In this document: positions 1-44,155 of the stretch, piece after piece
Layout: the number at the start of each line of letters is the position of its first letter
How positions within the stretch are numbered: position 1 is the first letter of the stretch
Position numbers and translations under genes: made by a program
Notes under the pieces: model-generated
Databases searched by the model: none
Told to the model about the DNA's origin: nothing
The model's input: the letters and a program-made list of their open reading frames with translations, nothing else
Origin: Escherichia phage Shashou
DNA: 44,155 nucleotides
Reading direction: 5' to 3' (one strand)
Sequence record: MK931440.1

Positions 1-12
1 AGGGCGCGTCTG

Positions 13-597
13 ATGCGCTCTGATGGTCAGACGCATATGTCAGGGGGTTATATGAAACTTACACTTAAGCAACCATCACCTGAGGTGGTGCAAGCTGCAC
101 ATGAAGAGGCTGTTAGTGCCAACCGTCGCCGTAAACGACCACGTGGCAAACAGAGCCTTTACCAGTCATCCCGTAATTCCGCTGCATTGTGGGACCCGGA
201 CTATTGCGACGAGTTAATCCGGTTCTTCGACCGCAACTCGTGGGAACTCGTACCTACGTCCAAAGGTGACGAACGCCCGTTGATTCAGGATAAACCCCCG
301 TCACTGGCCCGCTTCGCCTTACATATCGGCGTCACTATCCCTATTATTAAGCTGTGGTTGCGTGAAATTACCGCATTTGCCGAAGCCTATGAAACCGCTC
401 AGGCGCTGGAAGAGGCGTATTTCACCGAGACAGGCGCGGCCGGTATCTCCGCTACGTTTGCTGCCGCTAAGCTGGGCCTAAGCAAAGAGAAACCGGTTGA
501 ATCTACTGAAAAAACCGCGCCGACTGAGATTGTGTTCACTGTGGCAGAGCCCGTAGGTAAAATCGTTACCACGAACATGGGTGAGGTAGAGGAATGA
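13..597 (+). CDS. terminase small subunit (putative)
   Basis: 194-aa ORF overlapping the large terminase start (ATGA); basic N-terminal stretch RRRKRPRGK; alternative in-frame ATG starts at 37 and 52. Confidence 0.6.
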   Translation: MRSDGQTHMSGGYMKLTLKQPSPEVVQAAHEEAVSANRRRKRPRGKQSLYQSSRNSAALWDPDYCDELIRFFDRNSWELVPTSKGDERPLIQDKPPSLARFALHIGVTIPIIKLWLREITAFAEAYETAQALEEAYFTETGAAGISATFAAAKLGLSKEKPVESTEKTAPTEIVFTVAEPVGKIVTTNMGEVEE

Positions 598-1844
598 GTA
601 TTCAGCTATCAGCCCCTCAGGCGCTGTTCCTGAACTGCGATAACAAATACAAGGCCTATGTCGGTGGCTTCGGCAGCGGCAAGACGTTTGTCGGCTGCCT
701 CGACCTGCTTACGTTCATGCTTAAGCACCCAGGTACGCGCCTTGGTTACTTCGGCCCGACCTACCCGGCTATCCGCGACATCTTCTACCCGACATTCGAG
801 GAAGCTGCTAACCTCCTGGGCCTTGATGTGCTGGTTAAATCCGGCGACAAAGAGGTCGTCGTTACGCGCGGTAAGACTGTAATTGGTACAGTAATCTGCC
901 GCTCGATGGATAACCCCGGCTCGATAGTCGGCTTCAAAATCGCTGCTGCGGTAGTCGATGAATTAGACGTACTGAGCCGTGAGAAAGCGGAGCTAGCGTG
1001 GAACAAAATCGTGGCCCGTATGCGTCTGGTTATCCCTGGCGTAATTAACCACATCTCCGTCACTACGACGCCGGAGGGGTTCAAGTTCGTCTACGCCAAG
1101 TTCAAAGAGAACCCGACACCTAGCTACTCTATGGTGCAGGCGTCAACTCATGAGAACGCCAGGTTCCTGCCGCCGGATTACATCAGCTCGCTGACCGAGA
1201 CCTACCCGGCGCAGTTGATTAACGCCTACCTTAATGGTGAGTTCGTTAACCTTACTTCTGGCAGTGTCTACTACGCCTACGACCGACGAAAGCAACGCAG
1301 TAAAGAGACAATCAAACCTGGTGACACCCTGTACATCGGGCAGGACTTCAACGTTACGAAAAACGCCAGCGCCGTGTATGTGCAACGCCCTAACGGGTGG
1401 CACGCGGTAGCAGAACTGAAAGGGCTGTTCGACACTCCTGACACCGTGCGCGTTATTACCGAGAAGTGGAAGTCGCAAGGCCACCGCATCGTCGTGTATC
1501 CGGATGCCAGCGGAAAGAACCGCAAGACCAACTCGGCGTCAATCTCTGACATAGCCTTACTCCAGCAGGCCGGGTTCGATGTGCGGGCTAAATCTGCCAA
1601 TCCGCCGGTTAAGGACCGTGTTTTAGCCGTGAATACCGCGCTGGAAAAAGGTAAGCTGTGGGTTAATGACCACTTATGCCCTGAGATAGCGAAGACTCTG
1701 GAGCAACAGGCGTACGACGACAACGGTGAGCCAGCTAAAGACGGCGTCATAGACCATATGGCGGATGCGCTTGGTTATCCTGTAGTTTACGAGATGCCGG
1801 TGGTTAAACCAGTAATCAACATCCCGGTGACTTTCGCACTTTAA
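594..1844 (+). CDS. terminase large subunit
   Basis: Walker A GGFGSGKTF, Walker B-like VVDELD, C-terminal acidic nuclease-like region; first gene pair of packaging module. Confidence 0.9.
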   Translation: MSIQLSAPQALFLNCDNKYKAYVGGFGSGKTFVGCLDLLTFMLKHPGTRLGYFGPTYPAIRDIFYPTFEEAANLLGLDVLVKSGDKEVVVTRGKTVIGTVICRSMDNPGSIVGFKIAAAVVDELDVLSREKAELAWNKIVARMRLVIPGVINHISVTTTPEGFKFVYAKFKENPTPSYSMVQASTHENARFLPPDYISSLTETYPAQLINAYLNGEFVNLTSGSVYYAYDRRKQRSKETIKPGDTLYIGQDFNVTKNASAVYVQRPNGWHAVAELKGLFDTPDTVRVITEKWKSQGHRIVVYPDASGKNRKTNSASISDIALLQQAGFDVRAKSANPPVKDRVLAVNTALEKGKLWVNDHLCPEIAKTLEQQAYDDNGEPAKDGVIDHMADALGYPVVYEMPVVKPVINIPVTFAL

Positions 1845-1856
1845 GAGGATTATTCA

Positions 1857-3326
1857 ATGTTAACTATGAACGGTCAGAATCAGGGTGTTAAGACAAAACA
1901 CCGGGAATGGCTGCATCACTTTGATAAATGGCAGAAGGTGCGCCATGCGCTGGAAGGCGACCTTATCCGTTACCTGCGTAACGTCGGGAAGAACGAGCCT
2001 GACCCGACTTACGCCGCCCAACGCCAGGAGGAATACGAGAACGGCGCTATCTGCTACAACTTCACCAAGCGCACCCTGTCGGGTATGGTCGGCTCAGTTA
2101 TGAGAAAAGACCCTGAGCAGATTATTCCTCGTGAACTGGAGTACCTGTTACGCAATGCCGACGGTTCTGGTGTTGGCCTGTGGCAGCACGCGCAGGATAC
2201 GCTGATGGAGATTGACTCAGTAGGCCGTGGTGGTTTGCTGGTTGACGCCCCGGAAACAGCCGCAGCAACGGCAGCCGAACAGAACGCCGGATTATTAAAC
2301 CCGGTCATCGCATTCTACACCGCAGAGAACATCATCAACTGGCGACTCACTCGCGTAGGCTCGGTTAACCGCGTCACGATGGTAGTGCTGCGCGAGGTAT
2401 GGGAGTATTCAGAACCTGGTGCGGAGTTTGAAACCAAATTCGGCGAACAATACCGCGTTCTCGACTTGACTGATGGCCGCTACCGCCAGCGCATATACCG
2501 TTTCGATGCCGAAGGTGGTGCGCAGGGTGATGTAAAAGAAATCTTCCCGGAACTGGGCGAACAGTTGCGCGGAAAAATCCCATTCACGTTTATTGGTGCG
2601 AGTAATAACGACGCGACGGTTGATGACGCACCTTTGCTGCCGTTGGCAGAACTCAATATCGGACATTTCCGCAACAGCGCAGACAATGAGGAATCTAGCT
2701 TCGTCGTAGGTCAGCCTACCCTGTTTATCGCCCCAGGCGAGAATATGAGCATGGAGCAGTGGAAAGAGGCCAACCCTCACGGCGTGCGCATGGGTTCACG
2801 TTCAGGCCACAACATCGGCTACGGCGGCAACGCGTTTCTGGTTCAGGCCGGGGAGAATAACCTCGCCAAACAGAACATGCTGGACAAGGAGAATCAGGCC
2901 ATCCAGATCGGCGCGCAGCTTATCACGCCTACCCAGCAAATCACCGCTGAATCCGCCCGCCTGCAACGTGGTGCCGATACTTCCGTAATGGCGACTATCG
3001 CGCGTAACGTAAGCATGGCGTATACAGAGGCGCTGCGCTGGGTAGCTGCGATGCTGGGCCTGCGCGAAGGTGTGGAAATTGAGTTCAAGCTGAATATGGA
3101 GTTCTTCCTGCAACCGATGACTGCGCAAGACCGTGCGCAGTGGATGGCGGACATTAACGCCGGTTTACTTCCTGCAACTGCTTACTACGCCGCGTTGCGT
3201 AAGGCCGGGGTAACTGACTGGACTGACGAGGAGATTACAACGGCGATTGAGGACGCACCTGTGCCGTTAGGTGCTGTTACTCAGGTAGCTGGTGAGATTC
3301 CGCAGTCGGCGCAACAGCAGGAGTAA
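1857..3326 (+). CDS. portal protein
   Basis: 489-aa ORF directly after terminase with RBS aagagga; size and position typical of siphovirus portal. Confidence 0.75.
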   Translation: MLTMNGQNQGVKTKHREWLHHFDKWQKVRHALEGDLIRYLRNVGKNEPDPTYAAQRQEEYENGAICYNFTKRTLSGMVGSVMRKDPEQIIPRELEYLLRNADGSGVGLWQHAQDTLMEIDSVGRGGLLVDAPETAAATAAEQNAGLLNPVIAFYTAENIINWRLTRVGSVNRVTMVVLREVWEYSEPGAEFETKFGEQYRVLDLTDGRYRQRIYRFDAEGGAQGDVKEIFPELGEQLRGKIPFTFIGASNNDATVDDAPLLPLAELNIGHFRNSADNEESSFVVGQPTLFIAPGENMSMEQWKEANPHGVRMGSRSGHNIGYGGNAFLVQAGENNLAKQNMLDKENQAIQIGAQLITPTQQITAESARLQRGADTSVMATIARNVSMAYTEALRWVAAMLGLREGVEIEFKLNMEFFLQPMTAQDRAQWMADINAGLLPATAYYAALRKAGVTDWTDEEITTAIEDAPVPLGAVTQVAGEIPQSAQQQE

Positions 3327-3329
3327 AGG

Positions 3330-3356
3330 AAAAGGCCCTGTTATGGGGCCTTAGTT
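3330..3356. terminator. bidirectional hairpin terminator between portal and minus-strand moron
   Basis: aaggccc-loop-gggcctt flanked by A-run and T-run. Confidence 0.5.
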
Positions 3357-3878
3357 TTATTTAAATCGTGCGGGTATTAGCACCATAAATGCTGAGTTTG
3401 AAAATGATATTTTGCAACCTCTGGTTTGATCCTGGAAATCGAAACGAGCAATTACATTTTTGTATGCCTTAGAAATCTTGTACGCGTCAGCTAAATACTG
3501 CATAGCGAATCCTATACTATCAACCGCACCTGGCTCGATGCGCGCCACGCGCCTCCAGTCAGGAAAGTTTCCGTCTACAACATCTACCGGAAGTGTACAT
3601 ATAAGAGAACGACTATCGTCATAGAAGGAAACACTGCCGTTGGTATGGTTCACCTCCGCGTAGTTAAATTTAGATGGTTCTCTACCTTTGATGTCTATGA
3701 GAATCCCCTTCTCAACGTTTGTCTTCACATTGTCACAGAACAATCTACGACCATCCGTAGACACTATCAATCCTTCCGGGTCTATGTAAAAAGCGTTCAA
3801 ATAGTAGCGCGCATCATTTTTAGCCCTGCAGATTTTCGCCCCTACATACGCAGGGAAAGTAATAACGGTAGTAATCAT
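3357..3878 (-). CDS. hypothetical protein (AT-rich moron, opposite strand inside head module)
   Basis: Start taken at internal Met22 of track ORF 3357..3941, preceded by AGGAGG RBS; markedly lower GC than flanks; own promoter and flanking hairpins. Confidence 0.55.
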   Translation of the reverse strand: MITTVITFPAYVGAKICRAKNDARYYLNAFYIDPEGLIVSTDGRRLFCDNVKTNVEKGILIDIKGREPSKFNYAEVNHTNGSVSFYDDSRSLICTLPVDVVDGNFPDWRRVARIEPGAVDSIGFAMQYLADAYKISKAYKNVIARFDFQDQTRGCKISFSNSAFMVLIPARFK

Positions 3879-3905
3879 TTTATGCCTCCTGTTTAAGTTA
3901 ACTGA

Positions 3906-3934
3906 ATAGTACCCTATTATATTGGTGTCTGCAA
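3906..3934 (-). promoter_or_regulatory. promoter TTGCAG-N17-TACTAT (minus strand) with palindrome AATAG-tacc-CTATT
   Basis: Read on minus strand; palindrome at 3905..3918; drives moron 3357..3878. Confidence 0.45.
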
Positions 3935-3978
3935 ATATCATTTTTATGCGTTACACTGACACCACTACAGGAGGGCAT

Positions 3979-5022
3979 ATGAGCTTACTAACATCATTAA
4001 TCAGCCACCAGATTTGGCTGCAACGCACCGCATCCGGTGAAGTGAAGGACCTCACACCATTCATTCAGGAGATGCGAGATGAAATCAAAAGGCAGGTGCT
4101 GTTGTTCGGCGACGACGGGCGGAGCACAGCGCGTCTGAATAAACTATTGCGCGACCTCGAGGAAGCACTTACCGGGCTAACCGGCGACTGGCAGACTAAG
4201 CTGACAGAAGACCTTAAGGAGCTTGCAGCGTATGAGGCTGAGTGGAATGTGAAGACACTCACGGCTAACGTTAATGCGGAATTTGTTACCCCGACCGCTG
4301 AACAGGTGTGGTCCGCCGCCGTGTTTCAACCACTGGCGCTAAGCGAAAAGCCCGTTGACTTCACGAAGCTTATGGAAGGCTGGGGTGAAACGGAAGTAGC
4401 TCGCCTCGTTACCGGCGTTAAGATGGGCTTTGTGCAGGGCCGGACAACACGACAGATTATCAAGAGCGTTGTTGGCAACGGTGGGCTATCGGATAAATCA
4501 GCCAACAACGCCGCCGTTGTAATCCGCACCGCTCTTTCACACGTATCTAACGAAGCCCGTAACGAGACTTATCGACAGAACAGTGACATCATCGAGAAAT
4601 ACGAGTGGGTATCCACGCTTGACAGTCGTACCAGCACAATCTGCAAGGCCAGAGACGGCATGACGTGGGGAATCGGTAAAGGCCCTATGCCCCCAGCCCA
4701 TCCGAATTGTCGAAGTACCACAGCACCTGTAATCAGTTCAGAGTTCTATTTCCTTGACGCGGGCGCAAAACGTGCGGCTAAGGGGGCAGATGGAGGTACA
4801 CAAGTTAGCGCGGATACCACTTATTATGAGTTTCTGAAACAGCAACCAGCGTGGTTTCAGGACCAGGCGTTAGGCCCGGTGCGCGGTAAGATTTTCCGCA
4901 ACAGCGGTATATCGCCGGAAGAGTTTCGCGTAATATCTGTAGATGGTTTCGGGAATCCGCTCACGCTTAAGCAGATGGCGGAACTCGATAAACGTGTTGC
5001 TGATTATCTGAAAGGGGAATAA
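3979..5022 (+). CDS. head morphogenesis protein (Mu F / SPP1 gp7-like)
   Basis: Start at Met20 of track ORF with RBS ggaggg; position after portal; size typical of minor capsid/morphogenesis protein. Confidence 0.65.
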   Translation: MSLLTSLISHQIWLQRTASGEVKDLTPFIQEMRDEIKRQVLLFGDDGRSTARLNKLLRDLEEALTGLTGDWQTKLTEDLKELAAYEAEWNVKTLTANVNAEFVTPTAEQVWSAAVFQPLALSEKPVDFTKLMEGWGETEVARLVTGVKMGFVQGRTTRQIIKSVVGNGGLSDKSANNAAVVIRTALSHVSNEARNETYRQNSDIIEKYEWVSTLDSRTSTICKARDGMTWGIGKGPMPPAHPNCRSTTAPVISSEFYFLDAGAKRAAKGADGGTQVSADTTYYEFLKQQPAWFQDQALGPVRGKIFRNSGISPEEFRVISVDGFGNPLTLKQMAELDKRVADYLKGE

Positions 5023-5483
5023 TGATGGGCTTTTTCAAAGTAACTGATGTACCTTCGCGCCGTGTTGTCCAGTACGCCCGCGTGTCAGGCTCCGGCGAGA
5101 ACGTGACCTACGTTGAAGATGAAAGTGTACTGGGTACACCTGTAGACGAGATGCCGTATGCAGATAAAACTGGTATCGCCATCACGGCGGCAGGTATGCT
5201 TTACGAGATTCCGTATCTGGAAGACGCAGGTGACGTGTACTTCTCCGTGCAACCGAAAGACGCGGAACTGGTAGACGGAAGCGCGGTAATCACGGTAGAA
5301 GTTAAGGCGTATAAAGCACCATATTCGCTGACCTGGTACAAAGACGGGAAGGAAGTCGTTAACGCACCAGAAGAAGCTTTGTCTCTGACGGTTAACGCTG
5401 CAGGCGAATACTTCGTTAAAGTTACTGATGCCGATGGTGTAGAGGCTGTGAGTAAAGCGGCGAAGGTTACTAAGCCGGAATAA
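5022..5483 (+). CDS. Ig-like domain protein (putative virion surface/decoration)
   Basis: C-terminal SLTWYKDGKEV...GEYFVKVTDADG resembles Ig-like fold signature; paralogous to 8219..8560. Confidence 0.55.
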   Translation: MMGFFKVTDVPSRRVVQYARVSGSGENVTYVEDESVLGTPVDEMPYADKTGIAITAAGMLYEIPYLEDAGDVYFSVQPKDAELVDGSAVITVEVKAYKAPYSLTWYKDGKEVVNAPEEALSLTVNAAGEYFVKVTDADGVEAVSKAAKVTKPE

Positions 5484-5486
5484 ACT

Positions 5487-5510
5487 AAAGCCCCGAAAGG
5501 GGCTTTTTAG
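5487..5510 (+). terminator. intrinsic terminator
   Basis: aagcccc-gaaa-ggggctt followed by TTTT. Confidence 0.65.
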
Positions 5511-5571
5511 CGCCTGTGATTATTCCAGTTATTCCACTCAATTGTAAATGTTGGAATAAACTATTCGAATA

Positions 5572-5600
5572 GTTGACTTTTCACTAAAAATGTGCTAAGC
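5572..5600 (+). promoter_or_regulatory. sigma70-like promoter TTGACT-N17-(TGc)TAAGCT upstream of spanin/scaffold/capsid genes
   Basis: -35 and extended -10 with 17-nt spacer; near-identical copy at 37502..37530. Confidence 0.5.
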
Positions 5601-5800
5601 TCCACCTGAGCTTGTGAAGTATGAACAAGCGACCGCGGCGCGGGCAGGTAACGGAGCGGGACGTAAGTCCTGAGTGTAGTTACGCTGACGCGTTCGGAAG
5701 GGCCATACTCTATTGCTTGTGTAAAAAGTAACTGGTTTACTGAGATTACGCCGTTTCTATGTTTAAATGATAAGGACTAGCGCCCAGCTTTAAGGCTGGG
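5601..5800 (+). ncRNA. candidate noncoding leader/small RNA (copy 1)
   Basis: No ORF; conserved 41-nt 5' element with hairpin gcttgt-N9-acaagc shared with 37531..37571; ends near hairpin cccagc-tttaag-gctggg about 5771..5793. Confidence 0.3.
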
Positions 5801-5825
5801 CTTTACTTATCGAGAAAGGAGAAAC

Positions 5826-6212
5826 ATGAATCCTAAAGCAACTGTCGTAGCTGGAGCATGTTTCATCCTCCTGACATACGGCTACGGAATCTACCAGTAT
5901 CGCAGCGGCTGGAACGAAGGCCGGGCGAATCTCGTTTCGCAGCAACAGCAGGAAGCACAGGCTGAGTTAGCGAAGAAAACACAACGGCAGCAGCAGGACG
6001 AATCTAAGGCCGCCGCTGCTGACAACGAAGGCAAGACGAAATCAGAGGTGATTACCCGTGAAGTCGTTAAGTACATTAAAACGCCTGGCCGCAGCGTGTG
6101 CACTTTCGACGATGCTCGCGTCCTGCTCAAGTCCCACGCCGTTGCCAACGCCAATTCCATCCCCGGATACGACGATGATGCAGCCGCCGTGCAAACTGGC
6201 ACCGCCAAGTAG
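5826..6212 (+). CDS. i-spanin (Rz-like)
   Basis: N-terminal TM segment (ATVVAGACFILLTYGYGIY) followed by Q/E/K-rich coiled-coil; overlapped by lipoprotein ORF in +1 frame. Confidence 0.6.
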   Translation: MNPKATVVAGACFILLTYGYGIYQYRSGWNEGRANLVSQQQQEAQAELAKKTQRQQQDESKAAAADNEGKTKSEVITREVVKYIKTPGRSVCTFDDARVLLKSHAVANANSIPGYDDDAAAVQTGTAK

Positions 6213-6321
6213 CGACGCTGACGAGGATTTAGCTATCGACGTTCAGAACGCCGAATGTGTACGGCAACTGAGACTGAAAGTGTTCATGTTGCAGGATTAC
6301 GTGAGGAATATTCTGGAATAG
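6058..6321 (+). CDS. o-spanin (Rz1-like lipoprotein)
   Basis: GTG start; signal peptide ending in lipobox LASC; proline-rich mature region; overlaps 3' end of Rz-like ORF in a different frame. Confidence 0.6.
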   Translation: MKSLSTLKRLAAACALSTMLASCSSPTPLPTPIPSPDTTMMQPPCKLAPPSSDADEDLAIDVQNAECVRQLRLKVFMLQDYVRNILE

Positions 6322-6403
6322 TTGCCTTGCATGTTGGAATAATTTATTCTTGACATGTAAATCCGGGTGGCCCGGGTTCCAACGTCCAGGGGACATACTG
6401 AAT

Positions 6404-7105
6404 ATGAATCGTTTTTTACGTTATCCGTTCCAGGAAGAAGCTGGGGCAGAAGATAAAGCCGGTGGCGGTAGCGCACCGAAAATGTTCACCGCTGAAGAAG
6501 TTCAGGCGCTGATTGAGAAAGAAGTTGCAGGGCTTAAGGCCAATCAGGAAGCATTACTGGCAGAGAAGAAAGAAGCCGCTCGTAAAGCAAGAGAGGCTGA
6601 AGAAGAACGGCAGCGCGCGCACCAGGAGGCGTTAAAGGCCGCTGGTAAGATGGACGAGTTCGAAAAGACGATTCGTAGCCAGTATGACCCGGTGTTAGCC
6701 GAGAAAGATGGCCGCATCTCCAAAATGGCAGAGCGCATCCTCGGTAGCGAACGTAAAGCGGTGTTAGGCTCTTTCGCGGGTGACTTCATTACCCCGGAAG
6801 CAGTAGACATTCTTGCTCCGTTCGTTAAGACTGAGTTTGATGGCGATGATGTGGTTACTAAGTTTGTTGGCGCAGATGGCAACGTAATCACAACTGACCC
6901 GGAACAGTTCCGCAAATACCTGCGTGAACACAAAGCGTTTTCGCATTTGATTAAAGCAAATGCAGCTTCCGGCGGCGGGGCTTCCGGCGGCAAAGGCGGC
7001 GGGGCCGCACCAGCGTTTAAAGACATGAACGAAGCGGAGCGTTTAGCTCTGTACAAATCGAACCCTGCCGAATTTGAACGGCAACTTAAAGCCCTGAGGA
7101 AATAA
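6404..7105 (+). CDS. scaffolding protein (putative)
   Basis: Highly charged, alanine/glutamate-rich helical protein immediately upstream of major capsid gene; start codon uncertain (track ORF opens at TTG 6350). Confidence 0.55.
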   Translation: MNRFLRYPFQEEAGAEDKAGGGSAPKMFTAEEVQALIEKEVAGLKANQEALLAEKKEAARKAREAEEERQRAHQEALKAAGKMDEFEKTIRSQYDPVLAEKDGRISKMAERILGSERKAVLGSFAGDFITPEAVDILAPFVKTEFDGDDVVTKFVGADGNVITTDPEQFRKYLREHKAFSHLIKANAASGGGASGGKGGGAAPAFKDMNEAERLALYKSNPAEFERQLKALRK

Positions 7106-7107
7106 TA

Positions 7108-8157
7108 ATGGCAATTACCACTATCGGCGATATCGTAACTGGCAACGTACCCGTCCTTCTGTCCTATATGACTGAGGACCCGGTAGAGAAAACTGCGTTC
7201 TTCCAGTCCGGCATCCTGGCCCCGACCCCGTACGCTGCTGAGATTGCTCGCGGTCCGTCCAACGTCGCTAATATTCCTTTCTGGAAAGCGATTGATACCT
7301 CTATCGAGCCGAACTACTCGAACGATGTATATCAGGACATCGCCACTCCACGCAACGTACAAACCGGTGAGATGATGGCACGCGTCGCTTATCTGAACGA
7401 AGGCTTCGGACAGGCAGACCTGACTGTTGAACTGACCAGCCAGAACCCGCTGCAATCTGTTGCCGCTCGTCTGGATAACTTCTGGCAGCGTCAGGCACAG
7501 CGCCGTCTGATTGCTACCGCTCTCGGCCTGTATAACGACAACGTAACGGCAACCGATGCTTACCACGAGCAGAACGACATGGTTATCGACGTGTCTGCGA
7601 CTCTGGGCTTCGATTCTGGCGCGTTCATTGACGCTACCCAAACCATGGGTGACGCGCTGATGGGTAATGGTGGTGAAGTGCTGGGGGCAATCGCGATGCA
7701 TAGCTTCGTGTATGCGCAGGCGCGTAAGCAACAGCTTATCGACTTCATCCGCGATGCCGACAACAACACCATGTTCGCCACCTACCAGGGCTACCGCGTG
7801 ATTGTTGACGACAGCATGACCGTAGTTGGTACTGGCTCTAGCCGTAAGTTCATCTCCATCATCTTCGGCAACGGCGCTATCGGTTATGGCGAAGGCAATC
7901 CGTCCAATCCGCTGGAATACGAGCGTGAAGCGTCCCGCGGTAACGGCGGTGGTGTTGAAACCCTGTGGACCCGTAAGACCTGGTTGCTGCATCCGCTGGG
8001 TTACAGCTTCACCAGCGCGGTAATCACCGGTAACGGTACTGAAACCGTAGCCCGCTCTGCTTCCTGGCAGGACCTGGCGAACGCCTCCAACTGGAACCGC
8101 GTTGTTGACCGTAAGCATGTGCCGATTGCCTTCCTGGTAACTGGTGTAAAGGCTTAA
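7108..8157 (+). CDS. major capsid protein
   Basis: 349-aa ORF after scaffold, followed by strong intrinsic terminator; typical position and size. Confidence 0.8.
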   Translation: MAITTIGDIVTGNVPVLLSYMTEDPVEKTAFFQSGILAPTPYAAEIARGPSNVANIPFWKAIDTSIEPNYSNDVYQDIATPRNVQTGEMMARVAYLNEGFGQADLTVELTSQNPLQSVAARLDNFWQRQAQRRLIATALGLYNDNVTATDAYHEQNDMVIDVSATLGFDSGAFIDATQTMGDALMGNGGEVLGAIAMHSFVYAQARKQQLIDFIRDADNNTMFATYQGYRVIVDDSMTVVGTGSSRKFISIIFGNGAIGYGEGNPSNPLEYEREASRGNGGGVETLWTRKTWLLHPLGYSFTSAVITGNGTETVARSASWQDLANASNWNRVVDRKHVPIAFLVTGVKA

Positions 8158-8173
8158 GGTTAAGTTATAATCG

Positions 8174-8197
8174 AGAGGGACTTCGGTCCCTCTTTTC
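8174..8197 (+). terminator. intrinsic terminator after major capsid gene
   Basis: gagggac-ttcg-gtccctc followed by TTTT. Confidence 0.7.
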
Positions 8198-8218
8198 ATT
8201 TACTAAGAGGACTCCTCA

Positions 8219-8560
8219 ATGGCAGACGTATTGAAACGACGCACTACGGGTGTTTCTGCGGATACAGTTGGCGCTAAGATTGACATGGAGACTATTTCTC
8301 CAGCGTCTTTCTCCCCCGCGCTCGCTGCAACCACATCCGTCACAGCGGGTGAAACTATGACACTGACCGTAACAGTAACTGGCGGTCTGAAGCCATATTC
8401 ATATCAGTGGTACAAAGATAACAACGCTATCGCCGGGGGTACCGCGGCTACCTATGCTAAAGCGTCGACCACTGCCGCCGATTCCGGCACGTATAAAGTG
8501 GTTGTTCACGATGTGTATGGTAATATTATCTCCAGCAGCACTGTAGCAACTGTGTCTTAA
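8219..8560 (+). CDS. Ig-like domain protein (putative head decoration)
   Basis: KPYSYQWYKDNNAIAGG...SGTYKVVVHDVYG Ig-like motif; paralog of C-terminus of 5022..5483. Confidence 0.55.
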   Translation: MADVLKRRTTGVSADTVGAKIDMETISPASFSPALAATTSVTAGETMTLTVTVTGGLKPYSYQWYKDNNAIAGGTAATYAKASTTAADSGTYKVVVHDVYGNIISSSTVATVS

Positions 8561-8596
8561 TACAATGGCCCTTCGGGGCCATAATAAGGAAAGGTC

Positions 8597-8776
8597 ATGG
8601 CAGATAATTACGTAATCCGCGAAAAGTACACCCACGTTGATATTGTTGATGGTCAGGTGATGCCAGTGCGCGGTGTTGTAGATGCGGATGAGCTTGTAGC
8701 AACACAACCGGATAACGAAGGAGCACACAACAACGGTGGTGGTACTAAGCGTCGTCGCCGTAAGTCTGAGGAATAA
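8597..8776 (+). CDS. small basic protein (59 aa), hypothetical
   Basis: ATG with RBS aaggaaagg; fills gap between flanking genes; C-terminal KRRRRK; below the 60-aa track cutoff. Confidence 0.45.
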   Translation: MADNYVIREKYTHVDIVDGQVMPVRGVVDADELVATQPDNEGAHNNGGGTKRRRRKSEE

Positions 8777-8779
8777 TTT

Positions 8780-9292
8780 ATGCCGCTAATCGTGGAAGAC
8801 GGGTCAATAGTCCCGAATGCTGACAGTTACGTTAGCCTGGCCGACGCCCGCGCGTTAGCGGCTAATTATGGTCTTGAGCTACCAGCTGACGATACCACCG
8901 CAGAGGTGGCCCTGCGAAATGGTGCTACGTACGTCGGCCTGTCCGAACCGCAGATGTGTGGTCGCCGTGTGTCCGCCGAGCAGTCGCTGACATACCCGCG
9001 CACCGGGGTAACGCTGAACGGCTTCCCTGTGGCTAACAATGTAATTCCTAAGCAGGTAATTCTTGCACAGGTAATCGCCGCAGTAACATATGGCGCAGGT
9101 ACAGAGGTGAGGGCTAACTCCGACGGACGTTCAGTACAGACTGAGCGCGTAGAGGGTGCAGTAACCGTCACCTACTTCAACAACGGTAGTTCTGGCGCTA
9201 CTACGTCAATCACCGCAGCAGACGACGCCTTGCGCCCGCTTCTTTGCGGCGGCCTTAACAATGGCTTCTCATTTAACGTGTACCGGGGTTAA
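8780..9292 (+). CDS. head-tail connector protein (gp6-like, putative)
   Basis: Position after capsid genes; N-terminal SLADARALAANYGLELPADD resembles gp6-like connector N-termini. Confidence 0.45.
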   Translation: MPLIVEDGSIVPNADSYVSLADARALAANYGLELPADDTTAEVALRNGATYVGLSEPQMCGRRVSAEQSLTYPRTGVTLNGFPVANNVIPKQVILAQVIAAVTYGAGTEVRANSDGRSVQTERVEGAVTVTYFNNGSSGATTSITAADDALRPLLCGGLNNGFSFNVYRG

Positions 9293-9294
9293 AA

Positions 9295-9909
9295 ATGGCG
9301 AAGACTAAAACAGAGATATTTACGCTAATCGGGTCTGAATTACCGGATAACACAACCGGGCTAATCACCCCAGCTAAGTTACGCGGGGTGCTAACCCAAA
9401 TGGCTGACTCGCCGATTTATGTCACACCCGGCGTGAAAGAGGTTGAGGTGCTACGTGCCGCATCGACCATAGCACAAGCGCCAACCGCAGTAGATACCGC
9501 ATTGCAGTTAACTTTCGGCTCTGCTCAGGGAAGCGCATCCGACCCCGTGATGATTAACACGGCAGGTTTGGTTACGTTCAACACCGCAGGTAACTACGCC
9601 GTTCGCATCAAGTTACAGGCGGGGCGCACGGGTGCTAGCGGTACATCAATCCTGTTATCGCGTATTCTTCCGAACGGCTCTCAGTACGGCTCGCCAGCTG
9701 CCACGAAACTGGTAAGCGCGGACGTGACCATCCCGATTGAATCCCGCGTCGTTATTAACCCAACCGCGGGCCAGACTTTTGCCGTTCAGATTATGCGGGA
9801 TAGCGCCGGGAGTAACTTCGGTGGCGTATACCCTCAAGCGGCTACCGTAACTGCATGGGGTACCGCACCGTCCGCGCTACTGGTTATCTCGAGACTGGAG
9901 GCTGCGTAA
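9295..9909 (+). CDS. hypothetical structural protein
   Basis: Tightly packed ORF in head-tail joining region. Confidence 0.5.
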   Translation: MAKTKTEIFTLIGSELPDNTTGLITPAKLRGVLTQMADSPIYVTPGVKEVEVLRAASTIAQAPTAVDTALQLTFGSAQGSASDPVMINTAGLVTFNTAGNYAVRIKLQAGRTGASGTSILLSRILPNGSQYGSPAATKLVSADVTIPIESRVVINPTAGQTFAVQIMRDSAGSNFGGVYPQAATVTAWGTAPSALLVISRLEAA

Positions 9910-10268
9910 TGGGTACAGCTTTCAGTAAACGTATGCAAGGCGTGGGCACACGCCTGCTAACCAAATTTGGTAGCACGGTGTCTCTGGTTCGCTCTGGCTC
10001 GAAAGTGTGGGACGAAGTTCTCGGCGAGTACGTCTGGTCTGACGATGAAGTGTTGCCGTTGAAGGCTGTTCCGGTTCCGGTTAACGCAGGACTGGTAAAC
10101 GGTACGACGATTCGGGCTGGCGACATGATTGTTAAAGCCGATTACAGCGTCGTTCCGAAGATGGAAGACAAGGTGCAATTCGGCGGTGAGCAGTGGTCGG
10201 TAGTAGCCATCGAGAAGAAGATGGTTAACAATGATGTCGTGGCCTACTTTATTCAGGTGAGAAAATGA
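9909..10268 (+). CDS. head-tail joining / head closure protein (putative)
   Basis: Start at Met19 of track ORF overlapping previous stop (TAATG); synteny. Confidence 0.45.
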   Translation: MGTAFSKRMQGVGTRLLTKFGSTVSLVRSGSKVWDEVLGEYVWSDDEVLPLKAVPVPVNAGLVNGTTIRAGDMIVKADYSVVPKMEDKVQFGGEQWSVVAIEKKMVNNDVVAYFIQVRK

Positions 10269-10660
10269 GTTTCGCGCTTGATGTCTCTAAGTTCGTTGAG
10301 AAGGCGAAGAAGAACCCTGAAACGGTTATGCGTCAGGTGTCTATCAAGCTGTTTTCCGCTATTATAAAGGTGAGTCCGGTAGACAAAGGGCGTTTTCGTA
10401 TGAACTGGATGGCGTCGGGAGGAACCCCCGCTTCCGGAACTACAGACGCTACCGACAAGTCTGGTAACATCGCAATAGGAAACGCCACTAGTTTTGTGCT
10501 GAAAGCCGCAGACTGGTACGAGTTTACGCTGACTAATAACCTGCCGTATGCGCAACGGCTGGAGTACGGTTGGTCGCAACAGGCCCCGCAAGGTATGGTC
10601 AGGACTAACGTGTCACGTTTCCAGCAACTAATTAATGAAGAAGCCAATAAGGTAAAATGA
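10265..10660 (+). CDS. tail completion protein (HK97 gp10-like, putative)
   Basis: ATGA overlap with upstream gene; KGRFRMNW motif region; synteny. Confidence 0.5.
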   Translation: MSFALDVSKFVEKAKKNPETVMRQVSIKLFSAIIKVSPVDKGRFRMNWMASGGTPASGTTDATDKSGNIAIGNATSFVLKAADWYEFTLTNNLPYAQRLEYGWSQQAPQGMVRTNVSRFQQLINEEANKVK

Positions 10661-11073
10661 TGGGCTACTTTGAAGACTTAACCAAAGCGTTCGACGTGCC
10701 GCTGGTAGCCTTCGGAAACACCAACGGCATCAAGATAGCGCTTGAGAACATCGACGCTCCGACGTCAACCGATACGCCATACCTTGCGAGTTACATGCTA
10801 CTGGCGGATACCGAGCAGGCCGACTTATTTTTCACAGAGCAACGCGCCGGTGTTTATCAGGTGGACATTAACTACGCATCGGTGAAAGGTAGCGCGCCAA
10901 TCAATAAAATGGCAGACTTACTTAACACGACATTCAAAGCAGGTAAGTCTTTTTCACGTAACGACATCTGCGCCGAAGTGCAATCGGTTAGCCTGGGGCC
11001 GCTGATTGTAGAAAATGGATGGGCTAAAAGACCATTGTCGATTAACTTTATTGCATTCACCAAGAGGCTGTGA
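10657..11073 (+). CDS. tail terminator protein (putative)
   Basis: Immediately upstream of major tail protein; ATGA coupling. Confidence 0.45.
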   Translation: MMGYFEDLTKAFDVPLVAFGNTNGIKIALENIDAPTSTDTPYLASYMLLADTEQADLFFTEQRAGVYQVDINYASVKGSAPINKMADLLNTTFKAGKSFSRNDICAEVQSVSLGPLIVENGWAKRPLSINFIAFTKRL

Positions 11074-11075
11074 AT

Positions 11076-12242
11076 ATGGCTACAACTCCTTTTAAGGGCG
11101 CGAATACCGCGCAATTCTATGTGGCGGAAACTACCCCGGGCGTGACACCGACTTCCCCGGTATGGTCGCCGTTGCGTAATACTGGCGGCGTTCCCGCGAT
11201 TACCCGCGACACTTTGACCTCCAACGAACTGGACGGCAGCCGCGAAACTACGTCAATTCGCACTGGTAACAAACAGGTTAGCGGTGAATACGCCATCGAG
11301 CTTAGCTCTAAAAGTCAGGATGACTGGCTGGCAGGTGCTTTAGGCTCTACGTGGCAATCAGGTGTATCCTTAACTGACCTGTCAATTACCGTCGCACCGG
11401 CAGGCAAGACGTTCACCCGTGCTGATGGTAGCTTTATTAAAGACGGCGTTGAAGTAGGCGACCTGATTGCGTTTACCAACTTAACGGGAGATAACGCAAA
11501 ACCGTTCATCGTCACTGCGGTAGAGGCACTGGTAGTGACCGGTGCGGGCATCCAGCACACTCTCACCACAGAGACCGCTACTACTGCTGCTAAGACCGGC
11601 GACAAACTGGAAACCGGTAGCCAGTGTAAGACGTTCTCTATTCTCACATGGTACAAAGGCCAGTGCGGCGGGACTGACGCGTACACGCTTACCAAAGGTG
11701 TAGAAGTTTCTGGTTTCACTGTTGAGCAGGCCGTTAACGCGATGGTAACGGGCAGCTTCCCGTTCATCGGGCGCAGCCAGGAGATTCTCACCGAGCTGCC
11801 GTCTGGTTCTGATTTCTCCTCTGTTACGTTTGGTGATGAGCCGTTCTCCTCAGTTGACGTTTCTGTGTTCGATGGCTCTACGCCGTTGCGTTGTGATAGC
11901 TTTACCATCACCAACGACAACAGCGCGTCCGCGCAGTTCGAACTCGGCAACACTAACGTTGCGTTTGTGGAACGTAGCCGCGCGGCCAACACCTTCTCCA
12001 TCTCCGGTAAGCTGTACGACATGGTGATGATTCAGAAGTTTATCAACGAACAGCAGGTAGAGATTAACTCTATTCTGGCGGGGGTAAACGGGGCTATGTC
12101 TTTCAGTCTGAAACGTGCAGAACTCACGGCGGTTACGCCAGAGATTGGTGGTCCTGAGTCAATCACTCAGAGCATAGAAGGACAGTCCACAGGCAATCAA
12201 TATCAATCTTCTATTGTAATACAGCGCATTAGCTACGCGTAA
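11076..12242 (+). CDS. major tail protein
   Basis: ATG at 11076 with RBS aagagg (track ORF opens at GTG 11070); T/S/G-rich 389-aa protein followed by strong bidirectional terminator. Confidence 0.7.
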   Translation: MATTPFKGANTAQFYVAETTPGVTPTSPVWSPLRNTGGVPAITRDTLTSNELDGSRETTSIRTGNKQVSGEYAIELSSKSQDDWLAGALGSTWQSGVSLTDLSITVAPAGKTFTRADGSFIKDGVEVGDLIAFTNLTGDNAKPFIVTAVEALVVTGAGIQHTLTTETATTAAKTGDKLETGSQCKTFSILTWYKGQCGGTDAYTLTKGVEVSGFTVEQAVNAMVTGSFPFIGRSQEILTELPSGSDFSSVTFGDEPFSSVDVSVFDGSTPLRCDSFTITNDNSASAQFELGNTNVAFVERSRAANTFSISGKLYDMVMIQKFINEQQVEINSILAGVNGAMSFSLKRAELTAVTPEIGGPESITQSIEGQSTGNQYQSSIVIQRISYA

Positions 12243-12244
12243 GG

Positions 12245-12270
12245 AAAAGGCCCCGAAAGGGGCCTTTTCC
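12245..12270. terminator. bidirectional intrinsic terminator between major tail gene and leftward accessory operon
   Basis: aaaaggcccc-gaaa-ggggcctttt, perfect stem with A-run and T-run. Confidence 0.7.
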
Positions 12271-12429
12271 TTATTCCTTCAATTGCATTGGGTAGAAGTT
12301 AACGAGTTCTCCTTTATCCCGAAGCCGTGAATATTCATCTAACGCATCTTGCTGGCTACTCACTGCATAGATATCGTTCCACTCGTCCCATTCTTTGTCG
12401 TATACGCGGATTACATATATTGTTTTCAT
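12271..12429 (-). CDS. small hypothetical protein (52 aa), last gene of leftward accessory operon
   Basis: ATG a few nt downstream of the stop of 12437..12667; ends just before bidirectional terminator; not in ORF track. Confidence 0.35.
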   Translation of the reverse strand: MKTIYVIRVYDKEWDEWNDIYAVSSQQDALDEYSRLRDKGELVNFYPMQLKE

Positions 12430-12436
12430 AATATTT

Positions 12437-12667
12437 TCACACATCAATGTTACTCCTGTACTCCCGTAACTTCTCCAGGCTTTCGATTGCCTCAGCTAAG
12501 TCTGTCCAGGCGTCCTTGTGACCACGTAAACCCATACACAATAGCTTCTTCAATGCGTGCTGTAACGCCGGGTCGCGTATGTCGAAGGCGCGTAGCACGT
12601 CGTAAACGTCTACAGTCATAGTGCTGCCGTAGGTGTTTGTCATTGTGCGGTTGTATTTATTTGTCAC
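12437..12667 (-). CDS. hypothetical protein
   Basis: 76-aa ORF overlapping upstream gene; part of leftward operon. Confidence 0.5.
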   Translation of the reverse strand: MTNKYNRTMTNTYGSTMTVDVYDVLRAFDIRDPALQHALKKLLCMGLRGHKDAWTDLAEAIESLEKLREYRSNIDV

Positions 12668-12857
12668 TGTTAACTCTCTTAAATCTGGCTATGCCTGACT
12701 CGTTAATGTTGCCTATTTCAAAGAAGCTGCGATATTTAGGCGAATACATTCTTACATCGCCATTCTCTAGGGTGACTCCTTCGTACACCGCACCTACTTC
12801 GAACCCATTTTTCTCTGCATACGGACTTACCTCGGTGCATTCATACATGTCTTTCAT
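12657..12857 (-). CDS. hypothetical protein
   Basis: 66-aa ORF with ATGA overlap to phosphoesterase gene stop. Confidence 0.5.
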   Translation of the reverse strand: MKDMYECTEVSPYAEKNGFEVGAVYEGVTLENGDVRMYSPKYRSFFEIGNINESGIARFKRVNSDK

Positions 12858-13984
12858 CCCAGCATCTCCGGTGAAATAGTTAAACGTGCGACCTCGCCGT
12901 ATTCGGCGCTATAAGTAATTACATTTGCACTGCGGCCTGACATCCACCCGCCGCGGGAGGCGTAGGCATCTTTAGCCGCCAGGGTGCGGTGTTGTTCAAC
13001 AATCATGTTACGGCTTTCTACAATCTTTTGGTGGTGCAGGTGACCTACGTGGGCGTAGCTGTAAACACTCTCGCCGAACGCTTTGCGGAACTTGGCAATC
13101 ATAACCGGTTCGATAATGTCGAATCGCGCCTTATGCCCGTGATGAAAGAACAGCGTCGTTTTGCCGTGTTGCACCATCTTGTAAACATCCGGCGACGTGT
13201 CGACAATCACTCGGCTGTCGTTTGAGTATAAAGTCGCGAACATTTCCGCCAGCCATACGGACCCTACAGGATCGTGATTTCCTTGCACGATAAGCAAGCG
13301 AACGGTTTTATGTTTAACCAGCGCCATATCTACAACACGGCGGACCATACGAATCATGTAGCGGACAAGTTTCTGGTAGCGAGTGTCCGCGTCCAGCACA
13401 TGACGTGACTCAGGTGTAACGGCGTCCAGACTATCGAAGTGTACGAAGTCTCCTAGCAGATTAATAACCCCTGTTCCTGCATCCGGTGCTTTCTGAAACG
13501 CCGCATCGAACCATCGAGAGAACAGGTCTTCCGCAATCTTCATATCCCAGTCGTCGCCGCTCTCGTCGGCCCATGCCAGCATACCAAGATGAAAATCAGA
13601 CACGGTGTAAAGATTGAGTAGCTTGTCGTCGCGTTTGGCTCGAGTCGCTTTAACAGGAGCAACGGGCGTAATCTCTGACTTCATGCCTTCGATCACGGCT
13701 TTCATCAATTCAACCTGACGTTCGGCATCGGTGTCGGTCTTAACCCATTGCAACTTAGTGTTGCCGAACTCATCCACAAGTGACGACGTTCCTTTAATCT
13801 TGTAGCCGTCCGGCACAAGGTGGCTAACGTCGCGCCCGTGACCTACGCCTTTCTTCGCCAGCTTCGCTTTACGGATACGGATAACGCGGTCTGAGATTCC
13901 ATACTTACGTGCGATATCAATAATTTTTGTTCCGGCGTTCAATTCTTCCCGTAACTGTTCGTCGGTTATTTTCTTATGAGCCAT
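12854..13984 (-). CDS. HTH domain fused to calcineurin-like metallophosphoesterase
   Basis: N-terminal HTH-like KIIDIARKYGISDRVIRIRKAKL; ordered MPP motifs SDFHLG, GDFVHFD, GNHD, HHGH, GHLHH. Confidence 0.7.
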   Translation of the reverse strand: MAHKKITDEQLREELNAGTKIIDIARKYGISDRVIRIRKAKLAKKGVGHGRDVSHLVPDGYKIKGTSSLVDEFGNTKLQWVKTDTDAERQVELMKAVIEGMKSEITPVAPVKATRAKRDDKLLNLYTVSDFHLGMLAWADESGDDWDMKIAEDLFSRWFDAAFQKAPDAGTGVINLLGDFVHFDSLDAVTPESRHVLDADTRYQKLVRYMIRMVRRVVDMALVKHKTVRLLIVQGNHDPVGSVWLAEMFATLYSNDSRVIVDTSPDVYKMVQHGKTTLFFHHGHKARFDIIEPVMIAKFRKAFGESVYSYAHVGHLHHQKIVESRNMIVEQHRTLAAKDAYASRGGWMSGRSANVITYSAEYGEVARLTISPEMLG

Positions 13985-14023
13985 GCTTTACTTCCTCGTG
14001 TTTAGGATTTGTCCTATACTAGC

Positions 14024-14215
14024 TCACTTCTCTTTGACATTCGAGTTGCACGCCCAGATTAAAATAAATACCCACGGCAGCAGAACCCAACCGAGAAACA
14101 GATTAGCCATGAATATCGCTAATTTAGCTTTATGGTTGCGCATATGCGCCACGAGAAATGGGATAAAATAAACTAAAACGATAACGATTAAGAAGAACAT
14201 AGTAATACCTGTCAT
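14024..14215 (-). CDS. superinfection-immunity-like small membrane protein
   Basis: Start at Met47 of track ORF with AGGAG RBS; 63 aa with two hydrophobic segments flanking HMRNHKAK; resembles Imm-type small membrane proteins. Confidence 0.55.
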   Translation of the reverse strand: MTGITMFFLIVIVLVYFIPFLVAHMRNHKAKLAIFMANLFLGWVLLPWVFILIWACNSNVKEK

Positions 14216-14256
14216 GGTGTAGCTCCTGTTCGAGTTAACATTGTTGGTGTAAGTGA

Positions 14257-14285
14257 ATAGTATCCTATTATGTTGGGGTGCGCAA
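14257..14285 (-). promoter_or_regulatory. promoter TTGCGC-N17-TACTAT (minus strand) with palindrome AATAG-tatc-CTATT
   Basis: Palindrome at 14256..14269; region is reverse-complement homologous to 37799..37835; drives Imm-like/phosphoesterase operon. Confidence 0.5.
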
Positions 14286-14393
14286 GTAATGTGATAGAAT
14301 AATTTTGCGCCTAGTGTCGCACACGAAAAGCGGGTGGTTCCCGTCTGGCGCATTTACCATTAACCTGTAACCTCTTAACCAAAGGATTAAAGA

Positions 14394-14810
14394 ATGAAAC
14401 TTTCTGATTTTTATTACGAAGCTGAGGCAGAAAAAGGCGCCCGTATGCCGATACCACTGAAAGACGGCACCGATTCAGGGGAGTGGCTGAACGTTGTTTC
14501 ACCGGAGGCAGACGTTGCTGTTAAAGCTATGAGGGCGTTTACACTTGCGTACCGCGCGGCATTAGGTAAATTGAAACCGCTTCGCGATAAATGCGAGGAA
14601 CTGAAAGATTTCTCGGAATACAACATCAAGATGGAAGACGCCGCAACGGACCTTAACCGCCAGTTAGCGCTTGAACTGGTTAACGGTTGGAGTCTCGACG
14701 ATGAATTTAATAAAGAGAACCTGAATACTCTTTTCTCACAATATAAACGACTCGCTGAACACGTTGTTGTTTTCCACAATGAACAGCTTCACCAATTGCA
14801 GGAAAAGTAG
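14394..14810 (+). CDS. tail assembly chaperone
   Basis: Acidic 138-aa protein immediately upstream of tape measure gene; synteny. Confidence 0.55.
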   Translation: MKLSDFYYEAEAEKGARMPIPLKDGTDSGEWLNVVSPEADVAVKAMRAFTLAYRAALGKLKPLRDKCEELKDFSEYNIKMEDAATDLNRQLALELVNGWSLDDEFNKENLNTLFSQYKRLAEHVVVFHNEQLHQLQEK

Positions 14811-14815
14811 ACGCG

Positions 14816-15175
14816 TTGCTCCAGTTTGCCCGTTGGAACTTCATAACCCGCCACAAACGGCGGGAGTTTGACAGTATCGCCGACGGGCATAAAGCCGCGC
14901 TAATTGCTATGGGGGTTATGCAAGACGCGCCGGAAGCAACGCAGGACACAGGGCCGGAATGCCCCCCTGAGCTATTAACCACCTTCGAGAAGTACAGGGA
15001 AATCAAATTCACCCGCCGAGTGGACGATGATGGCATCAAGATGTACCCGCGCGAACAGTTAAGATGGTCGGATTTAGTGGCATACAGCACCGTTTCAGGC
15101 CAGAATATAGGCATGTTCGAATCTGACATCATCATGAGCTTAGACGCTATTTTCGAGGGTAGAAACGATGGCTGA
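14816..15175 (+). CDS. tail assembly chaperone extension (putative -1 frameshift product)
   Basis: Frame is -1 relative to 14394..14810 and opens at 14783, upstream of the chaperone stop; overlaps tape measure start; no classical slippery heptamer identified. Confidence 0.35.
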   Translation: MLQFARWNFITRHKRREFDSIADGHKAALIAMGVMQDAPEATQDTGPECPPELLTTFEKYREIKFTRRVDDDGIKMYPREQLRWSDLVAYSTVSGQNIGMFESDIIMSLDAIFEGRNDG

Positions 15176-17504
15176 TGTAGCTAGTTTAGTTGTAAAAGTA
15201 TCAGAGCAAGGCGCGAAAGCTACATCAGACCGTCTTGATAACCTTTCCAAGTCTGCAAAGGTAGCCGGAGCTGCGGTAGCGGGCCTCGCTTCCATCGTCG
15301 CCGCTACCGCGTACAAGGCCGCACAGGAACTGGTAGACTCCCAACGGCAACTGGACAAGATGTCCGCCAGCCTGAAAACACTAACCGGAAGCACGCAGGG
15401 TGCAAGACAGGCGTTAAGCATCCTGCAAGACTTCGCGCGCGACACCCCGTATGGTCTTGAACAGGCGGTAGAGGGATTCCGTAAACTGGTGGCTCTCGGC
15501 CTTACACCGTCAGAAGAAGCGTTGCGCTCCTATGGCAACACTGCCGCTGCTATGGGTAAAGACCTTAATCAGATGATTGAGGCCGTTGCGGACGCCAGTA
15601 CATTTGAATTTGAGCGCCTTAAAGAATTCGGCATCAAGGCCAAGCAAAACAAAGACGATGTTGAATTTACATTCCAGGGCACCACTACGGTAGTTAAGAA
15701 GAGCGCTGCCGACATCGAGCAATACCTGCTCAACATTGGTAACGTAAACTTCGCGGGGGCTATGGCGGACCAGGCCAACACACTTAACGGCGCCATCGCC
15801 AGTGCCAGCGACTCATGGTCGCAGTTAAAAATGACACTGGCTACCAGCCTTGATGTTGGTGCTCTTGCGGAGCCTATCCGGTACATCGATGATTTAATCC
15901 AGGAACTTAACGCACAGGTAGCATCCGGCGAACTCGCTGCTGAGATGCGTATGTGGGGCGACATCGCGTCAGAAGTGGGAAGCGCGATAGAGATGTCGTT
16001 CGACGCGGCATTTGGTTTCGTAGGCGACGCAATAAACGGGCTGAATGAACTTTGGGACTTTAGCAGTAAAAGTATCACCGATAGCGGTGAACAAACGGCG
16101 ACAACCATCGCGGAATCAGCCGCCGATGCGCTCGATTTCATTGCGGAAGAATTTACCGCGATGGAGCGATTCTTTGAAGATATGGTTAAAGGGGCACAGG
16201 ACGCTGGCCGGTTGGTGAAAGCTGCCTTCACACCAGGGGAATCTGTAGACGTAGCAAAAAACATTAACTTCCAGTTAGGGATGGCACTGGATACTCAGCG
16301 CGATGTTGCGGACCTGACCCGTAAAAGTTTCCGCGAACAGGTGGAGGCTCAGCAAAATATTGTCGCGCTTAAACGCGCGGCATATGACATCGACAAAGAA
16401 GCCGCTAAGGGAGAAGGTCTTAGTAAATTTAAGGTAACTGGTACTGGTGGCGGATCCGAAGATGATAGCGCAGGTGCAAAAGCCGCTAAGAAAGCCGCAG
16501 ATGCGTTCGAGCGCCAGAAGAAAGCCGCTGAGGATTTCTACTACCAGTCGATTCATCTCAATGATGACGTATTCCAGAAAATAGAAGCCAACCAGGAACA
16601 GCAGCTAACCAAGCTACAGGAGTTTTACGGCAATCAGCTTCTTAGCGACCAGCAATACGAGAACGCTAAAACTCAGATTATGCTGGAGGCGGACACTGCA
16701 CGTCAGGAAGAACTCGCCAAGCGAGAGAAAGAACGGCAGGAAAAGAACCAGAAAGGCGAGGACTTCATGGCTCAGATTATGGGTCAGAATGCCGCAGAGC
16801 TTGAGCTTTTGGAGATTCAGGAACAACAAAAACTTGACGTTGCAGACCGATATCGCGAACAGAACCTTATTAACGAGGAGCAGTACCAGGCTGCGGTTAA
16901 TGCTATAAACGACCAGTATGCTTTGAAACGTGCCAACGCTACCGGTAACGCTTTCGGAATGATGGCGGATAACATGAAGGCCTCACTAGGGGAGGCGTCT
17001 GCCGCATACAAAGCGTTTGCCATTGCGCAGGCCACCATCGCCACATACACATCCGCCATCGAGGCTTATAAATCTGCATCGGCTATCCCTATTGTTGGAT
17101 GGGTGCTCGGGCCTGTAGCAGCAGCTACAGCGGTAGCGGCAGGTCTCGCTAACATCAGCAAGATTCGTTCGGCCCGTGAGCAGGGCGGTAACTTAGCCGC
17201 AGGTCAGTTATCTACTATCGCGGAACGTAACAAGCCAGAAGTTATTATGCCTGCAGGGGCGTCACGCGTACGTACCGCGGAACAGATGCGCCAGATTATG
17301 GGCGAGAACGGCAACAAGTCAGGCGGTGACAGCGTGACAATCGTCAACAACACCACCGGACGAGTTGATTCCGCCGTTACAGAGCGTGACGACGAAGGGC
17401 GGTTACGTGTTATCATCAGTGAAACAGTATCGGCGGCGTTACAAGACAGCAACAGTGCAATCTCCAAGTCCCGCCGGGCTACACGAAACCAGCCGGGGTA
17501 TTAA
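15168..17504 (+). CDS. tail tape measure protein
   Basis: 778-aa Ala/Gln/Glu-rich helical protein with C-terminal hydrophobic and Gly-rich region; canonical position. Confidence 0.85.
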   Translation: MADVASLVVKVSEQGAKATSDRLDNLSKSAKVAGAAVAGLASIVAATAYKAAQELVDSQRQLDKMSASLKTLTGSTQGARQALSILQDFARDTPYGLEQAVEGFRKLVALGLTPSEEALRSYGNTAAAMGKDLNQMIEAVADASTFEFERLKEFGIKAKQNKDDVEFTFQGTTTVVKKSAADIEQYLLNIGNVNFAGAMADQANTLNGAIASASDSWSQLKMTLATSLDVGALAEPIRYIDDLIQELNAQVASGELAAEMRMWGDIASEVGSAIEMSFDAAFGFVGDAINGLNELWDFSSKSITDSGEQTATTIAESAADALDFIAEEFTAMERFFEDMVKGAQDAGRLVKAAFTPGESVDVAKNINFQLGMALDTQRDVADLTRKSFREQVEAQQNIVALKRAAYDIDKEAAKGEGLSKFKVTGTGGGSEDDSAGAKAAKKAADAFERQKKAAEDFYYQSIHLNDDVFQKIEANQEQQLTKLQEFYGNQLLSDQQYENAKTQIMLEADTARQEELAKREKERQEKNQKGEDFMAQIMGQNAAELELLEIQEQQKLDVADRYREQNLINEEQYQAAVNAINDQYALKRANATGNAFGMMADNMKASLGEASAAYKAFAIAQATIATYTSAIEAYKSASAIPIVGWVLGPVAAATAVAAGLANISKIRSAREQGGNLAAGQLSTIAERNKPEVIMPAGASRVRTAEQMRQIMGENGNKSGGDSVTIVNNTTGRVDSAVTERDDEGRLRVIISETVSAALQDSNSAISKSRRATRNQPGY

Positions 17505-17507
17505 CCA

Positions 17508-18908
17508 ATGAGTGATTTGAGATTCCCTATGTCCCTTCGACCAATAGTGTCGAAGGGGTACTCCCAAACGCGAGGGAGTAATATCTGGCGTACAGAAGTG
17601 CAAGGTGGCGTACCGCGACAGGGGCGTGATACATACTTTGAGCCAGTGCCGATTAGCGTTACGCTCGTCGTATCGTCGCTCGGGCGACAGGCGTTCTATA
17701 GCTTCCTGAACAACATAGACGGCGGTGCGTCTTCATTTATCATGCCGCACGATACGGGTTTAGGTCTCGAAGACCACCAGGTACTTATTACGTCGGACAT
17801 TAGCGACAGCACCGACGATGGTAAAAACTGGGTAATTACTTTCACAGCAACCGCGGAGCGGACTGCGATTCAGGAAGATACCTGCCTTACGAAGAATCTA
17901 CCGGATTTGTTCGGTTGTTATGGGGATTGCTTAGGTGGATTCCTTAAAGCATACGGAGCCGCGCAATCAACGTTTCCACGAATTTGGAGCAATGAAGGGC
18001 CTGCCGGATACCCGCCGATTAACCTTCTGGCGCCCACGCTGGATAGCCGTATTGTGTACGACGGACCGCAGGTTTACTACATCAACCGAAACGGCAATCT
18101 TGTGCAGTCCGCCGTCAATGAATGGCCTCTTACGTTTATTGATGGGGTCGCTGTTGGGCGTGTGCCGCCGGAGGTTGGTGGTCTAAACCTACTAAAAATG
18201 TCAGAGGACTTATCGGATCCCGTATGGGCAAAAACAAGGACTACTGTTACATACGGCGGAACGCAAGACCCTACCGGCGGAACGGGCGCATCCAAACTAG
18301 TCCCAACAACAACCACTGGTACTCACAACGTTTTACAATTGATAACCCCGGAAGCATCTACGGCATACACCTATTCTGTTTTTGTGAAAGCAAATGGGTA
18401 CAATAATGCTATTGTTCAGATCGGAGTATTTGCTAGTCAGGTGGCAAGTAATCCTGTTTATGTAGACCTATCTACGGGGGTGATAACATCAGCTAATGAC
18501 TATTCAAGATGCGGGATAATAGCAGTAGGTGATGGCTGGTTTAGAGTATGGGTGCGAGTTATTACTAATTCCTCCCCGACAAGGATAAACGCGTCTGTGT
18601 GGGCCTCTGACGCTGCTAACAACACGTCTTTCCCAGGTGATGGTGTTAGTGCTATATCAGTTTTTGGCGCCCAAATGGAGAAATCTAATAATTCATCGTC
18701 GTATGTTAAAACCGAAGAAAATTTAATTACACGCCCCGCGGCATCGGCAAAAGTAACCATGAATGGTGCGGCAAGCATTGACATTACCTATTCCGACGGC
18801 ACTGTGGTAAACGTTCCGTCTGTTGACGGTTACGCCACCATCCCCCAAGCGGATTCTGCGTGGGGTAGCAAATATATCACCCGTATTGATTTTAATGTGG
18901 ACGGTTAA
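17508..18908 (+). CDS. minor/distal tail protein with AT-rich C-terminal extension
   Basis: First gene after tape measure; C-terminal half (about 18250..18750) is distinctly AT-rich, suggesting an acquired domain. Confidence 0.6.
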   Translation: MSDLRFPMSLRPIVSKGYSQTRGSNIWRTEVQGGVPRQGRDTYFEPVPISVTLVVSSLGRQAFYSFLNNIDGGASSFIMPHDTGLGLEDHQVLITSDISDSTDDGKNWVITFTATAERTAIQEDTCLTKNLPDLFGCYGDCLGGFLKAYGAAQSTFPRIWSNEGPAGYPPINLLAPTLDSRIVYDGPQVYYINRNGNLVQSAVNEWPLTFIDGVAVGRVPPEVGGLNLLKMSEDLSDPVWAKTRTTVTYGGTQDPTGGTGASKLVPTTTTGTHNVLQLITPEASTAYTYSVFVKANGYNNAIVQIGVFASQVASNPVYVDLSTGVITSANDYSRCGIIAVGDGWFRVWVRVITNSSPTRINASVWASDAANNTSFPGDGVSAISVFGAQMEKSNNSSSYVKTEENLITRPAASAKVTMNGAASIDITYSDGTVVNVPSVDGYATIPQADSAWGSKYITRIDFNVDG

Positions 18909-18911
18909 CTT

Positions 18912-19427
18912 ATGAGTCAGGAATCAGTAGAAGCAGCCTATCGCCGTAAGCTGGCATCAAACCCCGACGGCGAGATTGACTACACGACGCTGGAGATAGT
19001 GCATCCGCTTCTTTCGAAGCGGTATTTACTTGTGCGCGGAACTTCTGACCTGACGGCAACGTTAGAGACCGGAGAAGTAGTTACGTTTGAGGCCACACCA
19101 ATGGAGGCTAAAGGGGCCGCCAACAATAACGACATGGACCAGCGAGCATCGTTCGCATTGCCCGATATTGGAAACCAGTTAGACGATGAGATGGATAGGA
19201 TACCGCCCGATAATACCGTGTTGCCTAAGTTTATATTCCGCCGTTTTGTTAGTACCGATTTGTCTTACCCGGCTGACGGGCCTGTTGTGTATGAGTTGCA
19301 GTCGATAAACCAGGAAAAGGGGCTATTTACCGCCTACGTTGGCGTTCCTATGTTGAACCAAAGGGCCACTGGTGAACTAATGACCCCTTCAGTAATCCCA
19401 TTGTTACGGGGCGTTTTGTCCACATGA
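18912..19427 (+). CDS. minor tail protein (gpL-like, putative)
   Basis: Synteny in tail tip cluster. Confidence 0.45.
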   Translation: MSQESVEAAYRRKLASNPDGEIDYTTLEIVHPLLSKRYLLVRGTSDLTATLETGEVVTFEATPMEAKGAANNNDMDQRASFALPDIGNQLDDEMDRIPPDNTVLPKFIFRRFVSTDLSYPADGPVVYELQSINQEKGLFTAYVGVPMLNQRATGELMTPSVIPLLRGVLST

Positions 19428-19789
19428 ATATTAATTCTTATACAGGGTTGCCGTACGACTTTCGCCGTCGTAATTGCTGGCACCATGTCCGTAACGTTCG
19501 TGCGGATGTAGGCCTCTTTACGCCTGAGTTTAACGTCGCTTCGCCAACACAGATTAACGACGCCTTCGAAGAAGGCCATAAAGATACTAAAGGCCTTGTA
19601 CGCGTAGAAACTCCGCAAAACTTCGATGCCGTGCTGATGGCAACACGGCACAGAAACCGTGTAATCTGGCACGCCGGAGTATACTATGACGGTATGGTTA
19701 GTCATTGCGAGCTGGCGAGTCGCCAGGTACGGTTAGACCGTCTGGAAGACTTGCGCGAAACTTATGCGGAGATAGAATTTTGGCGCTGA
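19424..19789 (+). CDS. tail assembly protein (gpK-like, putative)
   Basis: Synteny; RRNCWHH cysteine/histidine cluster. Confidence 0.4.
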   Translation: MNINSYTGLPYDFRRRNCWHHVRNVRADVGLFTPEFNVASPTQINDAFEEGHKDTKGLVRVETPQNFDAVLMATRHRNRVIWHAGVYYDGMVSHCELASRQVRLDRLEDLRETYAEIEFWR

Positions 19790-22335
19790 CATTACATTAC
19801 ACCCGTAACGAAGACGGTACTTTCGACCGCGAACGGCACAACGTACCGCCGATGGAATACGTCGTCGCTAACATCCCCGACGGGGTGCCTGTACGTATTT
19901 ACCGTGGCGAGATCGGCGAGGACACGGAAGTAACTGAAGATTTCGAAGCGCTGAAAGAAGACGATGTTTTCCATATTATCGAAGGCGCTGGTGGCGGTGG
20001 CGGTTTTCTGGGTAAACTCCTGGACCCTTTGGGTGTGCTTAAATTTGTTACCAAGTTGATTTCTCCGTCGCAGAAAACGCCTAAAACGAGTTTAGCGAAC
20101 CAGCAGGCTGAGTCCCCCAACAACAGCCTGACGGACCGAAGCAATAAACCCCGTCCATATGAACGGTCGTATGATATTTGCGGCAGAGTCCAGACTATCC
20201 CTAATGACCTCATGACTACCTATAAAATATTCGATGAATCTGGTCGCATTATTGAATACGGATACTACGATGCCGGTCGTGGGTATCTGGACATCAAGGC
20301 CGAAGATATTACCGACGGCGATACTAAGGTACAGGAGATTACGGGGACCTCTGTCGCGGTGTACGCGCCGTTTACATCCCCCAACAATACAAATACCCCG
20401 CAGCTTCTGGTGGGGGAACCTATCAATCAGAATCTTTATATAACTATCGCGTCTAATGAAGTAGATGGAGCCGTTCTTAAAGCCCAGAACGATATTCGGG
20501 TCAACCCAAGCGACACGGGCCGCGTGAGATATGACTCTGCTACAAAAATTGGATACCTGTATGACGACACGGGGGATTCTGGCTTCGCGGAAATATTATC
20601 TGTTGGTGACACCGCGTCGTTCAATAACTTTGACGTTCCGGACGTAACAAATACCAACGGCAACTTTCGTGTTCTTTATGTCGATAACTTCGAGCTGCGG
20701 GTCGACACCGGCGGCGCGTCTAATTGGGCTGCTTTAGGCTCAACCACCTATTCACTTTCCCAGAGAAGTGACACGTGGGTAGGCCCCGTGGATACGTATG
20801 AAAGAACATTAACCGACTGGACCACCTTAAACCGCCTGGAAGTTGAACGCGTAGTAGCCAACATCGCTGCCGCTAACGGTATGTATAAAGACAACGGCAG
20901 TAAATTGCGTACGTCGGTAACTATTGAACTCCAATACCAACTACTCGATGAAACCGGTGCCCCATACGGGAGTATCTATTCAAAACAGGCCGTTATATCT
21001 GGTCGGTCCGCCGACTACACCGGAGTTACTATTTACGCCGACTTGCCCATGAGGTCGAAAGTTAGGGTACGTGCCCGTCGTGTTACCAACCTGGACCTTG
21101 ATTTCGAGGGCACCGTGGTAGACGAGGTTTCCTATATCAACCTTTACGGTCAGGTCCGTGACACTACGCCACATTACGGCAATCGTACCACCGTACACTC
21201 GGCACGTAAGCAGACGCCGCGGGCCGCAGAGATTAAGCAACCACAGTTACGTATGGTCGCCACAGAGATGGTGTACAAATACCTCGGTAATGGTGTATTC
21301 GACACCGTAATGACACCGAATACTCAGGCCATTCAATCATTAATACGTCTCGCCCGTGACCCGGTAGTAGGTAATCTCAACCTAACAACATCCAATATGG
21401 ACAAGTTGTTAGCGACTCAAACCGAAATAGAAAACTATTTCGGTAACGTTGAGGCTGGGCAATTCTGCTACACTTTTGACGACTATAAAATGACCATGCA
21501 GGATATCATCAGCACAATAGCCGATGCTATTTTCTGCACTCCATATCGTAAAGGGCAAGACATATTACTGGATTTCGAGCGCCCGCGTATGGGGCCGGAA
21601 ATGGTATTCACACATCGAAGTAAGACAACAGCTTCGGAAAAGTGGACGCGCACATTCAACGACGCTCAGGTATACGATAGTCTTAAGTTCTCCTACATCG
21701 ACCCAGATACTAACGTAAAAGAGACCATCAGCATTCCCGCCGAGGGCGGTGTTAACACAGAAACGTATGACTCTAAAGGTATACGTAATTATCGTCAGGC
21801 GTACTGGGCGGCGTACCGTCGGTACCAGAAGAACCTGTTGAAGAAGGTGACGGTATCATTCACGGCGACAGAAGAAGGGGTTTTTGTGCTTCCAGGACGG
21901 GCAATAAGCGTAGTTAAAGGTTCACGCGTAGCACCCCAAGACGGTTATGTTATTGCGGTTAATGGCCTTACCCTGACGCTATCACAGCCTGTTACGTTTA
22001 CCCCAGGAGATGACCACTCCATCATCCTCAAGAAGCGAGACGGAGGAGTTCAAAGTGTTGCCGTTGTGCCGGGAAGCCACGACCGTGAAGTGGTTATGCT
22101 ATCTGCGCCACAGGAAGCAATCTACACGGGGAATAGTGCGCTAAAAACTGAGTTTTCATTCGGCAACGAAGCAAGGCATAATGCTCAGATGATTCTTGTT
22201 TCCACAGTTGACCCCGGAGATGACAGAACGGTCAAGATTACGGGTTACAACTATGACGACGGATTCTATAAATACGATGGCGTCGCGCCATACGGCAGCG
22301 GTTTCTCCGACGGATTCAGCAATGGTTTTAATTAA
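19780..22335 (+). CDS. tail tip / central fibre protein (gpJ-like) with gpI-like N-terminal region
   Basis: Long ORF; start uncertain (track opens at TTG 19705; TTG 19780 has GGAG RBS; first ATG 19852); N-terminal Gly-run GAGGGGGF. Confidence 0.6.
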   Translation: MALTLHYTRNEDGTFDRERHNVPPMEYVVANIPDGVPVRIYRGEIGEDTEVTEDFEALKEDDVFHIIEGAGGGGGFLGKLLDPLGVLKFVTKLISPSQKTPKTSLANQQAESPNNSLTDRSNKPRPYERSYDICGRVQTIPNDLMTTYKIFDESGRIIEYGYYDAGRGYLDIKAEDITDGDTKVQEITGTSVAVYAPFTSPNNTNTPQLLVGEPINQNLYITIASNEVDGAVLKAQNDIRVNPSDTGRVRYDSATKIGYLYDDTGDSGFAEILSVGDTASFNNFDVPDVTNTNGNFRVLYVDNFELRVDTGGASNWAALGSTTYSLSQRSDTWVGPVDTYERTLTDWTTLNRLEVERVVANIAAANGMYKDNGSKLRTSVTIELQYQLLDETGAPYGSIYSKQAVISGRSADYTGVTIYADLPMRSKVRVRARRVTNLDLDFEGTVVDEVSYINLYGQVRDTTPHYGNRTTVHSARKQTPRAAEIKQPQLRMVATEMVYKYLGNGVFDTVMTPNTQAIQSLIRLARDPVVGNLNLTTSNMDKLLATQTEIENYFGNVEAGQFCYTFDDYKMTMQDIISTIADAIFCTPYRKGQDILLDFERPRMGPEMVFTHRSKTTASEKWTRTFNDAQVYDSLKFSYIDPDTNVKETISIPAEGGVNTETYDSKGIRNYRQAYWAAYRRYQKNLLKKVTVSFTATEEGVFVLPGRAISVVKGSRVAPQDGYVIAVNGLTLTLSQPVTFTPGDDHSIILKKRDGGVQSVAVVPGSHDREVVMLSAPQEAIYTGNSALKTEFSFGNEARHNAQMILVSTVDPGDDRTVKITGYNYDDGFYKYDGVAPYGSGFSDGFSNGFN

Positions 22336-22347
22336 AGAGGACTCTAT

Positions 22348-24720
22348 ATGTCAAGCGGATGCGGTGACGTTTTAAGCCTGGCGGATTTACAAACCGCCAA
22401 GAAGCACCAGATTTTTGAAGTTGAGGTTATCACTGGTAAATCCGGCGGTGTCGCCAGTGGTGCGGATATCGATTATGCGACCAACGCGGTTACTGGTCAG
22501 ATGCAGAAGACTCTCCCCGCCGTGTTGCGAGATGCGGGGTTCTTCCCGGCATCTTTTGATTTCACTACCGGCGGGACATTATCGACTACAGACCGCAATA
22601 AGGTCGTTTATGACCCAGTAAGCATGGCCTGGTATTCATGGGGTGGTTCTTTACCAAAGGTCGTCCCCGCGGAAACTAACCCGTTACTGGACACAAATTG
22701 GAAACCGCAAACAGACCCGAATCTACGCAATGACCTTGAAAATGGCATGTACAGAACGGACGCAACCGCCGTTAAATATGTCCCTGGGGTGGTTATAGAT
22801 AGCACAACAGATAACCGGGCCGCATTGTATGCATTCCCTGGCAAAGTTTATATCCCAAAAGACGTCCAGCTACGCTGTAATTTCCTGCCAGATGATGATG
22901 TAACAAAATTTACTGGTGAAGGAAAAATTCTCACGCGCGACCCATGGGGTAACGAGCACATTTTCGACGTTTCACTGGCAACTCATGGGAGCAAATACAC
23001 TGCATTCAACGTAATAAACCAGTTCGCTCGCCGCAATACGCTATGTCGTGTTGGTATCGTTGGTGACTCAATCACAGACGGTGCATACGGAACCGAATGG
23101 GTAGCCAACCCAACGGATTCAAACGGGGACCTGTCCTCGACTAATTATGACCACAATAGCAATGGTGGCGCAGGCTCCTGGTTCCGTACCTTCACGGACT
23201 GGCTTAACCGATTTACAAAAAATGGTGCTTTCATCTTTAAAGCAGAAAACTGCGCATCTTCTGGAAAGCGACTTATTGACGGGTGGGCTAATCGTAATTT
23301 CGACCATGGCTTTTTCAAAAACACTGCATACGGGAATGTTCCACCGGATGTCTGCTTTATGTCTATGGGCGTTAACGATAACGGCCAACTGAATACGTTA
23401 GGGTTCGATCAGTACTTATTCCGTTTTGAGCAGTTTATCCGTAAAGCATGGGGCTATGGATGTGCTGTCTGCGTTGTTTCAATGAACCAGAATGGCTCAC
23501 AATGGGCGGCTCTCGAGGCATCAATCAAGAAGCATATTGAACGCCTGTTCCCCGCGGTAGAGTTCCTCGATCTCTCTCAGGCAGTAACTGAGATGTACAG
23601 AGATGTCGGTAGCTACACCTTAGAAGAAATTTGCCGTCGTCCTACCAATGGCTCTTTCGACTACACGCACTTTGCGCCCCTTGGTCACCAATATATTGGC
23701 GCTTATGCCGCGACCAAGGTTATGCCTTATCGCGTCCATAAGGCCACAAAAGGGAATAATTTCCTGCCGGTGTCGCCTAACGATATCCAACCATTCGGGT
23801 ACCCTTCCGGCAGTACATATGACGTTTCTATGGAGCGACTTAGCGGAAATTCATACCTGAATGGGCTTACCGGATGGGGCGTGGTTGAGCCCGCTACTGA
23901 AAATTTAACCATACGATATTTTGTCTGGTGTGATACTTCTGACATATCAATGGTTATTTTTGAACCATATAACCCTACTTACATTGGTTCCAGGCGCGCA
24001 AATACTGTATCAATACGCCAACAAGATACCCGTAATACAGCATATAGCTCCGGTAATATCGCGAGTAATGGCGTCTCATCGTTTACGAACAAACTCACCA
24101 CACGAACTGGAATCCTTAGAAAAGGACTGAATCAGATTGAGATTGTTTACGATGGTACGCCGTCGAAAGTATACCCTCCCGCTCTGTTATTCAGAGGAGA
24201 GCTGAACGAATCATGTTCTCAGAACGCCTCTGTATACTTGGCTGCAAATGCGATAAAGGGTGTTTACGGGCAGGTAAGAGATAAAGCAGATCTCTTATTA
24301 GCGTATGGTGCAGAAACAGCAAATGATGAAGCGCCGGATATGTACGGCGCTACTAAGTCATCAAATGTTCAAAATGTTGTCCTGTCAGCTTTGCCCGTTG
24401 GTTGTGGTGTTGTTTTTTACTACAAACCCACGTCACAAAGTGGAGTTGTCGCCAAGAGAGTGGCGACTGGCATCGAGATCTCGACGATGCTTTTTGGCGC
24501 ACTTACTGTTATCGGCACCTTGACTTGCGATGTGACCGGCGAAGTCATGCTCACAGCCGGCCTGGCACCTTCAGTACCTACAATAACAGTTAAACCCACT
24601 ACCGGCGGCACTGTTCAACAAGCTGTTACTGGTCACTCTGGCGGCAAGATAGCCCTGATTAACAAGGGGGCTTCCGGTAACACAATAACGGTTAAATCTT
24701 CATCTCAATTCGTCATTTAA
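22348..24720 (+). CDS. tailspike / receptor-binding protein with SGNH (GDSL) hydrolase domain
   Basis: SGNH blocks in order: GIVGDSITDG, MSMGVNDNG, FDYTHF; C-terminal third AT-rich; followed by bidirectional terminator. Confidence 0.7.
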   Translation: MSSGCGDVLSLADLQTAKKHQIFEVEVITGKSGGVASGADIDYATNAVTGQMQKTLPAVLRDAGFFPASFDFTTGGTLSTTDRNKVVYDPVSMAWYSWGGSLPKVVPAETNPLLDTNWKPQTDPNLRNDLENGMYRTDATAVKYVPGVVIDSTTDNRAALYAFPGKVYIPKDVQLRCNFLPDDDVTKFTGEGKILTRDPWGNEHIFDVSLATHGSKYTAFNVINQFARRNTLCRVGIVGDSITDGAYGTEWVANPTDSNGDLSSTNYDHNSNGGAGSWFRTFTDWLNRFTKNGAFIFKAENCASSGKRLIDGWANRNFDHGFFKNTAYGNVPPDVCFMSMGVNDNGQLNTLGFDQYLFRFEQFIRKAWGYGCAVCVVSMNQNGSQWAALEASIKKHIERLFPAVEFLDLSQAVTEMYRDVGSYTLEEICRRPTNGSFDYTHFAPLGHQYIGAYAATKVMPYRVHKATKGNNFLPVSPNDIQPFGYPSGSTYDVSMERLSGNSYLNGLTGWGVVEPATENLTIRYFVWCDTSDISMVIFEPYNPTYIGSRRANTVSIRQQDTRNTAYSSGNIASNGVSSFTNKLTTRTGILRKGLNQIEIVYDGTPSKVYPPALLFRGELNESCSQNASVYLAANAIKGVYGQVRDKADLLLAYGAETANDEAPDMYGATKSSNVQNVVLSALPVGCGVVFYYKPTSQSGVVAKRVATGIEISTMLFGALTVIGTLTCDVTGEVMLTAGLAPSVPTITVKPTTGGTVQQAVTGHSGGKIALINKGASGNTITVKSSSQFVI

Positions 24721-24724
24721 ATAC

Positions 24725-24748
24725 AAAAGGCCCCTTTCGGGGCCTTTT
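24725..24748. terminator. bidirectional intrinsic terminator between tailspike and helicase operon
   Basis: aaaaggcccc-tttc-ggggcctttt between convergent genes. Confidence 0.7.
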
Positions 24749-24750
24749 CT

Positions 24751-24888
24751 CTACTCTTCGGATAACTTCTCCAGTACAAACGCCAGTTGCGCATTAGCGG
24801 CGTCTCTCTGTTGCCGTAGTCGTAGAACCTCTTCTTCGAGTTCCTCGATACGTTTTTGCAATGCCGGAATTGGGGCTATGATGTTCAT
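24751..24888 (-). CDS. small coiled-coil protein (45 aa), hypothetical
   Basis: ATGA overlap with helicase stop; heptad-like IEELEEEVLRLRQQ; ends at terminator; not in ORF track. Confidence 0.4.
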   Translation of the reverse strand: MNIIAPIPALQKRIEELEEEVLRLRQQRDAANAQLAFVLEKLSEE

Positions 24889-27350
24889 TTCTTACCTCGT
24901 CTCTTCATGTAATTAAGCAATTCTTCCTGTACAGATTTCTTCTCGTCGGTGCGCGCGGCAACAACCTCATCCAGCGTGTCTTTAGCGACGATGTGATAGA
25001 GGAACACCGGGCGCTCGTGTCCAGCCTGTTTCTGACGAACAGGGCCTATGCGCTCGACAACCTGCAAATAGTGCTCGAGGTTCCATCCCTGACTTATAAA
25101 CGCCAGATGATGCCCTCCATCCTGTAAATTCAAACCATGGCCGGCTGACGCGGGATGAACACATAAGATTTCGATTTCACCACGGTTCCACGCTTCCATC
25201 TGCTTATTACCCTTAGCTCCTTTGGCAAACGCCTTAGCCTGCGGGAATCGCTTAAGTATGCGCTCCAGTTCGTGTTTAAACTGATAGGCCACCAGTAACG
25301 GCGCGCCCTGCAACTCCTCAACAATGGACTCCAGTGCGTCCAGTTTCGTGTCATGCACTTTCTCCCAGTCTTTCGTTGCTTCGCCATCTGGCCCTGATAC
25401 ATACACGGCACCGGACGCAATCTGGAGACACTTTGATGTCTTCGCTGCCGCGTTAGCGGCTTCAACTTCCCCGCTCTCGAGTTCCGCAAATAACTTCTCC
25501 TCCATATCGATGTACGCCTGACGCGCTTTCTTCGGCAGGTCTATTTCAACAGGAACGATAATCGGCGCTTCGCAACCGAACCACTCTGCAGCATCGATAG
25601 TGAGACTGATATCCTTCATCTTCTGATGAATCTCGGTATCCGCGCCCGGGCGAGCGTGATACTCACGCGCCATAGCCGATTTGCCTTTCTGTATCGAATT
25701 AAACCAGCGGTCGGTAAACGCCGTATACGAAGAACCAAGTCGCTCGCCTGCGTCTATAAACCAGTTCTGCCCCCACAAGTCTTTGAGGCCGTTTGGTGAC
25801 GGCGTACCGGTCAGGTTGATAAAACGCTTAACCTTACCAAACGCCACTTTACTAAGCGCCTTTGCTCGCTTGCTGCCACCAGAACGGCTGCGGAACGATT
25901 TAAGCTTCGTGCTCTCGTCGGCAACGATAACTGTGAAAGGCCAGTCGTCTTTGCCGTAGTAGTCAATCAGCCACTCGATAACTTCGTAGTTAGTGCACAC
26001 CACGTTAGCGTCGGACTCAAGCGCCGTGATGCGGCGCTTCTCCGAACCGGTCGCATCTACTACACGCAGGCACGGGAAACCCCAACGTGCCTGTTCCGCG
26101 GGCCACGTGCCAGACGCAACACGCAACGGGGCGAGGATTAACACGCGGTCGTCGTCATTAAGTTGCCCATTACGGAACAGGCGGTTGAGAACCCACAACG
26201 TTGAGCTTGTATTGTGCGTGACAGTGAAGTCCCCCAATAAAAACCTACTGTCACCGTCGATAGTGAAGCCGAAATAATCATCTACGCCGACCGGGGTTAT
26301 GGATTCTATACCAACGTTAAGCACGTTCTTATTAATATTACGCTTCGGTAAATTCTGGTGGCGTCCTCGCACGAAAGGTACCTCAGAAAAATCGCCAGAT
26401 ACCGACACACGGAAGTAGTCACCCCAAACATCAGTGTTTGCGCAACGCTTACGAGTTTTCTTCTTGTAAGCAGCAAAACCAAGAGAACGGCATAGATAGC
26501 AAAAATCATCAGCAAGTCGCTCGCTTACCGAAATCCAGTCAAAACCCGCTTTAGACAAATCGCAGTAACCATCACTATCCAGAAGCCCCGCCAGCAATTC
26601 TAACCGCTGTCGCCGGTCGCCGCATTTGTAACTATGCGGTATATGCTTATTGTTCAGGACACCCGCCGATTTCAGCGCGTGCGTAAACCCGTGCTTCTTA
26701 TGACCTGTGTTGCCGTAAGATATACTCCATGTAAGTCCTTCTTTTCGTATTTGCATCCCATTACGTGCTGCGTACGACTCAAGATAAGCCCTTATTTCCT
26801 TTTCGTTCTCTCCTGATGTTATGGCCCCCGACGACGAAGTACCGTCACCCAGCCATAACCCCATAAGGTACGGAGGCAATAAAGCCTCGTCCTGCTCTTT
26901 CCTTGTAAAATCGACAGGTACCCGCCAACCCTTAAGATACCCATTAGGTCCGGTTACATATTTCGGCAACTTAAGCCAGTCGCGGACGCTTATGTCGAAA
27001 ACGGTATTATCTGGCCATGAACCTTTTGCAATCCCTGTAGTAGTTCGCAGGGATAATATATGGCTTTCGTTGACCGTATACGACTCTCCTTTTCGCGGTT
27101 TAACCTCGTACATCATCTCCCGGCCTCTACCGAGAGACAGTACATTTCTAGGCGTTGAATCCGGCCCCATAAGCACGTCACCGACGATGACGTCTTCTAC
27201 TTTCTTGGTCGTACCGTCAAACATAATAACTTCCGTCCCGCGTTTCAGGCACTTGCCGCTGCCCATACTAGCCCAGATATTGCAACGTGGGTGCTGTAAC
27301 ATAAACGACGTCATTATTTTCTGGTATTCCCTGCGCCTAAATTTACTCAT
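24885..27350 (-). CDS. SF2 (SNF2-like) helicase interrupted by an intein
   Basis: Walker A split as MGSGK | intein | TSSTLW; DExx box VIVADEST; C-terminal helicase motifs incl QVVERIGPVRQ. Confidence 0.8.
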   Translation of the reverse strand: MSKFRRREYQKIMTSFMLQHPRCNIWASMGSGKCLKRGTEVIMFDGTTKKVEDVIVGDVLMGPDSTPRNVLSLGRGREMMYEVKPRKGESYTVNESHILSLRTTTGIAKGSWPDNTVFDISVRDWLKLPKYVTGPNGYLKGWRVPVDFTRKEQDEALLPPYLMGLWLGDGTSSSGAITSGENEKEIRAYLESYAARNGMQIRKEGLTWSISYGNTGHKKHGFTHALKSAGVLNNKHIPHSYKCGDRRQRLELLAGLLDSDGYCDLSKAGFDWISVSERLADDFCYLCRSLGFAAYKKKTRKRCANTDVWGDYFRVSVSGDFSEVPFVRGRHQNLPKRNINKNVLNVGIESITPVGVDDYFGFTIDGDSRFLLGDFTVTHNTSSTLWVLNRLFRNGQLNDDDRVLILAPLRVASGTWPAEQARWGFPCLRVVDATGSEKRRITALESDANVVCTNYEVIEWLIDYYGKDDWPFTVIVADESTKLKSFRSRSGGSKRAKALSKVAFGKVKRFINLTGTPSPNGLKDLWGQNWFIDAGERLGSSYTAFTDRWFNSIQKGKSAMAREYHARPGADTEIHQKMKDISLTIDAAEWFGCEAPIIVPVEIDLPKKARQAYIDMEEKLFAELESGEVEAANAAAKTSKCLQIASGAVYVSGPDGEATKDWEKVHDTKLDALESIVEELQGAPLLVAYQFKHELERILKRFPQAKAFAKGAKGNKQMEAWNRGEIEILCVHPASAGHGLNLQDGGHHLAFISQGWNLEHYLQVVERIGPVRQKQAGHERPVFLYHIVAKDTLDEVVAARTDEKKSVQEELLNYMKRRGKK
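26211..27251 (-). mobile_element. intein with LAGLIDADG homing endonuclease domain (about 347 aa)
   Basis: Begins with Cys after GSGK, ends THN followed by Thr; LAGLIDADG-type motifs LMGLWLGDG and LAGLLDSDG; excision restores GSGKT. Confidence 0.75.
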
Positions 27351-27538
27351 TTCAGCACCAGCACCAGCTCTTTACGCCCGAACGCCGTAACGTTACCTGT
27401 TACATCTTCAATAACCAGTTTACCGTTAGACTCGACGAACACCGTATCAACGGCAACAGGGCGACGGGTCTTAACGTTGAAAATCATATCGCCTGGTACG
27501 ATGTCACGTGCTGGTTTGCGGTCATATTCGTGTTTCAT
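27347..27538 (-). CDS. hypothetical protein
   Basis: 63-aa ORF with ATGA overlap to helicase start; downstream of promoter 27572..27600. Confidence 0.5.
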   Translation of the reverse strand: MKHEYDRKPARDIVPGDMIFNVKTRRPVAVDTVFVESNGKLVIEDVTGNVTAFGRKELVLVLK

Positions 27539-27568
27539 TTCTCAATTCCTTATATTGTTGGTGTAGGG

Positions 27569-27856
27569 CTAACTATAATAGTTCGCTATTAGGTCGTCAA
27601 CCTGTTTAAACGAACCAACGACAAAAACATTTGCACCACGTTTACGCATCCGCTCGTGCTCTCGTAGCTGGTGGGGGTCCGGCTTCGTGTTTTCATCTTT
27701 CTTAACCTCGACGAACCAGATGACGCTGCCGGGGAGGATTACCAGCAGGTCAGGGGCGCCCACTCTATTTTCGTACGACAATTTGCGTACGAGGCCCCCC
27801 AGGGCCTCGAATCGGTCTTTTGCGTATTTCTGAACAACTCCTTCTTTAGTCGCCAT
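27569..27856 (-). CDS. VRR-NUC domain nuclease
   Basis: PD-(D/E)xK signature GAPDLLV ... FVEVKK in a 95-aa protein. Confidence 0.65.
   Translation of the reverse strand: MATKEGVVQKYAKDRFEALGGLVRKLSYENRVGAPDLLVILPGSVIWFVEVKKDENTKPDPHQLREHERMRKRGANVFVVGSFKQVDDLIANYYS
27572..27600 (-). promoter_or_regulatory. promoter TTGACG-N17-TATAGT (minus strand) with palindrome AATAG-ttcg-CTATT
   Basis: Palindrome at 27577..27590 in spacer; upstream of helicase operon. Confidence 0.55.
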
Positions 27857-28346
27857 GGTTACAGAAATCTCCGTGTAGTGATTCTCTCGCCGCGCAGACT
27901 ACTTTGTACGCTTCCTCCTTTGTCGAAAAAGCACCGAAATATATGCGCTTCCCGTTCACGGTTATCCTTGCCCTAAATTTACCTCTTTCAGGTGATACCC
28001 CCTTTAAACATGAGGTGTTGTCACGCCTTACCCTTGCGTTTCTGGTATTCTCCCACCTGGTCGCTAACCGCAGGTTGCAAATCCGATTATCCGCACGGTC
28101 GCCGTTTATATGGTCAACCTCCTCCGGCGGCATATCACCGTACACCCACCACCAAGCCAATCGGTGTGCCGGATAGTGGACGTTTCTGAACACAACTTTC
28201 ATATACCCAAGGTCAGTGTAGTTATTTATAGCTTTCCCCGGAACAGACCGCGGACCACTTCGCTTAACCCATTTGAATACCCCAGTATCAGGGTCGTACG
28301 ACAGGAAATCTTTTATATCGTCACTTGGTGCTTTCATAATACGCAC
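27846..28346 (-). CDS. HNH homing endonuclease (free-standing)
   Basis: HNH core HYPAHRLAWWWVYG ... VDHINGDRADNRICNLRLATRWEN; C-terminal AP2-like DNA-binding region. Confidence 0.7.
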   Translation of the reverse strand: MRIMKAPSDDIKDFLSYDPDTGVFKWVKRSGPRSVPGKAINNYTDLGYMKVVFRNVHYPAHRLAWWWVYGDMPPEEVDHINGDRADNRICNLRLATRWENTRNARVRRDNTSCLKGVSPERGKFRARITVNGKRIYFGAFSTKEEAYKVVCAARESLHGDFCNHGD

Positions 28347-28419
28347 CCCTCACGTTTCGTATGCTCAATCCCGCAGCGCGGGCAGATTCGGCAGTCTTCT
28401 TCGTATAACCAGTAAATTT

Positions 28420-28551
28420 TCATTCCAGCACCCACATATAAATTGCGATGAACATGCCTAATACGGCAACCATCATGCCGTATTGGCCCTCGTGGCAGTA
28501 GACACCGGCGGCGAATCCTGCCAGTACCGCGATAATTAGTTTACTTAGCAT
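28420..28551 (-). CDS. small membrane protein (43 aa), hypothetical
   Basis: Overlaps DNA polymerase stop; two hydrophobic segments; not in ORF track. Confidence 0.35.
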   Translation of the reverse strand: MLSKLIIAVLAGFAAGVYCHEGQYGMMVAVLGMFIAIYMWVLE

Positions 28552-30712
28552 AACGCTTCATCTCCGCACCTTCCGCTACAAGAGGGAAGCCTTCTGCCCA
28601 CTCAGGCAGAGAACACATTAATTTTTCCAGTTCGCCCACCGTGTACTCAGATGTATCGGGGGTTTCGCAGATAATCTCATCGTGAACATGAAGTACAATT
28701 GGATAGCCGTTTGCTTCTACGTTCAGCAGGGCGTTAGCCAGCAAATCACGGCACAGCGCCTGAGTGCAGTTTTCCACGAGTTTACCGGAGTAGGTGTACT
28801 GGAAGCCCCACTGACGGGTTAACTGATTCTCTCCCTGGTACTTGATATGCACGTTAGTAGACACCTTCCCGTCTTCGTCTGTCTCTTTCGACACGCTCAA
28901 CCCGATGCCTGGATAGGACATAACGCGGCCAGACGGCAACGTCATGCGCAACCACCAACCGGCGACTTTGTTGCCGTTGTTGTCTGTATCTACGTTACGC
29001 GAAAACTTAACGCCCCGCGGCCCTGCGGTGAACTCTTTGCCTGGATTGCGGATAGCAGCCATAGCTGCGTCTTCAATATCTCGCCAGAATTGTACTATCG
29101 CTGGATTGGCCTCTCGGTACATGCGTTTCAGAGCGTCACATGTTCTCCATACTTTCTTATCAAGTATATATGATGGTCGGTCATCCTTTTCACCAGGACG
29201 TGGTGGTCGCTTGGCTTCCTGAATACGTGCCCACTCGTAACCGCGTGCAGTAGCAGCCCAAATATGGTCCGGGAAAGTTCCGTCTAAAGTGCGTGTCATA
29301 TCATTCAAATCAAGACCTAAGTTTTTAGCAAACGTGACGAAAGCACCGACACCACCCGCGTAGCCGAGGCCCAGAACCATTGCTTTGGCTATTTGTCTTT
29401 GGTCCTTTGTTACGTCGTCATAACTAACGTTGAACACGGTTGATGCGAGTTTCTTATACACATCAACCCCGTTTACAAATACTTCTATTAAATCGTCTTC
29501 ACCAGCAAGCCACGCAAGCCCGCGGCCCTCGACGTTAGAGTAATCAGCGACGACAAACTTGTGCCCTTCTTCTGGTATGATGCAGCTACGAACCGTCGAT
29601 GCCGTTAGCTTGGCTACGTCAAAACGGCGATGAGCACGGCCTTTAAGTAGCGCTGAAATACCTTTATCCAGTTCCTCATCATGGTAATACCCGCGAGCCA
29701 GGTTCTGTGGCTGGAAGCCTTTACCAGCAAATCGTAACGTACGCTTGGCCCCACCATACTGGATGCAACCCCGGCGGCGGTCGTCAGACGAGCGACCTAA
29801 CAGCAATGGGTTGTATTTCGTGGACGCCGTGGACGCGGCCCCGAGGCGCATTTCAATAATCGTACGCGCATCGTCCTGTAAATCATCATCCGCCAGCAGG
29901 TCATTCAGCGTCGACTTCTGTGCGTTGTGGATGCGGTGGGCGGGGGCGAGTTCACGCAGAATCGGCAGGAAGTCTTTACCGGTGAGTGAGCAGCCGTATT
30001 TGCGCTGGGCTTCTTCCTGCAACTGCGCCTTGTGCTTCTCTACGGCTTCAATCGCTGCTTCCGCCAGCGCAACATCAACCTTGAACCCACGGTCATTGAT
30101 TAACTGGTCCAGTTCCAGTACACGGTCTTCGAACTCAGAGTTACCCCACCGCGGCAGCTTATGGAATACTTCACGCATCGCGGTGATGTCGCTCACGGCG
30201 TACTTGATGAACAGCGCCCACTCGTCCGAGTGCGTTTCGGCGGTGTAGCGGCGGATTTTGTAGTTCTTCGGTGTCGGTTTAGAAAAACGCTTAATCAGCG
30301 CCTTGCCGCGTTTGTCTTTCGCGTTGTCTGCAGACACGCCCAGCACTTCACACAGCGCGTCAAGTGAACCCGGCAGCGCGTGACGAAATGCCCAAATCAT
30401 CGTATCAATGGTGTTGCTTACAGGAATATCAAAGCCCCAGCAGTGCTTCATGATGAGCCTATCGAACATTGAGCCGTTGTGCCACACCATCTTAATGCGG
30501 CTGTTTGGCTTAGCCAGACGGCGTAACGCGCGGTGCAAATCTCCCGGCATGTCGCTGCCGTCGGTGCAATCCCATGCCTGTACAGGCTCGTCGTCAAAAG
30601 CATAGGTACAGATGAGCACTTCGGTGGTTGGGTGTTCGGCGTAAGCGTAGGAGCCAACTTTCTTTAAATCGGCCTCGGAGAATGTTTCAAAGTCTAAGAA
30701 CAGGTAACTCAT
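28541..30712 (-). CDS. DNA polymerase, family A, with 3'-5' exonuclease domain
   Basis: Exo motif LFLDFETFS; motif A DYSNVEGR; motif B RQIAKAMVLGLGY; motif C VLHVHDEIICE. Confidence 0.85.
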   Translation of the reverse strand: MSYLFLDFETFSEADLKKVGSYAYAEHPTTEVLICTYAFDDEPVQAWDCTDGSDMPGDLHRALRRLAKPNSRIKMVWHNGSMFDRLIMKHCWGFDIPVSNTIDTMIWAFRHALPGSLDALCEVLGVSADNAKDKRGKALIKRFSKPTPKNYKIRRYTAETHSDEWALFIKYAVSDITAMREVFHKLPRWGNSEFEDRVLELDQLINDRGFKVDVALAEAAIEAVEKHKAQLQEEAQRKYGCSLTGKDFLPILRELAPAHRIHNAQKSTLNDLLADDDLQDDARTIIEMRLGAASTASTKYNPLLLGRSSDDRRRGCIQYGGAKRTLRFAGKGFQPQNLARGYYHDEELDKGISALLKGRAHRRFDVAKLTASTVRSCIIPEEGHKFVVADYSNVEGRGLAWLAGEDDLIEVFVNGVDVYKKLASTVFNVSYDDVTKDQRQIAKAMVLGLGYAGGVGAFVTFAKNLGLDLNDMTRTLDGTFPDHIWAATARGYEWARIQEAKRPPRPGEKDDRPSYILDKKVWRTCDALKRMYREANPAIVQFWRDIEDAAMAAIRNPGKEFTAGPRGVKFSRNVDTDNNGNKVAGWWLRMTLPSGRVMSYPGIGLSVSKETDEDGKVSTNVHIKYQGENQLTRQWGFQYTYSGKLVENCTQALCRDLLANALLNVEANGYPIVLHVHDEIICETPDTSEYTVGELEKLMCSLPEWAEGFPLVAEGAEMKRYAK

Positions 30713-30724
30713 TATTTTCGACCC

Positions 30725-30752
30725 TTAGTAAAAAGGCCCAATGAAGGGCCTT
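30725..30752 (-). terminator. intra-operon hairpin (putative attenuator) between SSB and DNA polymerase genes
   Basis: On minus strand aggccc-ttcatt-gggcct followed by TTTTT. Confidence 0.4.
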
Positions 30753-30771
30753 AGTTAAATCGATTCAGATA

Positions 30772-31398
30772 TTAGCGACGGCGACGTTCGCGGCGCGGTG
30801 CTGCATCTTCATCGTCGTCTTCCAGGTCATCGACACTTGCGGCGACTTTAGAACCACCGAACGCTTTACCTTCGCCAACATATTTAATTGCCAGAAGGTT
30901 AACACCGAGGACTTTGTATTTCTGGCTGAACCAGATTTCGACGCTTACGTTAGCAACGCAGCCGCTGTAAACCTGTTCACCTTCAATCTGTTCGCCGTCT
31001 ACGTTGAAGTCCTGTTCTACCTGAGTCTCACCTTTTTTAGAGGTTACAATCAGTGGCTGTTTCTGCGCCTTCGCTTTGAAGTAGAAGCCTTCCGGGAAAT
31101 CTTCAAACGGATTGTCGCGCTCGGCAATGTCTTTAATCGCGCATTTATCCATGTGCTTACCTTCGCCGTAGTTGGACTTCATCCATTTCTCGGCGGCGGC
31201 GGCACCTAATGCTTCTTCAACTACAGCATAAACAGCGTCGTATAGCGCGTCGATTTGAGCATGGTCGGACGGCAGGATAATCGTTGCGCTGTACTGGCCC
31301 TTAGTGATTGAGCCATCATCGTTTTCACGGTCTTTTTCGCGTTCGAATACGTTAACCCATGCAGTGTTTACTTTACGCAGATTTAATTTCAGTCCCAT
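30772..31398 (-). CDS. ssDNA-binding protein (T7 gp2.5-like, putative)
   Basis: N-terminal TAWVNVFEREKD...ILP and C-terminal acidic tail DDLEDDDED; position in replication module. Confidence 0.55.
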   Translation of the reverse strand: MGLKLNLRKVNTAWVNVFEREKDRENDDGSITKGQYSATIILPSDHAQIDALYDAVYAVVEEALGAAAAEKWMKSNYGEGKHMDKCAIKDIAERDNPFEDFPEGFYFKAKAQKQPLIVTSKKGETQVEQDFNVDGEQIEGEQVYSGCVANVSVEIWFSQKYKVLGVNLLAIKYVGEGKAFGGSKVAASVDDLEDDDEDAAPRRERRRR

Positions 31399-31456
31399 CG
31401 TGATTTCTCGCTTTTAAGTTTCGTTTACTCCGGGAAGCTGCCCGGCCAGTGATTTA

Positions 31457-31485
31457 ACTATAATAGTTTGCTATTCAGGTGTCAA
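31457..31485 (-). promoter_or_regulatory. promoter TTGACA-N17-TATAGT (minus strand) with palindrome AATAG-tttg-CTATT
   Basis: Palindrome at 31462..31475; upstream of SSB/DNA polymerase operon. Confidence 0.55.
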
Positions 31486-31489
31486 CACT

Positions 31490-31678
31490 TTATTTACTAT
31501 CTGGGTTAATTACATGCCTTACATCAATCTTACCTTTGTTAACCATTCGGATAATTTTACCCATCTCGTCGTGCATTACCATATTAAATACGCGGCGTAT
31601 CGTTTTGTTTTTACCTAGCTTTGCCCCGTTTCGGTACTGTTCTACGTAGCTTTTTTGCAATTCTTGAATCGTACTCAT
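31490..31678 (-). CDS. hypothetical protein
   Basis: Start at Met11 of track ORF with AGGAGG RBS; ATGA overlap with upstream exonuclease gene. Confidence 0.5.
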   Translation of the reverse strand: MSTIQELQKSYVEQYRNGAKLGKNKTIRRVFNMVMHDEMGKIIRMVNKGKIDVRHVINPDSK

Positions 31679-32931
31679 TCTAAATCCTCCTCTGTTACAC
31701 GGTCCCACTCAGGCCGTTTATCGTCTGCCGCGGCGACGCATGGCGCTCCCGGCTTACGGGTAATGAAGTCTTTCAGTTCTTCTTCCGGGATAACTTTAAC
31801 AGCTTCTGTCGGCGTCATGAGCACTTCTTTAGTCAGCTTGTCGCCGTAGAGTTCTGCTACTTTCTCTGCATCTTTCCACGCACGATTACCAGGACGACCC
31901 TCGACCAACTTGTACCCTAGCACTTTCTTACCGGAATGTAACGCAGCTGCCATCGCTTTCTCAACCTTGTCGATGTGCTGTCGTAACAGCGGTAACTTCT
32001 CATACTCAGCGACGAGTTGCTCAGGTGTCAGTTCAAGCGCAAAGTCGTCCTCCAGTTCTTCTGCCAGTACCGCGTTAACCGTCTTCGTACGTGCGGCGCA
32101 CTGTTCAGAGAACCGACACCACTGACAACCATCGACCGACGGCTTGAAGTCCGACGCTTTCAGGTTCTTCTTGCCACGGGAATAGGCATCTAACGTTAAC
32201 AGCGCACGTTTCTGCGCGAACTTAGCGAACAGTTCCAGACCTTCAACCGAGATGTCCCACTCTGACGCACCACCAGCATACGGCTGGAAGATGACAAGAC
32301 GAACGGTTGTTATGCTATAACGTCTCTTGAGTCGGCGATAAACACCGAGAGCGTAAAGCATAAGCTGTTTGTTTTCTTTCGCTTCGACACGATGTCGCCC
32401 GGTTTTCAGGTCGCCGATGATAAGCATGTACTCGTCGGTGTTGGCCCGTTCCTGAACGGCGACAAGGTCAGCGGTCCCGAACGTCTCAACGCCTTCATAG
32501 CCTGGATGCAATACCTCAGTAAGATTTACGCGCATTTCCAGCTTGGCGTAAGTCGCTACGTCGATAATCGCTTTGCAGTAATCGGTGTACTTGCGCACCT
32601 GCTCAATCATATCCGCCGTAATTAGTACCGCGCCTTTCATTGGGCTGATTAGTGCCTTAATCTGGCCTCTACCCTCATCCAGCACATAAGCGCCGACTTC
32701 GCGCTCTAACGGCAACGCAGTCCCGCGGATATAGGCGTTGAGATGGACCTCTGCTATGGTGTGGCACGCGGTCCCTGTAACGGCGGCTTTACCAGACGTG
32801 TTAGGAATATCTTTTTCACAGGCCAGTGACGCACTGCACGTCAGCCACTTCTTAGCACCCGACGGTGACAATATGGCGTGCACATCATTATTGCCCCCGC
32901 GTTCCTTTAAAATCATACCCTGTTCTCCCAC
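31675..32931 (-). CDS. PD-(D/E)xK exonuclease, Cas4/RecB-like with Cys cluster
   Basis: Nuclease core IIGDLKTG ... Q.MLYALG; C-terminal cysteines C-x2-C-x5-C (DGCQWCRFSEQC) typical of Fe-S cluster. Confidence 0.65.
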   Translation of the reverse strand: MGEQGMILKERGGNNDVHAILSPSGAKKWLTCSASLACEKDIPNTSGKAAVTGTACHTIAEVHLNAYIRGTALPLEREVGAYVLDEGRGQIKALISPMKGAVLITADMIEQVRKYTDYCKAIIDVATYAKLEMRVNLTEVLHPGYEGVETFGTADLVAVQERANTDEYMLIIGDLKTGRHRVEAKENKQLMLYALGVYRRLKRRYSITTVRLVIFQPYAGGASEWDISVEGLELFAKFAQKRALLTLDAYSRGKKNLKASDFKPSVDGCQWCRFSEQCAARTKTVNAVLAEELEDDFALELTPEQLVAEYEKLPLLRQHIDKVEKAMAAALHSGKKVLGYKLVEGRPGNRAWKDAEKVAELYGDKLTKEVLMTPTEAVKVIPEEELKDFITRKPGAPCVAAADDKRPEWDRVTEEDLE

Positions 32932-33185
32932 TGGTCAATTAAATGTCTCGTCTTATGGTCGCAATGTAAGGCCCATCCATACATCGACTCGAAGACATAA
33001 AAGTCAGGTTTGGCGAATGTCGTGCGCTTAATCTGCGACACGTGACGGCCTGTATCTTTGGGCCGTGGTGCTTTGCCTAAGTACGCCATTTCTTCCATCT
33101 GATGCGCACCGGATGGCGCACGCAATAGCCACAACGCCTCGGTGTTATCGCGCCTGTCTACGGCTCGGTAGAGTTGGTAAATCAT
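32913..33185 (-). CDS. hypothetical protein
   Basis: 90-aa ORF overlapping exonuclease start; GAGGG RBS. Confidence 0.5.
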   Translation of the reverse strand: MIYQLYRAVDRRDNTEALWLLRAPSGAHQMEEMAYLGKAPRPKDTGRHVSQIKRTTFAKPDFYVFESMYGWALHCDHKTRHLIDQWENRV

Positions 33186-33228
33186 AATTCCGACCCTCAG
33201 TTAAAGCGGCCCGGAGGCCGCAGGATAA

Positions 33229-33720
33229 TTATTCTTCTTCGAAATACTTGTTCTTGATTGCCGTCAGGCGCTCCAGGTATTCAACCAGGTCTTCGTCTTT
33301 AATCGCGGCAATCTTCATCTTCTTACCGGTGAACTCTTCCAGCAGTTCATCGGAGTCATCGCACGCGGCATCGCTCGGGCCTTCGTTAATCGCACCGTCG
33401 ATAGCCTGAATCTGGTCGCGCAGAGACTGGTAATCGACTTCTTCTTCCGGTTCTGGCGTCGGCTCCTCTACTTTAGCTTTACGCGGCTTGCGTTTCGGCT
33501 TCTCTTCTTCTTCCGGTTTAGTGTCGACTACGTCTTCACCTTCAACCGGGATTTCTTTTGTTTCTTCTTTAATACTTTCAGAGAACTGCTCAATTTTATG
33601 CGCGGCTACTGCGGCGGCCTCTTTGGCAGTAGTTGGCGCGAACTGTTTTGCACTGTTCGCAGCAATCAGTTCATGGGCAACTACGAAACGCTCCAGTAAT
33701 TTCAGAAATTGTTCTAACAT
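33229..33720 (-). CDS. hypothetical acidic protein
   Basis: 163-aa ORF with AGGAGAG RBS; highly acidic central region. Confidence 0.55.
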   Translation of the reverse strand: MLEQFLKLLERFVVAHELIAANSAKQFAPTTAKEAAAVAAHKIEQFSESIKEETKEIPVEGEDVVDTKPEEEEKPKRKPRKAKVEEPTPEPEEEVDYQSLRDQIQAIDGAINEGPSDAACDDSDELLEEFTGKKMKIAAIKDEDLVEYLERLTAIKNKYFEEE

Positions 33721-33735
33721 TTGTTTCTCTCCTGT

Positions 33736-33885
33736 TTATTTATACTTAACGGTTTTGACTAACTGGCCTGTTGCTTTGTCGAAGAAGCCAACACGATTGT
33801 TGCTTACGCTATATCGTGCGGTTTCTTTAGTTCCAAATGCGATATCAAGGCCTAACAGAATCTTTGCTTTGCGGTTGTTAACCAT
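33736..33885 (-). CDS. small hypothetical protein (49 aa)
   Basis: First ORF downstream of promoter 33916..33944 with GGAGAG RBS; not in ORF track. Confidence 0.4.
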   Translation of the reverse strand: MVNNRKAKILLGLDIAFGTKETARYSVSNNRVGFFDKATGQLVKTVKYK

Positions 33886-33915
33886 TGTGTCTCTCCTCTC
33901 GTTTGGTATGGGCTA

Positions 33916-33944
33916 ACTATAATAGCGAACTATTCACTTGTCAA
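33916..33944 (-). promoter_or_regulatory. promoter TTGACA-N17-TATAGT (minus strand) with palindrome AATAG-cgaa-CTATT
   Basis: Palindrome at 33921..33934; upstream of exonuclease operon; divergent from XRE gene. Confidence 0.55.
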
Positions 33945-33964
33945 TGGGTTTTTCTAAAATAATT

Positions 33965-33978
33965 AATATGGTACTATT
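33965..33978 (+). promoter_or_regulatory. degenerate palindrome AATAT-ggta-CTATT upstream of XRE regulator gene
   Basis: Overlaps a TACTAT -10-like hexamer about 30 nt upstream of the XRE start. Confidence 0.35.
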
Positions 33979-34008
33979 CACGCATCAACTAACTAAGGAG
34001 TAACTGAC

Positions 34009-34224
34009 ATGCAACCATCTGAACTAGGCATCCGTGTAGAACAACGCCGTAAAGAACTCGGCATCTCCCAGCGCCGTCTGGCTGTCCTGACTGGCGTTTC
34101 CCAGGGCGCGATTAACCAACTGGCACTTGGGGTAACTCAGGACGTCCGCCCGGCGACGCTGTTTAAACTGGCGGAAGTGCTGGAGATAGACGCCAAGTGG
34201 CTGGCGTTAGGTGAAGGGGCTTAA
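34009..34224 (+). CDS. HTH XRE-family transcriptional regulator
   Basis: HTH ISQRRLAVLTGVSQGAINQLALG; RBS aaggag; plus-strand gene flanked by minus-strand operons. Confidence 0.75.
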   Translation: MQPSELGIRVEQRRKELGISQRRLAVLTGVSQGAINQLALGVTQDVRPATLFKLAEVLEIDAKWLALGEGA

Positions 34225-34242
34225 TGCCCCTTTCTTTTTATA
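34212..34242 (+). terminator. intrinsic terminator overlapping XRE stop codon
   Basis: aggggc-ttaa-tgcccct followed by T-rich tract; stop codon lies in the loop. Confidence 0.55.
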
Positions 34243-34255
34243 GCAACTTATCGAG

Positions 34256-34552
34256 CTATTCCAAATTCTTAATCGTGTGTTGCACGTTCAGGTACTGAAT
34301 CCACGCAAAAAGCCATACGCTTAACGGAAAACTAACCACAGCTGCCGTTCTGAAAACAATGTGGACGGTACACGCTACAATTTCCTTTACCGTCATATCC
34401 AGAACGTGGCGCAATTCTGCAACTTCCTCTAACGCTAGCTTGCAAGCAGGCCACCATTGGTGTGCTACACAAGAAACACATGTCAGGTACGACGGGCGGT
34501 ATCCAGCCCTCACTGCTTTAAACGGGTTATCTATAAAATCGTAGATATTCAT
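34256..34552 (-). CDS. hypothetical protein
   Basis: ATGA overlap with primase-helicase stop; C-terminal hydrophobic segment. Confidence 0.45.
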   Translation of the reverse strand: MNIYDFIDNPFKAVRAGYRPSYLTCVSCVAHQWWPACKLALEEVAELRHVLDMTVKEIVACTVHIVFRTAAVVSFPLSVWLFAWIQYLNVQHTIKNLE

Positions 34553-36810
34553 TCCAAATCCTCTTCTGTCACTATCAGCATCTCATTCGGCTCGTATATT
34601 GTCTTCGGAATCTTGTTATCGTTTATGCCCCACGGCAGCCGATATTGCTTAGGTATAGGCCTGTTGTTATTATCCAGCCCAGAGACGATAACCCCGGCCT
34701 CGTGCATCTCCTCCAGTTTCTTTCGAAGGTCGTTATTAGCGTTAATCGGTACACCATAACTATCTTCTTTCACCGCTTTGACGATAGCGGACATAGAAAA
34801 CCCTCGCTTGTCGTCGCCCTGCTCCTGCAATTTACCTAATGCGTAAATAACCGTAGCTTCTTTGGTGCCCAGTTTCTCGAACTGGCCTACCTTTTCTTTA
34901 ACGGCTTCCTTCTGTTCGTCGGTCATACCTTCTACTTTCTTCACGAAGACAGAGAAGGCGTTAAAGTTAACAAAGACATCGATGTGCGGATTTCCCGCGT
35001 CAAAATCTCGTACATCGTCACTGCTATACCCTTCCGGAAGCACCATGAAGTTGTGAGTTGGTTCTTTCTTTTCCGGCGGCTCCGCTATCTGAATCTTCTG
35101 TATTACGAATCCTCTGGCTTTCTGCCGTTCTCCGTTTCGGTTCTTTATGTGATACAGGTTTATCTCTAAGTTATTGTCGTTGTCTGGTTTATGCAGGAAC
35201 ATCCCGTTATCGATGGAGTTGTGAAAGTCGCTCCCACCCTTCGGCATCATGCCGTTTTCAGACGGTACGGTTTCGTCGATGTTTTTAGTCGGGTGCACCA
35301 TAGCGCCTACCGCAGCGTTAAGCGTCGACGCTATTTCGTTAAGCGCCTGCGCCGCTTCTTTCATCGACCTGTTGTCGTTCTCGTCGAAGCCTGGTATGCA
35401 AGTTTGTAGGGTATCAAACGTAACCTTTACAATTTTCTCTTCACCGGCGACACGGCGCATCATTCTTACCGCCTGGCGGCGCCATGCTTCATCAAGTAAA
35501 TTACACCCATCGGCAACACAATCGATAATGTGCAAGCGGTCCAGGCTATCCCCGAGGGCAATCTGCAAAGACTTTTTATGTCGCTCGAACGACTGTGCGC
35601 CTTCACCGGCGAAAATGAACGCATGTCCTTCTGCAACCTCTGCCCCACCGAACGCATATCTTTTTTCGGCGGCAATAGCGGCGTCAATCGCCATACTAAA
35701 TGTCGACTTACCAGTGTGGGACTTTGCGCAAATGTAAAACGATTCGTTAGTCTGCATAAGGCCGTCTACGACGGAGTAAGCAGGTTCTTTTTCAACTTCC
35801 GGCTCGTCTTCGAGGTCTTCCAGAGTGCAAGTTACAGGCTCTTCATTCTCTGTGCGGTGTAATTCCTCAATCTCTTCGTCCGGTAAATCAGGCAGAGCCG
35901 CACGAATGCTGTTAATACTGATAGGTTGCTTGTCTACGTTAAGCTCGTCCGGAAGACCGCACATACGCAGAGCCAAATGTTGTCGGCGGTTAAGCTCGGT
36001 GCAAGCGCCGTTGTTTGTGTGCTGGCACACGAAGCGCACTTCTTTACCATCAAGCATAATGCTGGTAGAGCCTTTGCCGGTGTGCAGGTGTTCGTTAGGG
36101 CAAGGCACTTCGTACCCGCGACCGGAAGATAAAGCGTCAAGGCCAAGCTCCGCTTCGCAGAAATGCGCTATATCCGCGTTAAGCCCATGCTCATCGGCAG
36201 CAAGGGTCTTAGCTTCACGTTTACGCAACCCCATTTCTTCGGCTTTCTTGATGTACCGCTCGGCACGGATAACACGCCCTTCTGTAACCGTTATCTTCGA
36301 CTCTTTATGCGGCAGGTAGATAAGGCGGTTGCCATCTTCTGTGCAGTGGTCACGCAGCGCTTCGTCTATCTCTAACTCTGCACAAATGGCGCGTTGTACC
36401 ATCCACGCATCGTTAGAGTTAAACGGCGTGCGTGCAGGTACAAGAACGCGAAAGGCGTAATCCCCGTTTTTACACGCGTGCTGATGCGACGCCGTTGTGT
36501 GCAGAATGTTGAAGAACGGCGCGTTCTTGAATTTGCGCGTCAGGTCGCGGTACTGAGCGCGGTTGAGATGGTCAAAGTCGAACTTAACCACACTGTCTTC
36601 CAGAATCGCGTTCTTACGGCGACCGCCAACCGGCGCAATAGCTTTCTGCTTAATCTTGGCCGCGTCGTACTCTTCCTTAGTCCATGACGGGTCTACGGAC
36701 AGACGCTTCGATGTATCGCAGACATACTCTACAAACTGCTCCAGTGGCATTTCACGGGCTACCGGGTTTTTATCGAATGTGTTACGCAGCGTTGCAAAAA
36801 CAATATTCAT
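34549..36810 (-). CDS. DNA primase / RecA-like ATPase (primase-helicase)
   Basis: Cys/His cluster CPNEH...C...C in N-terminal half; Walker A AKSHTGKST and Walker B-like HIIDCV in C-terminal half. Confidence 0.6.
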   Translation of the reverse strand: MNIVFATLRNTFDKNPVAREMPLEQFVEYVCDTSKRLSVDPSWTKEEYDAAKIKQKAIAPVGGRRKNAILEDSVVKFDFDHLNRAQYRDLTRKFKNAPFFNILHTTASHQHACKNGDYAFRVLVPARTPFNSNDAWMVQRAICAELEIDEALRDHCTEDGNRLIYLPHKESKITVTEGRVIRAERYIKKAEEMGLRKREAKTLAADEHGLNADIAHFCEAELGLDALSSGRGYEVPCPNEHLHTGKGSTSIMLDGKEVRFVCQHTNNGACTELNRRQHLALRMCGLPDELNVDKQPISINSIRAALPDLPDEEIEELHRTENEEPVTCTLEDLEDEPEVEKEPAYSVVDGLMQTNESFYICAKSHTGKSTFSMAIDAAIAAEKRYAFGGAEVAEGHAFIFAGEGAQSFERHKKSLQIALGDSLDRLHIIDCVADGCNLLDEAWRRQAVRMMRRVAGEEKIVKVTFDTLQTCIPGFDENDNRSMKEAAQALNEIASTLNAAVGAMVHPTKNIDETVPSENGMMPKGGSDFHNSIDNGMFLHKPDNDNNLEINLYHIKNRNGERQKARGFVIQKIQIAEPPEKKEPTHNFMVLPEGYSSDDVRDFDAGNPHIDVFVNFNAFSVFVKKVEGMTDEQKEAVKEKVGQFEKLGTKEATVIYALGKLQEQGDDKRGFSMSAIVKAVKEDSYGVPINANNDLRKKLEEMHEAGVIVSGLDNNNRPIPKQYRLPWGINDNKIPKTIYEPNEMLIVTEEDLE

Positions 36811-37002
36811 TTCTTTTTCTCCGCACGTTCTAAGGCTTCCAGCATACGGCGCATTGCGCGTTCATCTTTACCGGTGCGAAGAAGTCTGCGCCATGTTTCT
36901 GGCGGCGTAGCTGTGGAACTATTAATTTCGCCATTGTATAATCCTTGTGCTTACTTTGATGATTTGTGCTTCGGCCCCGACGTCCTAGCGTTGGGGTTTC
37001 TT

Positions 37003-37215
37003 TTATTTATCGCCTGCAAACCACGCGTGCGCAGAATCATAGAAACGACATTTACTTAATACCTCGATTGGCATCTTAATAATGCGCGTCGGTTCCGACA
37101 AATGATTAGGCTTACATATTTCTGCATAGAATCCGCTGTCAGTAATTTCTGACGCAAACTTAAACCAGTATTTAACTTTACCGTCTTCAAAGTAACAACC
37201 CATACGCCCAATCAT
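37003..37215 (-). CDS. hypothetical protein
   Basis: 70-aa ORF, ATGA overlap with upstream HTH gene. Confidence 0.45.
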   Translation of the reverse strand: MIGRMGCYFEDGKVKYWFKFASEITDSGFYAEICKPNHLSEPTRIIKMPIEVLSKCRFYDSAHAWFAGDK

Positions 37216-37394
37216 TTCACGTTCTCCTTAATCCATGCTTCAACTTTATTACGGTCAAATGTACCCGGTAAACGGCGGCCCATTACTTTAATACAGCAGT
37301 CAGGGAATTTACCACTGCGCAGCCAGTTATTAATTGTCTGACGTGTCACACCGATACGTTCTGCTACTTCATTCTGGGTCATGTAATGTTGCAT
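37212..37394 (-). CDS. HTH DNA-binding protein (Cro/AlpA-like, putative)
   Basis: Start at Met25 of track ORF with AGGAG RBS; HTH MTQNEVAERIGVTRQTINNWLRSG; first gene of leftward operon. Confidence 0.6.
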   Translation of the reverse strand: MQHYMTQNEVAERIGVTRQTINNWLRSGKFPDCCIKVMGRRLPGTFDRNKVEAWIKENVK

Positions 37395-37501
37395 TTTTAT
37401 ATCTCCTGTTTGTTTGGTGAAGCTGAGTATAGGATAGCGGGAATGTAAAAGCAACCAAAACGCCACACAAAGTTACTAAGATACAAAAGATGCTTCAGGT
37501 A

Positions 37502-37530
37502 TTGACTTTTACTAAGAAATATGGTAAGCT
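37502..37530 (+). promoter_or_regulatory. sigma70-like promoter TTGACT-N17-(TGg)TAAGCT
   Basis: Paralog of promoter at 5572; followed by the same conserved leader. Confidence 0.5.
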
Positions 37531-37790
37531 CAGCCTGAGCTTGTGAAGTATGAACAAGCGACCGCGGCGCGCGGCAGGCGAAACGAGCACGTGTAGCGTG
37601 TGGAGTGAGGCTCGCTAGCGCGTTTGGGAGGCCCCAAGTCTATTGTAATTCCAGCCTAAGTAGCTAAGTTACTGATTTGCCGTAGGTTAGAACCGCCAGC
37701 TCACTCACTCACTCTTGGTGCCTTCGGCACCACGTTCGTTTCGTTTCGCTCGCTACCCCCTTAAACGAAAGAATCACAACGGCAACGTAA
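37531..37790 (+). ncRNA. candidate noncoding leader/small RNA (copy 2)
   Basis: No ORF of 60 aa or more; same 5' element; contains UUCG-loop hairpin ggtgcc-ttcg-gcacc and short tandem repeats. Confidence 0.3.
37699..37754 (+). repeat. short tandem repeats (ctcactcactcactc; cgtttcgtttcg) flanking a tetraloop hairpin
   Basis: Direct repeats visible in the noncoding region between divergent operons. Confidence 0.5.
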
Positions 37791-37798
37791 CTAATCTC

Positions 37799-37827
37799 TT
37801 GCACACCCCAACATAATAGGATACTAT
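37799..37827 (+). promoter_or_regulatory. promoter TTGCAC-N17-TACTAT with palindrome AATAG-gata-CTATT
   Basis: Palindrome (37815..37828) overlaps spacer and -10; drives 37862 gene block. Confidence 0.5.
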
Positions 37828-37861
37828 TCACTTATCGAAACGAGACAGAGGAGTGAGGGCT

Positions 37862-38053
37862 ATGTTTAAGAAGGGTCAGTTGGTTAAATACTCCGACGAT
37901 AAACACGGCATAATTGAATTAAAATCTGCTTTATTTCCAGGAGAGTACGTAGTTACCATGCAAAATGTGAGAGGAGTAAATTCACAAATATACGTAGCGG
38001 AGGAGAACTTAAAACTAATCGGCAACAATTTTAAATTCAAAGAGGCGAAGTGA
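37862..38053 (+). CDS. hypothetical protein
   Basis: ATG after RBS gaggag; AT-rich. Confidence 0.5.
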   Translation: MFKKGQLVKYSDDKHGIIELKSALFPGEYVVTMQNVRGVNSQIYVAEENLKLIGNNFKFKEAK

Positions 38054-38241
38054 TGGAAGAATTAATTTACGACGTATACGTCGACGGGGTTATCTCAGAA
38101 ACGACAAGTAATAAAGATTACGCAATAAAGCTGTATATGTATTACGCGGCCATTGTAGGAAAGATGGTAGAAGTGCGGGAGCGAACGGCATCGAATCATG
38201 GTGCCAGTGCCGACGACTCTGAGGGAGGTTGCCGTAAATGA
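38053..38241 (+). CDS. hypothetical protein
   Basis: Stop-start overlap with upstream gene. Confidence 0.45.
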   Translation: MEELIYDVYVDGVISETTSNKDYAIKLYMYYAAIVGKMVEVRERTASNHGASADDSEGGCRK

Positions 38242-38429
38242 GAATTCGTATAACTGATGTTGAACAAACATGCCCTGAGGAATACCAGGACGTTAGCCTT
38301 GCGTACTTTGGCGTCTCTGTTGGTGATGAGTTCGACGTAGGGATTAGTTGCGAATATGGGTTTGTTGTAAATCATCGCGGCGAGAATTTGTTCGTCCGTA
38401 ATTCTGAATGCGAAGTTCTGGAGGACTAA
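38238..38429 (+). CDS. hypothetical protein
   Basis: ATGA overlap with upstream gene. Confidence 0.45.
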   Translation: MRIRITDVEQTCPEEYQDVSLAYFGVSVGDEFDVGISCEYGFVVNHRGENLFVRNSECEVLED

Positions 38430-38432
38430 GTT

Positions 38433-38594
38433 ATGAGAGAAGCGTTCGAACGGTGGGCCGTCGTTGAGGGTCTGCCGGTTAACAAGGGTTCGAAGAAAGA
38501 GTACCTGAACGTTAAGACGCGTCTCGCGTGGCGGGCGTGGAAAGCTGGTGCGCAATATCGTGCCGGTATGACAGGTGGTGTAACAGGTCAATAG
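38433..38594 (+). CDS. small hypothetical protein (53 aa)
   Basis: GGAGG RBS; followed by intrinsic terminator; not in ORF track. Confidence 0.4.
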   Translation: MREAFERWAVVEGLPVNKGSKKEYLNVKTRLAWRAWKAGAQYRAGMTGGVTGQ

Positions 38595-38615
38595 TTTAGG
38601 ATTTTACTGAGTGAC

Positions 38616-38650
38616 TTACGCTGCTACACAGCAGCGTATCATTTTTCTCA
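38616..38650 (+). terminator. intrinsic terminator
   Basis: tacgctgct-acac-agcagcgta followed by tcatttttc. Confidence 0.6.
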
Positions 38651-38731
38651 TTTTTGTCCTATTTCACCAAACGCAACAATCGAATCGACTATTGCAGGAG
38701 ATGCAATAATACAAACACCAATAAAATTTAC

Positions 38732-38760
38732 TTGCACGCTGGGGAAGAATAGGATACTAT
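38732..38760 (+). promoter_or_regulatory. promoter TTGCAC-N17-TACTAT with palindrome AATAG-gata-CTATT
   Basis: Palindrome at 38748..38761; follows terminator 38616..38650. Confidence 0.5.
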
Positions 38761-38791
38761 TCATTTACACAAACGAGAGGAGAGGCAGAAT

Positions 38792-38941
38792 ATGGTTACT
38801 TTGATGATTATGGAGTTCGAAAACAGCGCTGCAACTTACCGCGAGATGACTATGGCGCAGGCGTACCACCTGGCTAAACACAGCAACTTCTACAAGGCTC
38901 AAATCATTAATGAGTTTGGGGTAATTGACTATGAATTTTAA
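38792..38941 (+). CDS. small hypothetical protein (49 aa)
   Basis: RBS gagaggagagg downstream of promoter 38732..38760; not in ORF track. Confidence 0.4.
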   Translation: MVTLMIMEFENSAATYREMTMAQAYHLAKHSNFYKAQIINEFGVIDYEF

Positions 38942-39203
38942 CAGCTACACCGTGACCGTTGATTTTGAGGGGCTGGAGTTGCCCCTCCCTAACAACTACC
39001 GGTACATAACGCGCGATAGTAATGGGTTTATTCAGGGGTGGAAGAACAAACCGACGGATACTGAGTTCGGGATGTCAGGAGGAGAAGAGTTGCCGGTCAC
39101 TTTCGGGCATCAGAGTAGCAATGGAGAACTTAAAACGGTGATTCGTAAGTATCGTCGCCGCGATAACACCGGGCTTATCGCAATAACAGGCGCTGTTGAA
39201 TAA
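38931..39203 (+). CDS. hypothetical protein
   Basis: ATG at Met3 of track ORF. Confidence 0.45.
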   Translation: MNFNSYTVTVDFEGLELPLPNNYRYITRDSNGFIQGWKNKPTDTEFGMSGGEELPVTFGHQSSNGELKTVIRKYRRRDNTGLIAITGAVE

Positions 39204-39222
39204 GCGAGAGGAGAGACAGAAG

Positions 39223-39711
39223 ATGAGTAACAAAAACGAAGTATTCGAGTACCTGATTGACCAACTACGGCAGCAGGTAAATAGCAACCCGTACAAGCAA
39301 CAGTGCGAAGACCTGGCGCACGAGGTGTTGTCACTCAAGAATCAGTTACGTGATGCGTCAGAACATATTAAGGAGTTGCATAAGGCGTTGGCTGCAGCTA
39401 CGGGTGACGTAGGCGCTTATATAGCAGCAGAGCAATCTGGTTGCCGTAAGGAAGATACTCAGTACAACGCCTGGAGGCCGCATTATGGTGCACGACAACC
39501 TGTGCCGGATGGGACTATGGTATTTATCCGGTATCGCAACGGGGAGGAGCTGAAACACAGTGTAGCAGCAGAAAAGAGGTTGTGGATTTGGGATGGAACA
39601 TACGCAGACATAGTGGAATACAAGATTGACACACAGGAATGCGAGCACAATTGGTTATATAGTAAACACAAAAGTGGCTTCGTTTGCTTTAATTGTGGGG
39701 CGCGTAAGTAA
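39223..39711 (+). CDS. hypothetical protein with C-terminal Cys/His cluster
   Basis: Start at Met10 of track ORF with RBS gagaggag; C-terminal CEHNW...CFNC. Confidence 0.5.
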   Translation: MSNKNEVFEYLIDQLRQQVNSNPYKQQCEDLAHEVLSLKNQLRDASEHIKELHKALAAATGDVGAYIAAEQSGCRKEDTQYNAWRPHYGARQPVPDGTMVFIRYRNGEELKHSVAAEKRLWIWDGTYADIVEYKIDTQECEHNWLYSKHKSGFVCFNCGARK

Positions 39712-39911
39712 TGACCAGCGTCCTATTTATATGGGTACTGTACGCAGGCCAGTTACAACTAGCGGCAACAGAAACGTTTTACTCACTGGATGCGTGCCAG
39801 GCTGCGGCACGCAACGCAGAGAACGCGCACTTCCTGTTTCAGGATAAGCCGATTGATACTGAGGTGCGCGCGACATGTTCAACGAAACGATTAGCTAAGC
39901 AGGAGAAATAA
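39711..39911 (+). CDS. hypothetical protein with hydrophobic N-terminus
   Basis: Stop-start overlap; N-terminal VLFIWVLYAGQLQLAA. Confidence 0.45.
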   Translation: MTSVLFIWVLYAGQLQLAATETFYSLDACQAAARNAENAHFLFQDKPIDTEVRATCSTKRLAKQEK

Positions 39912-39912
39912 G

Positions 39913-40122
39913 ATGGTACAGAGATACGAGATAATAAGATGGGGTCTGCCGGAGATGGCTAAGTACCCATACGGTGACTACGTTGAGTATGACAGCTATA
40001 AGGAACTGGAGGCCCGACTGGAAGAAGTCAACGCTGAGTTACAGAAATACAAAGACCAGTTCCCGGATTACGTCGAGTGCGCGAACTGCGGGTCGGTTAC
40101 ACATGTGGAAGGGGTGGATTGA
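39913..40122 (+). CDS. hypothetical protein (MVQRY paralog 1)
   Basis: RBS agcaggag; begins MVQRYE, shared with the next gene. Confidence 0.5.
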   Translation: MVQRYEIIRWGLPEMAKYPYGDYVEYDSYKELEARLEEVNAELQKYKDQFPDYVECANCGSVTHVEGVD

Positions 40123-40376
40123 TGGTGCAGAGATACGACTTAACAGAATACTACGTGAGTGGTGCGGTAGATATAACGCCTGTCCCGGACTCGCATGAAG
40201 GGCGTTATGTAAGCTACGAAGACTACGCGCAACTCGAAGCTGAACTCATGAAAGTAAAAGCCGCAGCCCGTTGTCTTGTGCGAGAAGCAGGTAAGGTGTA
40301 TAGCGATTATAGTGACGTTATAGCACCTGAGTTTGTAGACCAGCAAACCATACACGAACTAGGTATTCTGTTATGA
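40122..40376 (+). CDS. hypothetical protein (MVQRY paralog 2)
   Basis: Start at Met16 of track ORF; begins MVQRYD. Confidence 0.5.
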   Translation: MVQRYDLTEYYVSGAVDITPVPDSHEGRYVSYEDYAQLEAELMKVKAAARCLVREAGKVYSDYSDVIAPEFVDQQTIHELGILL

Positions 40377-40666
40377 GCCTTGCAACTGACATCCTGAAAC
40401 GCAGCGGCCTTGCGCCGCTGTCGCCGAGAGCAAACACTCAGATATACAAGCGCCGCCGTAATACGCTGTACCCAGAGATACAGGAACGACGTAAAGCTAT
40501 CCGCGCCTGTGGATTCCAGAACGGGAAGGCCGTGAATCTCGGTGAGTTTAAAACACAAGAACGCGCCGCAATCGCTAATCGACTATTTAATTACTGGAAA
40601 TCGCTGGGGTACGATGATATTCCGACGAAACCCCAGAGACGACAATACATCTGGAGGCACAAATGA
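40373..40666 (+). CDS. hypothetical basic protein
   Basis: ATGA overlap with upstream gene. Confidence 0.5.
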   Translation: MSLATDILKRSGLAPLSPRANTQIYKRRRNTLYPEIQERRKAIRACGFQNGKAVNLGEFKTQERAAIANRLFNYWKSLGYDDIPTKPQRRQYIWRHK

Positions 40667-41100
40667 CTACTATCGCGTTTGACGGAAAGACGATGGCCTG
40701 TGACACCCGAGTAACCGGAGACCACATCTACAACACAGATACCAAGATATATGAGAACGAGTTTGTTGTTATCGGTGTAGCAGGCAATGCTGAGGCTGGT
40801 ATCCTTTTAGTGAAGGACGATAGTATTTTAGTACCTAAGCACTACGATTTTGATTTCTCTGCTTTGGTGTGGGTTAAAGACATCGAAACGTTGTGCAAAG
40901 TAGAATTCTATAAATCATGGGATTGTGCACTAAGTTCGGTTATCCCTGTTGCAGATGGTTTTGCCGCCGTCGGTTCCGGTGCACCTTATGCACTGGCGGC
41001 TATGTATTTAGGTAATACGGCAACACGTGCAATTACTATAGCAGAGCAATTCGACCCTAACACCGGCGGCAATATTATTACCAAACAACTATTAGGATAA
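40663..41100 (+). CDS. HslV-like Ntn-hydrolase (proteasome beta-subunit family) peptidase homolog
   Basis: Begins MTTIAFDG (Thr directly after Met as in HslV); VVIGVAGNAEAGILL and AAVGSGAPYALAAMYLG match HslV blocks VIAGFAGGTADAFTL and IAIGSGGPYAQAAARAL. Confidence 0.6.
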   Translation: MTTIAFDGKTMACDTRVTGDHIYNTDTKIYENEFVVIGVAGNAEAGILLVKDDSILVPKHYDFDFSALVWVKDIETLCKVEFYKSWDCALSSVIPVADGFAAVGSGAPYALAAMYLGNTATRAITIAEQFDPNTGGNIITKQLLG

Positions 41101-41159
41101 TTCCTAACCGTGCTATCCTCCAGTTACTGCATACTTAATACGCACCTGGAGGATTCATC

Positions 41160-41468
41160 TTGGATAAATTTACTGAAACAGTGCCGGTGTGGCTTCTCAC
41201 CGCCGCACTGGTCGGTGGATTGGTCGGACTAAGACAACATAAAAAGTCTATATCCGGTCCAGTCGACGGACTGGTATTTCTTCTCACCGGCTTCGCGTGT
41301 GCCGTTTTCGGTGCACCTCTTGCCGCTCAATGGTTCGGTATTACCGGTGAGCGCGAGATAGCTGGCCTCGGATTCATCATTGCCGTTCTCTGGATGCCTA
41401 TCTATTCCCGCCTTTCTGGCATTGTCGCCGGAGAATACATCGCACGTCGCGGAGGTGGCAATGAATGA
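41160..41468 (+). CDS. holin (putative)
   Basis: TTG start with RBS ggagga; three hydrophobic segments; immediately upstream of endolysin. Confidence 0.55.
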   Translation: MDKFTETVPVWLLTAALVGGLVGLRQHKKSISGPVDGLVFLLTGFACAVFGAPLAAQWFGITGEREIAGLGFIIAVLWMPIYSRLSGIVAGEYIARRGGGNE

Positions 41469-41742
41469 GTTATTCTGGTTTGGCGGTATGCTCGCAATCG
41501 GGGGCGCATCGCTGTTTAACGTATACCACCCCAGTGTAGACGATGGCCTGTTTGGTCGTGTGCTGTATATTCTCACTGCTATTGTCTGCGCTGCCGGTTG
41601 TATCCACCTGTTACAGGGCAGCGTGTCACCAACGTTGCCGGAAACACTAATCACCCTGGTAGCGCTGCGACAGATTCGTCAATCGTGGCTGCATTACCAG
41701 TCGAAAGGAGGACATAAGCGTGTCTCGAAACATTTCAGATAA
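41461..41742 (+). CDS. holin/antiholin-like membrane protein (putative)
   Basis: ATG at Met28 of track ORF; two hydrophobic segments; overlaps holin end and endolysin start. Confidence 0.45.
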   Translation: MNELFWFGGMLAIGGASLFNVYHPSVDDGLFGRVLYILTAIVCAAGCIHLLQGSVSPTLPETLITLVALRQIRQSWLHYQSKGGHKRVSKHFR

Positions 41743-42223
41743 TGGATTGCAGTTCAAGAAAGCGTGGGAGAAGTTTCGTGGAACTGCGTACAAAGCCACA
41801 AAGAACGAGAAATACTGGACTATAGGCTGGGGCCATACCGGGCCAGATGTGTACGAAGGGCAGAAGATTACCGAGGGTCAGGGGTTGCTGTTACTTAACC
41901 GTGATATGCAGTGGGCGGTGAAAGCAGTAGACGAGGTGGCGCATCCATCGCTTACCCAGGCCCAGTTTGATGCCGTTGTTGACCTGGTGTTTAACGCCGG
42001 AACTGGTGTTATCGCAGCGACTACCGGAACCGGTAAGGCGCTACGGCAGGGGGACATCGCAGCCTTACGGCACAAGATGAGCCAGTTCATTAACCAGCGC
42101 AACCCTAAGACCGGTAAACTTGAACCTGTTCTGGGCCTGCGCCGTCGTGTAGCGGGTCGCCTGGCGCTGTTCGACGGTAAACCGTGGCAGGAGGCGGAGG
42201 ATATCGGGAGGGCTGTTAAATGA
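41720..42223 (+). CDS. endolysin (T4 lysozyme-like glycoside hydrolase)
   Basis: GTG start with RBS aaggagg; AWEKFRGTAYKAT...YWTIGWGHTG resembles the T4-lysozyme catalytic region. Confidence 0.8.
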   Translation: MSRNISDNGLQFKKAWEKFRGTAYKATKNEKYWTIGWGHTGPDVYEGQKITEGQGLLLLNRDMQWAVKAVDEVAHPSLTQAQFDAVVDLVFNAGTGVIAATTGTGKALRQGDIAALRHKMSQFINQRNPKTGKLEPVLGLRRRVAGRLALFDGKPWQEAEDIGRAVK

Positions 42224-42353
42224 TGGACGAATACGAAGGTGTTTAGTATTATGGTTAAGCCAAGTTTTTCGTATTTGCATACTAAGCCTTGGTAAACCTG
42301 AAGCAGCAGCCCAAGCGGTGGAGACTGCGTAGGGTTCAGAGGCTTATGACCGA

Positions 42354-42385
42354 AACCCGGACCGCGAATCCGGGTTTTATTTTAC
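42354..42385 (+). terminator. intrinsic terminator after lysis cassette (1 of 2)
   Basis: cccgg-accgcgaat-ccggg followed by TTTTATTTT. Confidence 0.6.
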
Positions 42386-42456
42386 CATTTGACACCTGAG
42401 ACTAATCCGACGATACTTAAATCACCTCCTGCTCCATCCCTCTGCTCTCCAGTTTT

Positions 42457-42492
42457 ATCCCGGCCCTGACCCAGCCGGGATTTTTTTTATCT
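42457..42492 (+). terminator. intrinsic terminator after lysis cassette (2 of 2)
   Basis: cccggc-loop-gccggg followed by run of about 9 T. Confidence 0.65.
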
Positions 42493-42510
42493 ATTTTCTG
42501 TAATGACTAG

Positions 42511-42539
42511 TTGACTATTATTCTGACACCAATTATATT
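42511..42539 (+). promoter_or_regulatory. sigma70-like promoter TTGACT-N17-TATATT
   Basis: Near-consensus hexamers with 17-nt spacer, downstream of two terminators after the endolysin gene. Confidence 0.5.
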
Positions 42540-42631
42540 TACTCCATCGACGAATCAGCTAATGTTAATATGAGCCTGGATGATTTTATGACTATTGTTG
42601 AGCAGGTTCTGGCGTTTTATGGGGATGTAAA

Positions 42632-42781
42632 ATGAAAATCACAGATATCGAAGCATTCAAAGATGCACAACTGATGGCACGTATCGCTGTCAGTAACCTG
42701 AGCACTACTGTACCAGCGGACGCGTTCTGGTTCACCGCGATGCAGACACTGAAAGCAGCTTATGCAGGAGAGAAGAAATGA
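42632..42781 (+). CDS. small hypothetical protein (49 aa)
   Basis: Downstream of promoter 42511..42539; coupled (ATGA) to next ORF; antisense to track ORF 42617..42808. Confidence 0.35.
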   Translation: MKITDIEAFKDAQLMARIAVSNLSTTVPADAFWFTAMQTLKAAYAGEKK

Positions 42782-42939
42782 GCGAACAAGGTCAAGTAAG
42801 CCAACCATTACGCGTAGGCCGTAAAGTCAGTCACACCCCGTTCCCGACACGCAAGGAACTGATGAAACGTAACAGTTTCCCGGGGCCGGACAAGAACAAG
42901 TATCTAAATCGCATGTGGGGAGAGCGTAAAAATGACTGA
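42778..42939 (+). CDS. small hypothetical protein (53 aa)
   Basis: RBS gcaggagag; overlaps start of 42932..43120. Confidence 0.35.
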   Translation: MSEQGQVSQPLRVGRKVSHTPFPTRKELMKRNSFPGPDKNKYLNRMWGERKND

Positions 42940-43120
42940 CCGTGAATACGAAAAGATGATGGTAGAGGCCGCGCACGGCAAAACGCAGAACGCTAAAGCC
43001 GAAATAGGGATACTTGATAAGTGGATAGAAGAACAGGCTCGATACCTTGACCGCCTGATGGAACGCCGCCGTGAACTGATTAACCGGTTCAACCTGAACA
43101 AAGGTGACACCAATGCCTAA
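42932..43120 (+). CDS. hypothetical protein
   Basis: 62-aa track ORF, charged helical. Confidence 0.45.
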   Translation: MTDREYEKMMVEAAHGKTQNAKAEIGILDKWIEEQARYLDRLMERRRELINRFNLNKGDTNA

Positions 43121-43352
43121 AATCACAATTGCATCGCTCGAGCGTCGTATCCTGGTGCTCGAGTCGGAGAAACAGACGTTAGGCGGGCAACTGTATATCA
43201 ATGGTGAGTTTCAACTGGAGGCGTTTAAGTTGCTTCTTGATAAGTTGAGGGAGGACGAAAAGCCTCACGAGCACGATTACTACCTACATGTGGTTGATGG
43301 GATACACCAGGCAACGTGCATTAAATGTGGTAAAGCGTATGGAGTCGCCTAA
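43113..43352 (+). CDS. hypothetical protein with Cys cluster
   Basis: ATG at Met4 of track ORF; C-terminal H...CIKCGK. Confidence 0.45.
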   Translation: MPKITIASLERRILVLESEKQTLGGQLYINGEFQLEAFKLLLDKLREDEKPHEHDYYLHVVDGIHQATCIKCGKAYGVA

Positions 43353-43521
43353 ACCAGTAGTCATTGATGGTGTCCTGTGGAAACCATACGCGGTTAACCA
43401 CATCGACGCCGACGGAAAGAAGTTCAGCTTCTACATTTTTGCGATTAGCCGTGAGCACGCCGCTTGTGTGGTAGATGATATACGAGAAACGGCGTGGCTT
43501 GGCGATGAGATAGTGGGGTGA
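43339..43521 (+). CDS. hypothetical protein
   Basis: Start at internal Met of track ORF; start uncertain. Confidence 0.35.
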   Translation: MESPKPVVIDGVLWKPYAVNHIDADGKKFSFYIFAISREHAACVVDDIRETAWLGDEIVG

Positions 43522-43523
43522 GT

Positions 43524-43694
43524 ATGTTCGATAATACTGACGCAGCAATCGAAGAAGCAATCTGGCGTCGCTACAACGGTGAGCAACAACGGCACTTCTG
43601 CCTGGTGCAGCGCGGTAACATGATTGCCGTAGTGCAGGACCGCGATAATAAATACCCAAATGCAATGTGGACGACGAGGAATTTCTTAGGATGA
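43524..43694 (+). CDS. small hypothetical protein (56 aa)
   Basis: ATG 2 nt after upstream stop; ATGA overlap with next gene; not in ORF track. Confidence 0.35.
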   Translation: MFDNTDAAIEEAIWRRYNGEQQRHFCLVQRGNMIAVVQDRDNKYPNAMWTTRNFLG

Positions 43695-43927
43695 TTACCA
43701 GCATTCCGAACCTGATTAAAGAATACGGCACGATGGCGGAGACATGCCGACAAACCGGCATCAATGAAATGACGATTCGCAAGTACAGCAAAGACGTAGA
43801 CTGCGAGCGCCATGTAATTTATAACAACCGCCTGATGACGCACGTCAGGACAAGCCCGGTGTTATTCACACGCCGTGGTATCACGAAGACTGAGCAACGT
43901 ATCGCACGAGAGGAGGGTGATGTATGA
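43691..43927 (+). CDS. hypothetical protein
   Basis: ATG at Met9 of track ORF. Confidence 0.4.
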   Translation: MITSIPNLIKEYGTMAETCRQTGINEMTIRKYSKDVDCERHVIYNNRLMTHVRTSPVLFTRRGITKTEQRIAREEGDV

Positions 43928-44079
43928 AAAAGTTAACGGTGTACTGGAAGACAGGCGCTACATCAGAACTTGATGTTTTCAGCGTAACGCAATGTGAGAA
44001 GTTCTGGTACGCCGAAACATTCAACGGTGAAGTGAGAATCCCGTTAGCACTGGTAGACGGCAGGGATATCACCGGGTAA
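43924..44079 (+). CDS. small hypothetical protein (51 aa)
   Basis: RBS gaggag; ATGA overlap with upstream gene; followed by terminator hairpin; not in ORF track. Confidence 0.35.
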   Translation: MKKLTVYWKTGATSELDVFSVTQCEKFWYAETFNGEVRIPLALVDGRDITG

Positions 44080-44087
44080 CCAACCAT

Positions 44088-44113
44088 CAAGCCCTCTACG
44101 GAGGGCTTTTCTG
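44088..44113 (+). terminator. intrinsic terminator at end of small-gene block
   Basis: agccctc-tacg-gagggct followed by TTTT. Confidence 0.55.
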
Positions 44114-44155
44114 TACATCCAGCCCAATCCCCTTATATAATCCCTTTAGACGCGT

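Follow-up and report, generated by a model that had tools for sequence, protein, structure and literature searches.

A half-size DnaN homologue with a conserved client pocket, carried on a mobile cassette of Escherichia phage Shashou and its relatives

The beta clamp DnaN is a central hub of bacterial replication and repair. Host polymerases, the clamp-loader subunit delta, Hda, MutS/MutL and other proteins dock through clamp-binding motifs in the hydrophobic cleft between its domains II and III, and the same pocket is an antibiotic target. Full-length beta clamps encoded by phages, and T4 gp45, form complete rings and cooperate with loaders and phage polymerases. A shortened E. coli form, beta*, was reportedly described by Skaliter, Paz-Elizur and Livneh in 1996 as a UV-induced dnaN product with an internal start, consisting of domains II and III; it is said to oligomerise and to act as a processivity clamp, and it keeps the whole of domain III. 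Lambdoid morons, in the sense attributed to Hendrix and colleagues, are said to be extra genes of distinct composition that lie between conserved late genes and have a promoter and a terminator of their own.

Phage proteins are also known to act on the clamp of the host. Gp168 of phage Twort (PDB 7EVP) inhibits the host beta clamp by plugging its DNA channel (reviewed in PMC11139829), and MuC of phage Mu exploits clamp-to-client docking (PMC12867686). Here we describe a phage gene for a truncated DnaN homologue, which we call the mini-clamp. Like Gp168, it is a phage protein that would intervene in the host clamp system, but Gp168 is a channel plug of unrelated fold whereas the mini-clamp copies the client pocket of the clamp. 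Compared with MuC, the polarity is opposite: MuC bears the motif and binds the host clamp, and the mini-clamp bears the pocket and would bind host motifs. A literature search found no published functional study of the short clamp class, only annotation-level statements.

The window, that is, the whole stretch of 44,155 nucleotides analysed, is from Escherichia phage Shashou (MK931440.1). It is a variant of Escherichia phage Sciku (MK931439.1; Kagunavirus, Guernseyvirinae), 99.9% identical overall, that has an additional stretch of about 1 kb at 38849-39868, and the region studied is 100% identical in the two. The mini-clamp gene occupies positions 3357-3878 on the minus strand, between the plus-strand portal gene (1857-3326) and a plus-strand SPP1-gp7-like head-morphogenesis gene (3979-5022). 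It encodes a protein of 173 aa (19.5 kDa, pI 8.9) made up of clamp domain II and the C-terminal half of domain III. A preliminary description of the sequence had placed a minus-strand ORF of 174 aa between these two head genes; the ORF and its position were found as described, and the length was corrected to 173 aa. A longer reading of 194 aa from the ATG at 3941 was ruled out because the sequence beyond about -57 is unrelated in copies at another insertion site.

The ORF was also found to be AT-rich relative to its flanks, as had been noted. Its GC content was 42.7%, compared with 50.1% for the genome, 55.3% for the portal gene and 52.5% for the head-morphogenesis gene; it was the lowest among 28 CDSs of at least 400 nt and fell in the lowest 2.1% of the 522-nt windows of the genome. 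The ORF was intact in all 12 Kagunavirus copies, each of 173 codons, with a median pairwise dN/dS of 0.13. By this codon comparison the gene was shown to be under purifying selection. The refuting condition set in the preliminary description, an ORF not conserved as coding in relatives, therefore fails.

In GenBank the counterpart of the gene is CPT_Sciku_004, whose label, 'DNA polymerase III sliding clamp', rests on an HHpred match. The protein, which the preliminary description could not recognise, had thus already been annotated as a DnaN relative, and the remote-homology search and structure prediction proposed for it both led to the clamp. A family profile built from 90 diverse mini-clamp sequences matched E. 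coli DnaN with E=7.8e-35; profile positions 8-120 aligned to DnaN 137-253 and positions 121-179 to DnaN 312-366. A profile search of the PDB matched full-length beta clamps only, with E-values down to 1e-29. The AF2 model made with the family alignment had a pLDDT of 97.2 and a pTM of 0.91, whereas an earlier model from a shallow alignment reached a pLDDT of only 70. Foldseek alignments of the 173-aa query spanned 254-271 columns, which implies a skip of about 60 residues. Many phage proteins of 163-250 aa in BFVD had the same short fold, with TM-scores of up to 0.87 to the mini-clamp model, and this short class is structurally distinct from the full-length phage clamps and T4 gp45. By profile comparison the mini-clamp was shown to be a clear homologue of DnaN, and a clamp fold over one and a half domains is predicted with high confidence. 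Curated family models were less responsive. Pfam, in which DnaN is covered by PF00712, PF02767 and PF02768, gave no family for the mini-clamp even at E<=10, and NCBIfam gave only one sub-threshold dnaN match (TIGR00663, 15.1 bits against a cut-off of 137.65). The best match in PHROGs was phrog_3007 (E=2e-33), labelled RusA-like resolvase, followed by weaker 'processivity factor' families.

The alignment indicated which parts of the clamp are kept. Mini-clamp residues 1-117 correspond to DnaN residues ~130-253 (domain II). Residues 117-173 match DnaN 312-366, which is the final beta-alpha-beta-beta-beta half of domain III; this part contains IGFxxxYL and, at the C-terminus, IPAR, for which the family consensus has IGFNxxYL and MPxR. 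The protein therefore resembles E. coli DnaN (PDB 1MMI/2POL) in homologous sequence and fold, in the motifs RYYLNG, TDGxRL and DGxFPDxRRV, in the C-terminal PxR (MPxR in most family members, IPAR in Sciku) and in the cleft, where R152, L155, T172, G174, P242, Y323, P363 and R365 are the same. It differs from DnaN in being less than half as long and in lacking domain I and DnaN 254-311, the first half of domain III, and one inner helix, the second of domain II, which is lost in the AF2 model. It is also basic rather than acidic, its gene lies on a mobile cassette of phages, and the phage replication module can do without it. The dimer interface of DnaN is formed by I78, F106 and R103 of domain I and by I272, L273, E298 and E304 of domain III (PMC11139829), and both segments are absent from the mini-clamp according to the alignment. 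What is left is a quarter-ring arc, and since domain I and the first half of domain III are missing, the normal two-subunit ring cannot form. The mini-clamp is like beta* in being truncated at the N-terminus and starting near the beginning of domain II (about DnaN residue 130), but it also lacks DnaN 254-311, whereas beta* has the whole of domain III.

The residues that are kept centre on the docking cleft. Eighteen residues form the clamp-binding-motif pocket (PMC11139829). All 18 had aligned counterparts in the mini-clamp family, and 10 were kept in at least 80 of the 90 members: P242 in 90, G174 in 89, R152 in 88, M362 in 87, L155 in 85, T172 in 84, P363 and R365 in 81 each, and H175 and Y323 in 80 each. 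Nine columns of the family were near-invariant, and eight of these were pocket residues (hypergeometric P=2e-8), and mean conservation was 0.75 at pocket positions versus 0.36 elsewhere. Within this alignment, selective conservation of the pocket residues by the family was shown. The allele of Sciku departs at four pocket positions, mostly in subsite II and at bridge positions (H175 to R44, N320 to A125, M362 to I168 and M364 to A170). Subsite I, which anchors LF, is almost intact in Sciku, and its sole departures are the bridging residues H175 (R44) and M362 (I168). In real DnaN, too, no part is better conserved than the pocket, and fold constraints could therefore account for some of its conservation in the mini-clamp.

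Membership of DnaN proper was judged on several features. Homology, the beta-alpha-beta-beta-beta clamp fold and, by sequence alignment, both subsites of the pocket are present in the mini-clamp. The three domains of about 366 aa are not, as the protein has 173 aa and 1.5 domains and scores below the curated cut-offs. Nor does it have the essential place in the replisome that DnaN holds: phage K1G is without the gene, phage ZCKP8 carries it without a polymerase, and no loader is annotated, although the last two points are read from annotation only. The mini-clamp is thus a member of the clamp superfamily that fails the tests for a DnaN sliding clamp with respect to its three domains, dimer interface, cut-offs and essential role.

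Comparison with relatives delimited a mobile cassette of 606 bp at positions 3330-3935, read on the minus strand and located at what we call site A, between the portal and head-morphogenesis genes. The cassette was 89% identical to a segment of phage Snoke, which lies at a different place, site B, between the gene for an Ig-like decoration protein and the spanins. Site B is unoccupied in the window, where the native terminator hairpin AGCCCCGAAAGGGGCT stands at 5489-5508 after the Ig-like decoration gene. In K1G, whose flanks match the window, site A comprised only 84 bp and site B 39 bp. At both sites the cassette hairpin, GGCCCC-loop-GGGGCC, takes the place of the native hairpin AGCCCCGAAAGGGGCT. 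Among nine IMG/VR relatives, the cassette occupied site B in eight and site A in one, and about one fifth of the matching Guernseyvirinae records carried it according to megablast. In four phages with the cassette at site B, site A was filled by other small AT-rich minus-strand ORFs of 71, 106, 59 and 61 aa, which are mutually different and have no assigned function. These ORFs share the upstream block ATATTTGCAGACACCAATATAATAGGGTACTATTCAGTTA and the same hairpin with the mini-clamp cassette. The fact that the same block and hairpin surround different ORFs indicates a conserved leftward expression slot with exchangeable cargo.

By these comparisons the mini-clamp gene was shown to be accessory and mobile. 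The presence and absence of the cassette across relatives (at site A, at site B or, as in K1G, missing) was surveyed as the preliminary description had proposed. The term moron used there holds structurally, for the cassette is a discrete, reversed, AT-rich unit of 606 bp with a terminator and a promoter-like block, patchy in close relatives and found at two sites. Like the lambdoid morons, its gene is extra and compositionally distinct; it is flanked by conserved late genes, and only some relatives have it. Since the Sciku record lists no integrase or repressor, the classical sense, expression from a prophage, probably does not apply; unlike the carriers of lambdoid morons, this phage appears virulent and would have no lysogen to benefit. 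A further difference is that the frame of promoter and terminator forms a conserved slot here, with exchangeable cargo. A search of 5,426 E. coli genomes found no DNA match to the cassette, and recent capture from E. coli or an origin from a prophage was rejected on this ground.

The ORF is preceded on the minus strand by the ribosome-binding site AGGAGG (3885-3890), 6 nt upstream of the ATG at 3878. It is annotated in the Sciku record, its AGGAG is kept in 12 of 12 copies, and the strong site described earlier is therefore confirmed. Upstream of it lies a promoter-like block (3902-3935, minus strand), with a presumed function, which is kept at sites A and B and before four other cargo ORFs, thus before five different cargos including the mini-clamp. 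It is unique within the window and occurs twice in genomes in which both slots are filled. The block contains a putative promoter composed of a candidate -35 element TTGCAG (3929-3934), a 17-nt spacer and a candidate -10 element TACTAT (3906-3911). This arrangement matches the consensus at only 7 of 12 positions, and a consensus promoter scan called no site upstream of the ORF; the candidate is retained solely because of its comparative conservation. A perfect TATAAT at 3916-3921 was rejected as the -10 element, as it has no -35 element and reads CATAAT in 5 of 12 copies. We consider a promoter of the mini-clamp gene at this place plausible. Conservation before exchangeable cargo is the best available sign that the block has a function, although it could serve as a recombination anchor instead.

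The preliminary description had furnished the gene with an operator-bearing promoter of its own. The promoter part is matched by the conserved block, with the reservations just given, and the operator was not supported. The presumed operator is the 8-bp palindrome AGTTAACT at 3896-3903, which is probably not significant. It was the only palindrome, 8 of 12 copies had it intact, and chance alone would give about 0.4 such palindromes per 100 bp; being short, at chance level and not conserved, it was rejected. The hairpin terminator reported at the 3' end of the gene was recovered at 3332-3352 (AAGGCCC...GGGCCTT). It has T-runs on both strands and is a bidirectional intrinsic terminator that would serve the portal gene on the plus strand and the mini-clamp gene on the minus strand. 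Across the 12 Kagunavirus copies its stem was constant and its loop freely variable, as expected of a functional hairpin.

The mini-clamp is widespread. By tblastn the gene was found in 228 phage records, with carriers in Kagunavirus, Jerseyvirus, Dhillonvirus/SO-1, Skatevirus, T1-like Klebsiella phages, Bcep781 and phages of Vibrio, Aeromonas and Shewanella. The profile search gave 375 cluster representatives (50% identity) at E<=1e-10, and among the best 150 of these, 147 had no more than 255 aa. In IMG/VR at least 500 viral-contig loci were found with a 14-sequence sub-alignment of the family. A lone opposite-strand mini-clamp gene in the head module was also seen in Dhillonvirus TheodorHerzl and in Burkholderia phage Bcep781, where it is gp15 and its annotation reads 'Pol III b subunit fragment'. 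The mini-clamp gene stands last in an opposite-strand island with a ParB-like gene in both Skatevirus LPST10 and ZCKP8, and the LPST10 island also includes an annotated anti-restriction gene. Among distant viral-contig loci, 27 of 80 (3 of 15 clusters at 80% identity) had the order CII, mini-clamp, O-like initiator and then a P-like loader or a DnaB-like helicase. Lambdoid replication operons begin in this order, and the phages concerned rely on host Pol III. Other arrangements were ParB-like gene, mini-clamp and helicase, or anti-repressor and mini-clamp, and a plasmid-borne relative lay within a prophage-like early operon. The occurrence of homologues in replication and early operons points to a replication-related manipulation of the host.

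Four other readings of the gene were weighed. By the first, which agrees with the GenBank label, the protein is a genuine sliding clamp or processivity factor for DNA replication; it might assemble into an unconventional ring such as one of four quarter-ring subunits. The DnaN homology, the clamp fold and the retained pocket that tethers polymerases agree with it, and four arcs of 1.5 domains would make six domains in total. Lysines conserved in the channel-facing helices (K20 and K134) and a pI of 8.9, versus 5.25 for DnaN, also fit and leave contact with DNA possible. The gene of phage fBC-Eco01 has likewise been described as a beta clamp that keeps the polymerase attached to DNA (PMC9825357). 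This description is an annotation-level statement that the anatomy does not support, since the gene is dispensable in K1G and is found in the polymerase-less ZCKP8. The genome of K1G was searched and contained no mini-clamp homologue anywhere, but it has the same replication module, with polymerase, helicase, SSB and exonuclease 89-99% identical to those of Sciku; ZCKP8, a T1-like phage, has a mini-clamp homologue and no annotated DNA polymerase. At 173 versus 366 aa, without domain I and DnaN 254-311 (I272, L273, E298 and E304) and, in the model, without the second inner helix of domain II, the protein could not form the known interface. The TIGR00663 score and the lack of a Pfam match also argue against this reading, as do the place of the gene on a mobile cassette outside the replication module, the absence of a clamp loader among the annotations of the Sciku record and the failure of a search for a second clamp fragment in Sciku. 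A true sliding clamp is thus unlikely. By another reading, the protein is a functionless, decaying fragment of a captured dnaN, as the Bcep781 annotation would have it, or a RusA-like Holliday-junction resolvase, as the label of phrog_3007 (E=2e-33) has it. Resolvase was rejected because there was no match to PF05866 or any other Pfam family and the fold is that of a clamp. The true RusA (phrog_140, PF05866) is a separate neighbouring gene in locus L065, which may explain the mislabelling. Decay is opposed by the dN/dS of 0.13 and the constant length of 173 codons, by the same architecture in hundreds of diverse clusters and by the lack of DNA similarity to the 5,426 E. coli genomes. Purifying selection and fold together effectively refute this reading, which we regard as very improbable.

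The two remaining readings accept that the pocket is used and differ in its ligand. The mini-clamp may be an adaptor that binds a phage-encoded partner, such as an initiator, a helicase loader or a ParB-like protein, within a phage replication or partition complex. Co-transcription with O/P-like replication genes in lambdoid contigs would suit an adaptor, and so would its recurrence beside ParB-like genes in Skatevirus, ZCKP8 and locus L064 and a CII-like neighbour in locus L073 that ends in QIDMHF, a motif-like C-terminus. Against it, clamp-binding motifs were not enriched: the Sciku proteome had 6 versus 3.6 +/- 2.1 expected, its replication proteins and the protein termini had none, and 75 neighbour proteins had 6 versus 4.7 +/- 2.2, at chance level. 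A phage-encoded ligand was set aside on these counts. No neighbour family recurred across contexts; phrog_1273, tried as a recurrent partner, was absent from Sciku and from all but 2 of 15 clusters. The pocket residues moreover match those of the host clamp, as expected for motifs of the host type. We consider the adaptor as unlikely as the sliding clamp. Slightly less probable still is an anti-defence protein whose pocket disarms a host nuclease or defence factor that docks on the clamp, for example RecBCD. Like many counter-defence genes, the cassette is accessory, mobile, AT-rich and placed in a variable slot, the LPST10 island is shared with an annotated anti-restriction protein, and direct binding of RecBCD to the clamp has been reported in a 2025 preprint (10.1101/2025.08.20.671105). 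PADLOC, a library of defence proteins and not of anti-defence proteins, gave no family at E<=10, and the commonest conserved context elsewhere is the replication-initiation operon rather than an anti-defence island. The preliminary description had suggested a new host-interaction or anti-defence function. Its first part is plausible in view of the conserved client pocket, and nothing specific to anti-defence was found in the PADLOC search or in the replication and early-operon contexts.

We favour the reading of the mini-clamp as a half-size DnaN relative that, off the ring, offers a free docking pocket to capture clamp clients of the host, with an accessory role in replication or host takeover and carried on a slot cassette; we give it about an even chance. 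As the protein cannot be part of a normal ring, we infer that it acts as a free competitor or adaptor for proteins with host clamp-binding motifs. It would compete with the real clamp for these clients as a decoy, or redirect them to phage DNA. Many carriers need the interaction between host Pol III and beta, so selective titration of the weaker clients, without a block of the replisome, would be expected. An indiscriminate competitor should harm the lambdoid and T1-like carriers, and the effect must accordingly be selective, mild or positive. Weak, transient clients may be titrated more easily than the Pol III core, which is tethered at several points, and this would explain why phages dependent on host Pol III tolerate the protein. 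The clamp-loader subunit delta is a candidate ligand because its binding to monomeric beta is about 50 times tighter than to the dimer (PMC11139829). Other candidate clients are Hda, MutS/L, translesion polymerases and RecBCD, the last of which is reported to bind the clamp directly (10.1101/2025.08.20.671105).

A bolder form of this proposal is more tentative, and we think it somewhat less likely than not. The mini-clamp would then be a soluble decoy, a copy of the host clamp's docking pocket without the parts for encircling DNA, that titrates delta, Hda, MutS/L, translesion polymerases or RecBCD. This would be an undescribed mechanism of takeover or counter-defence that hundreds of phage lineages share and that travels on a plug-in expression slot. 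A new tetrameric ring of four quarter-ring subunits would be still more exotic.

The existing annotation probably assigns the gene a wrong function. The labels 'Pol III sliding clamp', 'DNA polymerase' and 'RusA-like resolvase' are probably misleading, and they are spreading, for example in genome papers on phage therapy. The value of the locus lies in a testable hypothesis, that of a pocket-only decoy, and in a plug-in expression slot. This slot, framed by promoter and terminator, is a handy spot for finding more accessory genes in Kagunaviruses. If the favoured reading is true, this widespread family, found in 228 phage genomes and at least 500 viral contigs, would supply a natural competitor for clamp clients, one reduced to the pocket, and could be a tool for dissecting which clients matter during infection. 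The mini-clamps would then form a new class of phage host-manipulation proteins.

Site A, the position between the portal and head-morphogenesis genes at which the window carries its mini-clamp (a truncated homologue of the beta-clamp DnaN), is a cargo hotspot in related Kagunaviruses. Four different small AT-rich ORFs of 71, 106, 59 and 61 aa were found there on the minus strand at four related loci, the cargo regions being located at 5040-5420 in L007, 5041-5566 in L008, 5040-5395 in L012 and about 5100-5360 in L013. Both the promoter-like block upstream of these ORFs and the hairpin downstream were the same as those of the mini-clamp. Only the 106-aa ORF had a PHROG match (phrog_3972, of unknown function). 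On the plus strand, the conserved block also includes TTAAGT and TATTAT (window 3893-3920), which are separated by a 16-nt spacer and point toward the head-morphogenesis gene. As read from the sequence, the block may therefore be a back-to-back divergent promoter, which would restart rightward transcription past the cassette terminator.

Elsewhere, the mini-clamp repeatedly shared one operon with a ParB-like gene, as found in the Skatevirus LPST10 (L021, 1812-4001), the T1-like Klebsiella phage ZCKP8 (L025, 20946-23243) and an IMG/VR contig (L064, 3167-4534). The LPST10 island with these two genes also contained an annotated anti-restriction gene. At a further locus, L073, a CII-like protein (3642-3983) is encoded directly upstream of a mini-clamp and ends in SQIDMHF, which at this extreme C-terminal position, as placed by a crude ORF call, resembles a hexameric clamp-binding motif. 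The CII-like neighbours in L098 and L084 do not share this motif-like C-terminus.

The mini-clamp family (phrog_3007) is commonly annotated as 'RusA-like Holliday junction resolvase', for example in NC_054645.1 gp37 and NC_071150.1 gp48, and the PHROG label is evidently the source of these annotations in GenBank records. We rejected this identity, as the family is a clamp homologue by both fold and sequence. A genuine RusA gene adjoins the mini-clamp in L065 (3558-3920), and this neighbour may be the origin of the phrog_3007 labelling error.

In the Sciku mini-clamp (window 3357-3878), R44, A125, I168 and A170 are the equivalents of E. coli DnaN H175, N320, M362 and M364 in the pocket that binds clamp-binding motifs. 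All four depart from the wider family and also from relatives at 85-88% identity. These departures may mean that ligand specificity has changed or that constraint on subsite II of the pocket is relaxed.

The GenBank Sciku record and the window were 99.9% identical but not the same, the window having about 1 kb extra at 38849-39868. This segment contains ORFs of 92 aa (38925-39203, phrog_1972) and 171 aa (39196-39711, phrog_6094), both of unknown function. Annotation coordinates of the Sciku record past about 38.8 kb are therefore not valid for the window.

Two repeat pairs lie in distant intergenic or early regions of the window. The copies of a 78-bp direct repeat share 91% identity and lie at 5573-5648, immediately right of site B (the second cassette site, empty here), and at 37502-37578; those of a 37-bp inverted repeat share 97% identity and lie at 14250-14286 and 37798-37834. 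Both may be shared regulatory elements. An intein is present in the Sciku helicase gene (window 24885-27350, minus strand). The head-morphogenesis gene adjoining the cassette sites is intein-bearing in Snoke and several IMG/VR relatives (L003, 1179-3038; L005, L006 and L009), and several HNH endonuclease genes also occur in these phages. The head module of these phages is rich in mobile elements.

Follow-up and report, generated by a model that had tools for sequence, protein, structure and literature searches.

Two Ig-like domain proteins encoded in the head module of Escherichia phage Shashou: candidate accessory proteins of the virion

Introduction

Ig-like domains displayed on phage capsids are known from T4 Hoc and the Hoc-like proteins (RB49 Hoc, 3SHS; Sf14 gp20; Moo19, 9D7Z; N4 gp17, 9E99). 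Hoc itself has three Ig-like domains in tandem and, C-terminal to them, a domain that binds the capsid (PMC5292684, PMC11821841); apart from T4 Hoc, Ig-type decoration proteins bind the capsid through an N-terminal part (PMC11821841). A small example of the latter arrangement is pb10 of phage T5 (PDB 5LXK, 8ZVI), in which an alpha-helical N-terminal capsid-binding domain is joined to a single exposed C-terminal Ig domain and the protein is bound at hexamer centres (PMC5292684). Ig-like domains are also found in siphophage tail proteins, where they are tandem C-terminal additions to large proteins.

The Guernseyvirinae have been described as structurally uncharacterised (PMC13243795), and no capsid structure from this subfamily was found in the copy of the PDB searched, where the nearest solved capsid is that of SPP1. 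Here we examine two small proteins, referred to as A and B, whose genes flank the capsid genes in a phage closely related to a member of this group. Ig-domain accessory proteins beside capsid genes are already annotated and are standard phage biology; the value of the comparison lies in annotation tidying, as the names given to this pair differ between records of roughly 450-490 Guernseyvirinae genomes.

Results

Layout of the locus

The window, which is the whole stretch of 44,155 nucleotides analysed (Escherichia phage Shashou, MK931440.1), is 99.9% identical to the record of Escherichia phage Sciku (MK931439.1; Kagunavirus, Guernseyvirinae) and is 1,025 bp longer. The possibility that this excess reflects the end of the window wrapping round its start was ruled out, and it corresponds to an insertion of roughly 1 kb. 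An earlier note on this DNA had placed two ORFs at 5022..5483 and 8219..8560, flanking the capsid genes; both are present at exactly those coordinates, with the scaffold and major capsid genes between them. The features are as follows.

5022..5483, + strand: gene A, 153 aa, 16.6 kDa; its counterpart in the Sciku record is CPT_Sciku_006
5022..5231, + strand: putative N-terminal anchor domain of A, residues 1-70; orphan, conserved within the family
5232..5480, + strand: Ig-like domain of A (I-set/C2-type beta-sandwich), residues 71-153
5487..5506, + strand: hairpin directly 3' of A; the Sciku record has a + strand terminator at 5490-5508
6404..7105: scaffold gene, between A and B
7108..8157, + strand: major capsid protein, SPP1 gp13-like, HK97 fold; phrog_247, E 4.9e-119
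8173..8194, + strand: terminator-like hairpin between the capsid gene and B
8219..8560, + strand: gene B, 113 aa; its counterpart in the Sciku record is CPT_Sciku_012 'decoration protein'
8219..8323, + strand: putative N-terminal anchor segment of B, residues 1-35; conserved across the family
8324..8557, + strand: Ig-like domain of B (I-set), residues 36-113

Both genes sit in the head module, A after the head-morphogenesis gene and B after the capsid gene and its hairpin, and the interval between them also holds a small ORF and the Rz/Rz1 spanins. The start codon of A and the stop codon of the head-morphogenesis gene 5' of it (SPP1 gp7-like) share bases in the sequence TAATG, and translation of A appears to be coupled to that gene. 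The annotated terminator after A would close a unit of portal, head-morphogenesis and A genes; as the pattern scan reported the hairpin 3' of A on the - strand only, termination on the + strand rests on the Sciku annotation. The hairpin at 8173..8194 is conserved in phage Bas71 too, and is likely to make expression of B lower than that of the capsid protein. The latter, which is the presumed binding partner, matched the SPP1 coat protein in the PDB (4an5/6r3a, E 7e-43). A repeated promoter-leader element matched no Rfam family and folded with a z-score of -1.2.

The Ig-like domains

An Ig-like fold had been suggested for both proteins, and this is borne out by Pfam, AlphaFold2 and Foldseek, although A falls below the Pfam cut-offs. 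B passes the curated thresholds (given in brackets) of Ig_3 with 33.1 bits (30), Ig_2 with 30.5 (27) and I-set with 23.8 (23.7). The best scores of A are 20.9 for Ig_3 (30) and 18.6 for Big_2 (22.8), with PKD sub-threshold too, and its tie to the Ig superfamily by sequence comes from its matches in the PDB and from a profile-profile comparison with B (hhalign, A 85-142 with B 44-104; 96% probability, E 3.7e-9).

In the AlphaFold2 models, residues 71-153 of A are all-beta with mean pLDDT values of 73-93 over blocks of 10 residues, and B is all-beta from approximately residue 41 with block means of 69-88, residues 31-40 being at approximately 52. When compared to the PDB with Foldseek, both models matched I-set/C2 Ig domains with a probability of 1.0; the matches of A were to Axl, Tyro3, Robo, titin and the Moo19 and N4 decoration proteins, and those of B were to Moo19, N4 and pb10. 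Hoc-like proteins were matched in phmmer as well as in Foldseek, and the model of A gave matches to Hoc, outer capsid and decorating proteins in BFVD. A two-sheet Greek-key Ig beta-sandwich is therefore supported, as a predicted structure, for the C-terminal part of each protein. B has a core tryptophan (W64), as is typical of strand C of Ig domains, and the D-x-G-x-Y tyrosine corner of strand F, D88-S-G-T-Y92 (DSGTYKV). In A the core residue is W105 and the corner position is occupied by A126-A-G-E-Y130, where the glycine and tyrosine are kept and the aspartate is absent; G128 and Y130 are invariant across the A family. Neither protein has a cysteine. Variable positions in the Ig domain of A are concentrated in a few stretches, as expected if it is exposed.

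The earlier note had also described a signature of Y-x-W-Y-K-D common to both proteins. The shared motif is real, but this literal form occurs only in B (YQWYKD), A having LTWYKD, and the true common signature is P-Y-S-x-x-W-Y-K-D, found at 5319-5345 in A (PYSLTWYKD) and at 8393-8419 in B (PYSYQWYKD). Within 88,306 six-frame residues WYKD is found in two places only, which are A and B, against 0.04 expected from composition. BLASTP aligned the two proteins with 36% identity over 53 aa (E 5e-5), and judged by these sequence comparisons the similarity is more than chance. Family HMMs of A and B were compared to all 349 ORFs of the whole window (stop-to-stop, at least 50 aa) and matched only each other's ORF (1.1e-8 and 1.8e-4), the next-best match having an E value of 0.46. 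No third Ig domain of this type was found with the HMMs in these 349 ORFs or with Pfam in ten tail/neck proteins.

Family membership and annotation

Both proteins matched PHROG families labelled 'Hoc-like head decoration' over their full lengths, A to phrog_3945 (E 2.3e-83, profile positions 1-152 of 152) and B to phrog_4069 (E 1.6e-48, profile positions 1-116 of 116), this label itself having been assigned by homology. The GenBank annotations are "Ig-like domain" for A and "decoration protein" for B. A is present in 488 phage records and B in 457, where homologues are otherwise named tail protein, fibritin, neck whiskers or tailspike, apparently through propagation of annotations.

Comparison with described Ig proteins and the N-terminal segments

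Of the described systems, T5 pb10 is similar in design, as A and B are likewise small and in each a putative N-terminal anchor precedes a single Ig-like domain at the C-terminus, and this is the order found in the Ig decoration proteins other than Hoc. The Ig domain of pb10 is homologous to that of B (8zvi_a E 5.3e-14, 5lxk E 5e-13; 44% identity to 5lxk in Foldseek) and more weakly to that of A (profile against 5lxk, E 3.4e-4). These alignments span only the Ig domain, pb10 residues 71-147 for B and 85-156 for A. As the alignment with B begins at pb10 residue 71, the capsid-binding domain of pb10 is without a counterpart in B; the same holds for A, and in its place are approximately 35 unrelated residues in B and 70 in A. 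The capsids differ too, that of Shashou being SPP1-like and that of T5 having 120 hexamers. Hoc itself is only marginally similar by sequence (E 0.004 for B, 0.048 for the A profile) and differs in architecture, A and B having one Ig domain and a non-Ig part at the N-terminus. The Ig domains of siphophage tail proteins (9C2D_S, 9NCF_S; phrog_158, 3995 and 853) belong to the same subfamily as that of B; however, A and B are small, free-standing proteins of the head module. The trimeric coiled coil and C-terminal foldon of T4 fibritin (Wac) are features that neither protein has; Pfam gave no fibritin or coiled-coil family for A or B at E<=1, and the models show either beta structure alone or disorder.

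No helices are predicted in the N-terminal parts of A and B, and these parts gave no match in the PDB. AlphaFold2 confidence is low here (pLDDT <50 for residues 1-70 of A, which are modelled as beta-rich, and for residues 1-22 of B), so fold searches are uninformative on the anchors. When residues 1-70 of A were used in an exhaustive phmmer search of 1.84 billion proteins, 11 representatives reached E<=0.001. Five of these 11 were inspected and gave no functional lead: two are of the same family, and the others are a cadherin-repeat protein, a low-complexity repeat and a chimeric ORF.

Discussion

We consider it reasonably likely that A and B are separate, probably non-essential accessory proteins of the virion, each composed of an N-terminal anchor and an exposed C-terminal Ig domain. 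A short lineage-specific N-terminal segment would fix each protein to the virion, and the single cysteine-free Ig-like domain would project into solvent. B would most likely act in the manner of T5 pb10 and decorate the capsid by binding its SPP1-type lattice, perhaps at the centres of hexamers; A would likewise display an Ig domain, from another position on the head or the neck. Once displayed, these domains could bind glycans of mucus or host cells weakly and multivalently, and they might also add somewhat to the stability of the particle. Such a role in surface decoration or adhesion fits the PHROG and GenBank labels; the presence of A and B in virions, their binding site, stoichiometry and ligand are what we infer.

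Bas71, an isolated, plaque-forming Kagunavirus, has lost the first 51 codons of B together with its start codon and RBS, and keeps only the last 62 codons. As this phage is viable with a truncated B, the protein is probably dispensable, as pb10 is, this being an observation on one relative; no equivalent natural truncation was found for A. No virion proteomics or structure placing A or B was found in the literature. The JSSK01 study identified the capsid protein alone, and A is not among the proteins identified in virions of phage eta, for which only bands of at least 38 kDa were analysed, so that a protein of 16.6 kDa was never examined there.

The earlier note had regarded A and B as paralogous proteins that arose by duplication, and this part is not supported. 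The PYSxxWYKD motif and the significant similarity of the Ig domains speak for whole-gene paralogues duplicated within this phage lineage, and the family of B is the nearest other PHROG family to A, but narrowly so (2.0e-6, ahead of phrog_2973 at 2.3e-6). The homology, however, is limited to the Ig domain of roughly 60-80 residues, the N-terminal 70 aa of A and approximately 35 aa of B being unrelated. The Ig domain of B scores 55.6 bits against T5 pb10 (E 5e-14) and 15.5 bits against A; it matched multi-Ig tail proteins with E values of 1e-26 to 1e-32, and five other PHROG families outscore that of A against B. Furthermore, Serratia eta-like phages carry A without B. A recent duplication within the genome was rejected on the score comparisons, and we regard whole-gene paralogy as highly improbable. 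As the Ig domain of B is far closer to pb10 than to A, domain sharing in a widespread phage Ig family is indicated, and the sequence data fit A and B being independent members of a mobile family of Ig domains.

Whether both proteins would be on the capsid shell can be questioned, as one or both could instead be whisker-like or tube-decorating Ig proteins of the neck, collar or tail. Many GenBank homologues are named 'neck whiskers', 'fibritin' or 'tail protein', the solved structure 9occ_A ('putative neck whiskers protein gp24') was matched by B (E 8e-5) and by the A profile (E 5.7e-4), Ig domains of tail proteins were matched as described above, and B has the capsid gene on one side and the head-tail adaptor genes on the other. 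These names appear to be propagated, however, and the Pfam result for fibritin and coiled-coil families argues against such a protein; among solved relatives of B with a single Ig domain, the capsid decoration protein pb10 scores best, and A appears to be coupled to a head gene rather than a tail gene. Such a placement seems rather unlikely to us. Less likely still, and in our view improbable, is that A stays out of the virion and functions in the cell while heads are assembled, for instance by partnering the gp7-like head-morphogenesis protein. This would suit the TAATG overlap, the conserved unit of portal, gp7-like and A genes closed by a terminator, which is seen likewise in Serratia phage eta, and the absence of A from the eta virion proteins, but the size limit of that analysis removes the weight of the last point. 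The clustered variable positions in the Ig domain of A are as for an exposed domain. To our knowledge, phage Ig domains of this type are attached to virion structural proteins (Fraser et al. 2006), which we count against an intracellular A.

Within the preferred reading of A and B as virion accessory proteins, it is possible, though doubtful, that they carry two new and unrelated anchors for two SPP1-type capsid sites, or for capsid and neck, residues 1-70 of A, which among 1.84 billion representative proteins occur almost solely in this group of phages, then being an undescribed virion-binding fold. If this is true, that fold could serve for display in the way that the anchor of pb10 does, anchors of this type being used in antigen display. 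Many of these Guernseyvirinae phages are phage-therapy or biocontrol candidates, and Ig-like surface domains bear on immunogenicity and on adherence to mucus or host.

Over 13.3 kb the window shows 13 differences from the Sciku record, three of which are in B; all three change an amino acid, as could be the case for a protein that is exposed and evolves fast. What occupies the position 3' of the capsid gene also varies, K1ind1 carrying an extra fibre-like gene of 85 aa there.

Two Ig-like proteins in the head module

Both of the open reading frames (ORFs) described in the earlier note, A and B, are present, and to say that they flank the capsid genes is fair, as the scaffold and SPP1-like major capsid genes lie between them.

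5022..5483 (+): A, 153 aa
Between A and B: 36-aa ORF, embedded Rz/Rz1 spanin pair, scaffold gene, SPP1-like major capsid gene
8219..8560 (+): B, 113 aa

The motif proposed as their shared signature, Y-x-W-Y-K-D, occurs literally in B but not in A, and the form common to both is P-Y-S-x-x-W-Y-K-D. Across the six-frame translation of the whole window WYKD is found at these two sites only (0.04 expected). A and B match each other by BLASTP (E 5e-5) and their family alignments by hhalign (96% probability, E 3.7e-9, ~58 columns); when the two family HMMs were run against all 349 window ORFs, the sole matches were each other's ORF. At the sequence level, the similarity is thus statistically real.

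The Ig-like reading of both proteins was supported by Pfam, AlphaFold2, Foldseek and sequence matches in the PDB. B exceeds the Pfam curated cut-offs for Ig_3, Ig_2 and I-set; A falls below them, with sub-threshold matches only (Ig_3, Big_2, PKD and I-set). AlphaFold2 predicted a beta-sandwich for A residues 71-153 (mean pLDDT of 10-residue blocks 73-93) and for the C-terminal part of B (block means 69-88 from ~residue 41), with pLDDT <50 for A residues 1-70 and B residues 1-22. Foldseek against the PDB returned I-set/C2 Ig domains (Axl, Tyro3, Robo, titin and Sidekick) and phage capsid decoration proteins (Moo19 9d7z, N4 9e99/9lbz, T5 pb10 5lxk and RB49 Hoc 3shs), and the BFVD matches of A are named "Hoc protein", "outer capsid protein", "decorating protein" or as tail proteins. 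In the PDB, sequence matches to the B Ig domain include tandem-Ig tail proteins (1e-26 to 1e-32) as well as T5 pb10 (E 5e-14); A is more divergent, matching pb10 with E 0.03 by single sequence and 3.4e-4 by profile. Neither protein contains a cysteine; phage Ig domains are said, in 2006 work by Fraser et al., to be commonly without disulfides.

Origin of the pair

The proposal that A and B are paralogous proteins produced by duplication was not borne out. Their homology is confined to the Ig domain, as the N-terminal 70 residues of A and ~35 of B are related neither to each other nor to any solved structure. Duplication within the lineage is argued against by phmmer scores on the same scale (A vs B 15.5 bits, B vs pb10 55.6 bits), by five PHROG families that beat A's family against B (Hoc-like 2973 and tail 3995, 158, 9239 and 853), and by the presence of A in Serratia eta-like phages, in which B was searched for and not found. 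These comparisons fit a mobile phage Ig module that either was acquired on two separate occasions or split very long ago, with each copy joined to its own putative anchor.

When A residues 1-75 were searched exhaustively against 1.84 billion representative proteins, 11 matches reached E<=0.001; of the five examined, two are family members and three are not (cadherin repeat, low-complexity repeat, chimeric ORF). Judged from this search, that part of A is an orphan domain restricted to this phage group. Its conservation across the family is high, as would be expected if a putative binding partner constrained it, and the variable positions of A are grouped in a few stretches within the Ig domain.

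Comparison with annotated relatives

By megablast, window 3900-9300 is 99.9% identical to Escherichia phage Sciku (MK931439.1; Kagunavirus, Guernseyvirinae), with 100% query coverage and identical coordinates. A corresponds to CPT_Sciku_006, annotated "hypothetical protein; contains Ig-like domain IPR013783", and B to CPT_Sciku_012, annotated "decoration protein"; RefSeq relatives such as K1ind1 label both "Hoc-like head decoration". The finding is therefore already in public annotation, the pair being a known and unremarkable feature of a phage already sequenced.

Over the first 13.3 kb, 13 positions differ from the Sciku record. Three fall in the 342-nt gene B (~0.33 expected by length) and all are non-synonymous (S33P, E58K and T86A, at window 8315, 8390 and 8474), which, although the numbers are small, hints at a fast-evolving, exposed protein. 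With six of the 13 located within 7835-8721, either diversifying selection or a patch of recombination could be the cause.

Elsewhere, ~1.02 kb at 38849-39868, between CPT_Sciku_058 and _059, is without counterpart in MK931439.1 and includes a 171-aa ORF (39196..39711) with no Pfam match; the window is therefore a close variant of Sciku that differs from the deposited sequence. An intein-containing DNA helicase at 24885-27350 (-), reported in the Sciku record and genome announcement, is unrelated to A and B.

Gene neighbourhood

The start codon of A overlaps the stop codon of an SPP1 gp7-like head-morphogenesis gene (TAATG). A terminator is annotated directly 3' of A in the Sciku record, where our pattern scan found a hairpin on the - strand only, and eta carries the same unit of gp7-like gene, A and terminator. 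B lies downstream of the capsid gene with a terminator-like hairpin between, which would keep its expression below that of the capsid protein, in line with a presumed copy number that is a fraction of the capsid protein's.

The slot 3' of the capsid gene varies in content among relatives. K1ind1 has an extra gene there (5739-5993) for an 85-aa 'virion structural protein', with no counterpart in the window; on inspection by eye, a motif resembling tail-fibre repeats is visible in it, and its C-terminus is probably a coiled coil. In Bas71 (PQ850615.1; 1436-1674) the RBS, start codon and first 51 codons of B are deleted right after the conserved hairpin, leaving a 5'-truncated remnant of 62 codons. 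As Bas71 is a viable isolate, B is probably dispensable.

A 78-nt direct repeat (91% identity) occurs at 5573-5648, between the terminator after A and the spanin/scaffold/capsid/B genes, and at ~37503-37580. It comprises promoter-like TTGACT ... TAAGCT and a ~45-nt conserved leader with the hairpin GCTTGT/ACAAGC, and may act as a common phage promoter whose leader has a regulatory role; it matched no Rfam family and its fold z-score was only -1.2. The spanin pair embedded in the head module (i-spanin 5826..6212; o-spanin 6058..6321, lipobox LASC) lies ~34 kb upstream of the holin and endolysin genes (Sciku 40133-41196; ~1 kb further in window coordinates), and eta has its entire lysis cassette at the matching position.

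Proposed role and location

A and B would each consist of a putative N-terminal anchor followed by a displayed Ig domain, a layout like that of pb10 (PMC5292684). N-terminal capsid-binding parts are general in Ig-type decoration proteins, with the exception of T4 Hoc (PMC11821841). For B, decoration of the capsid lattice is most likely; A would be another displayed Ig protein, sited on the head or neck. Through their Ig domains, the two would adhere weakly and multivalently to glycans and possibly add some stability. The decoration or adhesion role suggested in the earlier note, itself already annotated, is plausible. That either protein belongs to the virion is inferred, as are its site, copy number and ligand, and a search of the accessible literature found no test of them; one paper describes the Guernseyvirinae as structurally uncharacterised (PMC13243795). 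In public records the two proteins are variously named decoration, tail, fibritin, neck whiskers or tailspike, so that a location on the neck or tail is still a serious rival to capsid decoration.

A 204-aa protein (9295-9909; phrog_3614, unknown function) is encoded between the head-tail adaptor and Neck1 genes. Its Pfam matches are weak only, to BclA_C (TNF/C1q-like trimer) and a podophage fibre protein. It is a possible neck/collar appendage and hence a candidate 'whisker', a role which certain records give to A or B.

Follow-up and report, generated by a model that had tools for sequence, protein, structure and literature searches.

The stretch of DNA analysed here (the window, 44,155 nt of Escherichia phage Shashou, MK931440.1) belongs to a Sciku-like Kagunavirus (Guernseyvirinae) and carries, in two copies, a module made of an extended -10 sigma-70 promoter followed by an RNA of about 109 nt counted from the predicted transcription start (Table 1). 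Judged from sequence comparison, this RNA is a well-supported structured RNA family, and a new one. The module is near-universal in Guernseyvirinae at the head of the transcription unit that runs from the spanin, scaffold and capsid genes to the tail tube, and promoter and element together are portable to the early region in some Kagunaviruses. As for its function, we tentatively favor a non-coding, cis-encoded and promoter-proximal leader RNA that modifies the elongation complex, following a logic like that of HK022 put without belonging to the put family. More broadly, the element probably acts either on RNA polymerase during transcription or on the RNA itself.

Table 1. Features of the two promoter and leader RNA copies and of their surroundings (positions in the window).
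Feature	Position	Strand	Description
Promoter, copy 1	5573..5601	+	-35 TTGACT 5573-5578, 17-nt spacer, TG 5593-5594, -10 TAAGCT 5596-5601
Predicted transcription start, copy 1	~5608
Structured RNA, copy 1 (109 nt)	5608..5716	+	covariance-model match of 136 bits; covariation; RNAalifold; single-sequence fold
P1, copy 1	5610-5630		6-bp stem 5610-5615 / 5625-5630, 9-nt loop 5616-5624
Long hairpin, copy 1	5633-5697		lower helix with bulged C5636 and tandem G.U pairs (5637/5638 with 5694/5693); internal loop GGAGC / UGAGUGUA; apical hairpin 5659-5670
Single-stranded conserved tail, copy 1	5698-5716		AAGGGCC..UCUAUUGC
AU-rich spacer, partly conserved	5717..5781	+	small hairpin AGTAA..TTACT 5727-5741; motif GATTACGCCGT
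GC-rich leader hairpin	5782..5801	+	followed by TTTACTTAT; 24 nt ahead of i-spanin start 5826
Strong intrinsic terminator	8173..8194	+	UUCG loop, TTTTCATTT; after capsid gene, within the unit begun at 5573
HTH_17 / excisionase-type regulator gene	37215-37394	-	divergent neighbor of copy 2 promoter
Promoter, copy 2	37502..37530	+	TTGACT-N17-(TGg)-TAAGCT, divergent from HTH_17 gene
Structured RNA, copy 2 (110 nt)	37537..37646	+	covariance-model match of 83.7 bits; alignments
(CTCA)n C-rich repeat	37700-37714	+	in copy 2 leader
Hairpin TGGTGCC-TTC-GGCACCA	37716-37732	+	poor U-tract only (CGTTCGTTTC)
Second promoter-like site	37799..37827	+	TTGCAC-N17-TACTAT; between copy 2 leader and first early gene 37853

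Both copies contain the TTGACT-N17-TAAGCT promoter described in the initial annotation, and in each a TG lies two bases 5′ of the -10 hexamer (extended -10 type). Searching the 44-kb window for TTGAC-N15-17-TGnTAnnnT returned these two sites only, against 0.21 expected, and two sites were reached in 0 of 100 shuffled sequences. Relatives keep the -35 hexamer, the TGn and TA(A/C)GCT, while the n and the spacer vary, the latter differing between Kagunavirus and Jerseyvirus without conservation. The -10 hexamer is followed by a second, -10-like repeat (TAAGCT..TGAGCT in Kagunavirus, TACGCT..TACGCT in Jerseyvirus), and the RNA element starts 1–2 nt past the predicted start in both copies and both genera.

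A repeat comparison within the window aligned 5573-5642 with 37502-37571 at 87% identity over 70 nt, the DNA being near-identical from -35 to +35. This agrees with the earlier proposal of a repeated promoter plus 41-nt element, a core whose two copies differ only at the 5′ edge (ccacctg vs. cagcctg), and the weaker homology reported beyond it could be traced to ~5750 and ~37690. The 41-nt core holds as part of the element but not as its limit, given that the conserved unit spans about 109 nt; conversely, the 3′ limit formerly set at 5825 is too generous, since it includes a variable spacer and a separate hairpin that lie beyond this unit. The genes downstream of copy 1 are not those downstream of copy 2 and the element lies 110–210 nt from the first RBS, which speaks against translational control of a particular gene.

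Three parts make up the RNA: a 5′-terminal hairpin (P1), which is the hairpin with a 6-bp stem and 9-nt loop predicted in the initial annotation; a long irregular hairpin (P2-P4), in which an asymmetric internal loop divides a stem of ~17 bp from one of ~6 bp; and a conserved, purine-rich single-stranded tail (UUCGGAAGGG...UAUUG). Copy 2 has P1 and the lower helix as in copy 1, and its upper helices differ but are compensated. A covariance analysis across related phages, suggested along with the first description of the element, indicates that the structure is kept by compensatory changes: among 39 distinct relatives, 95.4% of pair cells are paired and double changes occur in 16 of the 29 pairs, with a covariation score of 0.342 vs. 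0.113 after shuffling and at most 0.076 in slid controls. RNAalifold, which is independent of the model, recovered the lower helix, one pair of which is seen as C-G, U-A and A-U. Conservation of the tandem G.U pairs means that the fold is read on the + strand.

Kagunavirus and Jerseyvirus have in common the P1/P2 junction, the bulged C, the tandem G.U pairs and the GGAAGGG tail, along with UAUUG as a further tail motif, and the remainder is rewritten. P1 itself is unchanged within Kagunavirus in both copies and different in Jerseyvirus, yet despite this change of sequence it sits 1–2 nt from the predicted 5′ end in all variants. One relative (L009) has two different P1 loops in a single genome (GAAGUAUGA and GAGAUAUC).

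Several additional motifs were considered and rejected. Pseudoknots of the tail (GGAAGGG, UCUAUUG) with internal loops or with the loops of P1 or P4 were sought by eye, but complementarity noted in one variant is not kept in others, as with CAUACU and the P1 loop AGUAUG in copy 1. CsrA-type GGA repeats and a k-turn at the GGAGC / UGAGUGUA loop were both dismissed, as B-type and Jersey-type variants do not conserve them. The B/E-type copy 2 also shows a 9-nt complementarity between GCGAAACGA and a UCGUUUCGC tract 3′ of the hairpin that is absent from other variants.

Conservation in close relatives is extensive, with the covarying element present in ~450 related phage genomes. Copy 1, ahead of the spanin, scaffold and capsid genes, is found in ~449 of ~461 Guernseyvirinae records. 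Copy 2, at the early promoter, is restricted to ~42 records, all Kagunavirus; the other ~138 Kagunavirus records and 269 Jerseyvirus-type records have a single copy. Most Kagunaviruses and all Jerseyviruses thus have an early region without copy 2, and in K1H and Jersey other sequences occupy the early leader slot. The more distant capsid relatives PMBT28 and JWX show neither the intergenic gap nor the element.

Outside this subfamily, the element was not found in 5,426 complete E. coli genomes, and a host origin was discarded, the sole "plasmid" match being a Kagunavirus genome. Matches in IMG/VR to the short pattern TTCGGAAGGG-N5-12-TATTG were mostly due to chance and rejected by the covariance model, and a pattern scan of genome contigs gave 26 matches of which two pass the model, both on tiny contigs resembling phage contamination (L197, L206). 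Rfam 15 returned no match in the whole window at gathering thresholds and only noise at E-values up to 10. A literature search on antitermination, transcriptomes or ncRNAs of Guernseyvirinae, Kagunavirus and Jerseyvirus found nothing relevant.

In the reading that we favor, the leader RNA would constitute the first ~109 nt of transcripts from both extended -10 promoters and, on emerging from RNA polymerase, would fold and bind the elongation complex, either directly, as HK022 put does, or via a conserved host or phage factor. By remaining bound it would make the complex less prone to pausing and termination, including Rho action on the long untranslated leader, and polymerases from both promoters would then read past both the hairpin in the leader and the terminator at 8173 beyond the capsid gene. 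The P1/P2 junction, bulged C, tandem G.U pairs and GGAAGGG tail may form the contact surface, with the freely compensated upper helices as scaffold. Specific nucleotides in the helix base and tail are kept between genera, a pattern that a generic stabilizing hairpin would explain less well than recognition by a conserved macromolecule.

The surroundings of copy 1 fit such a role. As originally proposed, the element precedes the spanin, scaffold and capsid genes with terminators downstream, namely the leader hairpin and the terminator that follows the capsid gene, the latter also conserved in Jersey (L045 9859-9876). Between this terminator and the decoration-to-tail-tube genes (8219-12242) there is no promoter-like site; these genes being essential, we counted that gap and the terminator-like sites at 5782 and 8173 in favor of a modified elongation complex. 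The stem of the leader hairpin covaries (CCCAGC, CCCCGC, CCCTGC, CCCGGC), but it is terminator-like only in Kagunavirus and lacks a U-tract in the 269 Jerseyvirus-type records. The TTGCAC-N17-TACTAT motif that follows the copy 2 leader appears again at 38732 (+) and 14285 (-), and the early-region terminator at 38617 is likewise followed by a promoter-like site, so read-through is not obviously required in the early region. Also counted against the favored reading are the missing U-tracts, the lack of put homology, the dispensability of copy 2 in relatives, the leaky terminator found after the capsid gene in element-less relatives such as JWX, and a minus-strand unit that runs through a terminator-like site (30727-30756) although it has no such element.

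HK022 put, discovered three decades ago, is to our knowledge the only phage antiterminator that acts as RNA alone. Its read-through of downstream terminators is protein-independent and is lost when the zinc-binding domain of the RNA polymerase beta' subunit is mutated. The element resembles put in layout only: a cis-encoded RNA directly after a sigma-70 promoter, two stem-loops of which the second is extended, irregular and partly non-canonical in its pairing, a position ahead of terminator-containing operons and no dedicated protein identified. In this genome as in HK022 there are two diverged copies, with compensatory changes between their stems. Even the start is alike, as putL begins at ~+2 of its sigma-70 transcript (PMC9378689). 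At the level of sequence and structure, however, the put covariance model (R3) detects putL and putR (92–99 bits) but gives no match in the window, in Jersey or in K1H at E-values up to 10, models of our element (R1, R2) find no match in HK022, and the local alignment score between put and the element (24) is not above that of shuffled sequences (19.5 ± 3.2). Further differences are a length of ~70 nt for put vs. ~109 nt, the conserved single-stranded tail seen here, a virulent siphovirus instead of a lambdoid phage, and one copy placed before the late structural operon, the sole copy in most relatives.

Parallels also exist with EAR, conAn and Tn916 elements, structured RNAs in or before long operons that help transcription past several terminators; these reside in Gram-positive chromosomes or conjugative elements, their structures are unrelated, and the Rfam search, which included EAR, gave no match. 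No ops element (GGCGGTAGnnTG) of RfaH occurs in either leader with up to one mismatch. Of the antitermination of nut or put type suggested in the initial annotation, what stands is a promoter-proximal structured RNA ahead of terminators, and what falls is membership in either family. Together with the U-tract gaps and the promoter restart after copy 2, this keeps antitermination at the level of a hypothesis. Its boldest version would be an independent second family of RNA-only processive antiterminators, unrelated to put, in which the nascent ~109-nt RNA would bind E. coli / Salmonella RNA polymerase on emerging and render it resistant to intrinsic and Rho-dependent terminators. Such an RNA would be the late-gene switch or insulator of an entire subfamily of virulent phages (~450 sequenced genomes) and, with its promoter, a portable, self-contained "terminator-proof promoter" cassette; we consider this version rather unlikely.

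A stable small RNA or protein sponge is about as alive as antitermination and is, in our estimate, a doubtful yet serious possibility. Promoter and element would then be an ncRNA gene, or RNase E would release a 5′ fragment by cutting in the AU-rich spacer, and a folded RNA of ~110–200 nt could act in trans by base-pairing through its tail or P1 loop, or by titrating a host protein. The order of parts is suggestive: promoter, structured RNA and GC hairpin follow one another, with the hairpin of Kagunavirus copy 1 running into TTTACTTAT, and the copy 2 leader ends in a hairpin with a new promoter-like site before the first gene, which makes it look like a separate unit. The early leader is also a mosaic slot, open to exchange of alternative non-coding modules (K1H, Jersey), strong promoters and a second, early copy would suit a benefit from dosage or timing, and the conserved unpaired tail could serve as a seed. 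Still, no clear Hfq-type terminator with a long U tail is apparent (TTTACTTAT in Kagunavirus copy 1, none in Jersey, a poor one after copy 2), and the location of the universal copy, within the late structural operon, is odd for a host-takeover RNA. Moreover, Jerseyvirus-type leaders have no U-tract and are followed within 25 nt by the i-spanin RBS, leaving no room for a promoter, so that copy 1 can only be the 5′ UTR of the spanin-capsid mRNA.

As a 5′-UTR element, the RNA could also set mRNA half-life or translatability, with P1 protecting the 5′ end and the long hairpin serving as an RNase III-type site. RNase III-type processing sites are known in T7 early mRNA and in the lambda N leader, and two stems with an asymmetric internal loop are the classic shape of such phage sites, which the long hairpin appears to resemble; the place of P1, at most 1–2 nt from the predicted 5′ terminus throughout the variants, and a generic cis module usable before any gene set are also in line with this role. 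It would not, however, require the conserved bulged C, tandem G.U pairs, GGAAGGG and UAUUG while the rest of the helix is freely rewritten, and RNase III leader sites are not known to have the nucleotide-level conservation across genera that the element has at its base and tail. We regard this role as unlikely.

A comparably low probability is given to a site that depends on a protein, whether nut-like, with a phage protein on P1 and host factors on the conserved part, or Q/AlpA-like, with a DNA-bound protein such as the HTH_17 regulator loading RNA polymerase. P1, invariant in Kagunavirus and different in Jerseyvirus, recalls boxB among lambdoid phages: as in lambda nut/N, a small phage-specific hairpin would stand beside a phage-wide conserved part (comparable to boxA) behind two promoters. 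Here, in contrast, the conserved part is a helix with a tail and not a linear boxA; boxA (CGCTCTTA / TGCTCTTTA) with up to one mismatch is absent from 5573-5826 and 37502-37853, and its window-wide count is below chance. The L009 genome with its two P1 loops also speaks against this reading. No N or Q family member was found with PHROGs among 20 rightward early ORFs (37853 to the window end, leaving out the holin and endolysin ORFs at 41160-42223 and minus-strand genes), a scan that novel small proteins could escape; the matches obtained were families without known function, many early proteins being of this kind, and one HslV-like peptidase.

The Q (qut) and AlpA version draws on the near-identity of the two copies at the DNA level from -35 to +35 and on the -10-like repeat past the -10 hexamer in both genera, reminiscent of the sigma-dependent pause elements described for Q and AlpA (PMC9371919, PMC6606751). 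The arrangement at copy 1 (promoter, conserved initially transcribed region, short leader and terminator-like hairpin before lysis and structural genes) resembles that of lambda PR′, its 6S RNA and tR′, and the HTH_17 gene is close to copy 2. This gene also adjoins element-less early leaders (K1H, Jersey), though, and neither its product nor the early ORFs matched the AlpA family. Nor is the promoter spacer kept between genera, and a terminator with a U-tract is seen only in Kagunavirus copy 1. Q and AlpA act via DNA sites without a structured RNA, and a mechanism at the DNA level alone leaves the RNA covariation of P2-P4 unexplained.

It is very improbable that the element is a riboswitch or attenuator that responds to a metabolite or ion by switching the hairpin 3′ of it. 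In Kagunavirus copy 1 a structured, conserved domain does precede a terminator-like hairpin, but no Rfam aptamer was matched even at E-values up to 10, and Jersey and copy 2 lack a real terminator. Between copy 1, copy 2 and Jersey, the hairpins that follow the element show no relation, lie at variable distances and fold independently; with no conserved, mutually exclusive pairing between them and the element, the latter is not an attenuator.

Hardly credible is a role in replication at the level of DNA, as an R-loop origin primed from the promoter or as a single-strand initiation site, for although a GC-rich segment with G>C skew lies directly 3′ of a strong promoter and the cumulative GC-skew minimum is near copy 2, skew tracks gene orientation, the universal copy is within the late structural cluster, and intramolecular helices with conserved G.U pairs indicate a folded transcript. 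Scarcely any weight is given to the small protein-coding genes of the GenBank annotation, in which the element appears as small hypothetical ORFs: CPT_Sciku_007 (5621-5731, +), CPT_Sciku_053 (37531-37638, -) and Jersey_08. ORFs of 35–63 codons can be drawn and were annotated by depositors, but the annotated strands of the two copies are opposite, the ATG lies within the P1 loop (GTG in L221, missing in F-type and Jersey-type variants), indels of 1–2 nt shift the frame to give products of 19 to 36 aa with only MNKRP in common, and substitutions are compensatory in pairs, not synonymous. A mini-ORF after the SD-like GGAAGGG (UUG CUU GUG UAA, or UUG UAA) was likewise rejected, being of variable length and without its UUG in L041.

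If the RNA does modify RNA polymerase, it would be the second phage case of RNA-alone antitermination after HK022 put, and its carriers would be virulent phages that are widely isolated as therapeutic agents against E. coli K1 / UPEC and Salmonella. In that case synthetic biology would gain a compact cassette of promoter plus RNA, and the RNA-exit region of RNA polymerase could be studied with a new probe. Another role, such as a sponge RNA or a processing signal, would still leave a new structured RNA family. Its recognition corrects spurious "hypothetical protein" entries in hundreds of GenBank phage records, and the element shows where the main late transcription unit of Guernseyvirinae begins.

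In the window genome the RNA element is duplicated along with its promoter, copy 1 standing ahead of the spanin, scaffold and capsid genes and copy 2 in the early region. The repeat finder returned 87% identity over 70 nt between 5573-5642 and 37502-37571, and in the pairwise alignment the homology between the copies is gone by ~150 nt downstream. Both promoters consist of TTGACT, a 17-nt spacer with TGn at its end and TAAGCT; this extended −10 signature has two sites in the window, those of copies 1 and 2 (0.21 expected), and the pattern TTGAC-N17-19-TAnnnT adds only four further sites, of which three precede replication genes on the minus strand and the fourth is at 42511. The repeat, the promoter pair and the hairpin (5610-5615 paired with 5625-5630 around a 9-nt loop) bear out the initial annotation, which had proposed a duplicated promoter with a structured leader; the 41 nt it gave the conserved element fell short, the actual unit being ~109 nt. 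Escherichia phage Sciku (MK931439; Kagunavirus, Guernseyvirinae) is a close relative: copy 1 is 100% and copy 2 99.7% identical, and the right-hand 8 kb match at 99.9% identity across 87% of their length, with ~1 kb extra. Cumulative GC skew over the whole window has its minimum at ~37-38 kb, the divergent early control region with copy 2, and its maximum at ~24 kb, a signal confounded with gene orientation.

Features of the duplicated leaders and their surroundings (window coordinates unless a locus is named)
Feature	Position	Strand	Remark
Packaging, head and tail genes	13-24720	+	
Replication genes	24885-37466	-	
Small early genes and lysis genes	37853 to end	+	
Good terminator	5490-5508		upstream of copy 1 unit
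P1 (5′-terminal hairpin), copy 1	5610-5630	+	
Long hairpin, copy 1	5633-5697	+	
Single-stranded tail, copy 1	5698-5716	+	
RNA element, copy 2	37537-37646	+	
CPT_Sciku_007, 'hypothetical protein' CDS	5621-5731	+	overlies copy 1
CPT_Sciku_053, 'hypothetical protein' CDS	37531-37638	-	overlies copy 2
Jersey_08, 'hypothetical protein' CDS	L045 7265-7456		overlies Jersey-type element
Leader hairpin	5782-5801		in unit begun at 5573
Strong terminator	8173-8194		in unit begun at 5573
Bidirectional terminator	12249		closes unit begun at 5573
TTGC(A/G)C...TACTAT motif	37799-37827	+	
TTGC(A/G)C...TACTAT motif	38732-38760	+	
TTGC(A/G)C...TACTAT motif	14252-14285	-	
TTGAC(A/G)-N17-TATAGT promoters	27572-27600, 31457-31485, 33916-33944	-	

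The −10 hexamer recurs a few bases downstream, as TAAGCT-CCACC-TGAGCT in Kagunavirus (5596-5613) and TACGCT-ACC-TACGCT in Jerseyvirus (7294-7308 of L045, the Salmonella phage Jersey locus); the repeat may be a promoter-proximal pause element dependent on sigma-70, or no more than P1's 5′ arm. Sharing the intergenic region of copy 1, a conserved leftward promoter-like site, TTTACA-N18-(TG)AATAAT (5519-5548, minus strand; Jersey counterpart L045 7221-7250), faces a bidirectional terminator at 5487-5506 and might either start a very short antisense RNA or serve the element's promoter as an AT-rich, UP-like region. In three near-consensus promoters ahead of the replication genes the −10 is overlain by the palindrome AACTATAATAGTT, perhaps an operator common to all three. 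Another motif, TTGC(A/G)C-ACCCCAAC-ATAATAGGA-TACTAT with the palindromic core AATAGGATACTATT, occurs three times just upstream of an RBS and is probably a distinct, perhaps early, promoter class; from its site at 14285, the minus-strand 'superinfection immunity' gene would seem to begin further downstream than annotated. The tail assembly chaperone gene is preceded (14293-14350) by an extended −10, TGaTAGAAT, and after it a conserved GC-rich nested hairpin, GCGCC..GCGGGTGGTTCCCG..GGCGC, which Jersey has too (L045 16990-17055); this leader is a second conserved structure, unrelated to the element.

Relatives were gathered from IMG/VR by an exact 21-mer scan (42 loci) and by a helix-end pattern (58 loci). 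Type A sequences correspond to copy 1 and types B, E and F to copy 2; types C and D have the copy 2 (early) context at most loci, type C being found in copy 1 context as well (L008). A far more divergent type lies in Salmonella phage Jersey between the Ig-like head gene and i-spanin (L045 7276-7500), the same place as copy 1. One architecture is common to all types and begins 1-2 nt past the predicted transcription start. P1 (GCUUGU/ACAAGC with loop GAAGUAUGA in Kagunavirus, GCUUG/CAAGC with loop GAGAUAUC in type F, UACGC/GCGUA in Jersey) is joined by a 1-2 nt linker to a long irregular hairpin, whose lower helix, CCG-c-GGNGC... / ...GCNUU-CGG, includes a bulged C and two successive G.U pairs; a middle helix and an asymmetric internal loop (GGAGC / UGAGUGUA in type A) lie over it, topped by an apical hairpin, and a single-stranded 3′ tail, AAGGG(C/U)C-N6-8-UAUUG(C/U), ends the element. 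Between genera, nucleotides are kept only at the helix base, the bulge, the tandem G.U pairs and the purine-rich tail, the rest being freely compensated. No conserved alternative pairing of the element with downstream hairpins was found. In B/E-type copy 2 (37654-37756) the 3′ arm of the middle helix, GCUCGCUA, recurs in the post-hairpin tract CGUUCGUUUCGUUUCGCUCGCUA; the tract is thereby complementary to GCGAAACGAGC within the element, and in these variants alone could an alternative pairing form.

The case for this predicted fold is carried by comparative evidence; whole-leader folding z-scores are unremarkable (−2.0 and −1.1). A covariance model trained on 24 Kagunavirus sequences picks out two sites in the window and no others (136 and 83.7 bits) and recovers Jersey-type copies missed by blastn (35-42 bits, E about 1e-5 to 1e-6). 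Covariation statistics were taken on a model-derived alignment of 70 matches (39 distinct sequences), where standard pairs make up 95.4% of pair cells versus 82.3% shuffled and ≤41% with slid partners, double-sided changes are seen in 16 of the 29 pairs, and the covariation score is 0.342 against 0.113 shuffled (reached by 0 of 500 shuffles) and ≤0.076 slid. Because the covariance alignment is fitted to its model, model-independent alignments were also checked: 94% of cells pair in a plain MAFFT alignment of Kagunavirus sequences, with double changes in five pairs, and the lower helix and apical hairpin also come out of RNAalifold run on MAFFT alignments, with one pair being C-G, U-A or A-U by lineage. 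Copy 1, type F and Jersey form the same long hairpin when each is folded as a single sequence. Two G.U pairs, which would give C.A on the opposite strand, are kept in nearly all sequences, and the structure is therefore read on the plus strand, i.e. in the transcript.

GenBank has copy 1 as a 36-codon ORF on the plus strand, copy 2 as a 35-codon ORF on the minus strand and, in Jersey, a 63-codon ORF spanning promoter and element. The plus-strand ATG lies inside the P1 loop, is GTG in one relative (L221) and is missing from type F and Jersey-type sequences, while 1-2 nt indels shift the frame and the 'products', ending after 19-36 residues, share MNKRP only. With the start codon lost and the frame shifted across variants, a coding reading was rejected; coding genes are an unlikely explanation, and CPT_Sciku_007, CPT_Sciku_053 and Jersey_08 are very probably spurious. 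Many other records carry the same mis-annotation under the element match.

By blastn, the Kagunavirus-type copy 1 region is present in 180 phage records (178 at ≥95% identity) and the Jersey-type region in 269, one place each; set against the ~461 records with a capsid homologue of ≥80% identity, these counts make the element near-universal at the copy 1 position across the subfamily. The second place, that of copy 2, is seen in only ~42 records. The more distant capsid relatives PMBT28 and JWX have no gap and no element, and it is found in 0 of 5,426 complete E. coli genomes; the sole 'plasmid' match is a Kagunavirus genome, and 185,579 species genomes gave only two real matches, both tiny contaminant-like contigs. 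CP088689.1 (44,086 bp), submitted as a non-mobilizable plasmid of an E. coli blood isolate, is in fact a Kagunavirus genome with both copies and may be a carrier state or a contaminant.

The K1H and Jersey early leaders hold other non-coding sequence, and neither element model finds a second copy there. These leaders are 300-400 nt long with GC hairpins (34879-35290 of L182, the K1H locus; L045 38860-39240), and that of K1H reuses the GCCCCGC..GCGGGGC stem found after copy 1 in relatives. A further relative (L057) has promoter and element 5′ and a K1H-type 3′ half. The early leader is mosaic, and promoter and element thus behave as a portable cassette; non-coding modules appear to be interchangeable at this position.

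Rfam 15 gave no match over the window at gathering thresholds and noise only on either leader at E-value ≤10. We located putL and putR, the antitermination RNAs, in HK022 and built from them a put covariance model, which scores 92-99 bits on its own two sites and has no match in the window, Jersey or K1H; the element models have no match in HK022, and local alignment of putL with either copy stays inside the shuffle range. Membership of the put family was rejected on these empty reciprocal models and shuffle-level alignment, and that of the lambda-type nut family on the absence of boxA from both leaders, from which ops, the RfaH element, is absent too. The 20 early-region ORFs scanned matched only PHROGs of unknown function. 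An HTH_17/excisionase-type regulator is encoded divergently from copy 2; its gene also adjoins the K1H and Jersey early leaders, both without the element.

In position the element is fixed: it occupies the predicted 5′ end of the transcripts of two strong promoters, the genes that follow are unrelated, and the first RBS is 110-210 nt away. This position, this distance and the confined nucleotide conservation argue for recognition by a conserved macromolecule and for a generic promoter-linked role, not gene-specific control or a mere stabilising hairpin. Economy favours a cis-acting RNA that would modify the elongation complex by a put-like logic, a reading we hold tentatively; a protein-assisted version of it, nut-like or Q/AlpA-like, is given less weight. 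The leader hairpin and the strong terminator inside the unit begun at 5573, which has no promoter-like site ahead of the decoration, connector and tail-tube genes, fit a need for read-through. Against such a need, the leader hairpin lacks a U-tract in Jerseyvirus, though its stem covaries; the U-tract of the copy 2 hairpin is poor, and a C-rich (CTCA)n tract precedes the hairpin; a second promoter-like motif, TTGCAC-N17-TACTAT (found again behind the 38617 terminator and, in inverted orientation, at 14285), lies ahead of the first early gene; and the tail operon has its own extended −10 promoter with a different conserved hairpin leader. The lack of conserved alternative pairing with the downstream hairpins counts on this side too. 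Relatives differ in how many units the (CTCA)n microsatellite (37700-37714) between copy 2 and the following hairpin contains (L005, for instance, has more); rich in C, poor in G and unstructured, the tract could be a site where Rho loads.

The next candidate is a stable small RNA or protein sponge, to which we give somewhat less credence than to the cis-acting reading: the copy 2 architecture and the swappable early-leader slot would suit it, whereas the copy 1 layout in Jerseyvirus speaks against it. An RNase III or 5′-stability element comes after that. A riboswitch or a replication signal is unlikely. No description of the element was found in the literature searched. Backed by covariation, it is a real structured RNA family, not described before, of Guernseyvirinae phages.

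Follow-up and report, generated by a model that had tools for sequence, protein, structure and literature searches.

Two overlapping genes lie at positions 5826–6321 of the window, by which we mean the whole 44,155-nt stretch of DNA from Escherichia phage Shashou (MK931440.1) that was analyzed. An earlier note, made from the letters alone, had read them as a two-component spanin pair situated between head morphogenesis and scaffold genes; its coordinates were exact, and both the identity and the neighborhood are borne out by PHROG matches, by the annotation of Escherichia phage Sciku and by the flanking genes (Table 1). In a whole-window alignment, the sequence is 99.9% identical to that of Sciku (MK931439.1; Kagunavirus, Guernseyvirinae) over 1–38848 and 39869–44155, and Sciku was also the megablast match for 5500–6400 (99.9% identity). 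A block of 1,020 bp at 38849–39868 is present in the window but absent from Sciku; it shares 93% identity with the related phages Snoke and Schulenburg. Over the spanin locus itself, DNA identity is ~95% to K1G and K1ind1-3, and 97.8% to the sister phage Schulenberg. The opening point of the Sciku record was placed ahead of terS, and headful packaging was predicted for this phage by PhageTerm (PMC6753286); hence the window is a complete genome that is circularly permuted and opened at terS.

Table 1. Coordinates of the spanin genes, their neighbors and the associated transcription signals in the window.
Feature	Position	Strand	Remarks
Hairpin terminator	3332–3352		between endolysin and spanins on the circular map
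Clamp gene	3357–3878	opposite	sole gene on the opposite strand between endolysin and spanins (circular map)
Head morphogenesis gene, Mu-F/SPP1 gp7-like	3979–5022		upstream of spanins; PF04233
Ig-like protein	5022–5483		upstream of spanins
Bidirectional terminator hairpin	5487–5508		closes the terminase-portal-head morphogenesis-Ig block
Operator-like repeats (inferred) TTATTCCA / TGGAATAA	5520–5572		abut the -35 hexamer; repeats within 5520–5559
Promoter P_A (predicted)	5573–5601	+	-35 TTGACT 5573–5578, 17-nt spacer, extended -10 TGcTAAGCT 5593–5601
Leader 5' domain, conserved structured RNA	5608–5719	+	P1 5610–5630; bulged P2 5633–5697; tail UUCGGAAGGGCC...CUAUUG
Terminator-like hairpin GCCCAGCUUUAAGGCUGGGC + UUUACUU	5782–5808 (hairpin 5782–5801)	+	18 nt before i-spanin ATG
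Shine-Dalgarno AAGGAG, i-spanin	5816–5821	+	from sequence; RBS annotated at 5817–5820
i-spanin (Rz-like)	5826–6212	+	128 aa, ATG start; N-terminal TMD, helical periplasmic domain (predicted), Cys92
Shine-Dalgarno GAGGT, o-spanin	6045–6049	+	within the i-spanin gene; GAGG 9 nt upstream of GTG
o-spanin (Rz1-like)	6058–6321	+	87-aa precursor, GTG start, +1 frame; conserved C-terminal helix ...ECVRQLRLKVFMLQDYVRNILE
Scaffold	6404–7105		downstream of spanins
Major capsid	7108–8157		downstream of spanins
Promoter P_B (predicted), paralogue of P_A	37502–37530	+	TTGACT-17-TGgTAAGCT; 91% identical copy
Leader copy B	37537–37649	+	behind P_B; R1 87.2 bits
Terminator-like hairpin, end of leader B	37716–37745 (hairpin 37716–37732)	+	
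Holin/antiholin pair	41160–41468 and 41488–41742	+	PHROG 2359 (E 1.8e-30); PHROG 2508 (E 1.2e-27); Sciku annotation
Endolysin, soluble lysozyme-type	41720–42223	+	PF00959 (E 8e-25); PHROG 7; without N-terminal hydrophobic segment

The i-spanin opens with a hydrophobic stretch (residues ~5–25; Kyte-Doolittle 17-residue maximum of 1.69), the N-terminal transmembrane segment called in the earlier note, and has no second one, a predicted topology of a single N-terminal transmembrane domain (TMD) with the remainder in the periplasm. This remainder is polar, rich in Gln, Ala and charged residues, and contains a single cysteine, Cys92. The protein matched PHROG 2536 'Rz-like spanin' (E 1.9e-54) and, more weakly, other 'Rz-like spanin' PHROGs (E 4e-5 to 6e-3); a Pfam search returned no match for either protein of the pair. 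An i-spanin homologue was found in 541 phage records. In the GenBank record of Sciku, the two products are annotated as 'i-spanin' (QEG06881.1) and o-spanin (QEG06882.1), with the K1G proteins ADA82248 and ADA82249 cited there. A single-sequence AF2 model placed helices at residues 3–84 and 94–107 of the i-spanin, with low confidence (overall pLDDT of 63, dropping below 55 past residue 60), hence a coiled coil is an expectation only. For the i-spanins of the Jersey family, two helices and a beta-containing linker have been predicted (Kongari et al., 2018; PMC6139136).

The o-spanin gene overlaps the i-spanin gene by 155 bp in the +1 frame, and its Shine-Dalgarno sequence is kept in relatives as (A/G/T)GAGG. 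Its product starts with the signal MKSLSTLKRLAAACALSTM, followed by the lipobox LASC with Cys23 and a Ser at +2, as judged by a pattern test. The n-region has the basic residues K2, K8 and R9, and the h-region (LAAACALSTM) is uncharged. The mature protein of 65 aa contains ten prolines in a Pro-rich linker, together with Cys45 and Cys67, so that the overlapping lipoprotein with a LASC lipobox and a proline-rich body was described correctly from the outset. It matched PHROG 5672 (E 4.7e-30) and PHROG 1267 (E 2.3e-18). The signal-peptidase-II check proposed in the earlier note was carried out as a pattern scan of the whole 44 kb in six frames, from every ATG, GTG and TTG start; the o-spanin fits the pattern, and 6058–6321 was the sole ORF with a ribosome-binding site (RBS) that the scan returned. 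Two other strict lipobox matches were rejected: 11315–11767 (minus strand) runs antisense to the tail tube gene with no RBS, and 21945–22031 encodes just 28 aa.

Whether the lipoprotein ORF is a real gene had been set beforehand as a test. With a GTG start, a position inside another gene and no Pfam match, 6058–6321 might be a chance overlapping frame that is not translated, leaving the membrane protein at 5826–6212 as the only real product. We compared 47 related IMG/VR loci, whose i-spanins are 63–95% identical. The +1 frame is open in all 47, and every one of them keeps the lipidated Cys, Cys45, Cys67 and the C-terminal helix (ECxRQLRLKVFxLQxYxRNILE). The lipobox varies between LASC, LSAC, LSGC and LNGC, the last of which was counted as a deviant spanin lipobox by Kongari et al. 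(2018; PMC6139136). In the i-spanin-only part, diversity at codon positions 1, 2 and 3 of the i-spanin frame was 0.138, 0.106 and 0.272; beyond the i-spanin stop (6213–6321), the corresponding values in the o-spanin frame were 0.095, 0.039 and 0.271. Because the diversity switches to the o-spanin frame past the i-spanin stop, the o-spanin ORF is under purifying selection as a protein, across 45 relatives. The mature domain also persists where the overlap is near zero: one relative (L080) has conserved the mature o-spanin domain despite an unrelated signal peptide and an overlap of just 14 bp between the genes, and the domain is likewise found in phages SO-1 and P400. Set against this conservation, the codon-position pattern and the PHROG match (E 5e-30), an untranslated chance frame is exceedingly improbable.

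Kongari et al. (2018; PMC6139136) grouped the spanins of K1G, K1H, K1ind1-3, SETP3, SE2, the Dhillonvirus HK578, EP23 and SO-1 into a 'Jersey' family of overlapped architecture, with a 155-bp overlap and conserved o-spanin cysteines Cys45 and Cys67. The pair in the window shares with this family homologous sequences, the 155-bp +1 overlap, both cysteines and the position between head morphogenesis and scaffold genes; we noted no material difference; the lipobox is LASC in the window, as against LNGC or LSGC in many Jerseyvirus members. From homology and architecture, we conclude with a probability of roughly 0.9 that 5826–6321 encodes a two-component spanin of overlapped architecture belonging to the Jersey/K1G family. 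We found no experiments on this family in the literature. The pair is already known, being annotated in GenBank and published, and there is nothing new in the spanins themselves; the locus does confirm that unlinked spanins can be found by automated and first-pass readers alike.

The tested prototype of the overlapped architecture is LysB/LysC of phage P2, and that of the embedded architecture is Rz/Rz1 of phage lambda. Both likewise consist of a type II inner-membrane protein and a +1-frame outer-membrane lipoprotein, with periplasmic cysteines and a proline-rich o-spanin. However, neither has detectable sequence similarity to the pair in the window, and both stand at the end of a holin-endolysin cassette, whereas the window pair is unlinked. 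A precedent for unlinked lysis genes is provided by phage T4, whose functional PseT.3/PseT.2 spanins are encoded adjacent to neither the holin (t) nor the endolysin (e) (PMC6139136). Unlike the window pair, the T4 spanins have a separated architecture, their sequences are unrelated, and the i-spanin lacks a cysteine.

By homology with such systems, and following the established spanin model, the N-terminal TMD of the i-spanin would anchor it in the inner membrane, with a largely helical rod extending into the periplasm. The o-spanin would be cleaved by signal peptidase II, lipidated on Cys23 and, since residue +2 is Ser and not Asp, sorted by Lol to the outer membrane. The C-termini of the two proteins would then bind each other. 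Cysteines are available for homotypic disulfides in both partners, and such bonds might form through Cys92 of the i-spanin and through Cys45 and Cys67 of the o-spanin, the latter two being conserved in relatives. The complexes are expected to be trapped in the peptidoglycan mesh until the holins (41160–41742) free the endolysin (41720–42223); once the wall is gone, they would fuse the inner and outer membranes and so complete lysis.

The claim that no spanin stands beside the holin and endolysin was confirmed. Among ORFs of at least 20 aa in 40900–43000 and in the six-frame lipobox scan, we found no further spanin close to the endolysin, nor any u-spanin or embedded lipoprotein there, and neither a lipobox nor a TMD-plus-lipoprotein pair occurs in 40900–43000. 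The 5826–6321 pair is the only spanin candidate in the genome. Holin, endolysin and spanins do not form a contiguous cassette, the endolysin ending at 42223 and the spanins beginning at 5826. A distance of about 35 kb, as first proposed, holds on the linear map. Given that the genome is circularly permuted, however, the endolysin stop lies 7,757 nt upstream of the spanin ATG on the same strand; the 35 kb are a linear-map artifact, the circular distance is ~7.8 kb, and linear-map distances are misleading in circularly permuted genomes generally. The Sciku annotation has two further terminators after the endolysin. The separation itself has been described before: the genome paper of Schulenberg, from the same laboratory, reported the holin/antiholin and endolysin to be genetically separate from the spanins (PMC6763661), and in the Golestan paper the spanins are ORF7 and ORF8 and the holins and endolysin are ORF66–68.

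The spanins of Jerseyvirus LSPA1 and of Dhillonvirus SO-1 likewise occupy the slot between a Mu-F/gp7-like head morphogenesis gene and the scaffold gene. This placement is ancestral and conserved, being shared by all of Guernseyvirinae and by Dhillonvirus. The SO-1 i-spanin has no leader, its start lying within the last part of the head morphogenesis gene. In Yersinia phage P400, the homologous spanin genes directly adjoin those for an endolysin and a holin-like protein, right after a head assembly gene and an HNH gene. The full cassette at this site in P400 suggests a head-module slot that formerly contained, or is able to contain, the entire lysis cassette, in which case the holin and endolysin of Guernseyvirinae would be its relocated or replaced part. 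The conserved position of the spanins is thus mildly informative on how lysis cassettes break up in evolution.

The distance from the holin and endolysin could also be accounted for if the membrane protein and the lipoprotein had a role other than lysis, such as superinfection exclusion or receptor blocking (compare the T5 Llp and Cor lipoproteins). The same slot does carry accessory genes in relatives: LSPA1 has an endonuclease VII gene there, and SO-1 has RusA and clamp-like genes. Nevertheless, the pair has the full spanin architecture, that is, a type II TMD protein, an overlapping +1-frame outer-membrane lipoprotein, periplasmic cysteines and a Pro-rich linker, and this phage of a Gram-negative host has no alternative spanin candidate. 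The contiguity of the homologous pair with endolysin and holin in P400, and the functional unlinked spanins of T4 (PMC6139136), likewise argue against a non-lysis role, which we consider very unlikely.

Upstream of the spanin pair, the bidirectional terminator hairpin has an equivalent in Jerseyvirus-type relatives, and the operator-like repeats that follow it are conserved in diverged Jerseyvirus-type loci. The element TTGGAATAA has six matches genome-wide against 9.7 expected, and so is not enriched; its clustering at 5520–5559 and 6334 is notable. The predicted promoter P_A is near-invariant across relatives, with a predicted transcription start at ~5604–5609. Its -10 hexamer, TAAGCT, matches the consensus at three of six positions, and because of this weak hexamer P_A was missed by a generic consensus scan. 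The earlier note had the spanins driven by a duplicated, late-type promoter at 5572. A promoter at 5573–5601 with a copy at 37502 is indeed predicted, but it does not abut the spanins: 225 nt separate it from the spanin ATG, with a conserved structured leader and a terminator-like hairpin between them. The term 'late-type' found no support; the second copy, P_B, is located in a divergent early control region.

The P_A and P_B regions align over 177 nt with 74% identity (E 4e-26; 91% over the first 78 nt), the duplication comprising the promoter element and the next ~135 nt, with copy B starting at 37502. P_B heads a rightward operon that includes the holin and endolysin genes. Between P_B and the holin genes, there are 3.6 kb with a terminator (38617–38638) and several weak promoter-like sites, and the holin and endolysin may have a promoter of their own. 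Internal terminators are found in both operons (8173–8194, 38617–38638 and others). From the sequence, transcription would start at the extended -10 promoter P_A and run through a ~215-nt leader and past the terminator-like hairpin ahead of the i-spanin ATG. With the leader and this hairpin between P_A and the ATG, expression of the spanins from P_A would need read-through of 5782–5801. With hairpin terminators at 3332–3352 and 5487–5508, and the two annotated in Sciku, falling between the endolysin and the spanins, it is plausible that the spanins and the holin/endolysin genes are separate transcription units. Since a paralogous promoter-leader heads both, however, the two sets of lysis genes are probably co-regulated by the same control element rather than independently. 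A literature search on transcription or leaders in Kagunavirus and Jerseyvirus returned nothing relevant.

The leader is the one item at this locus worth following up, and the only one that is possibly new; the spanins themselves are of little import. A covariance model of its 5' domain (R1) found exactly two copies in the window, the first with 129.9 bits at 5608–5719. The leader is 95–99% identical in 179 of 180 matching phage records, Salmonella phages included; in Salmonella phage S103 it is 98.8% identical, as against 74% for the i-spanin protein. Leaders of relatives differ by 1-nt indels, not by multiples of three. The 5'-end hairpin (P1) and the long bulged hairpin (P2) fold in all variants, and two motifs 3' of P2, UUCGGAAGG(G/C)CC and (C/A)UAUUG, are invariant. 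Of the cells in a raw MAFFT alignment (38 distinct sequences), 87% pair, compared with 30–39% in slid controls, and ten pairs change on both sides; in the model-fitted alignment, 91% pair against 30–38% in slid controls, and 12 of 28 pairs change on both sides. The fold is thus backed by covariation, and the leader is a conserved structured RNA, not a gene. A 36-aa ORF at 5621–5731, an annotated CDS, was considered as a leader or Arg-rich peptide and rejected, in view of the non-triplet indels and the absence of its AUG from the Jerseyvirus-type leader. The GenBank CDS CPT_Sciku_007 is probably not a gene.

The hairpin at 5782–5801 shows compensatory arm changes in relatives (CCCAGC, CCCCGC and CCCTGC). 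In this phage its U-tract is imperfect, and in Jerseyvirus-type relatives it is poor, hence the hairpin may terminate weakly or not at all. The spacing between leader and ATG is fixed: in relatives with the exact 21-nt core, the core lies at -213 to -217, mostly at -216.

Rfam 15 had no match to the whole window at gathering thresholds, and under permissive settings gave chance-level matches only (E >= 0.89) in 5480–6420. No leader was found in 5,426 E. coli genomes, and R1 detected no copy in SO-1, P400 or HK022. In a sample of IMG/VR, a loose two-anchor DNA pattern produced mostly chance matches, and filtering with R1 left Guernseyvirinae-sized contigs and one weak match (E 0.014). In the data searched, the leader RNA is confined to Guernseyvirinae.

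The leader would matter if it were regulatory; it may be an mRNA-stabilizing 5' UTR, a separate small RNA, or a binding site for a phage protein. It is possible, at clearly less than even odds, that the spanins do not form a separate P_A unit, and that the leader is instead an independent small RNA of ~200 nt ending at 5782–5801, or else a 5' UTR that stabilizes the late mRNA; if it were a small RNA, the spanins would be expressed mainly through read-through from upstream. P1 does lie within a few nt of the predicted 5' end, like stabilizing hairpins, both leader copies are closed by a terminator-like hairpin, and the spanins of SO-1 are leaderless, beginning within the last part of the head morphogenesis gene. 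Read-through from upstream would nevertheless have to pass the strong hairpin terminator at 5487–5508 ahead of P_A, and the constant spacing to the ATG (-213 to -217) also speaks against this reading. Moreover, the degree of conservation in the P2 internal loops and in the tail UUCGGAAGGGCC far exceeds what a generic stabilizer would need.

A more speculative role, which we regard as unlikely, is processive antitermination of a put-like kind: the leader would belong to a new class of elements that act in cis and independently of protein, and would couple expression of the two unlinked sets of lysis genes and of the late genes. To our knowledge, RNA-only antitermination is so far known essentially from put elements of the HK022 type. 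As with putL and putR of HK022, there are two paralogous structured RNAs per genome behind sigma-70 promoters, with two bulged hairpins, and the operons have internal terminators. However, R1 had no match at E <= 1 in the whole HK022 genome, and the 5' domain of the leader in the window is ~90–110 nt long, compared with ~70 nt for put. No covarying leader partner for the 5' arm of the 5782 hairpin, as in an anti-terminator pairing, was seen when the alignment was checked by eye. The small rightward ORFs included no Q-like or N-like antiterminator, all their PHROG matches being of 'unknown function'. In phage lambda, the PR'-6S-tR' leader precedes S, R and Rz/Rz1, and the leader described here resembles it in being ~200 nt long and in ending in a hairpin directly before lysis and head genes.

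The slot in the head module that holds the spanin genes predates the Guernseyvirinae, because lysis genes also adjoin a head gene in two phages that we compared, Yersinia phage vB_YenS_P400 and Sodalis phage SO-1. In P400, genes for an endolysin, a holin-like protein, an i-spanin and an overlapping o-spanin are contiguous (2606–3909) and directly follow the head assembly gene; the o-spanin gene (3670–3909), which overlaps the i-spanin gene and encodes the lipobox MSGC, is unannotated. In SO-1, the head morphogenesis gene and the spanins (3282–3753) are translationally adjacent.

In Shashou, we noted a structured leader RNA that is present in two copies per genome, and whose structure is backed by covariation. 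Conservation of the leader exceeds that of the flanking genes, and within the data searched the leader is confined to the Guernseyvirinae. It matched no Rfam family, and showed no similarity to the cis-acting antiterminator put RNAs of HK022. The leader RNA may serve as an antitermination, attenuation or stabilizing element.

Leader RNA copies and promoter-associated repeats
Feature	Coordinates	Promoter	Hairpin	Position
Structured leader RNA, copy A	5608–5719	5573–5601	5782–5801	
Structured leader RNA, copy B	37537–37649	37502–37530	37716–37732	
TTATTCCA / TGGAATAA repeats	5520–5572			adjoin -35 of leader promoter
ATGTTGGAATAAnnTATTC then TTGAC(A)	6305–6355			between o-spanin stop and scaffold gene

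The GenBank annotation of the near-identical phage Sciku places a 36-aa "hypothetical protein" (CPT_Sciku_007, QEG06880.1; 5621–5731) wholly within the structured leader. In relatives, this interval carries indels of lengths not divisible by three, and the start codon of the ORF is absent from the Jerseyvirus-type leader. CPT_Sciku_007 is probably not a gene. Further along the leader, ahead of the spanins, lies a mini-ORF, ATGTTTAAATGA (MFK*, 5758–5769); Jerseyvirus-type leaders have ATGATGTTTACA... at the corresponding place. The context of the mini-ORF, CTATGTTTAA, exactly matches the beginning of the first gene in the other operon (37862–37870), which suggests that the promoter-leader duplication at first took in the start of that gene.

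The TTATTCCA / TGGAATAA repeats are kept in diverged Jerseyvirus loci. Four of the six repeat matches genome-wide cluster in the two repeat-bearing intervals of the table, and the second ATGTTGGAATAAnnTATTC-TTGAC(A) site has no recognizable -10. Together, these repeats may constitute an operator for some phage regulator.

A 1,020-bp block (38849–39868) of Shashou is missing from the deposited Sciku record. It is 93% identical to sequence of phages Snoke and Schulenburg, and its small ORFs belong to PHROG families of unknown function. The discrepancy could reflect a strain difference, or an omission from the deposited Sciku record. We also noted a helicase with an intein (24885–27350, minus strand), known here from the Sciku annotation table alone; an intein-containing helicase is mentioned in the Sciku paper too (PMC6753286).

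Follow-up and report, generated by a model that had tools for sequence, protein, structure and literature searches.

The tail assembly chaperone gene of Escherichia phage Shashou probably uses a lambda G/GT-style -1 frameshift at the tetranucleotide A_AAG that adjoins its stop codon, a reading to which a probability of roughly 85% is assigned. The gene lies in sequence record MK931440.1, whose full 44,155 nucleotides constitute the window analysed here and provide all coordinates. A G/GT-type -1 frameshift had been suggested for this locus in a preliminary description, and it is now supported by the conservation of the junction among relatives, a minimal overlap of only 10 nt in some of them, relatives that lack a start codon for the second open reading frame (ORF), canonical heptamers in remote homologues, and fusion proteins that have already been deposited. 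According to the proposed mechanism, a small fraction of the ribosomes would slip back by one nucleotide at A_AAG (14804-14807), the last sense codon of the chaperone ORF, where a single tRNA-Lys would re-pair from AAG to AAA. Decoding in the -1 frame would then resume at GTA (Val) and run to 15175, giving a 260-aa G-T fusion beside the abundant 138-aa chaperone. If lambda gpG/gpGT is a guide, the G part may bind the tape measure protein, the T part may recruit the tail tube protein, and the frameshift may set the ratio of chaperone to fusion. The occurrence of the slip, its efficiency, its site (A or P) and the functions of both protein parts are what we infer from sequence comparison and this analogy.

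Profile matches place genes for a tail terminator and a tail tube protein upstream of the chaperone gene. The tail tube (major tail) protein gene (11070..12242, forward strand; PF18906 Phage_tube_2, E=9.6e-39; phrog_290) is the upstream landmark of the G/GT module, and a reverse-strand module (12271-14353) lies between it and the chaperone. The chaperone ORF, the gpG analogue in frame 0 (14394..14810, forward strand), matches PF08748 (Phage_TAC_4; E=2.5e-8, 34.6 bits against a cut-off of 21.1) and is annotated as a tail assembly chaperone in phages Sciku and fFiEco03. The T part comprises 122 codons in the -1 frame (14807..15175, forward strand) and matches PF23812 (Phage_TAC_18; E=1.3e-18, 67.3 bits against a cut-off of 27) as well as phrog_4557 (E=1.7e-62); both Pfam families are tail-assembly-chaperone families. 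The 'tail assembly chaperone' profile phrog_15027, which has 259 positions, spans the two ORFs end to end, aligning with the chaperone at positions 1-138 (E=4.8e-50) and with the T part at positions 136-259, which indicates that this family was built from fused products. The tape measure protein gene follows on the forward strand (15168..17504; phrog_1538, E=8e-197), and its ATG lies within the last bases of the -1 ORF (ATGGCTGA), an overlap that is found in the same form in relatives. The order of tube, chaperone, -1 ORF and tape measure genes is the location described for G/GT pairs (Xu et al. 2004). Region 14300-15300 of the window is 100% identical to the corresponding regions of Sciku, fFiEco03 and fPoEco01, which belong to the genus Kagunavirus according to their records.

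The preliminary description had placed the ORF ending at 15175 in the -1 frame relative to the chaperone, already open 28 nt before the chaperone stop, and coordinates and frames bear this out. The start coordinate of the chaperone is 0 modulo 3 and the frame of the downstream ORF 2 modulo 3, which makes it the -1 frame. In that frame a TGA at 14780-14782 is followed by an open stretch that runs from 14783 to the closing TGA at 15173-15175, so that the two ORFs share 28 nt at the 3' end of the chaperone. In frame 0 this overlap reads GAA CAG CTT CAC CAA TTG CAG GAA AAG TAG. It was also correct that the overlap holds no classical heptamer: no X_XXY_YYZ sequence is present within 14783-14810, and a canonical slippery sequence is likewise absent according to the published description of Shashou, a member of the Guernseyvirinae (PMC6776780). 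The sole shift-prone element of the 28 nt is G_GAA_AAG (14801..14807, forward strand), in which AAG is the frame-0 codon, and A_AAG therefore stands in the phase that allows tRNA-Lys to re-pair on AAA. The frame-0 stop TAG (14808..14810, forward strand), a candidate 'shifty stop', adjoins it directly, and the A-site codon after a shift would be GTA (14807-14809). A +1 shift was rejected, as the +1 frame closes 20 codons beyond the stop.

In two scans of IMG/VR, 79 related loci were recovered, from which 67 unique junction segments were obtained after removal of cut or disrupted loci; one further locus, L077, in which the stop comes one codon later, was left out of these 67 tabulated junctions. 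A non-redundant subset of 25-26 sequences was less than 93% identical and reached down to 43% protein identity. The overlapping arrangement, for which conservation in relatives had been named as a check, is retained throughout the roughly 80 related loci examined and hence is not due to chance. Across the 67 junctions, N_NNA_AAG_TAR is invariant. The heptamer is GGAAAAG in 51, CGCAAAG in eight, AGCAAAG and GGTAAAG in three each, and GGCAAAG and GGGAAAG in one each, the last being the only instance (1/67) of the canonical G_GGA_AAG. The stop is TAG in 46 junctions, TAA in 21 and TGA in none, and the stop is followed by A 56 times and by C 11 times. As A_AAG is constant and the 5' part of the heptamer is variable, the conserved element is A_AAG plus the stop, not the heptamer. 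GGAAAAG had been proposed earlier as the nearest slip candidate, and it is its A_AAG core with the adjoining stop that proves invariant at synonymous sites throughout the family.

When the chaperone codons of the 25 non-redundant sequences are aligned, the third base is free of variation only in two Met, two Trp and codons 137 and 138; codon 137 is GAA, GCA or GTA but always ends in A, and codon 138 is always AAG. At the other positions of these genes, Lys is encoded by AAA 270 times versus 182 times by AAG, and Glu by GAA 330 times versus 239 times by GAG. The frozen synonymous positions are exactly those that create A_AAG, which points to selection at the nucleotide level and to a shift-prone site conserved at two synonymous positions beyond what coding requires. 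A plain C-terminal Lys does not account for selection of this kind. In the window itself, non-overlapping ORFs with a minimum length of 80 aa were called crudely; of the 46 obtained, 22 end in TAA, 18 in TGA and six in TAG, and none ends in A_AAG plus a stop; since this set was not confirmed to include the chaperone ORF, the rarity of the motif in the window is only a weak sign.

The extent of the overlap narrows the position of the putative slip further. In relatives the second ORF overlaps the first by 10 to 208 nt, always in the -1 frame. In two of them (L079 and L082), a TAA of the -1 frame stands just upstream of the junction (ACT TAA CGC AAA GTA), leaving no more than 10 nt of this frame open, counted to the end of the stop, so that the change of frame must fall at GCA or AAG. 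tRNA-Ala cannot re-pair on CGC and tRNA-Lys re-pairs perfectly on AAA. Judged from such decoding considerations, the 10-nt overlaps of these relatives would pin the slip to A_AAG.

The -1 ORF is intact in all tabulated relatives (118-122 codons), and its sequence upstream of any conserved start bears the periodicity of a translated frame, with an entropy of 0.71, 0.59 and 1.36 bits at codon positions 1, 2 and 3 of the -1 frame. In most of the distant clades, the first ATG, GTG or TTG of the -1 ORF is found at +101, where it encodes the Met of a conserved A-M-G-V motif, and in several loci (L099-L101, L103, L106 and L107) none of these codons occurs within 130 nt of the -1 ORF. The 34 codons ahead of +101 are nevertheless conserved as protein (V-x-A-L-x-x-F/Y-A-x-W...K-F-D-S-I...H-x-x-A-L). 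Because these residues precede any start codon in most of the distant relatives, they would be made only by ribosomes that arrive from the chaperone ORF. The window itself contains TTG 14816 with AGGA 12 nt upstream, and thus differs from most of these relatives in not lacking a potential start of its own.

Remote homologues carry canonical heptamers at this position or slightly upstream of it. In one locus (L031), an in-phase A_AAA_AAC adjoins TGA and is followed by a -1 ORF of 112 codons that ends in the same ATGGCTGA tape measure overlap. In a Kistimonas scapharcae contig (L112), which is taken to be a prophage, A_AAA_AAA adjoins TAG and the overlap is again 10 nt. In Pseudomonas phage Almagne, T_TTT_TTC occurs about 50 nt before the stop, after which the -1 frame reads DGLYQYARAEF; the Almagne -1 product ...RLDGLYQYARAEF is comparable with ...VDALLQFARWNF of the window. 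These canonical heptamers argue that the family uses -1 frameshifting at this position, and the signal found in the Guernseyvirinae appears to be a minimal version of the family's frameshift signal. In a tblastn search of 50,697 phage records, 506 had a match; among the 45 matches listed, all but the weakest came in two pieces, i.e., in two frames, and none was an in-frame fusion. Other searches were less productive: a protein homologue search with the fusion returned only five partial matches, a profile search of the PDB found no relatives, and an AlphaFold model of the single fusion sequence had a mean pLDDT of 38 and was unusable.

Two variants of the slip may be envisaged for the window. 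The ribosome might slip with AAG in the A site on the near-heptamer G_GAA_AAG, possibly helped by the stem-loop predicted for the window's clade, or with AAG in the P site and the stop waiting in the A site, as in a 'shifty stop'. On G_GAA_AAG, tRNA-Glu could move back to GGA at the cost of a single G·U pair, and because this capacity is not conserved in relatives, single-tRNA slippage of tRNA-Lys would be the common denominator. A minimal -1 site is a Z_ZZN tetranucleotide, of which A_AAG is by far the most efficient in E. coli, since the single tRNA-Lys of this host pairs better with AAA (PMC5009743; PMC4066793). Natural use of A_AAG is known from B. subtilis cdd and from IS1222, 'intermediate' heptamers with G_GA or G_GU are also known, and stop codons 3' of shift sites can be stimulatory (PMC5009743). 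In reporter assays, A_AAG alone gave about 0.15% frameshifting, barely above background, and reached 5.6% only with a pseudoknot (PMC4066793). With A_AAG alone so close to background, some stimulator is expected.

The stop codon itself is one candidate for such a stimulator. It adjoins A_AAG in every tabulated locus except L077 (A_AAG_TTA_TAG), and likewise adjoins the canonical heptamers of the homologues L031 and L112. The near-universal abutting stop, together with the fact that TGA is never used at the junctions but occurs 18 times among the 46 ORFs called crudely in the window, suggests that the stop is part of the signal, which would fit P-site slippage while termination is awaited. A further conserved element is the hexamer GCGYTG (GCGTTG in the window), which is invariant in all relatives, lies at 14813..14818 (forward strand), 5 nt from the first base of the stop, and contains TTG 14816. 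In the 25 non-redundant relatives, Ala141 is always GCG and Leu142 always YTG, and apart from the GTA forced by the stop these are the sole codons with an invariant third base among the first 40 of the T part. When sequences were folded individually, GCGYUG was usually predicted to be paired, with partners that differ between clades (z from -2.8 to +1.8), and no conserved pairing partner for the hexamer was found among the relatives examined. Three readings of GCGYTG may be considered: the 5' foot of structures that differ by lineage, a context element that acts as linear sequence, or a remnant of near-cognate initiation at YTG. An idea that we regard as rather unlikely is that the Guernseyvirinae use a largely unstructured cassette, A_AAG_UAR_NN_GCGYUG, in which the stop and the hexamer replace the heptamer and the stem-loop or pseudoknot as stimulators. 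If it were true, the hexamer would be a kind of 3' element undescribed for bacterial -1 frameshifting, and it may then act via the mRNA channel, a contact with rRNA or the termination context.

A conserved family-wide structural stimulator was rejected, since RNAalifold gave about 0 kcal/mol around and downstream of the site in every range tried for 26 diverse sequences. No upstream Shine-Dalgarno (SD) sequence is conserved across the relatives, and Rfam contains no matching frameshift element. A pairing of 5' ACAGC with 3' GCUGU enclosing the slip site, noticed by eye in some clades, was likewise discarded because it is out of register between clades and not recovered by RNAalifold. In the window, a long irregular stem-loop is predicted at 14813..14900 (forward strand), which begins 5 nt after the shift site, includes the stems 14813-14816/14897-14900 and 14828-14836/14880-14888, and has a minimum free energy of -41 kcal/mol and z = -3.4 (200 shuffles). 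The consensus fold of its clade (10 sequences) reaches -33.7 kcal/mol, of which the covariation term contributes only -0.71, almost all pairs being invariant. Sliding-window stability revealed nothing at 45 or 60 nt. A 90-nt segment starting at +4 had a median rank of 0.18 over 26 sequences and a rank of 0.0, being the most stable segment within the two ORFs, in three sequences of the cluster to which the analysed DNA belongs, which is suggestive only. The stem-loop is therefore only a candidate for a clade-specific 3' stimulator. Between Kagunavirus and Jerseyvirus, synonymous divergence per codon is about 0.47 in the chaperone but about 0.20 in T codons 139-195, a clear 2.3-fold drop that nonsynonymous divergence does not share; in other clades, the divergence is lower over the whole T ORF, so that recombination history confounds this synonymous signal.

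Since the same stretch of sequence could also be read as two separate genes, this alternative has to be weighed against the frameshift. It would have ribosomes terminate at TAG 14808-14810 and (re-)initiate at TTG 14816 with the help of AGGA 14800-14803, producing a free 119-aa 'T' protein and no fusion. Both elements are present in the window and are annotated as start and ribosome binding site in Sciku, the 119-aa protein is the form deposited most often (292 contigs), and the invariant third base of YTG would fit a start or near-start codon, as in the annotation of Bas74 with a CTG start. However, TTG 14816 is restricted to the window's own cluster (4 of the 25 non-redundant sequences), while the remaining 21 have CTG, a synonymous Leu codon in the -1 frame; several relatives have no SD-like sequence upstream (CGCAAAG, AGCAAAG); and the spacing of 12 nt between the SD and the start is long. 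Separate initiation also leaves unexplained why A_AAG is frozen at two synonymous sites and why canonical heptamers occur at exactly the same place in remote homologues, and, as in lambda, the T part would act when fused to G. A separate gene is thus an unlikely account of the locus, even though TTG 14816 and AGGA could add some independent initiation to the frameshift in the window's clade.

Other explanations fare worse than a separate gene. The fusion might arise at the RNA level if RNA polymerase slipped on GAAAAG and a minority of mRNAs carried one extra A; trans-frame products are known to be made by transcriptional slippage as well (PMC5009743). The window offers a run of four A (14803-14806) for this, which is reduced to three in relatives with GCAAAG or GTAAAG. 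Homopolymers that support productive transcriptional slippage are far longer than three or four A, and an AAG conserved in fixed phase by a stop matters to ribosomes but not to a polymerase, which makes this route highly improbable. That the overlap is incidental, with the -1 ORF a decaying or untranslated remnant and the 138-aa chaperone as the only product, might be read from records in which the stretch is unannotated, e.g., those of EnJE1 and Almagne. Such a remnant would hardly keep an intact ORF in the tabulated relatives, a strong Pfam and PHROG signal, codon periodicity and a conserved tape measure overlap, and as far as coding conservation can tell this reading is effectively refuted.

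The proposed frameshift at A_AAG shares features with several known systems. The closest is the gpG/gpGT frameshift of lambda (Levin et al. 1993; Xu, Hendrix, Duda 2004, 2013, 2014; as summarised in PMC5009743). As in lambda, the tape measure gene is immediately preceded by a pair of ORFs whose second member is read in the -1 frame and overlaps the 3' terminus of its predecessor, and a short abundant chaperone and a rare fusion are predicted. Unlike lambda, which uses the canonical G_GGA_AAG, the window has G_GAA_AAG and the family as a whole only A_AAG adjoining the stop; the Pfam families of the proteins, PF08748 and PF23812, are not those of lambda, and the reverse-strand module separates the tube gene from the chaperone. 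With cdd (A_CGA_AAG) and IS1222 (G_CGA_AAG), the locus would share single tRNA-Lys slippage from AAG to AAA near the end of the upstream ORF, for which no re-pairing of the 5' tRNA is needed. It differs from them in its 5' codon, which is GAA, GCA, GTA or GGA instead of CGA, in the lack of a conserved upstream SD at a stimulatory distance, and in the stop immediately 3' of the motif. A_AAG and NNA_AAG sites have reportedly been studied with reporters by Licznar in 2003 and Sharma in 2014.

'Shifty stop' frameshifting, which is said to have been described by Weiss and co-workers in 1987, provides a further parallel. Examples include prfB and antizyme (+1), and G_GAU_UUU with a nearby UAG in PEMV. 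The junction resembles these in having a stop immediately 3' of the slippery codon, at a conserved position and followed by a weak-context A or C. It is unlike the classical programmed 'shifty stop' in that the shift would be -1 instead of +1, that the contribution of the stop is deduced from its conservation only, and that the stop of one relative (L077) is one codon off. Finally, E. coli dnaX (A_AAA_AAG, with an SD upstream and a stem-loop downstream) shares with the window the shifty Lys codon AAG and the host tRNA-Lys that reads it, and a stable stem-loop is predicted 5 nt downstream in the window's clade. Unlike dnaX, the window has neither A_AAA_AAG nor an SD 10 nt upstream, and its stem-loop is not family-wide and lacks covariation support. 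Taken with the junction data, these comparisons support an ordinary tail chaperone frameshift of the G/GT type with a non-canonical signal. It would be a natural, deeply conserved frameshift at a tetranucleotide A_AAG by a stop, located in an essential phage gene, and the system could suit tests of how stop codons and short downstream sequences contribute to -1 slippage.

The general understanding of tail assembly chaperones remains unchanged by this, and the matter is mainly one of annotation. Across hundreds of genomes of Kagunavirus and Jerseyvirus, which include many therapeutic candidates, this locus has been given five kinds of annotation, a disagreement that stems from the presence of a minimal slip site instead of a textbook heptamer. 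The comparative evidence gives a single annotation rule for the subfamily, namely, to join the two ORFs at the A_AAG before the stop. For the window, the product would be join(14394..14807,14807..15175), predicted at 260 aa with a junction at which ...LHQLQEK is followed by VDALLQFARW.... Exactly this 260-aa fusion is present in NCBI as QNO11663.1, QNO11812.1, YP_010748927.1 and YP_010749081.1; the annotations of fFiEco03 and fPoEco01 describe the identical fusion as a frameshift product, and two RefSeq records hold the fused form. The fusion is thus already predicted by some annotators for identical sequences, and the comparative support is what is added here. A literature search found no report of the detection of the fusion in any Guernseyvirinae phage, and the genome announcements of Sciku and Snoke and the paper on fBC-Eco01 make no mention of a frameshift. 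Among the annotations, fFiEco03 carries a joined 'frameshift product' CDS, Sciku a separate ORF from the TTG, and Golestan and EC3-1 two 'tail assembly chaperone' genes; the second ORF starts from CTG in Bas74, is shortened so as to start at an internal ATG in Serratia phage Tsm2, and is left without annotation in EnJE1 and Almagne.

The end of the -1 ORF (T), i.e., the -1 frame part at 14807-15175 that is predicted to be fused to the tail assembly chaperone (14394-14810, +) by frameshifting at A_AAG, overlaps the start of the tape measure gene (15168-17504, +), with the stop of the former and the start of the latter sharing ATGGCTGA at 15168-15175. This stop/start overlap is kept in most of the relatives examined, including the remote chaperone locus L031, and the variant ATGTCTGA is found at the related locus L024. 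The overlap suggests that translation of the tape measure protein is coupled either to the rare ribosomes that have shifted frame or to an entry site of its own. The hexamer GCGYTG (14813-14818), located 5 nt past the chaperone stop, is invariant and occupies the same position in 67 unique relatives, its invariance covering two synonymous third positions; a pairing partner for it that is conserved among the relatives was not found.

In Kistimonas scapharcae, a marine gammaproteobacterium, a 51-kb contig that is taken to be a prophage carries a homologous chaperone pair (NZ_BAABFL010000468.1, 1168-1961), with a textbook A_AAA_AAA heptamer directly before TAG and a -1 overlap of only 10 nt. The locus offers a clean outgroup against which the frameshift architecture can be compared. 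In a genome assembly that bears the name Taishania pollutisoli, the 13,130-bp scaffold23 (NZ_JACVEL010000023.1) encodes a chaperone-T pair with 93% identity to that of the enterobacterial query phage; the scaffold appears to be contaminating phage DNA rather than a prophage. In Pseudomonas phage vB_PsS_LDT325 (PP389045.1), the chaperone-T region shares 90% protein identity with that of the E. coli phage studied here and scores the same as the Salmonella Jerseyvirus matches listed beside it; its stated host, P. syringae, is unexpected for so close a relative.

Between the tail tube gene (11070-12242, +) and the chaperone, five minus-strand ORFs (12271-14353) interrupt a tail module that is otherwise on the forward strand. 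Annotation of the Sciku record, which is identical to the window over 14300-15300, names three of these, namely, a hypothetical protein (12657-12857), a phosphoesterase (12854-13984), and a T4 Imm-like superinfection immunity protein (14024-14353), and also marks ribosome binding sites; the remaining two (12271-12447 and 12437-12667) are plain ORF predictions. Of seven Guernseyvirinae-type records examined, six have an immunity gene just before the chaperone, and the seventh, Tsm2, has a hypothetical protein at this position. Given this recurrence, a dedicated promoter within 14354-14393 is probably required for the chaperone, T, and tape measure genes; a consensus scan detected none there. 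Inteins have also been described in published genome announcements, namely, a helicase intein for Shashou (PMC6776780) and a large intein in a capsid morphogenesis gene for Snoke.

Follow-up and report, generated by a model that had tools for sequence, protein, structure and literature searches.

The tail gene cluster of Escherichia phage Shashou raises the question of why the gene that follows the tape measure gene encodes a protein of 466 amino acids, and what the additional C-terminal part of this protein may do. Kagunaviruses are common E. coli phages that are entering use as small chassis for synthetic biology and therapy. The window analyzed here is the whole 44,155-nucleotide stretch of record MK931440.1. 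An earlier note had placed this gene first after the tape measure, considered it unusually long for a distal tail protein (DTP), and described an AT-rich, Ser/Thr/Asn-rich C-terminal half (about 18250..18750) of the kind expected for an acquired carbohydrate-binding or receptor-binding module. The position was correct, as the ORF (17508..18908, plus strand) starts with an ATG 4 nt past the tape measure stop at 17504. Its closest DNA match is a "hypothetical protein" of Escherichia phage Sciku (99.6% identical); counterparts in Snoke, Schulenburg, GZMU_E2010, and hz69 have 88-94% DNA identity, and partial DNA matches are spread over the genus Kagunavirus (Guernseyvirinae). The features of the region are as follows:

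15168..17504, plus strand: tape measure protein, 778 aa (phrog_1538, E 8e-197; Pfam TMP_3)
17508..17987, plus strand: putative distal-tail-protein core, aa 1-160, common to short and long forms (synteny; phrog_384, E 1e-36)
17919..17963, plus strand: predicted helix, aa 138-152 (DSSP on the AlphaFold2 model, pLDDT <30; low confidence)
17988..18173, plus strand: Frame-N, aa 161-222, conserved N-terminal frame segment of the module, following W160
18174..18737, plus strand: hypervariable cassette, aa 223-410, AT-rich and S/T/N-rich, a head-spike-fiber domain by homology with a predicted CBM-like beta-sandwich
18738..18908, plus strand: Frame-C, aa 411-466 and stop codon, conserved C-terminal frame segment of the module, forming strands
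18912..19427, plus strand: baseplate hub 1-like minor tail protein, DUF1833, 171 aa (PF08875, E 2e-17; phrog_396, E 3.5e-50)
19424..19789, plus strand: small minor tail protein, 121 aa (phrog_329, E 8e-11)
19705..22335, plus strand: TipJ/gpJ-like hub, 876 aa as the ORF is listed (NF040662, E 9e-114)
22348..24720, plus strand: tailspike, 790 aa (Pfam Gp63_3rd_G7C, G7C_GBD, Tail_spike_N, and Lipase_GDSL_2)

The TipJ/gpJ-like hub also matches PDB 9occ_E (Sf11 gp14; E 2e-22) and lambda gpJ, and its true start is probably near 19780 instead of 19705. The tailspike is G7C-gp63-like; its N-terminal anchor is conserved, and its esterase-type C-terminal part is variable. Sf11-type prophages have a 156-aa protein with a weak DUF1833 match at the position of hub 1, and their gene syntenic to that of the 121-aa minor tail protein has a weak NlpC/P60 match. 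No match to the 171-aa hub 1 protein of Shashou was found by sequence among PDB chains, 9OCC included.

The gene order, in which the tape measure gene is followed by the ORF at 17508, the DUF1833 hub 1 gene, and the TipJ-like hub gene, matches the position of a DTP. Sequence and profile searches of the N-domain (residues 1-164) against PDB chains matched no solved DTP (best E 0.3), and AlphaFold2 modeled this domain poorly (pLDDT 25-60), with a strand-helix-strand pattern that is Dit-compatible but unreliable. The assignment therefore rests on synteny and on the module that is shared with phage Sf11, and it is from these, including the Sf11 structure, that we infer ORF 17508..18908 to encode the Kagunavirus DTP. 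In the tail of Sf11 (PDB 9OCC; Subramanian, Dover and Parent, 2025; PMC12724387), the DTP is gp17, present in six copies per virion, of which residues 3-165 were modeled. Its helix at ~129-152 forms a bundle with N-terminal tailspike helices. The remainder of the protein could not be modeled because of its flexibility, and the authors describe it as a "large extra appendage… of currently unknown function" (PMC12724387). Residues 165-464 of the Shashou protein match Sf11 gp17 (9OCC chain C) at E 9e-83, with a tblastn identity of 52%, which indicates that the unmodeled Sf11 appendage is the part homologous to the Shashou module. As in Shashou, the Sf11 gene lies after the tape measure gene and before those of hub 1, hub 2, and the tailspike, and its product is of similar length (457 versus 466 aa). 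The two modules have frames that are ~80-86% identical, but the Sf11 cassette is of another type. Unlike the modules, the N-domains of Sf11-type and Kagunavirus proteins are unrelated in sequence (hhalign probability 0.6%), and the tailspike N-terminal anchor of Shashou is unrelated to Sf11 gp13. The combination of unrelated N-domains with homologous modules shows that the module was shared laterally and not through common descent of the whole gene. By analogy, and as far as the low-confidence model can be followed, the helix predicted at residues 138-152 may sit where Sf11 gp17 has its tailspike-adaptor helix.

Comparison with homologues showed that the additional part is optional. In IMG/VR loci, 36 of 61 complete homologues have a length of only 164-166 aa and no extension, which bears out the unusual length of the 466-aa protein and is at odds with conservation over the full length in all homologues; the best 120 database matches to residues 1-164 are likewise nearly all proteins of 164 aa. 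The short homologues are 67-98% identical to Shashou over residues 1-160, and those that are 94-98% identical end in "…TFPRIW-DPMQ-stop", at the point where the long form runs on as "…TFPRIW-SNEGPAGYPPINLL…". In these phages the stop codon and the start ATG of the DUF1833 hub gene overlap; this gene lies directly 3' in most short-form loci, and a few have an insertion of 100-190 nt in between. A search for a copy of the module within +/-8 kb of the gene in short-form genomes found none. Since relatives that are up to 98% identical stop just past W160, the last 306 residues are best described as an optional add-on. The extension comprises aa 161-466 (nt 17988..18905), and its boundary, after W160, lies earlier than the ~18250 that the composition had suggested.

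To describe the anatomy of the long form, column entropy was calculated over an alignment of 26 homologues, in which sharp conservation boundaries appeared at ~aa 222 and ~aa 410. Residues 1-222 are highly conserved (column entropy ~0.3 bit), as are residues 411-466, and the intervening residues 223-410 have an entropy of 1.3-2.2 bits, with 30-40% identity between cassette types. Frame-N is 86-97% identical even where the N-domain is 64% identical or unrelated, and Frame-C has 71-93% identity within Kagunavirus and 79-81% in Sf11-type phages. The module thus consists of a conserved frame in two segments around a hypervariable cassette, in which N227, H273, S290, K294, W344, and G377-D378-G379 are nevertheless invariant. 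A DGR-type mechanism was considered for the variability of the cassette and was rejected, since the variants are whole-domain replacements at 30-40% identity and not targeted substitutions. In one relative (L002), an in-frame deletion has removed ~105 aa of the cassette, which suggests that the cassette domain may be dispensable. Two database entries of 291 aa (P0122 and P0163) had been taken for stand-alone modules, a claim that was dropped on the genomic context of P0163, which is an internal-start gene call within a full-length Sf11-type DTP ORF.

The compositional claim held in part. The GC content of the interval 18250-18750 is 0.455, compared with a window mean of 0.501, which places it at z = -1.3 and at the 11th percentile of 500-nt windows; the raw GC dip is modest and by itself unremarkable. 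At third codon positions the composition is far from uniform: the cassette (aa 223-410) has a GC3 of 0.362, the lowest of 292 values (mean 0.548, sd 0.067) obtained by sliding a 188-codon window along all long ORFs, and comparably low GC3 is found elsewhere only in the C-terminal, receptor-binding part of the tailspike. The predicted richness in Ser, Thr, and Asn was also found, with a combined fraction of 0.303 in the cassette compared with a mean of 0.18 (top 1% of windows). Both features are confined to the cassette (18174..18737) and do not extend over the whole C-terminal extension, as the last 56 residues (18738..18905), which are highly conserved, are again of normal composition (GC3 0.50). 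Nearly all cassette types are low in GC3 (mean 0.40, compared with ~0.5-0.6 in the N-domain), which identifies the low GC3 as a trait of the cassette pool and not as the trace of one recent event.

Next to its composition, the cassette is characterized by its domain family. Residues 227-411 match the NCBIfam model NF048003 (GTA_spike_fiber, "phage head spike fiber domain") over profile positions 8-182 of 182, with a score of 109.4 bits (curated cut-off 36), and residues 222-431 match residues 82-291 of the 6tb9 chain (phmmer E 2e-17). This is the head-spike fiber Rcc01080 of RcGTA, the gene transfer agent of Rhodobacter capsulatus, and the founding protein of the family. By homology, the cassette is a full-length member of the phage/GTA head-spike-fiber domain family. 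A Pfam search of the 466-aa protein gave no domain match and no CBM family, and a literature search with the domain name and Kagunavirus returned nothing relevant. A CBM_4_9 or Laminin_G_3 domain was found only in some distant homologues, where it is present in addition and in another part of the protein. The head-spike-fiber domain is very widespread, with matches in 15,255 clusters (50% identity); it is often repeated 3-13 times in tandem, in proteins of 800-6,800 residues.

The predicted structure points in the same direction. A first AlphaFold2 model of the full protein, from 26 close homologues, reached a mean pLDDT of only 57.8, with all parts but the cassette modeled poorly; it served only for a preliminary Foldseek search and was replaced by a model of residues 161-466 built from 48 diverse homologues. 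This second model is all-beta, with a mean pLDDT of 95.3 and a pTM of 0.91, and in it the cassette folds as a lectin-like beta-sandwich of the CBM4/16/22/61 kind. Its best match in a viral structure library is a K1ind2 homologue (TM 0.91), and further matches include many uncharacterized tail or "concanavalin A-like" proteins. Homology and predicted fold together make the cassette a candidate carbohydrate- or receptor-binding module, as the earlier note had proposed. In RcGTA, Rcc01080 (GhsB) is monomeric and flexible and binds capsule polysaccharide, and a fluorescently tagged RcGTA fiber bound capsulated cells far better than capsule-less mutants (PMC7296036; PMC10218006). The setting of the domain differs between the two systems: Rcc01080 is carried on capsid pentons through an N-terminal Leu-Gly repeat, whereas in Shashou the domain is enclosed by a conserved frame, is joined to the putative DTP, and would be carried at the tail tip.

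The history of the cassette can be separated from that of the sequences around it. In comparison with phage SHAK7693, the cassette is 98-99% identical in nucleotides, but the N-domain only 58-71% and the hub gene 65-77%, and dS falls from 4.4 in the N-domain to 0.46-0.56 in the frame and 0.03 in the cassette. On these sequence comparisons, the cassette has been exchanged laterally and recently between otherwise diverged genomes, which, together with the short homologues that end at FPRIW-DPMQ, strongly supports the proposal that this part was acquired. Within a cassette type, dN/dS is 0.23-0.41, compared with 0.04-0.08 in the N-domain, values that indicate purifying selection on the cassette, less strict than on the N-domain. 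The identities of N-domain and frame are also uncoupled: frames are 88-97% identical in phages whose N-domain is 64% identical and 79-86% identical in Sf11-type phages, whose N-domain is unrelated, and the module is absent from phages whose N-domain is 98% identical. The exchange extends across these groups, as the Shashou cassette type is also found on the Sf11-type DTP of EcoIv28_Lewi (74% amino-acid identity across the module, with part of the cassette at 77% nt identity) and the Sf11 cassette type is found in Kagunavirus proteins. In Rahnella prophages, the whole frame-plus-cassette unit lies inside lambda-type gpL; for the module to be inserted within gpL its two ends should adjoin, as if both frame segments formed one subdomain. 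The presence of the module on two unrelated N-domains and within gpL implies independent acquisitions, whatever its history in Kagunavirus has been.

The cassette also assorts independently of the tailspike. It is common to Shashou and six Kagunavirus-type phages at 89-99% nt identity (Sciku, GZMU_E2010, Schulenburg, Snoke, SHAK7693, and hz69), of which only Sciku, Schulenburg, and Snoke share the receptor-binding part of the Shashou tailspike; GZMU_E2010, for example, has a 98% identical cassette at the nucleotide level and a different tailspike. The sole part of the tailspike gene conserved across Kagunavirus is nt 1-290. We compared the pairing of cassette and tailspike in 20 loci with both genes complete. 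Tailspike receptor-binding bodies were <=20% identical in 9 of 12 pairs with the same cassette, and cassettes differed in 8 of 11 pairs with the same tailspike. L001 and GZMU_E2010, for instance, have 100% identical tailspikes but cassettes of 20% identity. A cassette type that follows the tailspike type was therefore rejected (Spearman rho -0.08; most same-cassette pairs have different tailspikes). Short-form phages retain a homologous tailspike N-terminal anchor (56-85% identical), which indicates that the module is not needed for mounting the tailspike.

Considering that the module has a CBM-like fold and would sit at the tail tip, and that it is hypervariable, laterally exchanged, and independent of the tailspike, we propose that the protein is a DTP with an optional module whose exchangeable cassette makes it an auxiliary glycan-binding adhesin beside the tailspike, a reading that we consider reasonably probable. 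By analogy with Sf11, residues 1-160 would form a ring under the tail tube and hold the tailspikes. In the all-beta 306-residue module after W160, residues 161-222 and 411-466 would act as the frame that holds the exchangeable cassette of residues 223-410, and six copies of the module would project from the tail tip if the DTP is hexameric as in Sf11. The module could then function as a low-affinity, multivalent lectin that binds reversibly to a host surface polysaccharide, possibly other than the substrate of the enzymatic tailspike, beside which and independently of which it would act. The specificity of the cassette would be renewed through recombinational swapping from a pool shared across phage genera. 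Judging from homology and the predicted fold, the cassette may thus bind a host glycan and take part in adsorption.

The closest functional parallel is evolved Dit (evoDit), which is known from Lactococcus skunaviruses, Lactobacillus phage J-1, and Streptococcus thermophilus phages. As in the Kagunavirus lineage, a classical short version and an evolved long version coexist in these phages, and the long version bears a CBM-like beta-sandwich that is absent from the short Dit of sister phages. In skunaviruses, evoDit with its CBM restores or improves adsorption to EPS-producing hosts (PMC10688798). There are also differences, as the CBM of evoDit is inserted in the C-terminal galectin-like domain, whereas the Shashou module is a C-terminal fusion after W160 with its own frame, and no galectin domain was detected in the 466-aa protein. 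Unlike the evoDit phages, Shashou has a Gram-negative host and also carries enzymatic tailspikes. A further related system is gp46 of Pa193, one of the PB1-like Pseudomonas myophages, in which it is baseplate wedge 2 (9B45); another match is the baseplate of E217 (8ENV). Pa193 gp46 is part of the triplex wedge of the contractile-tail baseplate and has been described as a tail-fiber docking subunit (PMC11456595). Its reported functions do not include glycan binding, in contrast to the role proposed here for the Shashou module.

Other explanations of the module were weighed against this proposal. The lectin-like fold would equally suit a non-essential decoration that binds mucus or biofilm matrix glycans and enriches the phage in the habitat of its host. 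Such a role would fit with a module that is optional in the lineage and a cassette that is deleted in part in L002, as well as with a domain that is also found on capsids, in the head spike of RcGTA, and in giant proteins made of many repeats. We nevertheless consider it unlikely, as the module would be placed at the tail tip beside the tailspikes and not on the capsid, and as the replacement of cassettes at 30-40% identity and their recent transfers resemble the behavior of host-range determinants, a turnover that mucin-type targets would not obviously demand; in addition, the RcGTA homologue binds the capsule of the recipient cell itself (PMC10218006).

A second explanation is that the module has no ligand of its own and is a structural brace or docking platform, similar to a baseplate wedge, which holds or orients the six tailspike trimers or bridges the C6/C3 mismatch. 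This is quite unlikely in our view, since phages with the 164-aa form have homologous tailspike anchors and hub proteins without the module, and since the adaptor helix of Sf11 is within residues 3-165, outside of the module, which is itself too flexible to model (PMC12724387). Moreover, neither the greatest variability within the tail module nor assortment without regard to the tailspike would be expected of a purely structural part.

Finally, the composition dip could be a by-product of amino-acid content or chance and the long C-terminus an ancestral part, lost in the short forms, with nothing acquired. In favor of this reading, the raw GC value lies no more than 1.3 sd under the mean, the sequences alone do not tell whether the W160 junction arose by gain or by loss, and low GC3 across cassette types dates no single event. 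We consider it very improbable, as the cassette has the lowest GC3 of the genome, a measure that depends little on amino-acid content, the dS contrast is 100-fold, identity is 98-99% in the cassette and 58-77% in its flanks, and the module is found on two unrelated N-domains and in gpL, with N-domain and frame identities that already suggest incongruent trees.

Part of this picture was already known. The gene is in GenBank as hypothetical, the protein type was described with the Sf11 structure in 2025, the domain model is a curated NCBIfam entry, and CBM-bearing distal tail proteins are known from phages of Gram-positive bacteria. Our analysis adds the assignment of the appendage, by homology, to the head-spike-fiber/CBM-like family, the frame-and-cassette layout with its exact boundaries, the optional and portable nature of the module, and its independent assortment from the tailspike. 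For Sf11-type phages, the DTP appendage gains a family and a testable role, and the idea of an "evolved Dit" is extended from phages of Gram-positive hosts to enterobacterial siphophages.

The host range of Kagunavirus is at present ascribed to the tailspike alone (PMC11990801). If the cassette binds a second glycan, differences in host range between phages with identical tailspikes would be explained, and a second handle for engineering would become available. A more speculative extension, which we regard as possible though doubtful, is that Kagunavirus and Sf11-type phages use a two-key recognition of glycans, and that the frame with its cassette is a general plug-in lectin holder. In such a system, the tailspike would read the O-antigen, for example, and the cassette borne by the DTP would read the K-antigen, ECA, or modified core; both specificities would be free to recombine, in parallel with the way in which O and K types combine independently in E. 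coli. The holder would be inserted at the junction of DTP and hub, as a C-terminal addition to the DTP or within gpL, and, if this is true, it could be used as a scaffold for host-range engineering without touching the tailspike. The exact boundaries for such swaps are given by the alignments, being after W160 for the whole module, and at ~aa 223 and ~410 for the cassette.

In the genome of Escherichia phage Shashou, a GC content at third codon positions (GC3) as low as that of the cassette, the head-spike-fibre domain of the distal tail protein, is found elsewhere only in the C-terminal part of the tailspike (23728..24720, amino acids ~461-790; GC3 0.37-0.43). Across Kagunavirus, conservation of the tailspike gene is limited to its first ~290 nt. 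The two composition outliers of the genome, the cassette and the C-terminal part of the tailspike, thus coincide with its pair of exchangeable segments that probably serve in host recognition.

The module (the cassette together with the frame that surrounds it) was also identified in Rahnella prophages. Two homologues (P0157 and P0400) are lambda-family minor tail protein L sequences of 489-552 amino acids, in which the whole frame-plus-cassette module lies within a lambda-type gpL, preceded by N-terminal residues resembling the gpL start and followed by a match to Pfam Phage_tail_L at 353-549. In these proteins, the frame-plus-cassette is the plug-in unit known from the distal tail protein, positioned one gene downstream of it. 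A third homologue (P0163; Rahnella bonaserana GCA_039672815.1, L070:6001-6876) is called by NCBI as a 291 amino acid "phage head spike fiber domain-containing protein". The Met taken as the start in this gene call is internal: the frame is already open ~165 codons upstream, from MAIPYPDW…, and in full encodes a complete distal tail protein of the Shigella phage Sf11 gp17 type plus the module.

A shortened cassette is encoded by the relative L002 (IMGVR_UViG_3300045988_013393), which shares 98-100% identity with the window in the tape measure, hub and J-like proteins. Its distal tail protein (L002:8001-9092; 363 amino acids) has lost ~105 residues, corresponding to the N-terminal half of the cassette, by an in-frame deletion that leaves the frame of the module intact. 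L002 is possibly a naturally occurring mutant whose cassette no longer functions.

Matches to the head-spike-fibre domain comprise 15,255 clusters at 50% identity. The domain is repeated in giant metagenomic proteins, including P0121 (2788 amino acids), P0128 (3693 amino acids) and P0244 (6808 amino acids), with 3-13 matched stretches per protein; a Pfam scan of three multi-copy proteins returned no family match in any of them.

The junctions flanking the distal tail protein gene are insertion hot spots, and the following insertions were identified:

L021 and L027, ~8495-8605; L035 and L038, ~8495-8680: small extra ORFs between the distal tail protein and hub 1 (DUF1833) genes of phages with the short, module-less form
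L067:6143-6793: HNH endonuclease gene between the tape measure and distal tail protein genes of phage SHAK7693
L070:5037-5423: lipoprotein-like ORF (128 amino acids) at this latter junction in the Rahnella prophage

The SHAK7693 record (GenBank OR594180.1, vB_EcoM_SHAK7693) is assigned to Autographiviridae; Studiervirinae; Kayfunavirus. Neither this taxonomy line nor the "M" in the name agrees with the phage's 45-kb genome and Kagunavirus-like siphophage tail module.

Finally, a block of minus-strand ORFs (12437..14353) lies within the tail gene module of the window, with the tail tube gene on one side and the genes for the tail assembly chaperones on the other, and includes:

12854..13984, minus strand: ORF of 376 amino acids

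In relatives, ORFs of this block carry the annotations DNA repair exonuclease or metallophosphatase, superinfection immunity protein and, for small ones, hypothetical protein.
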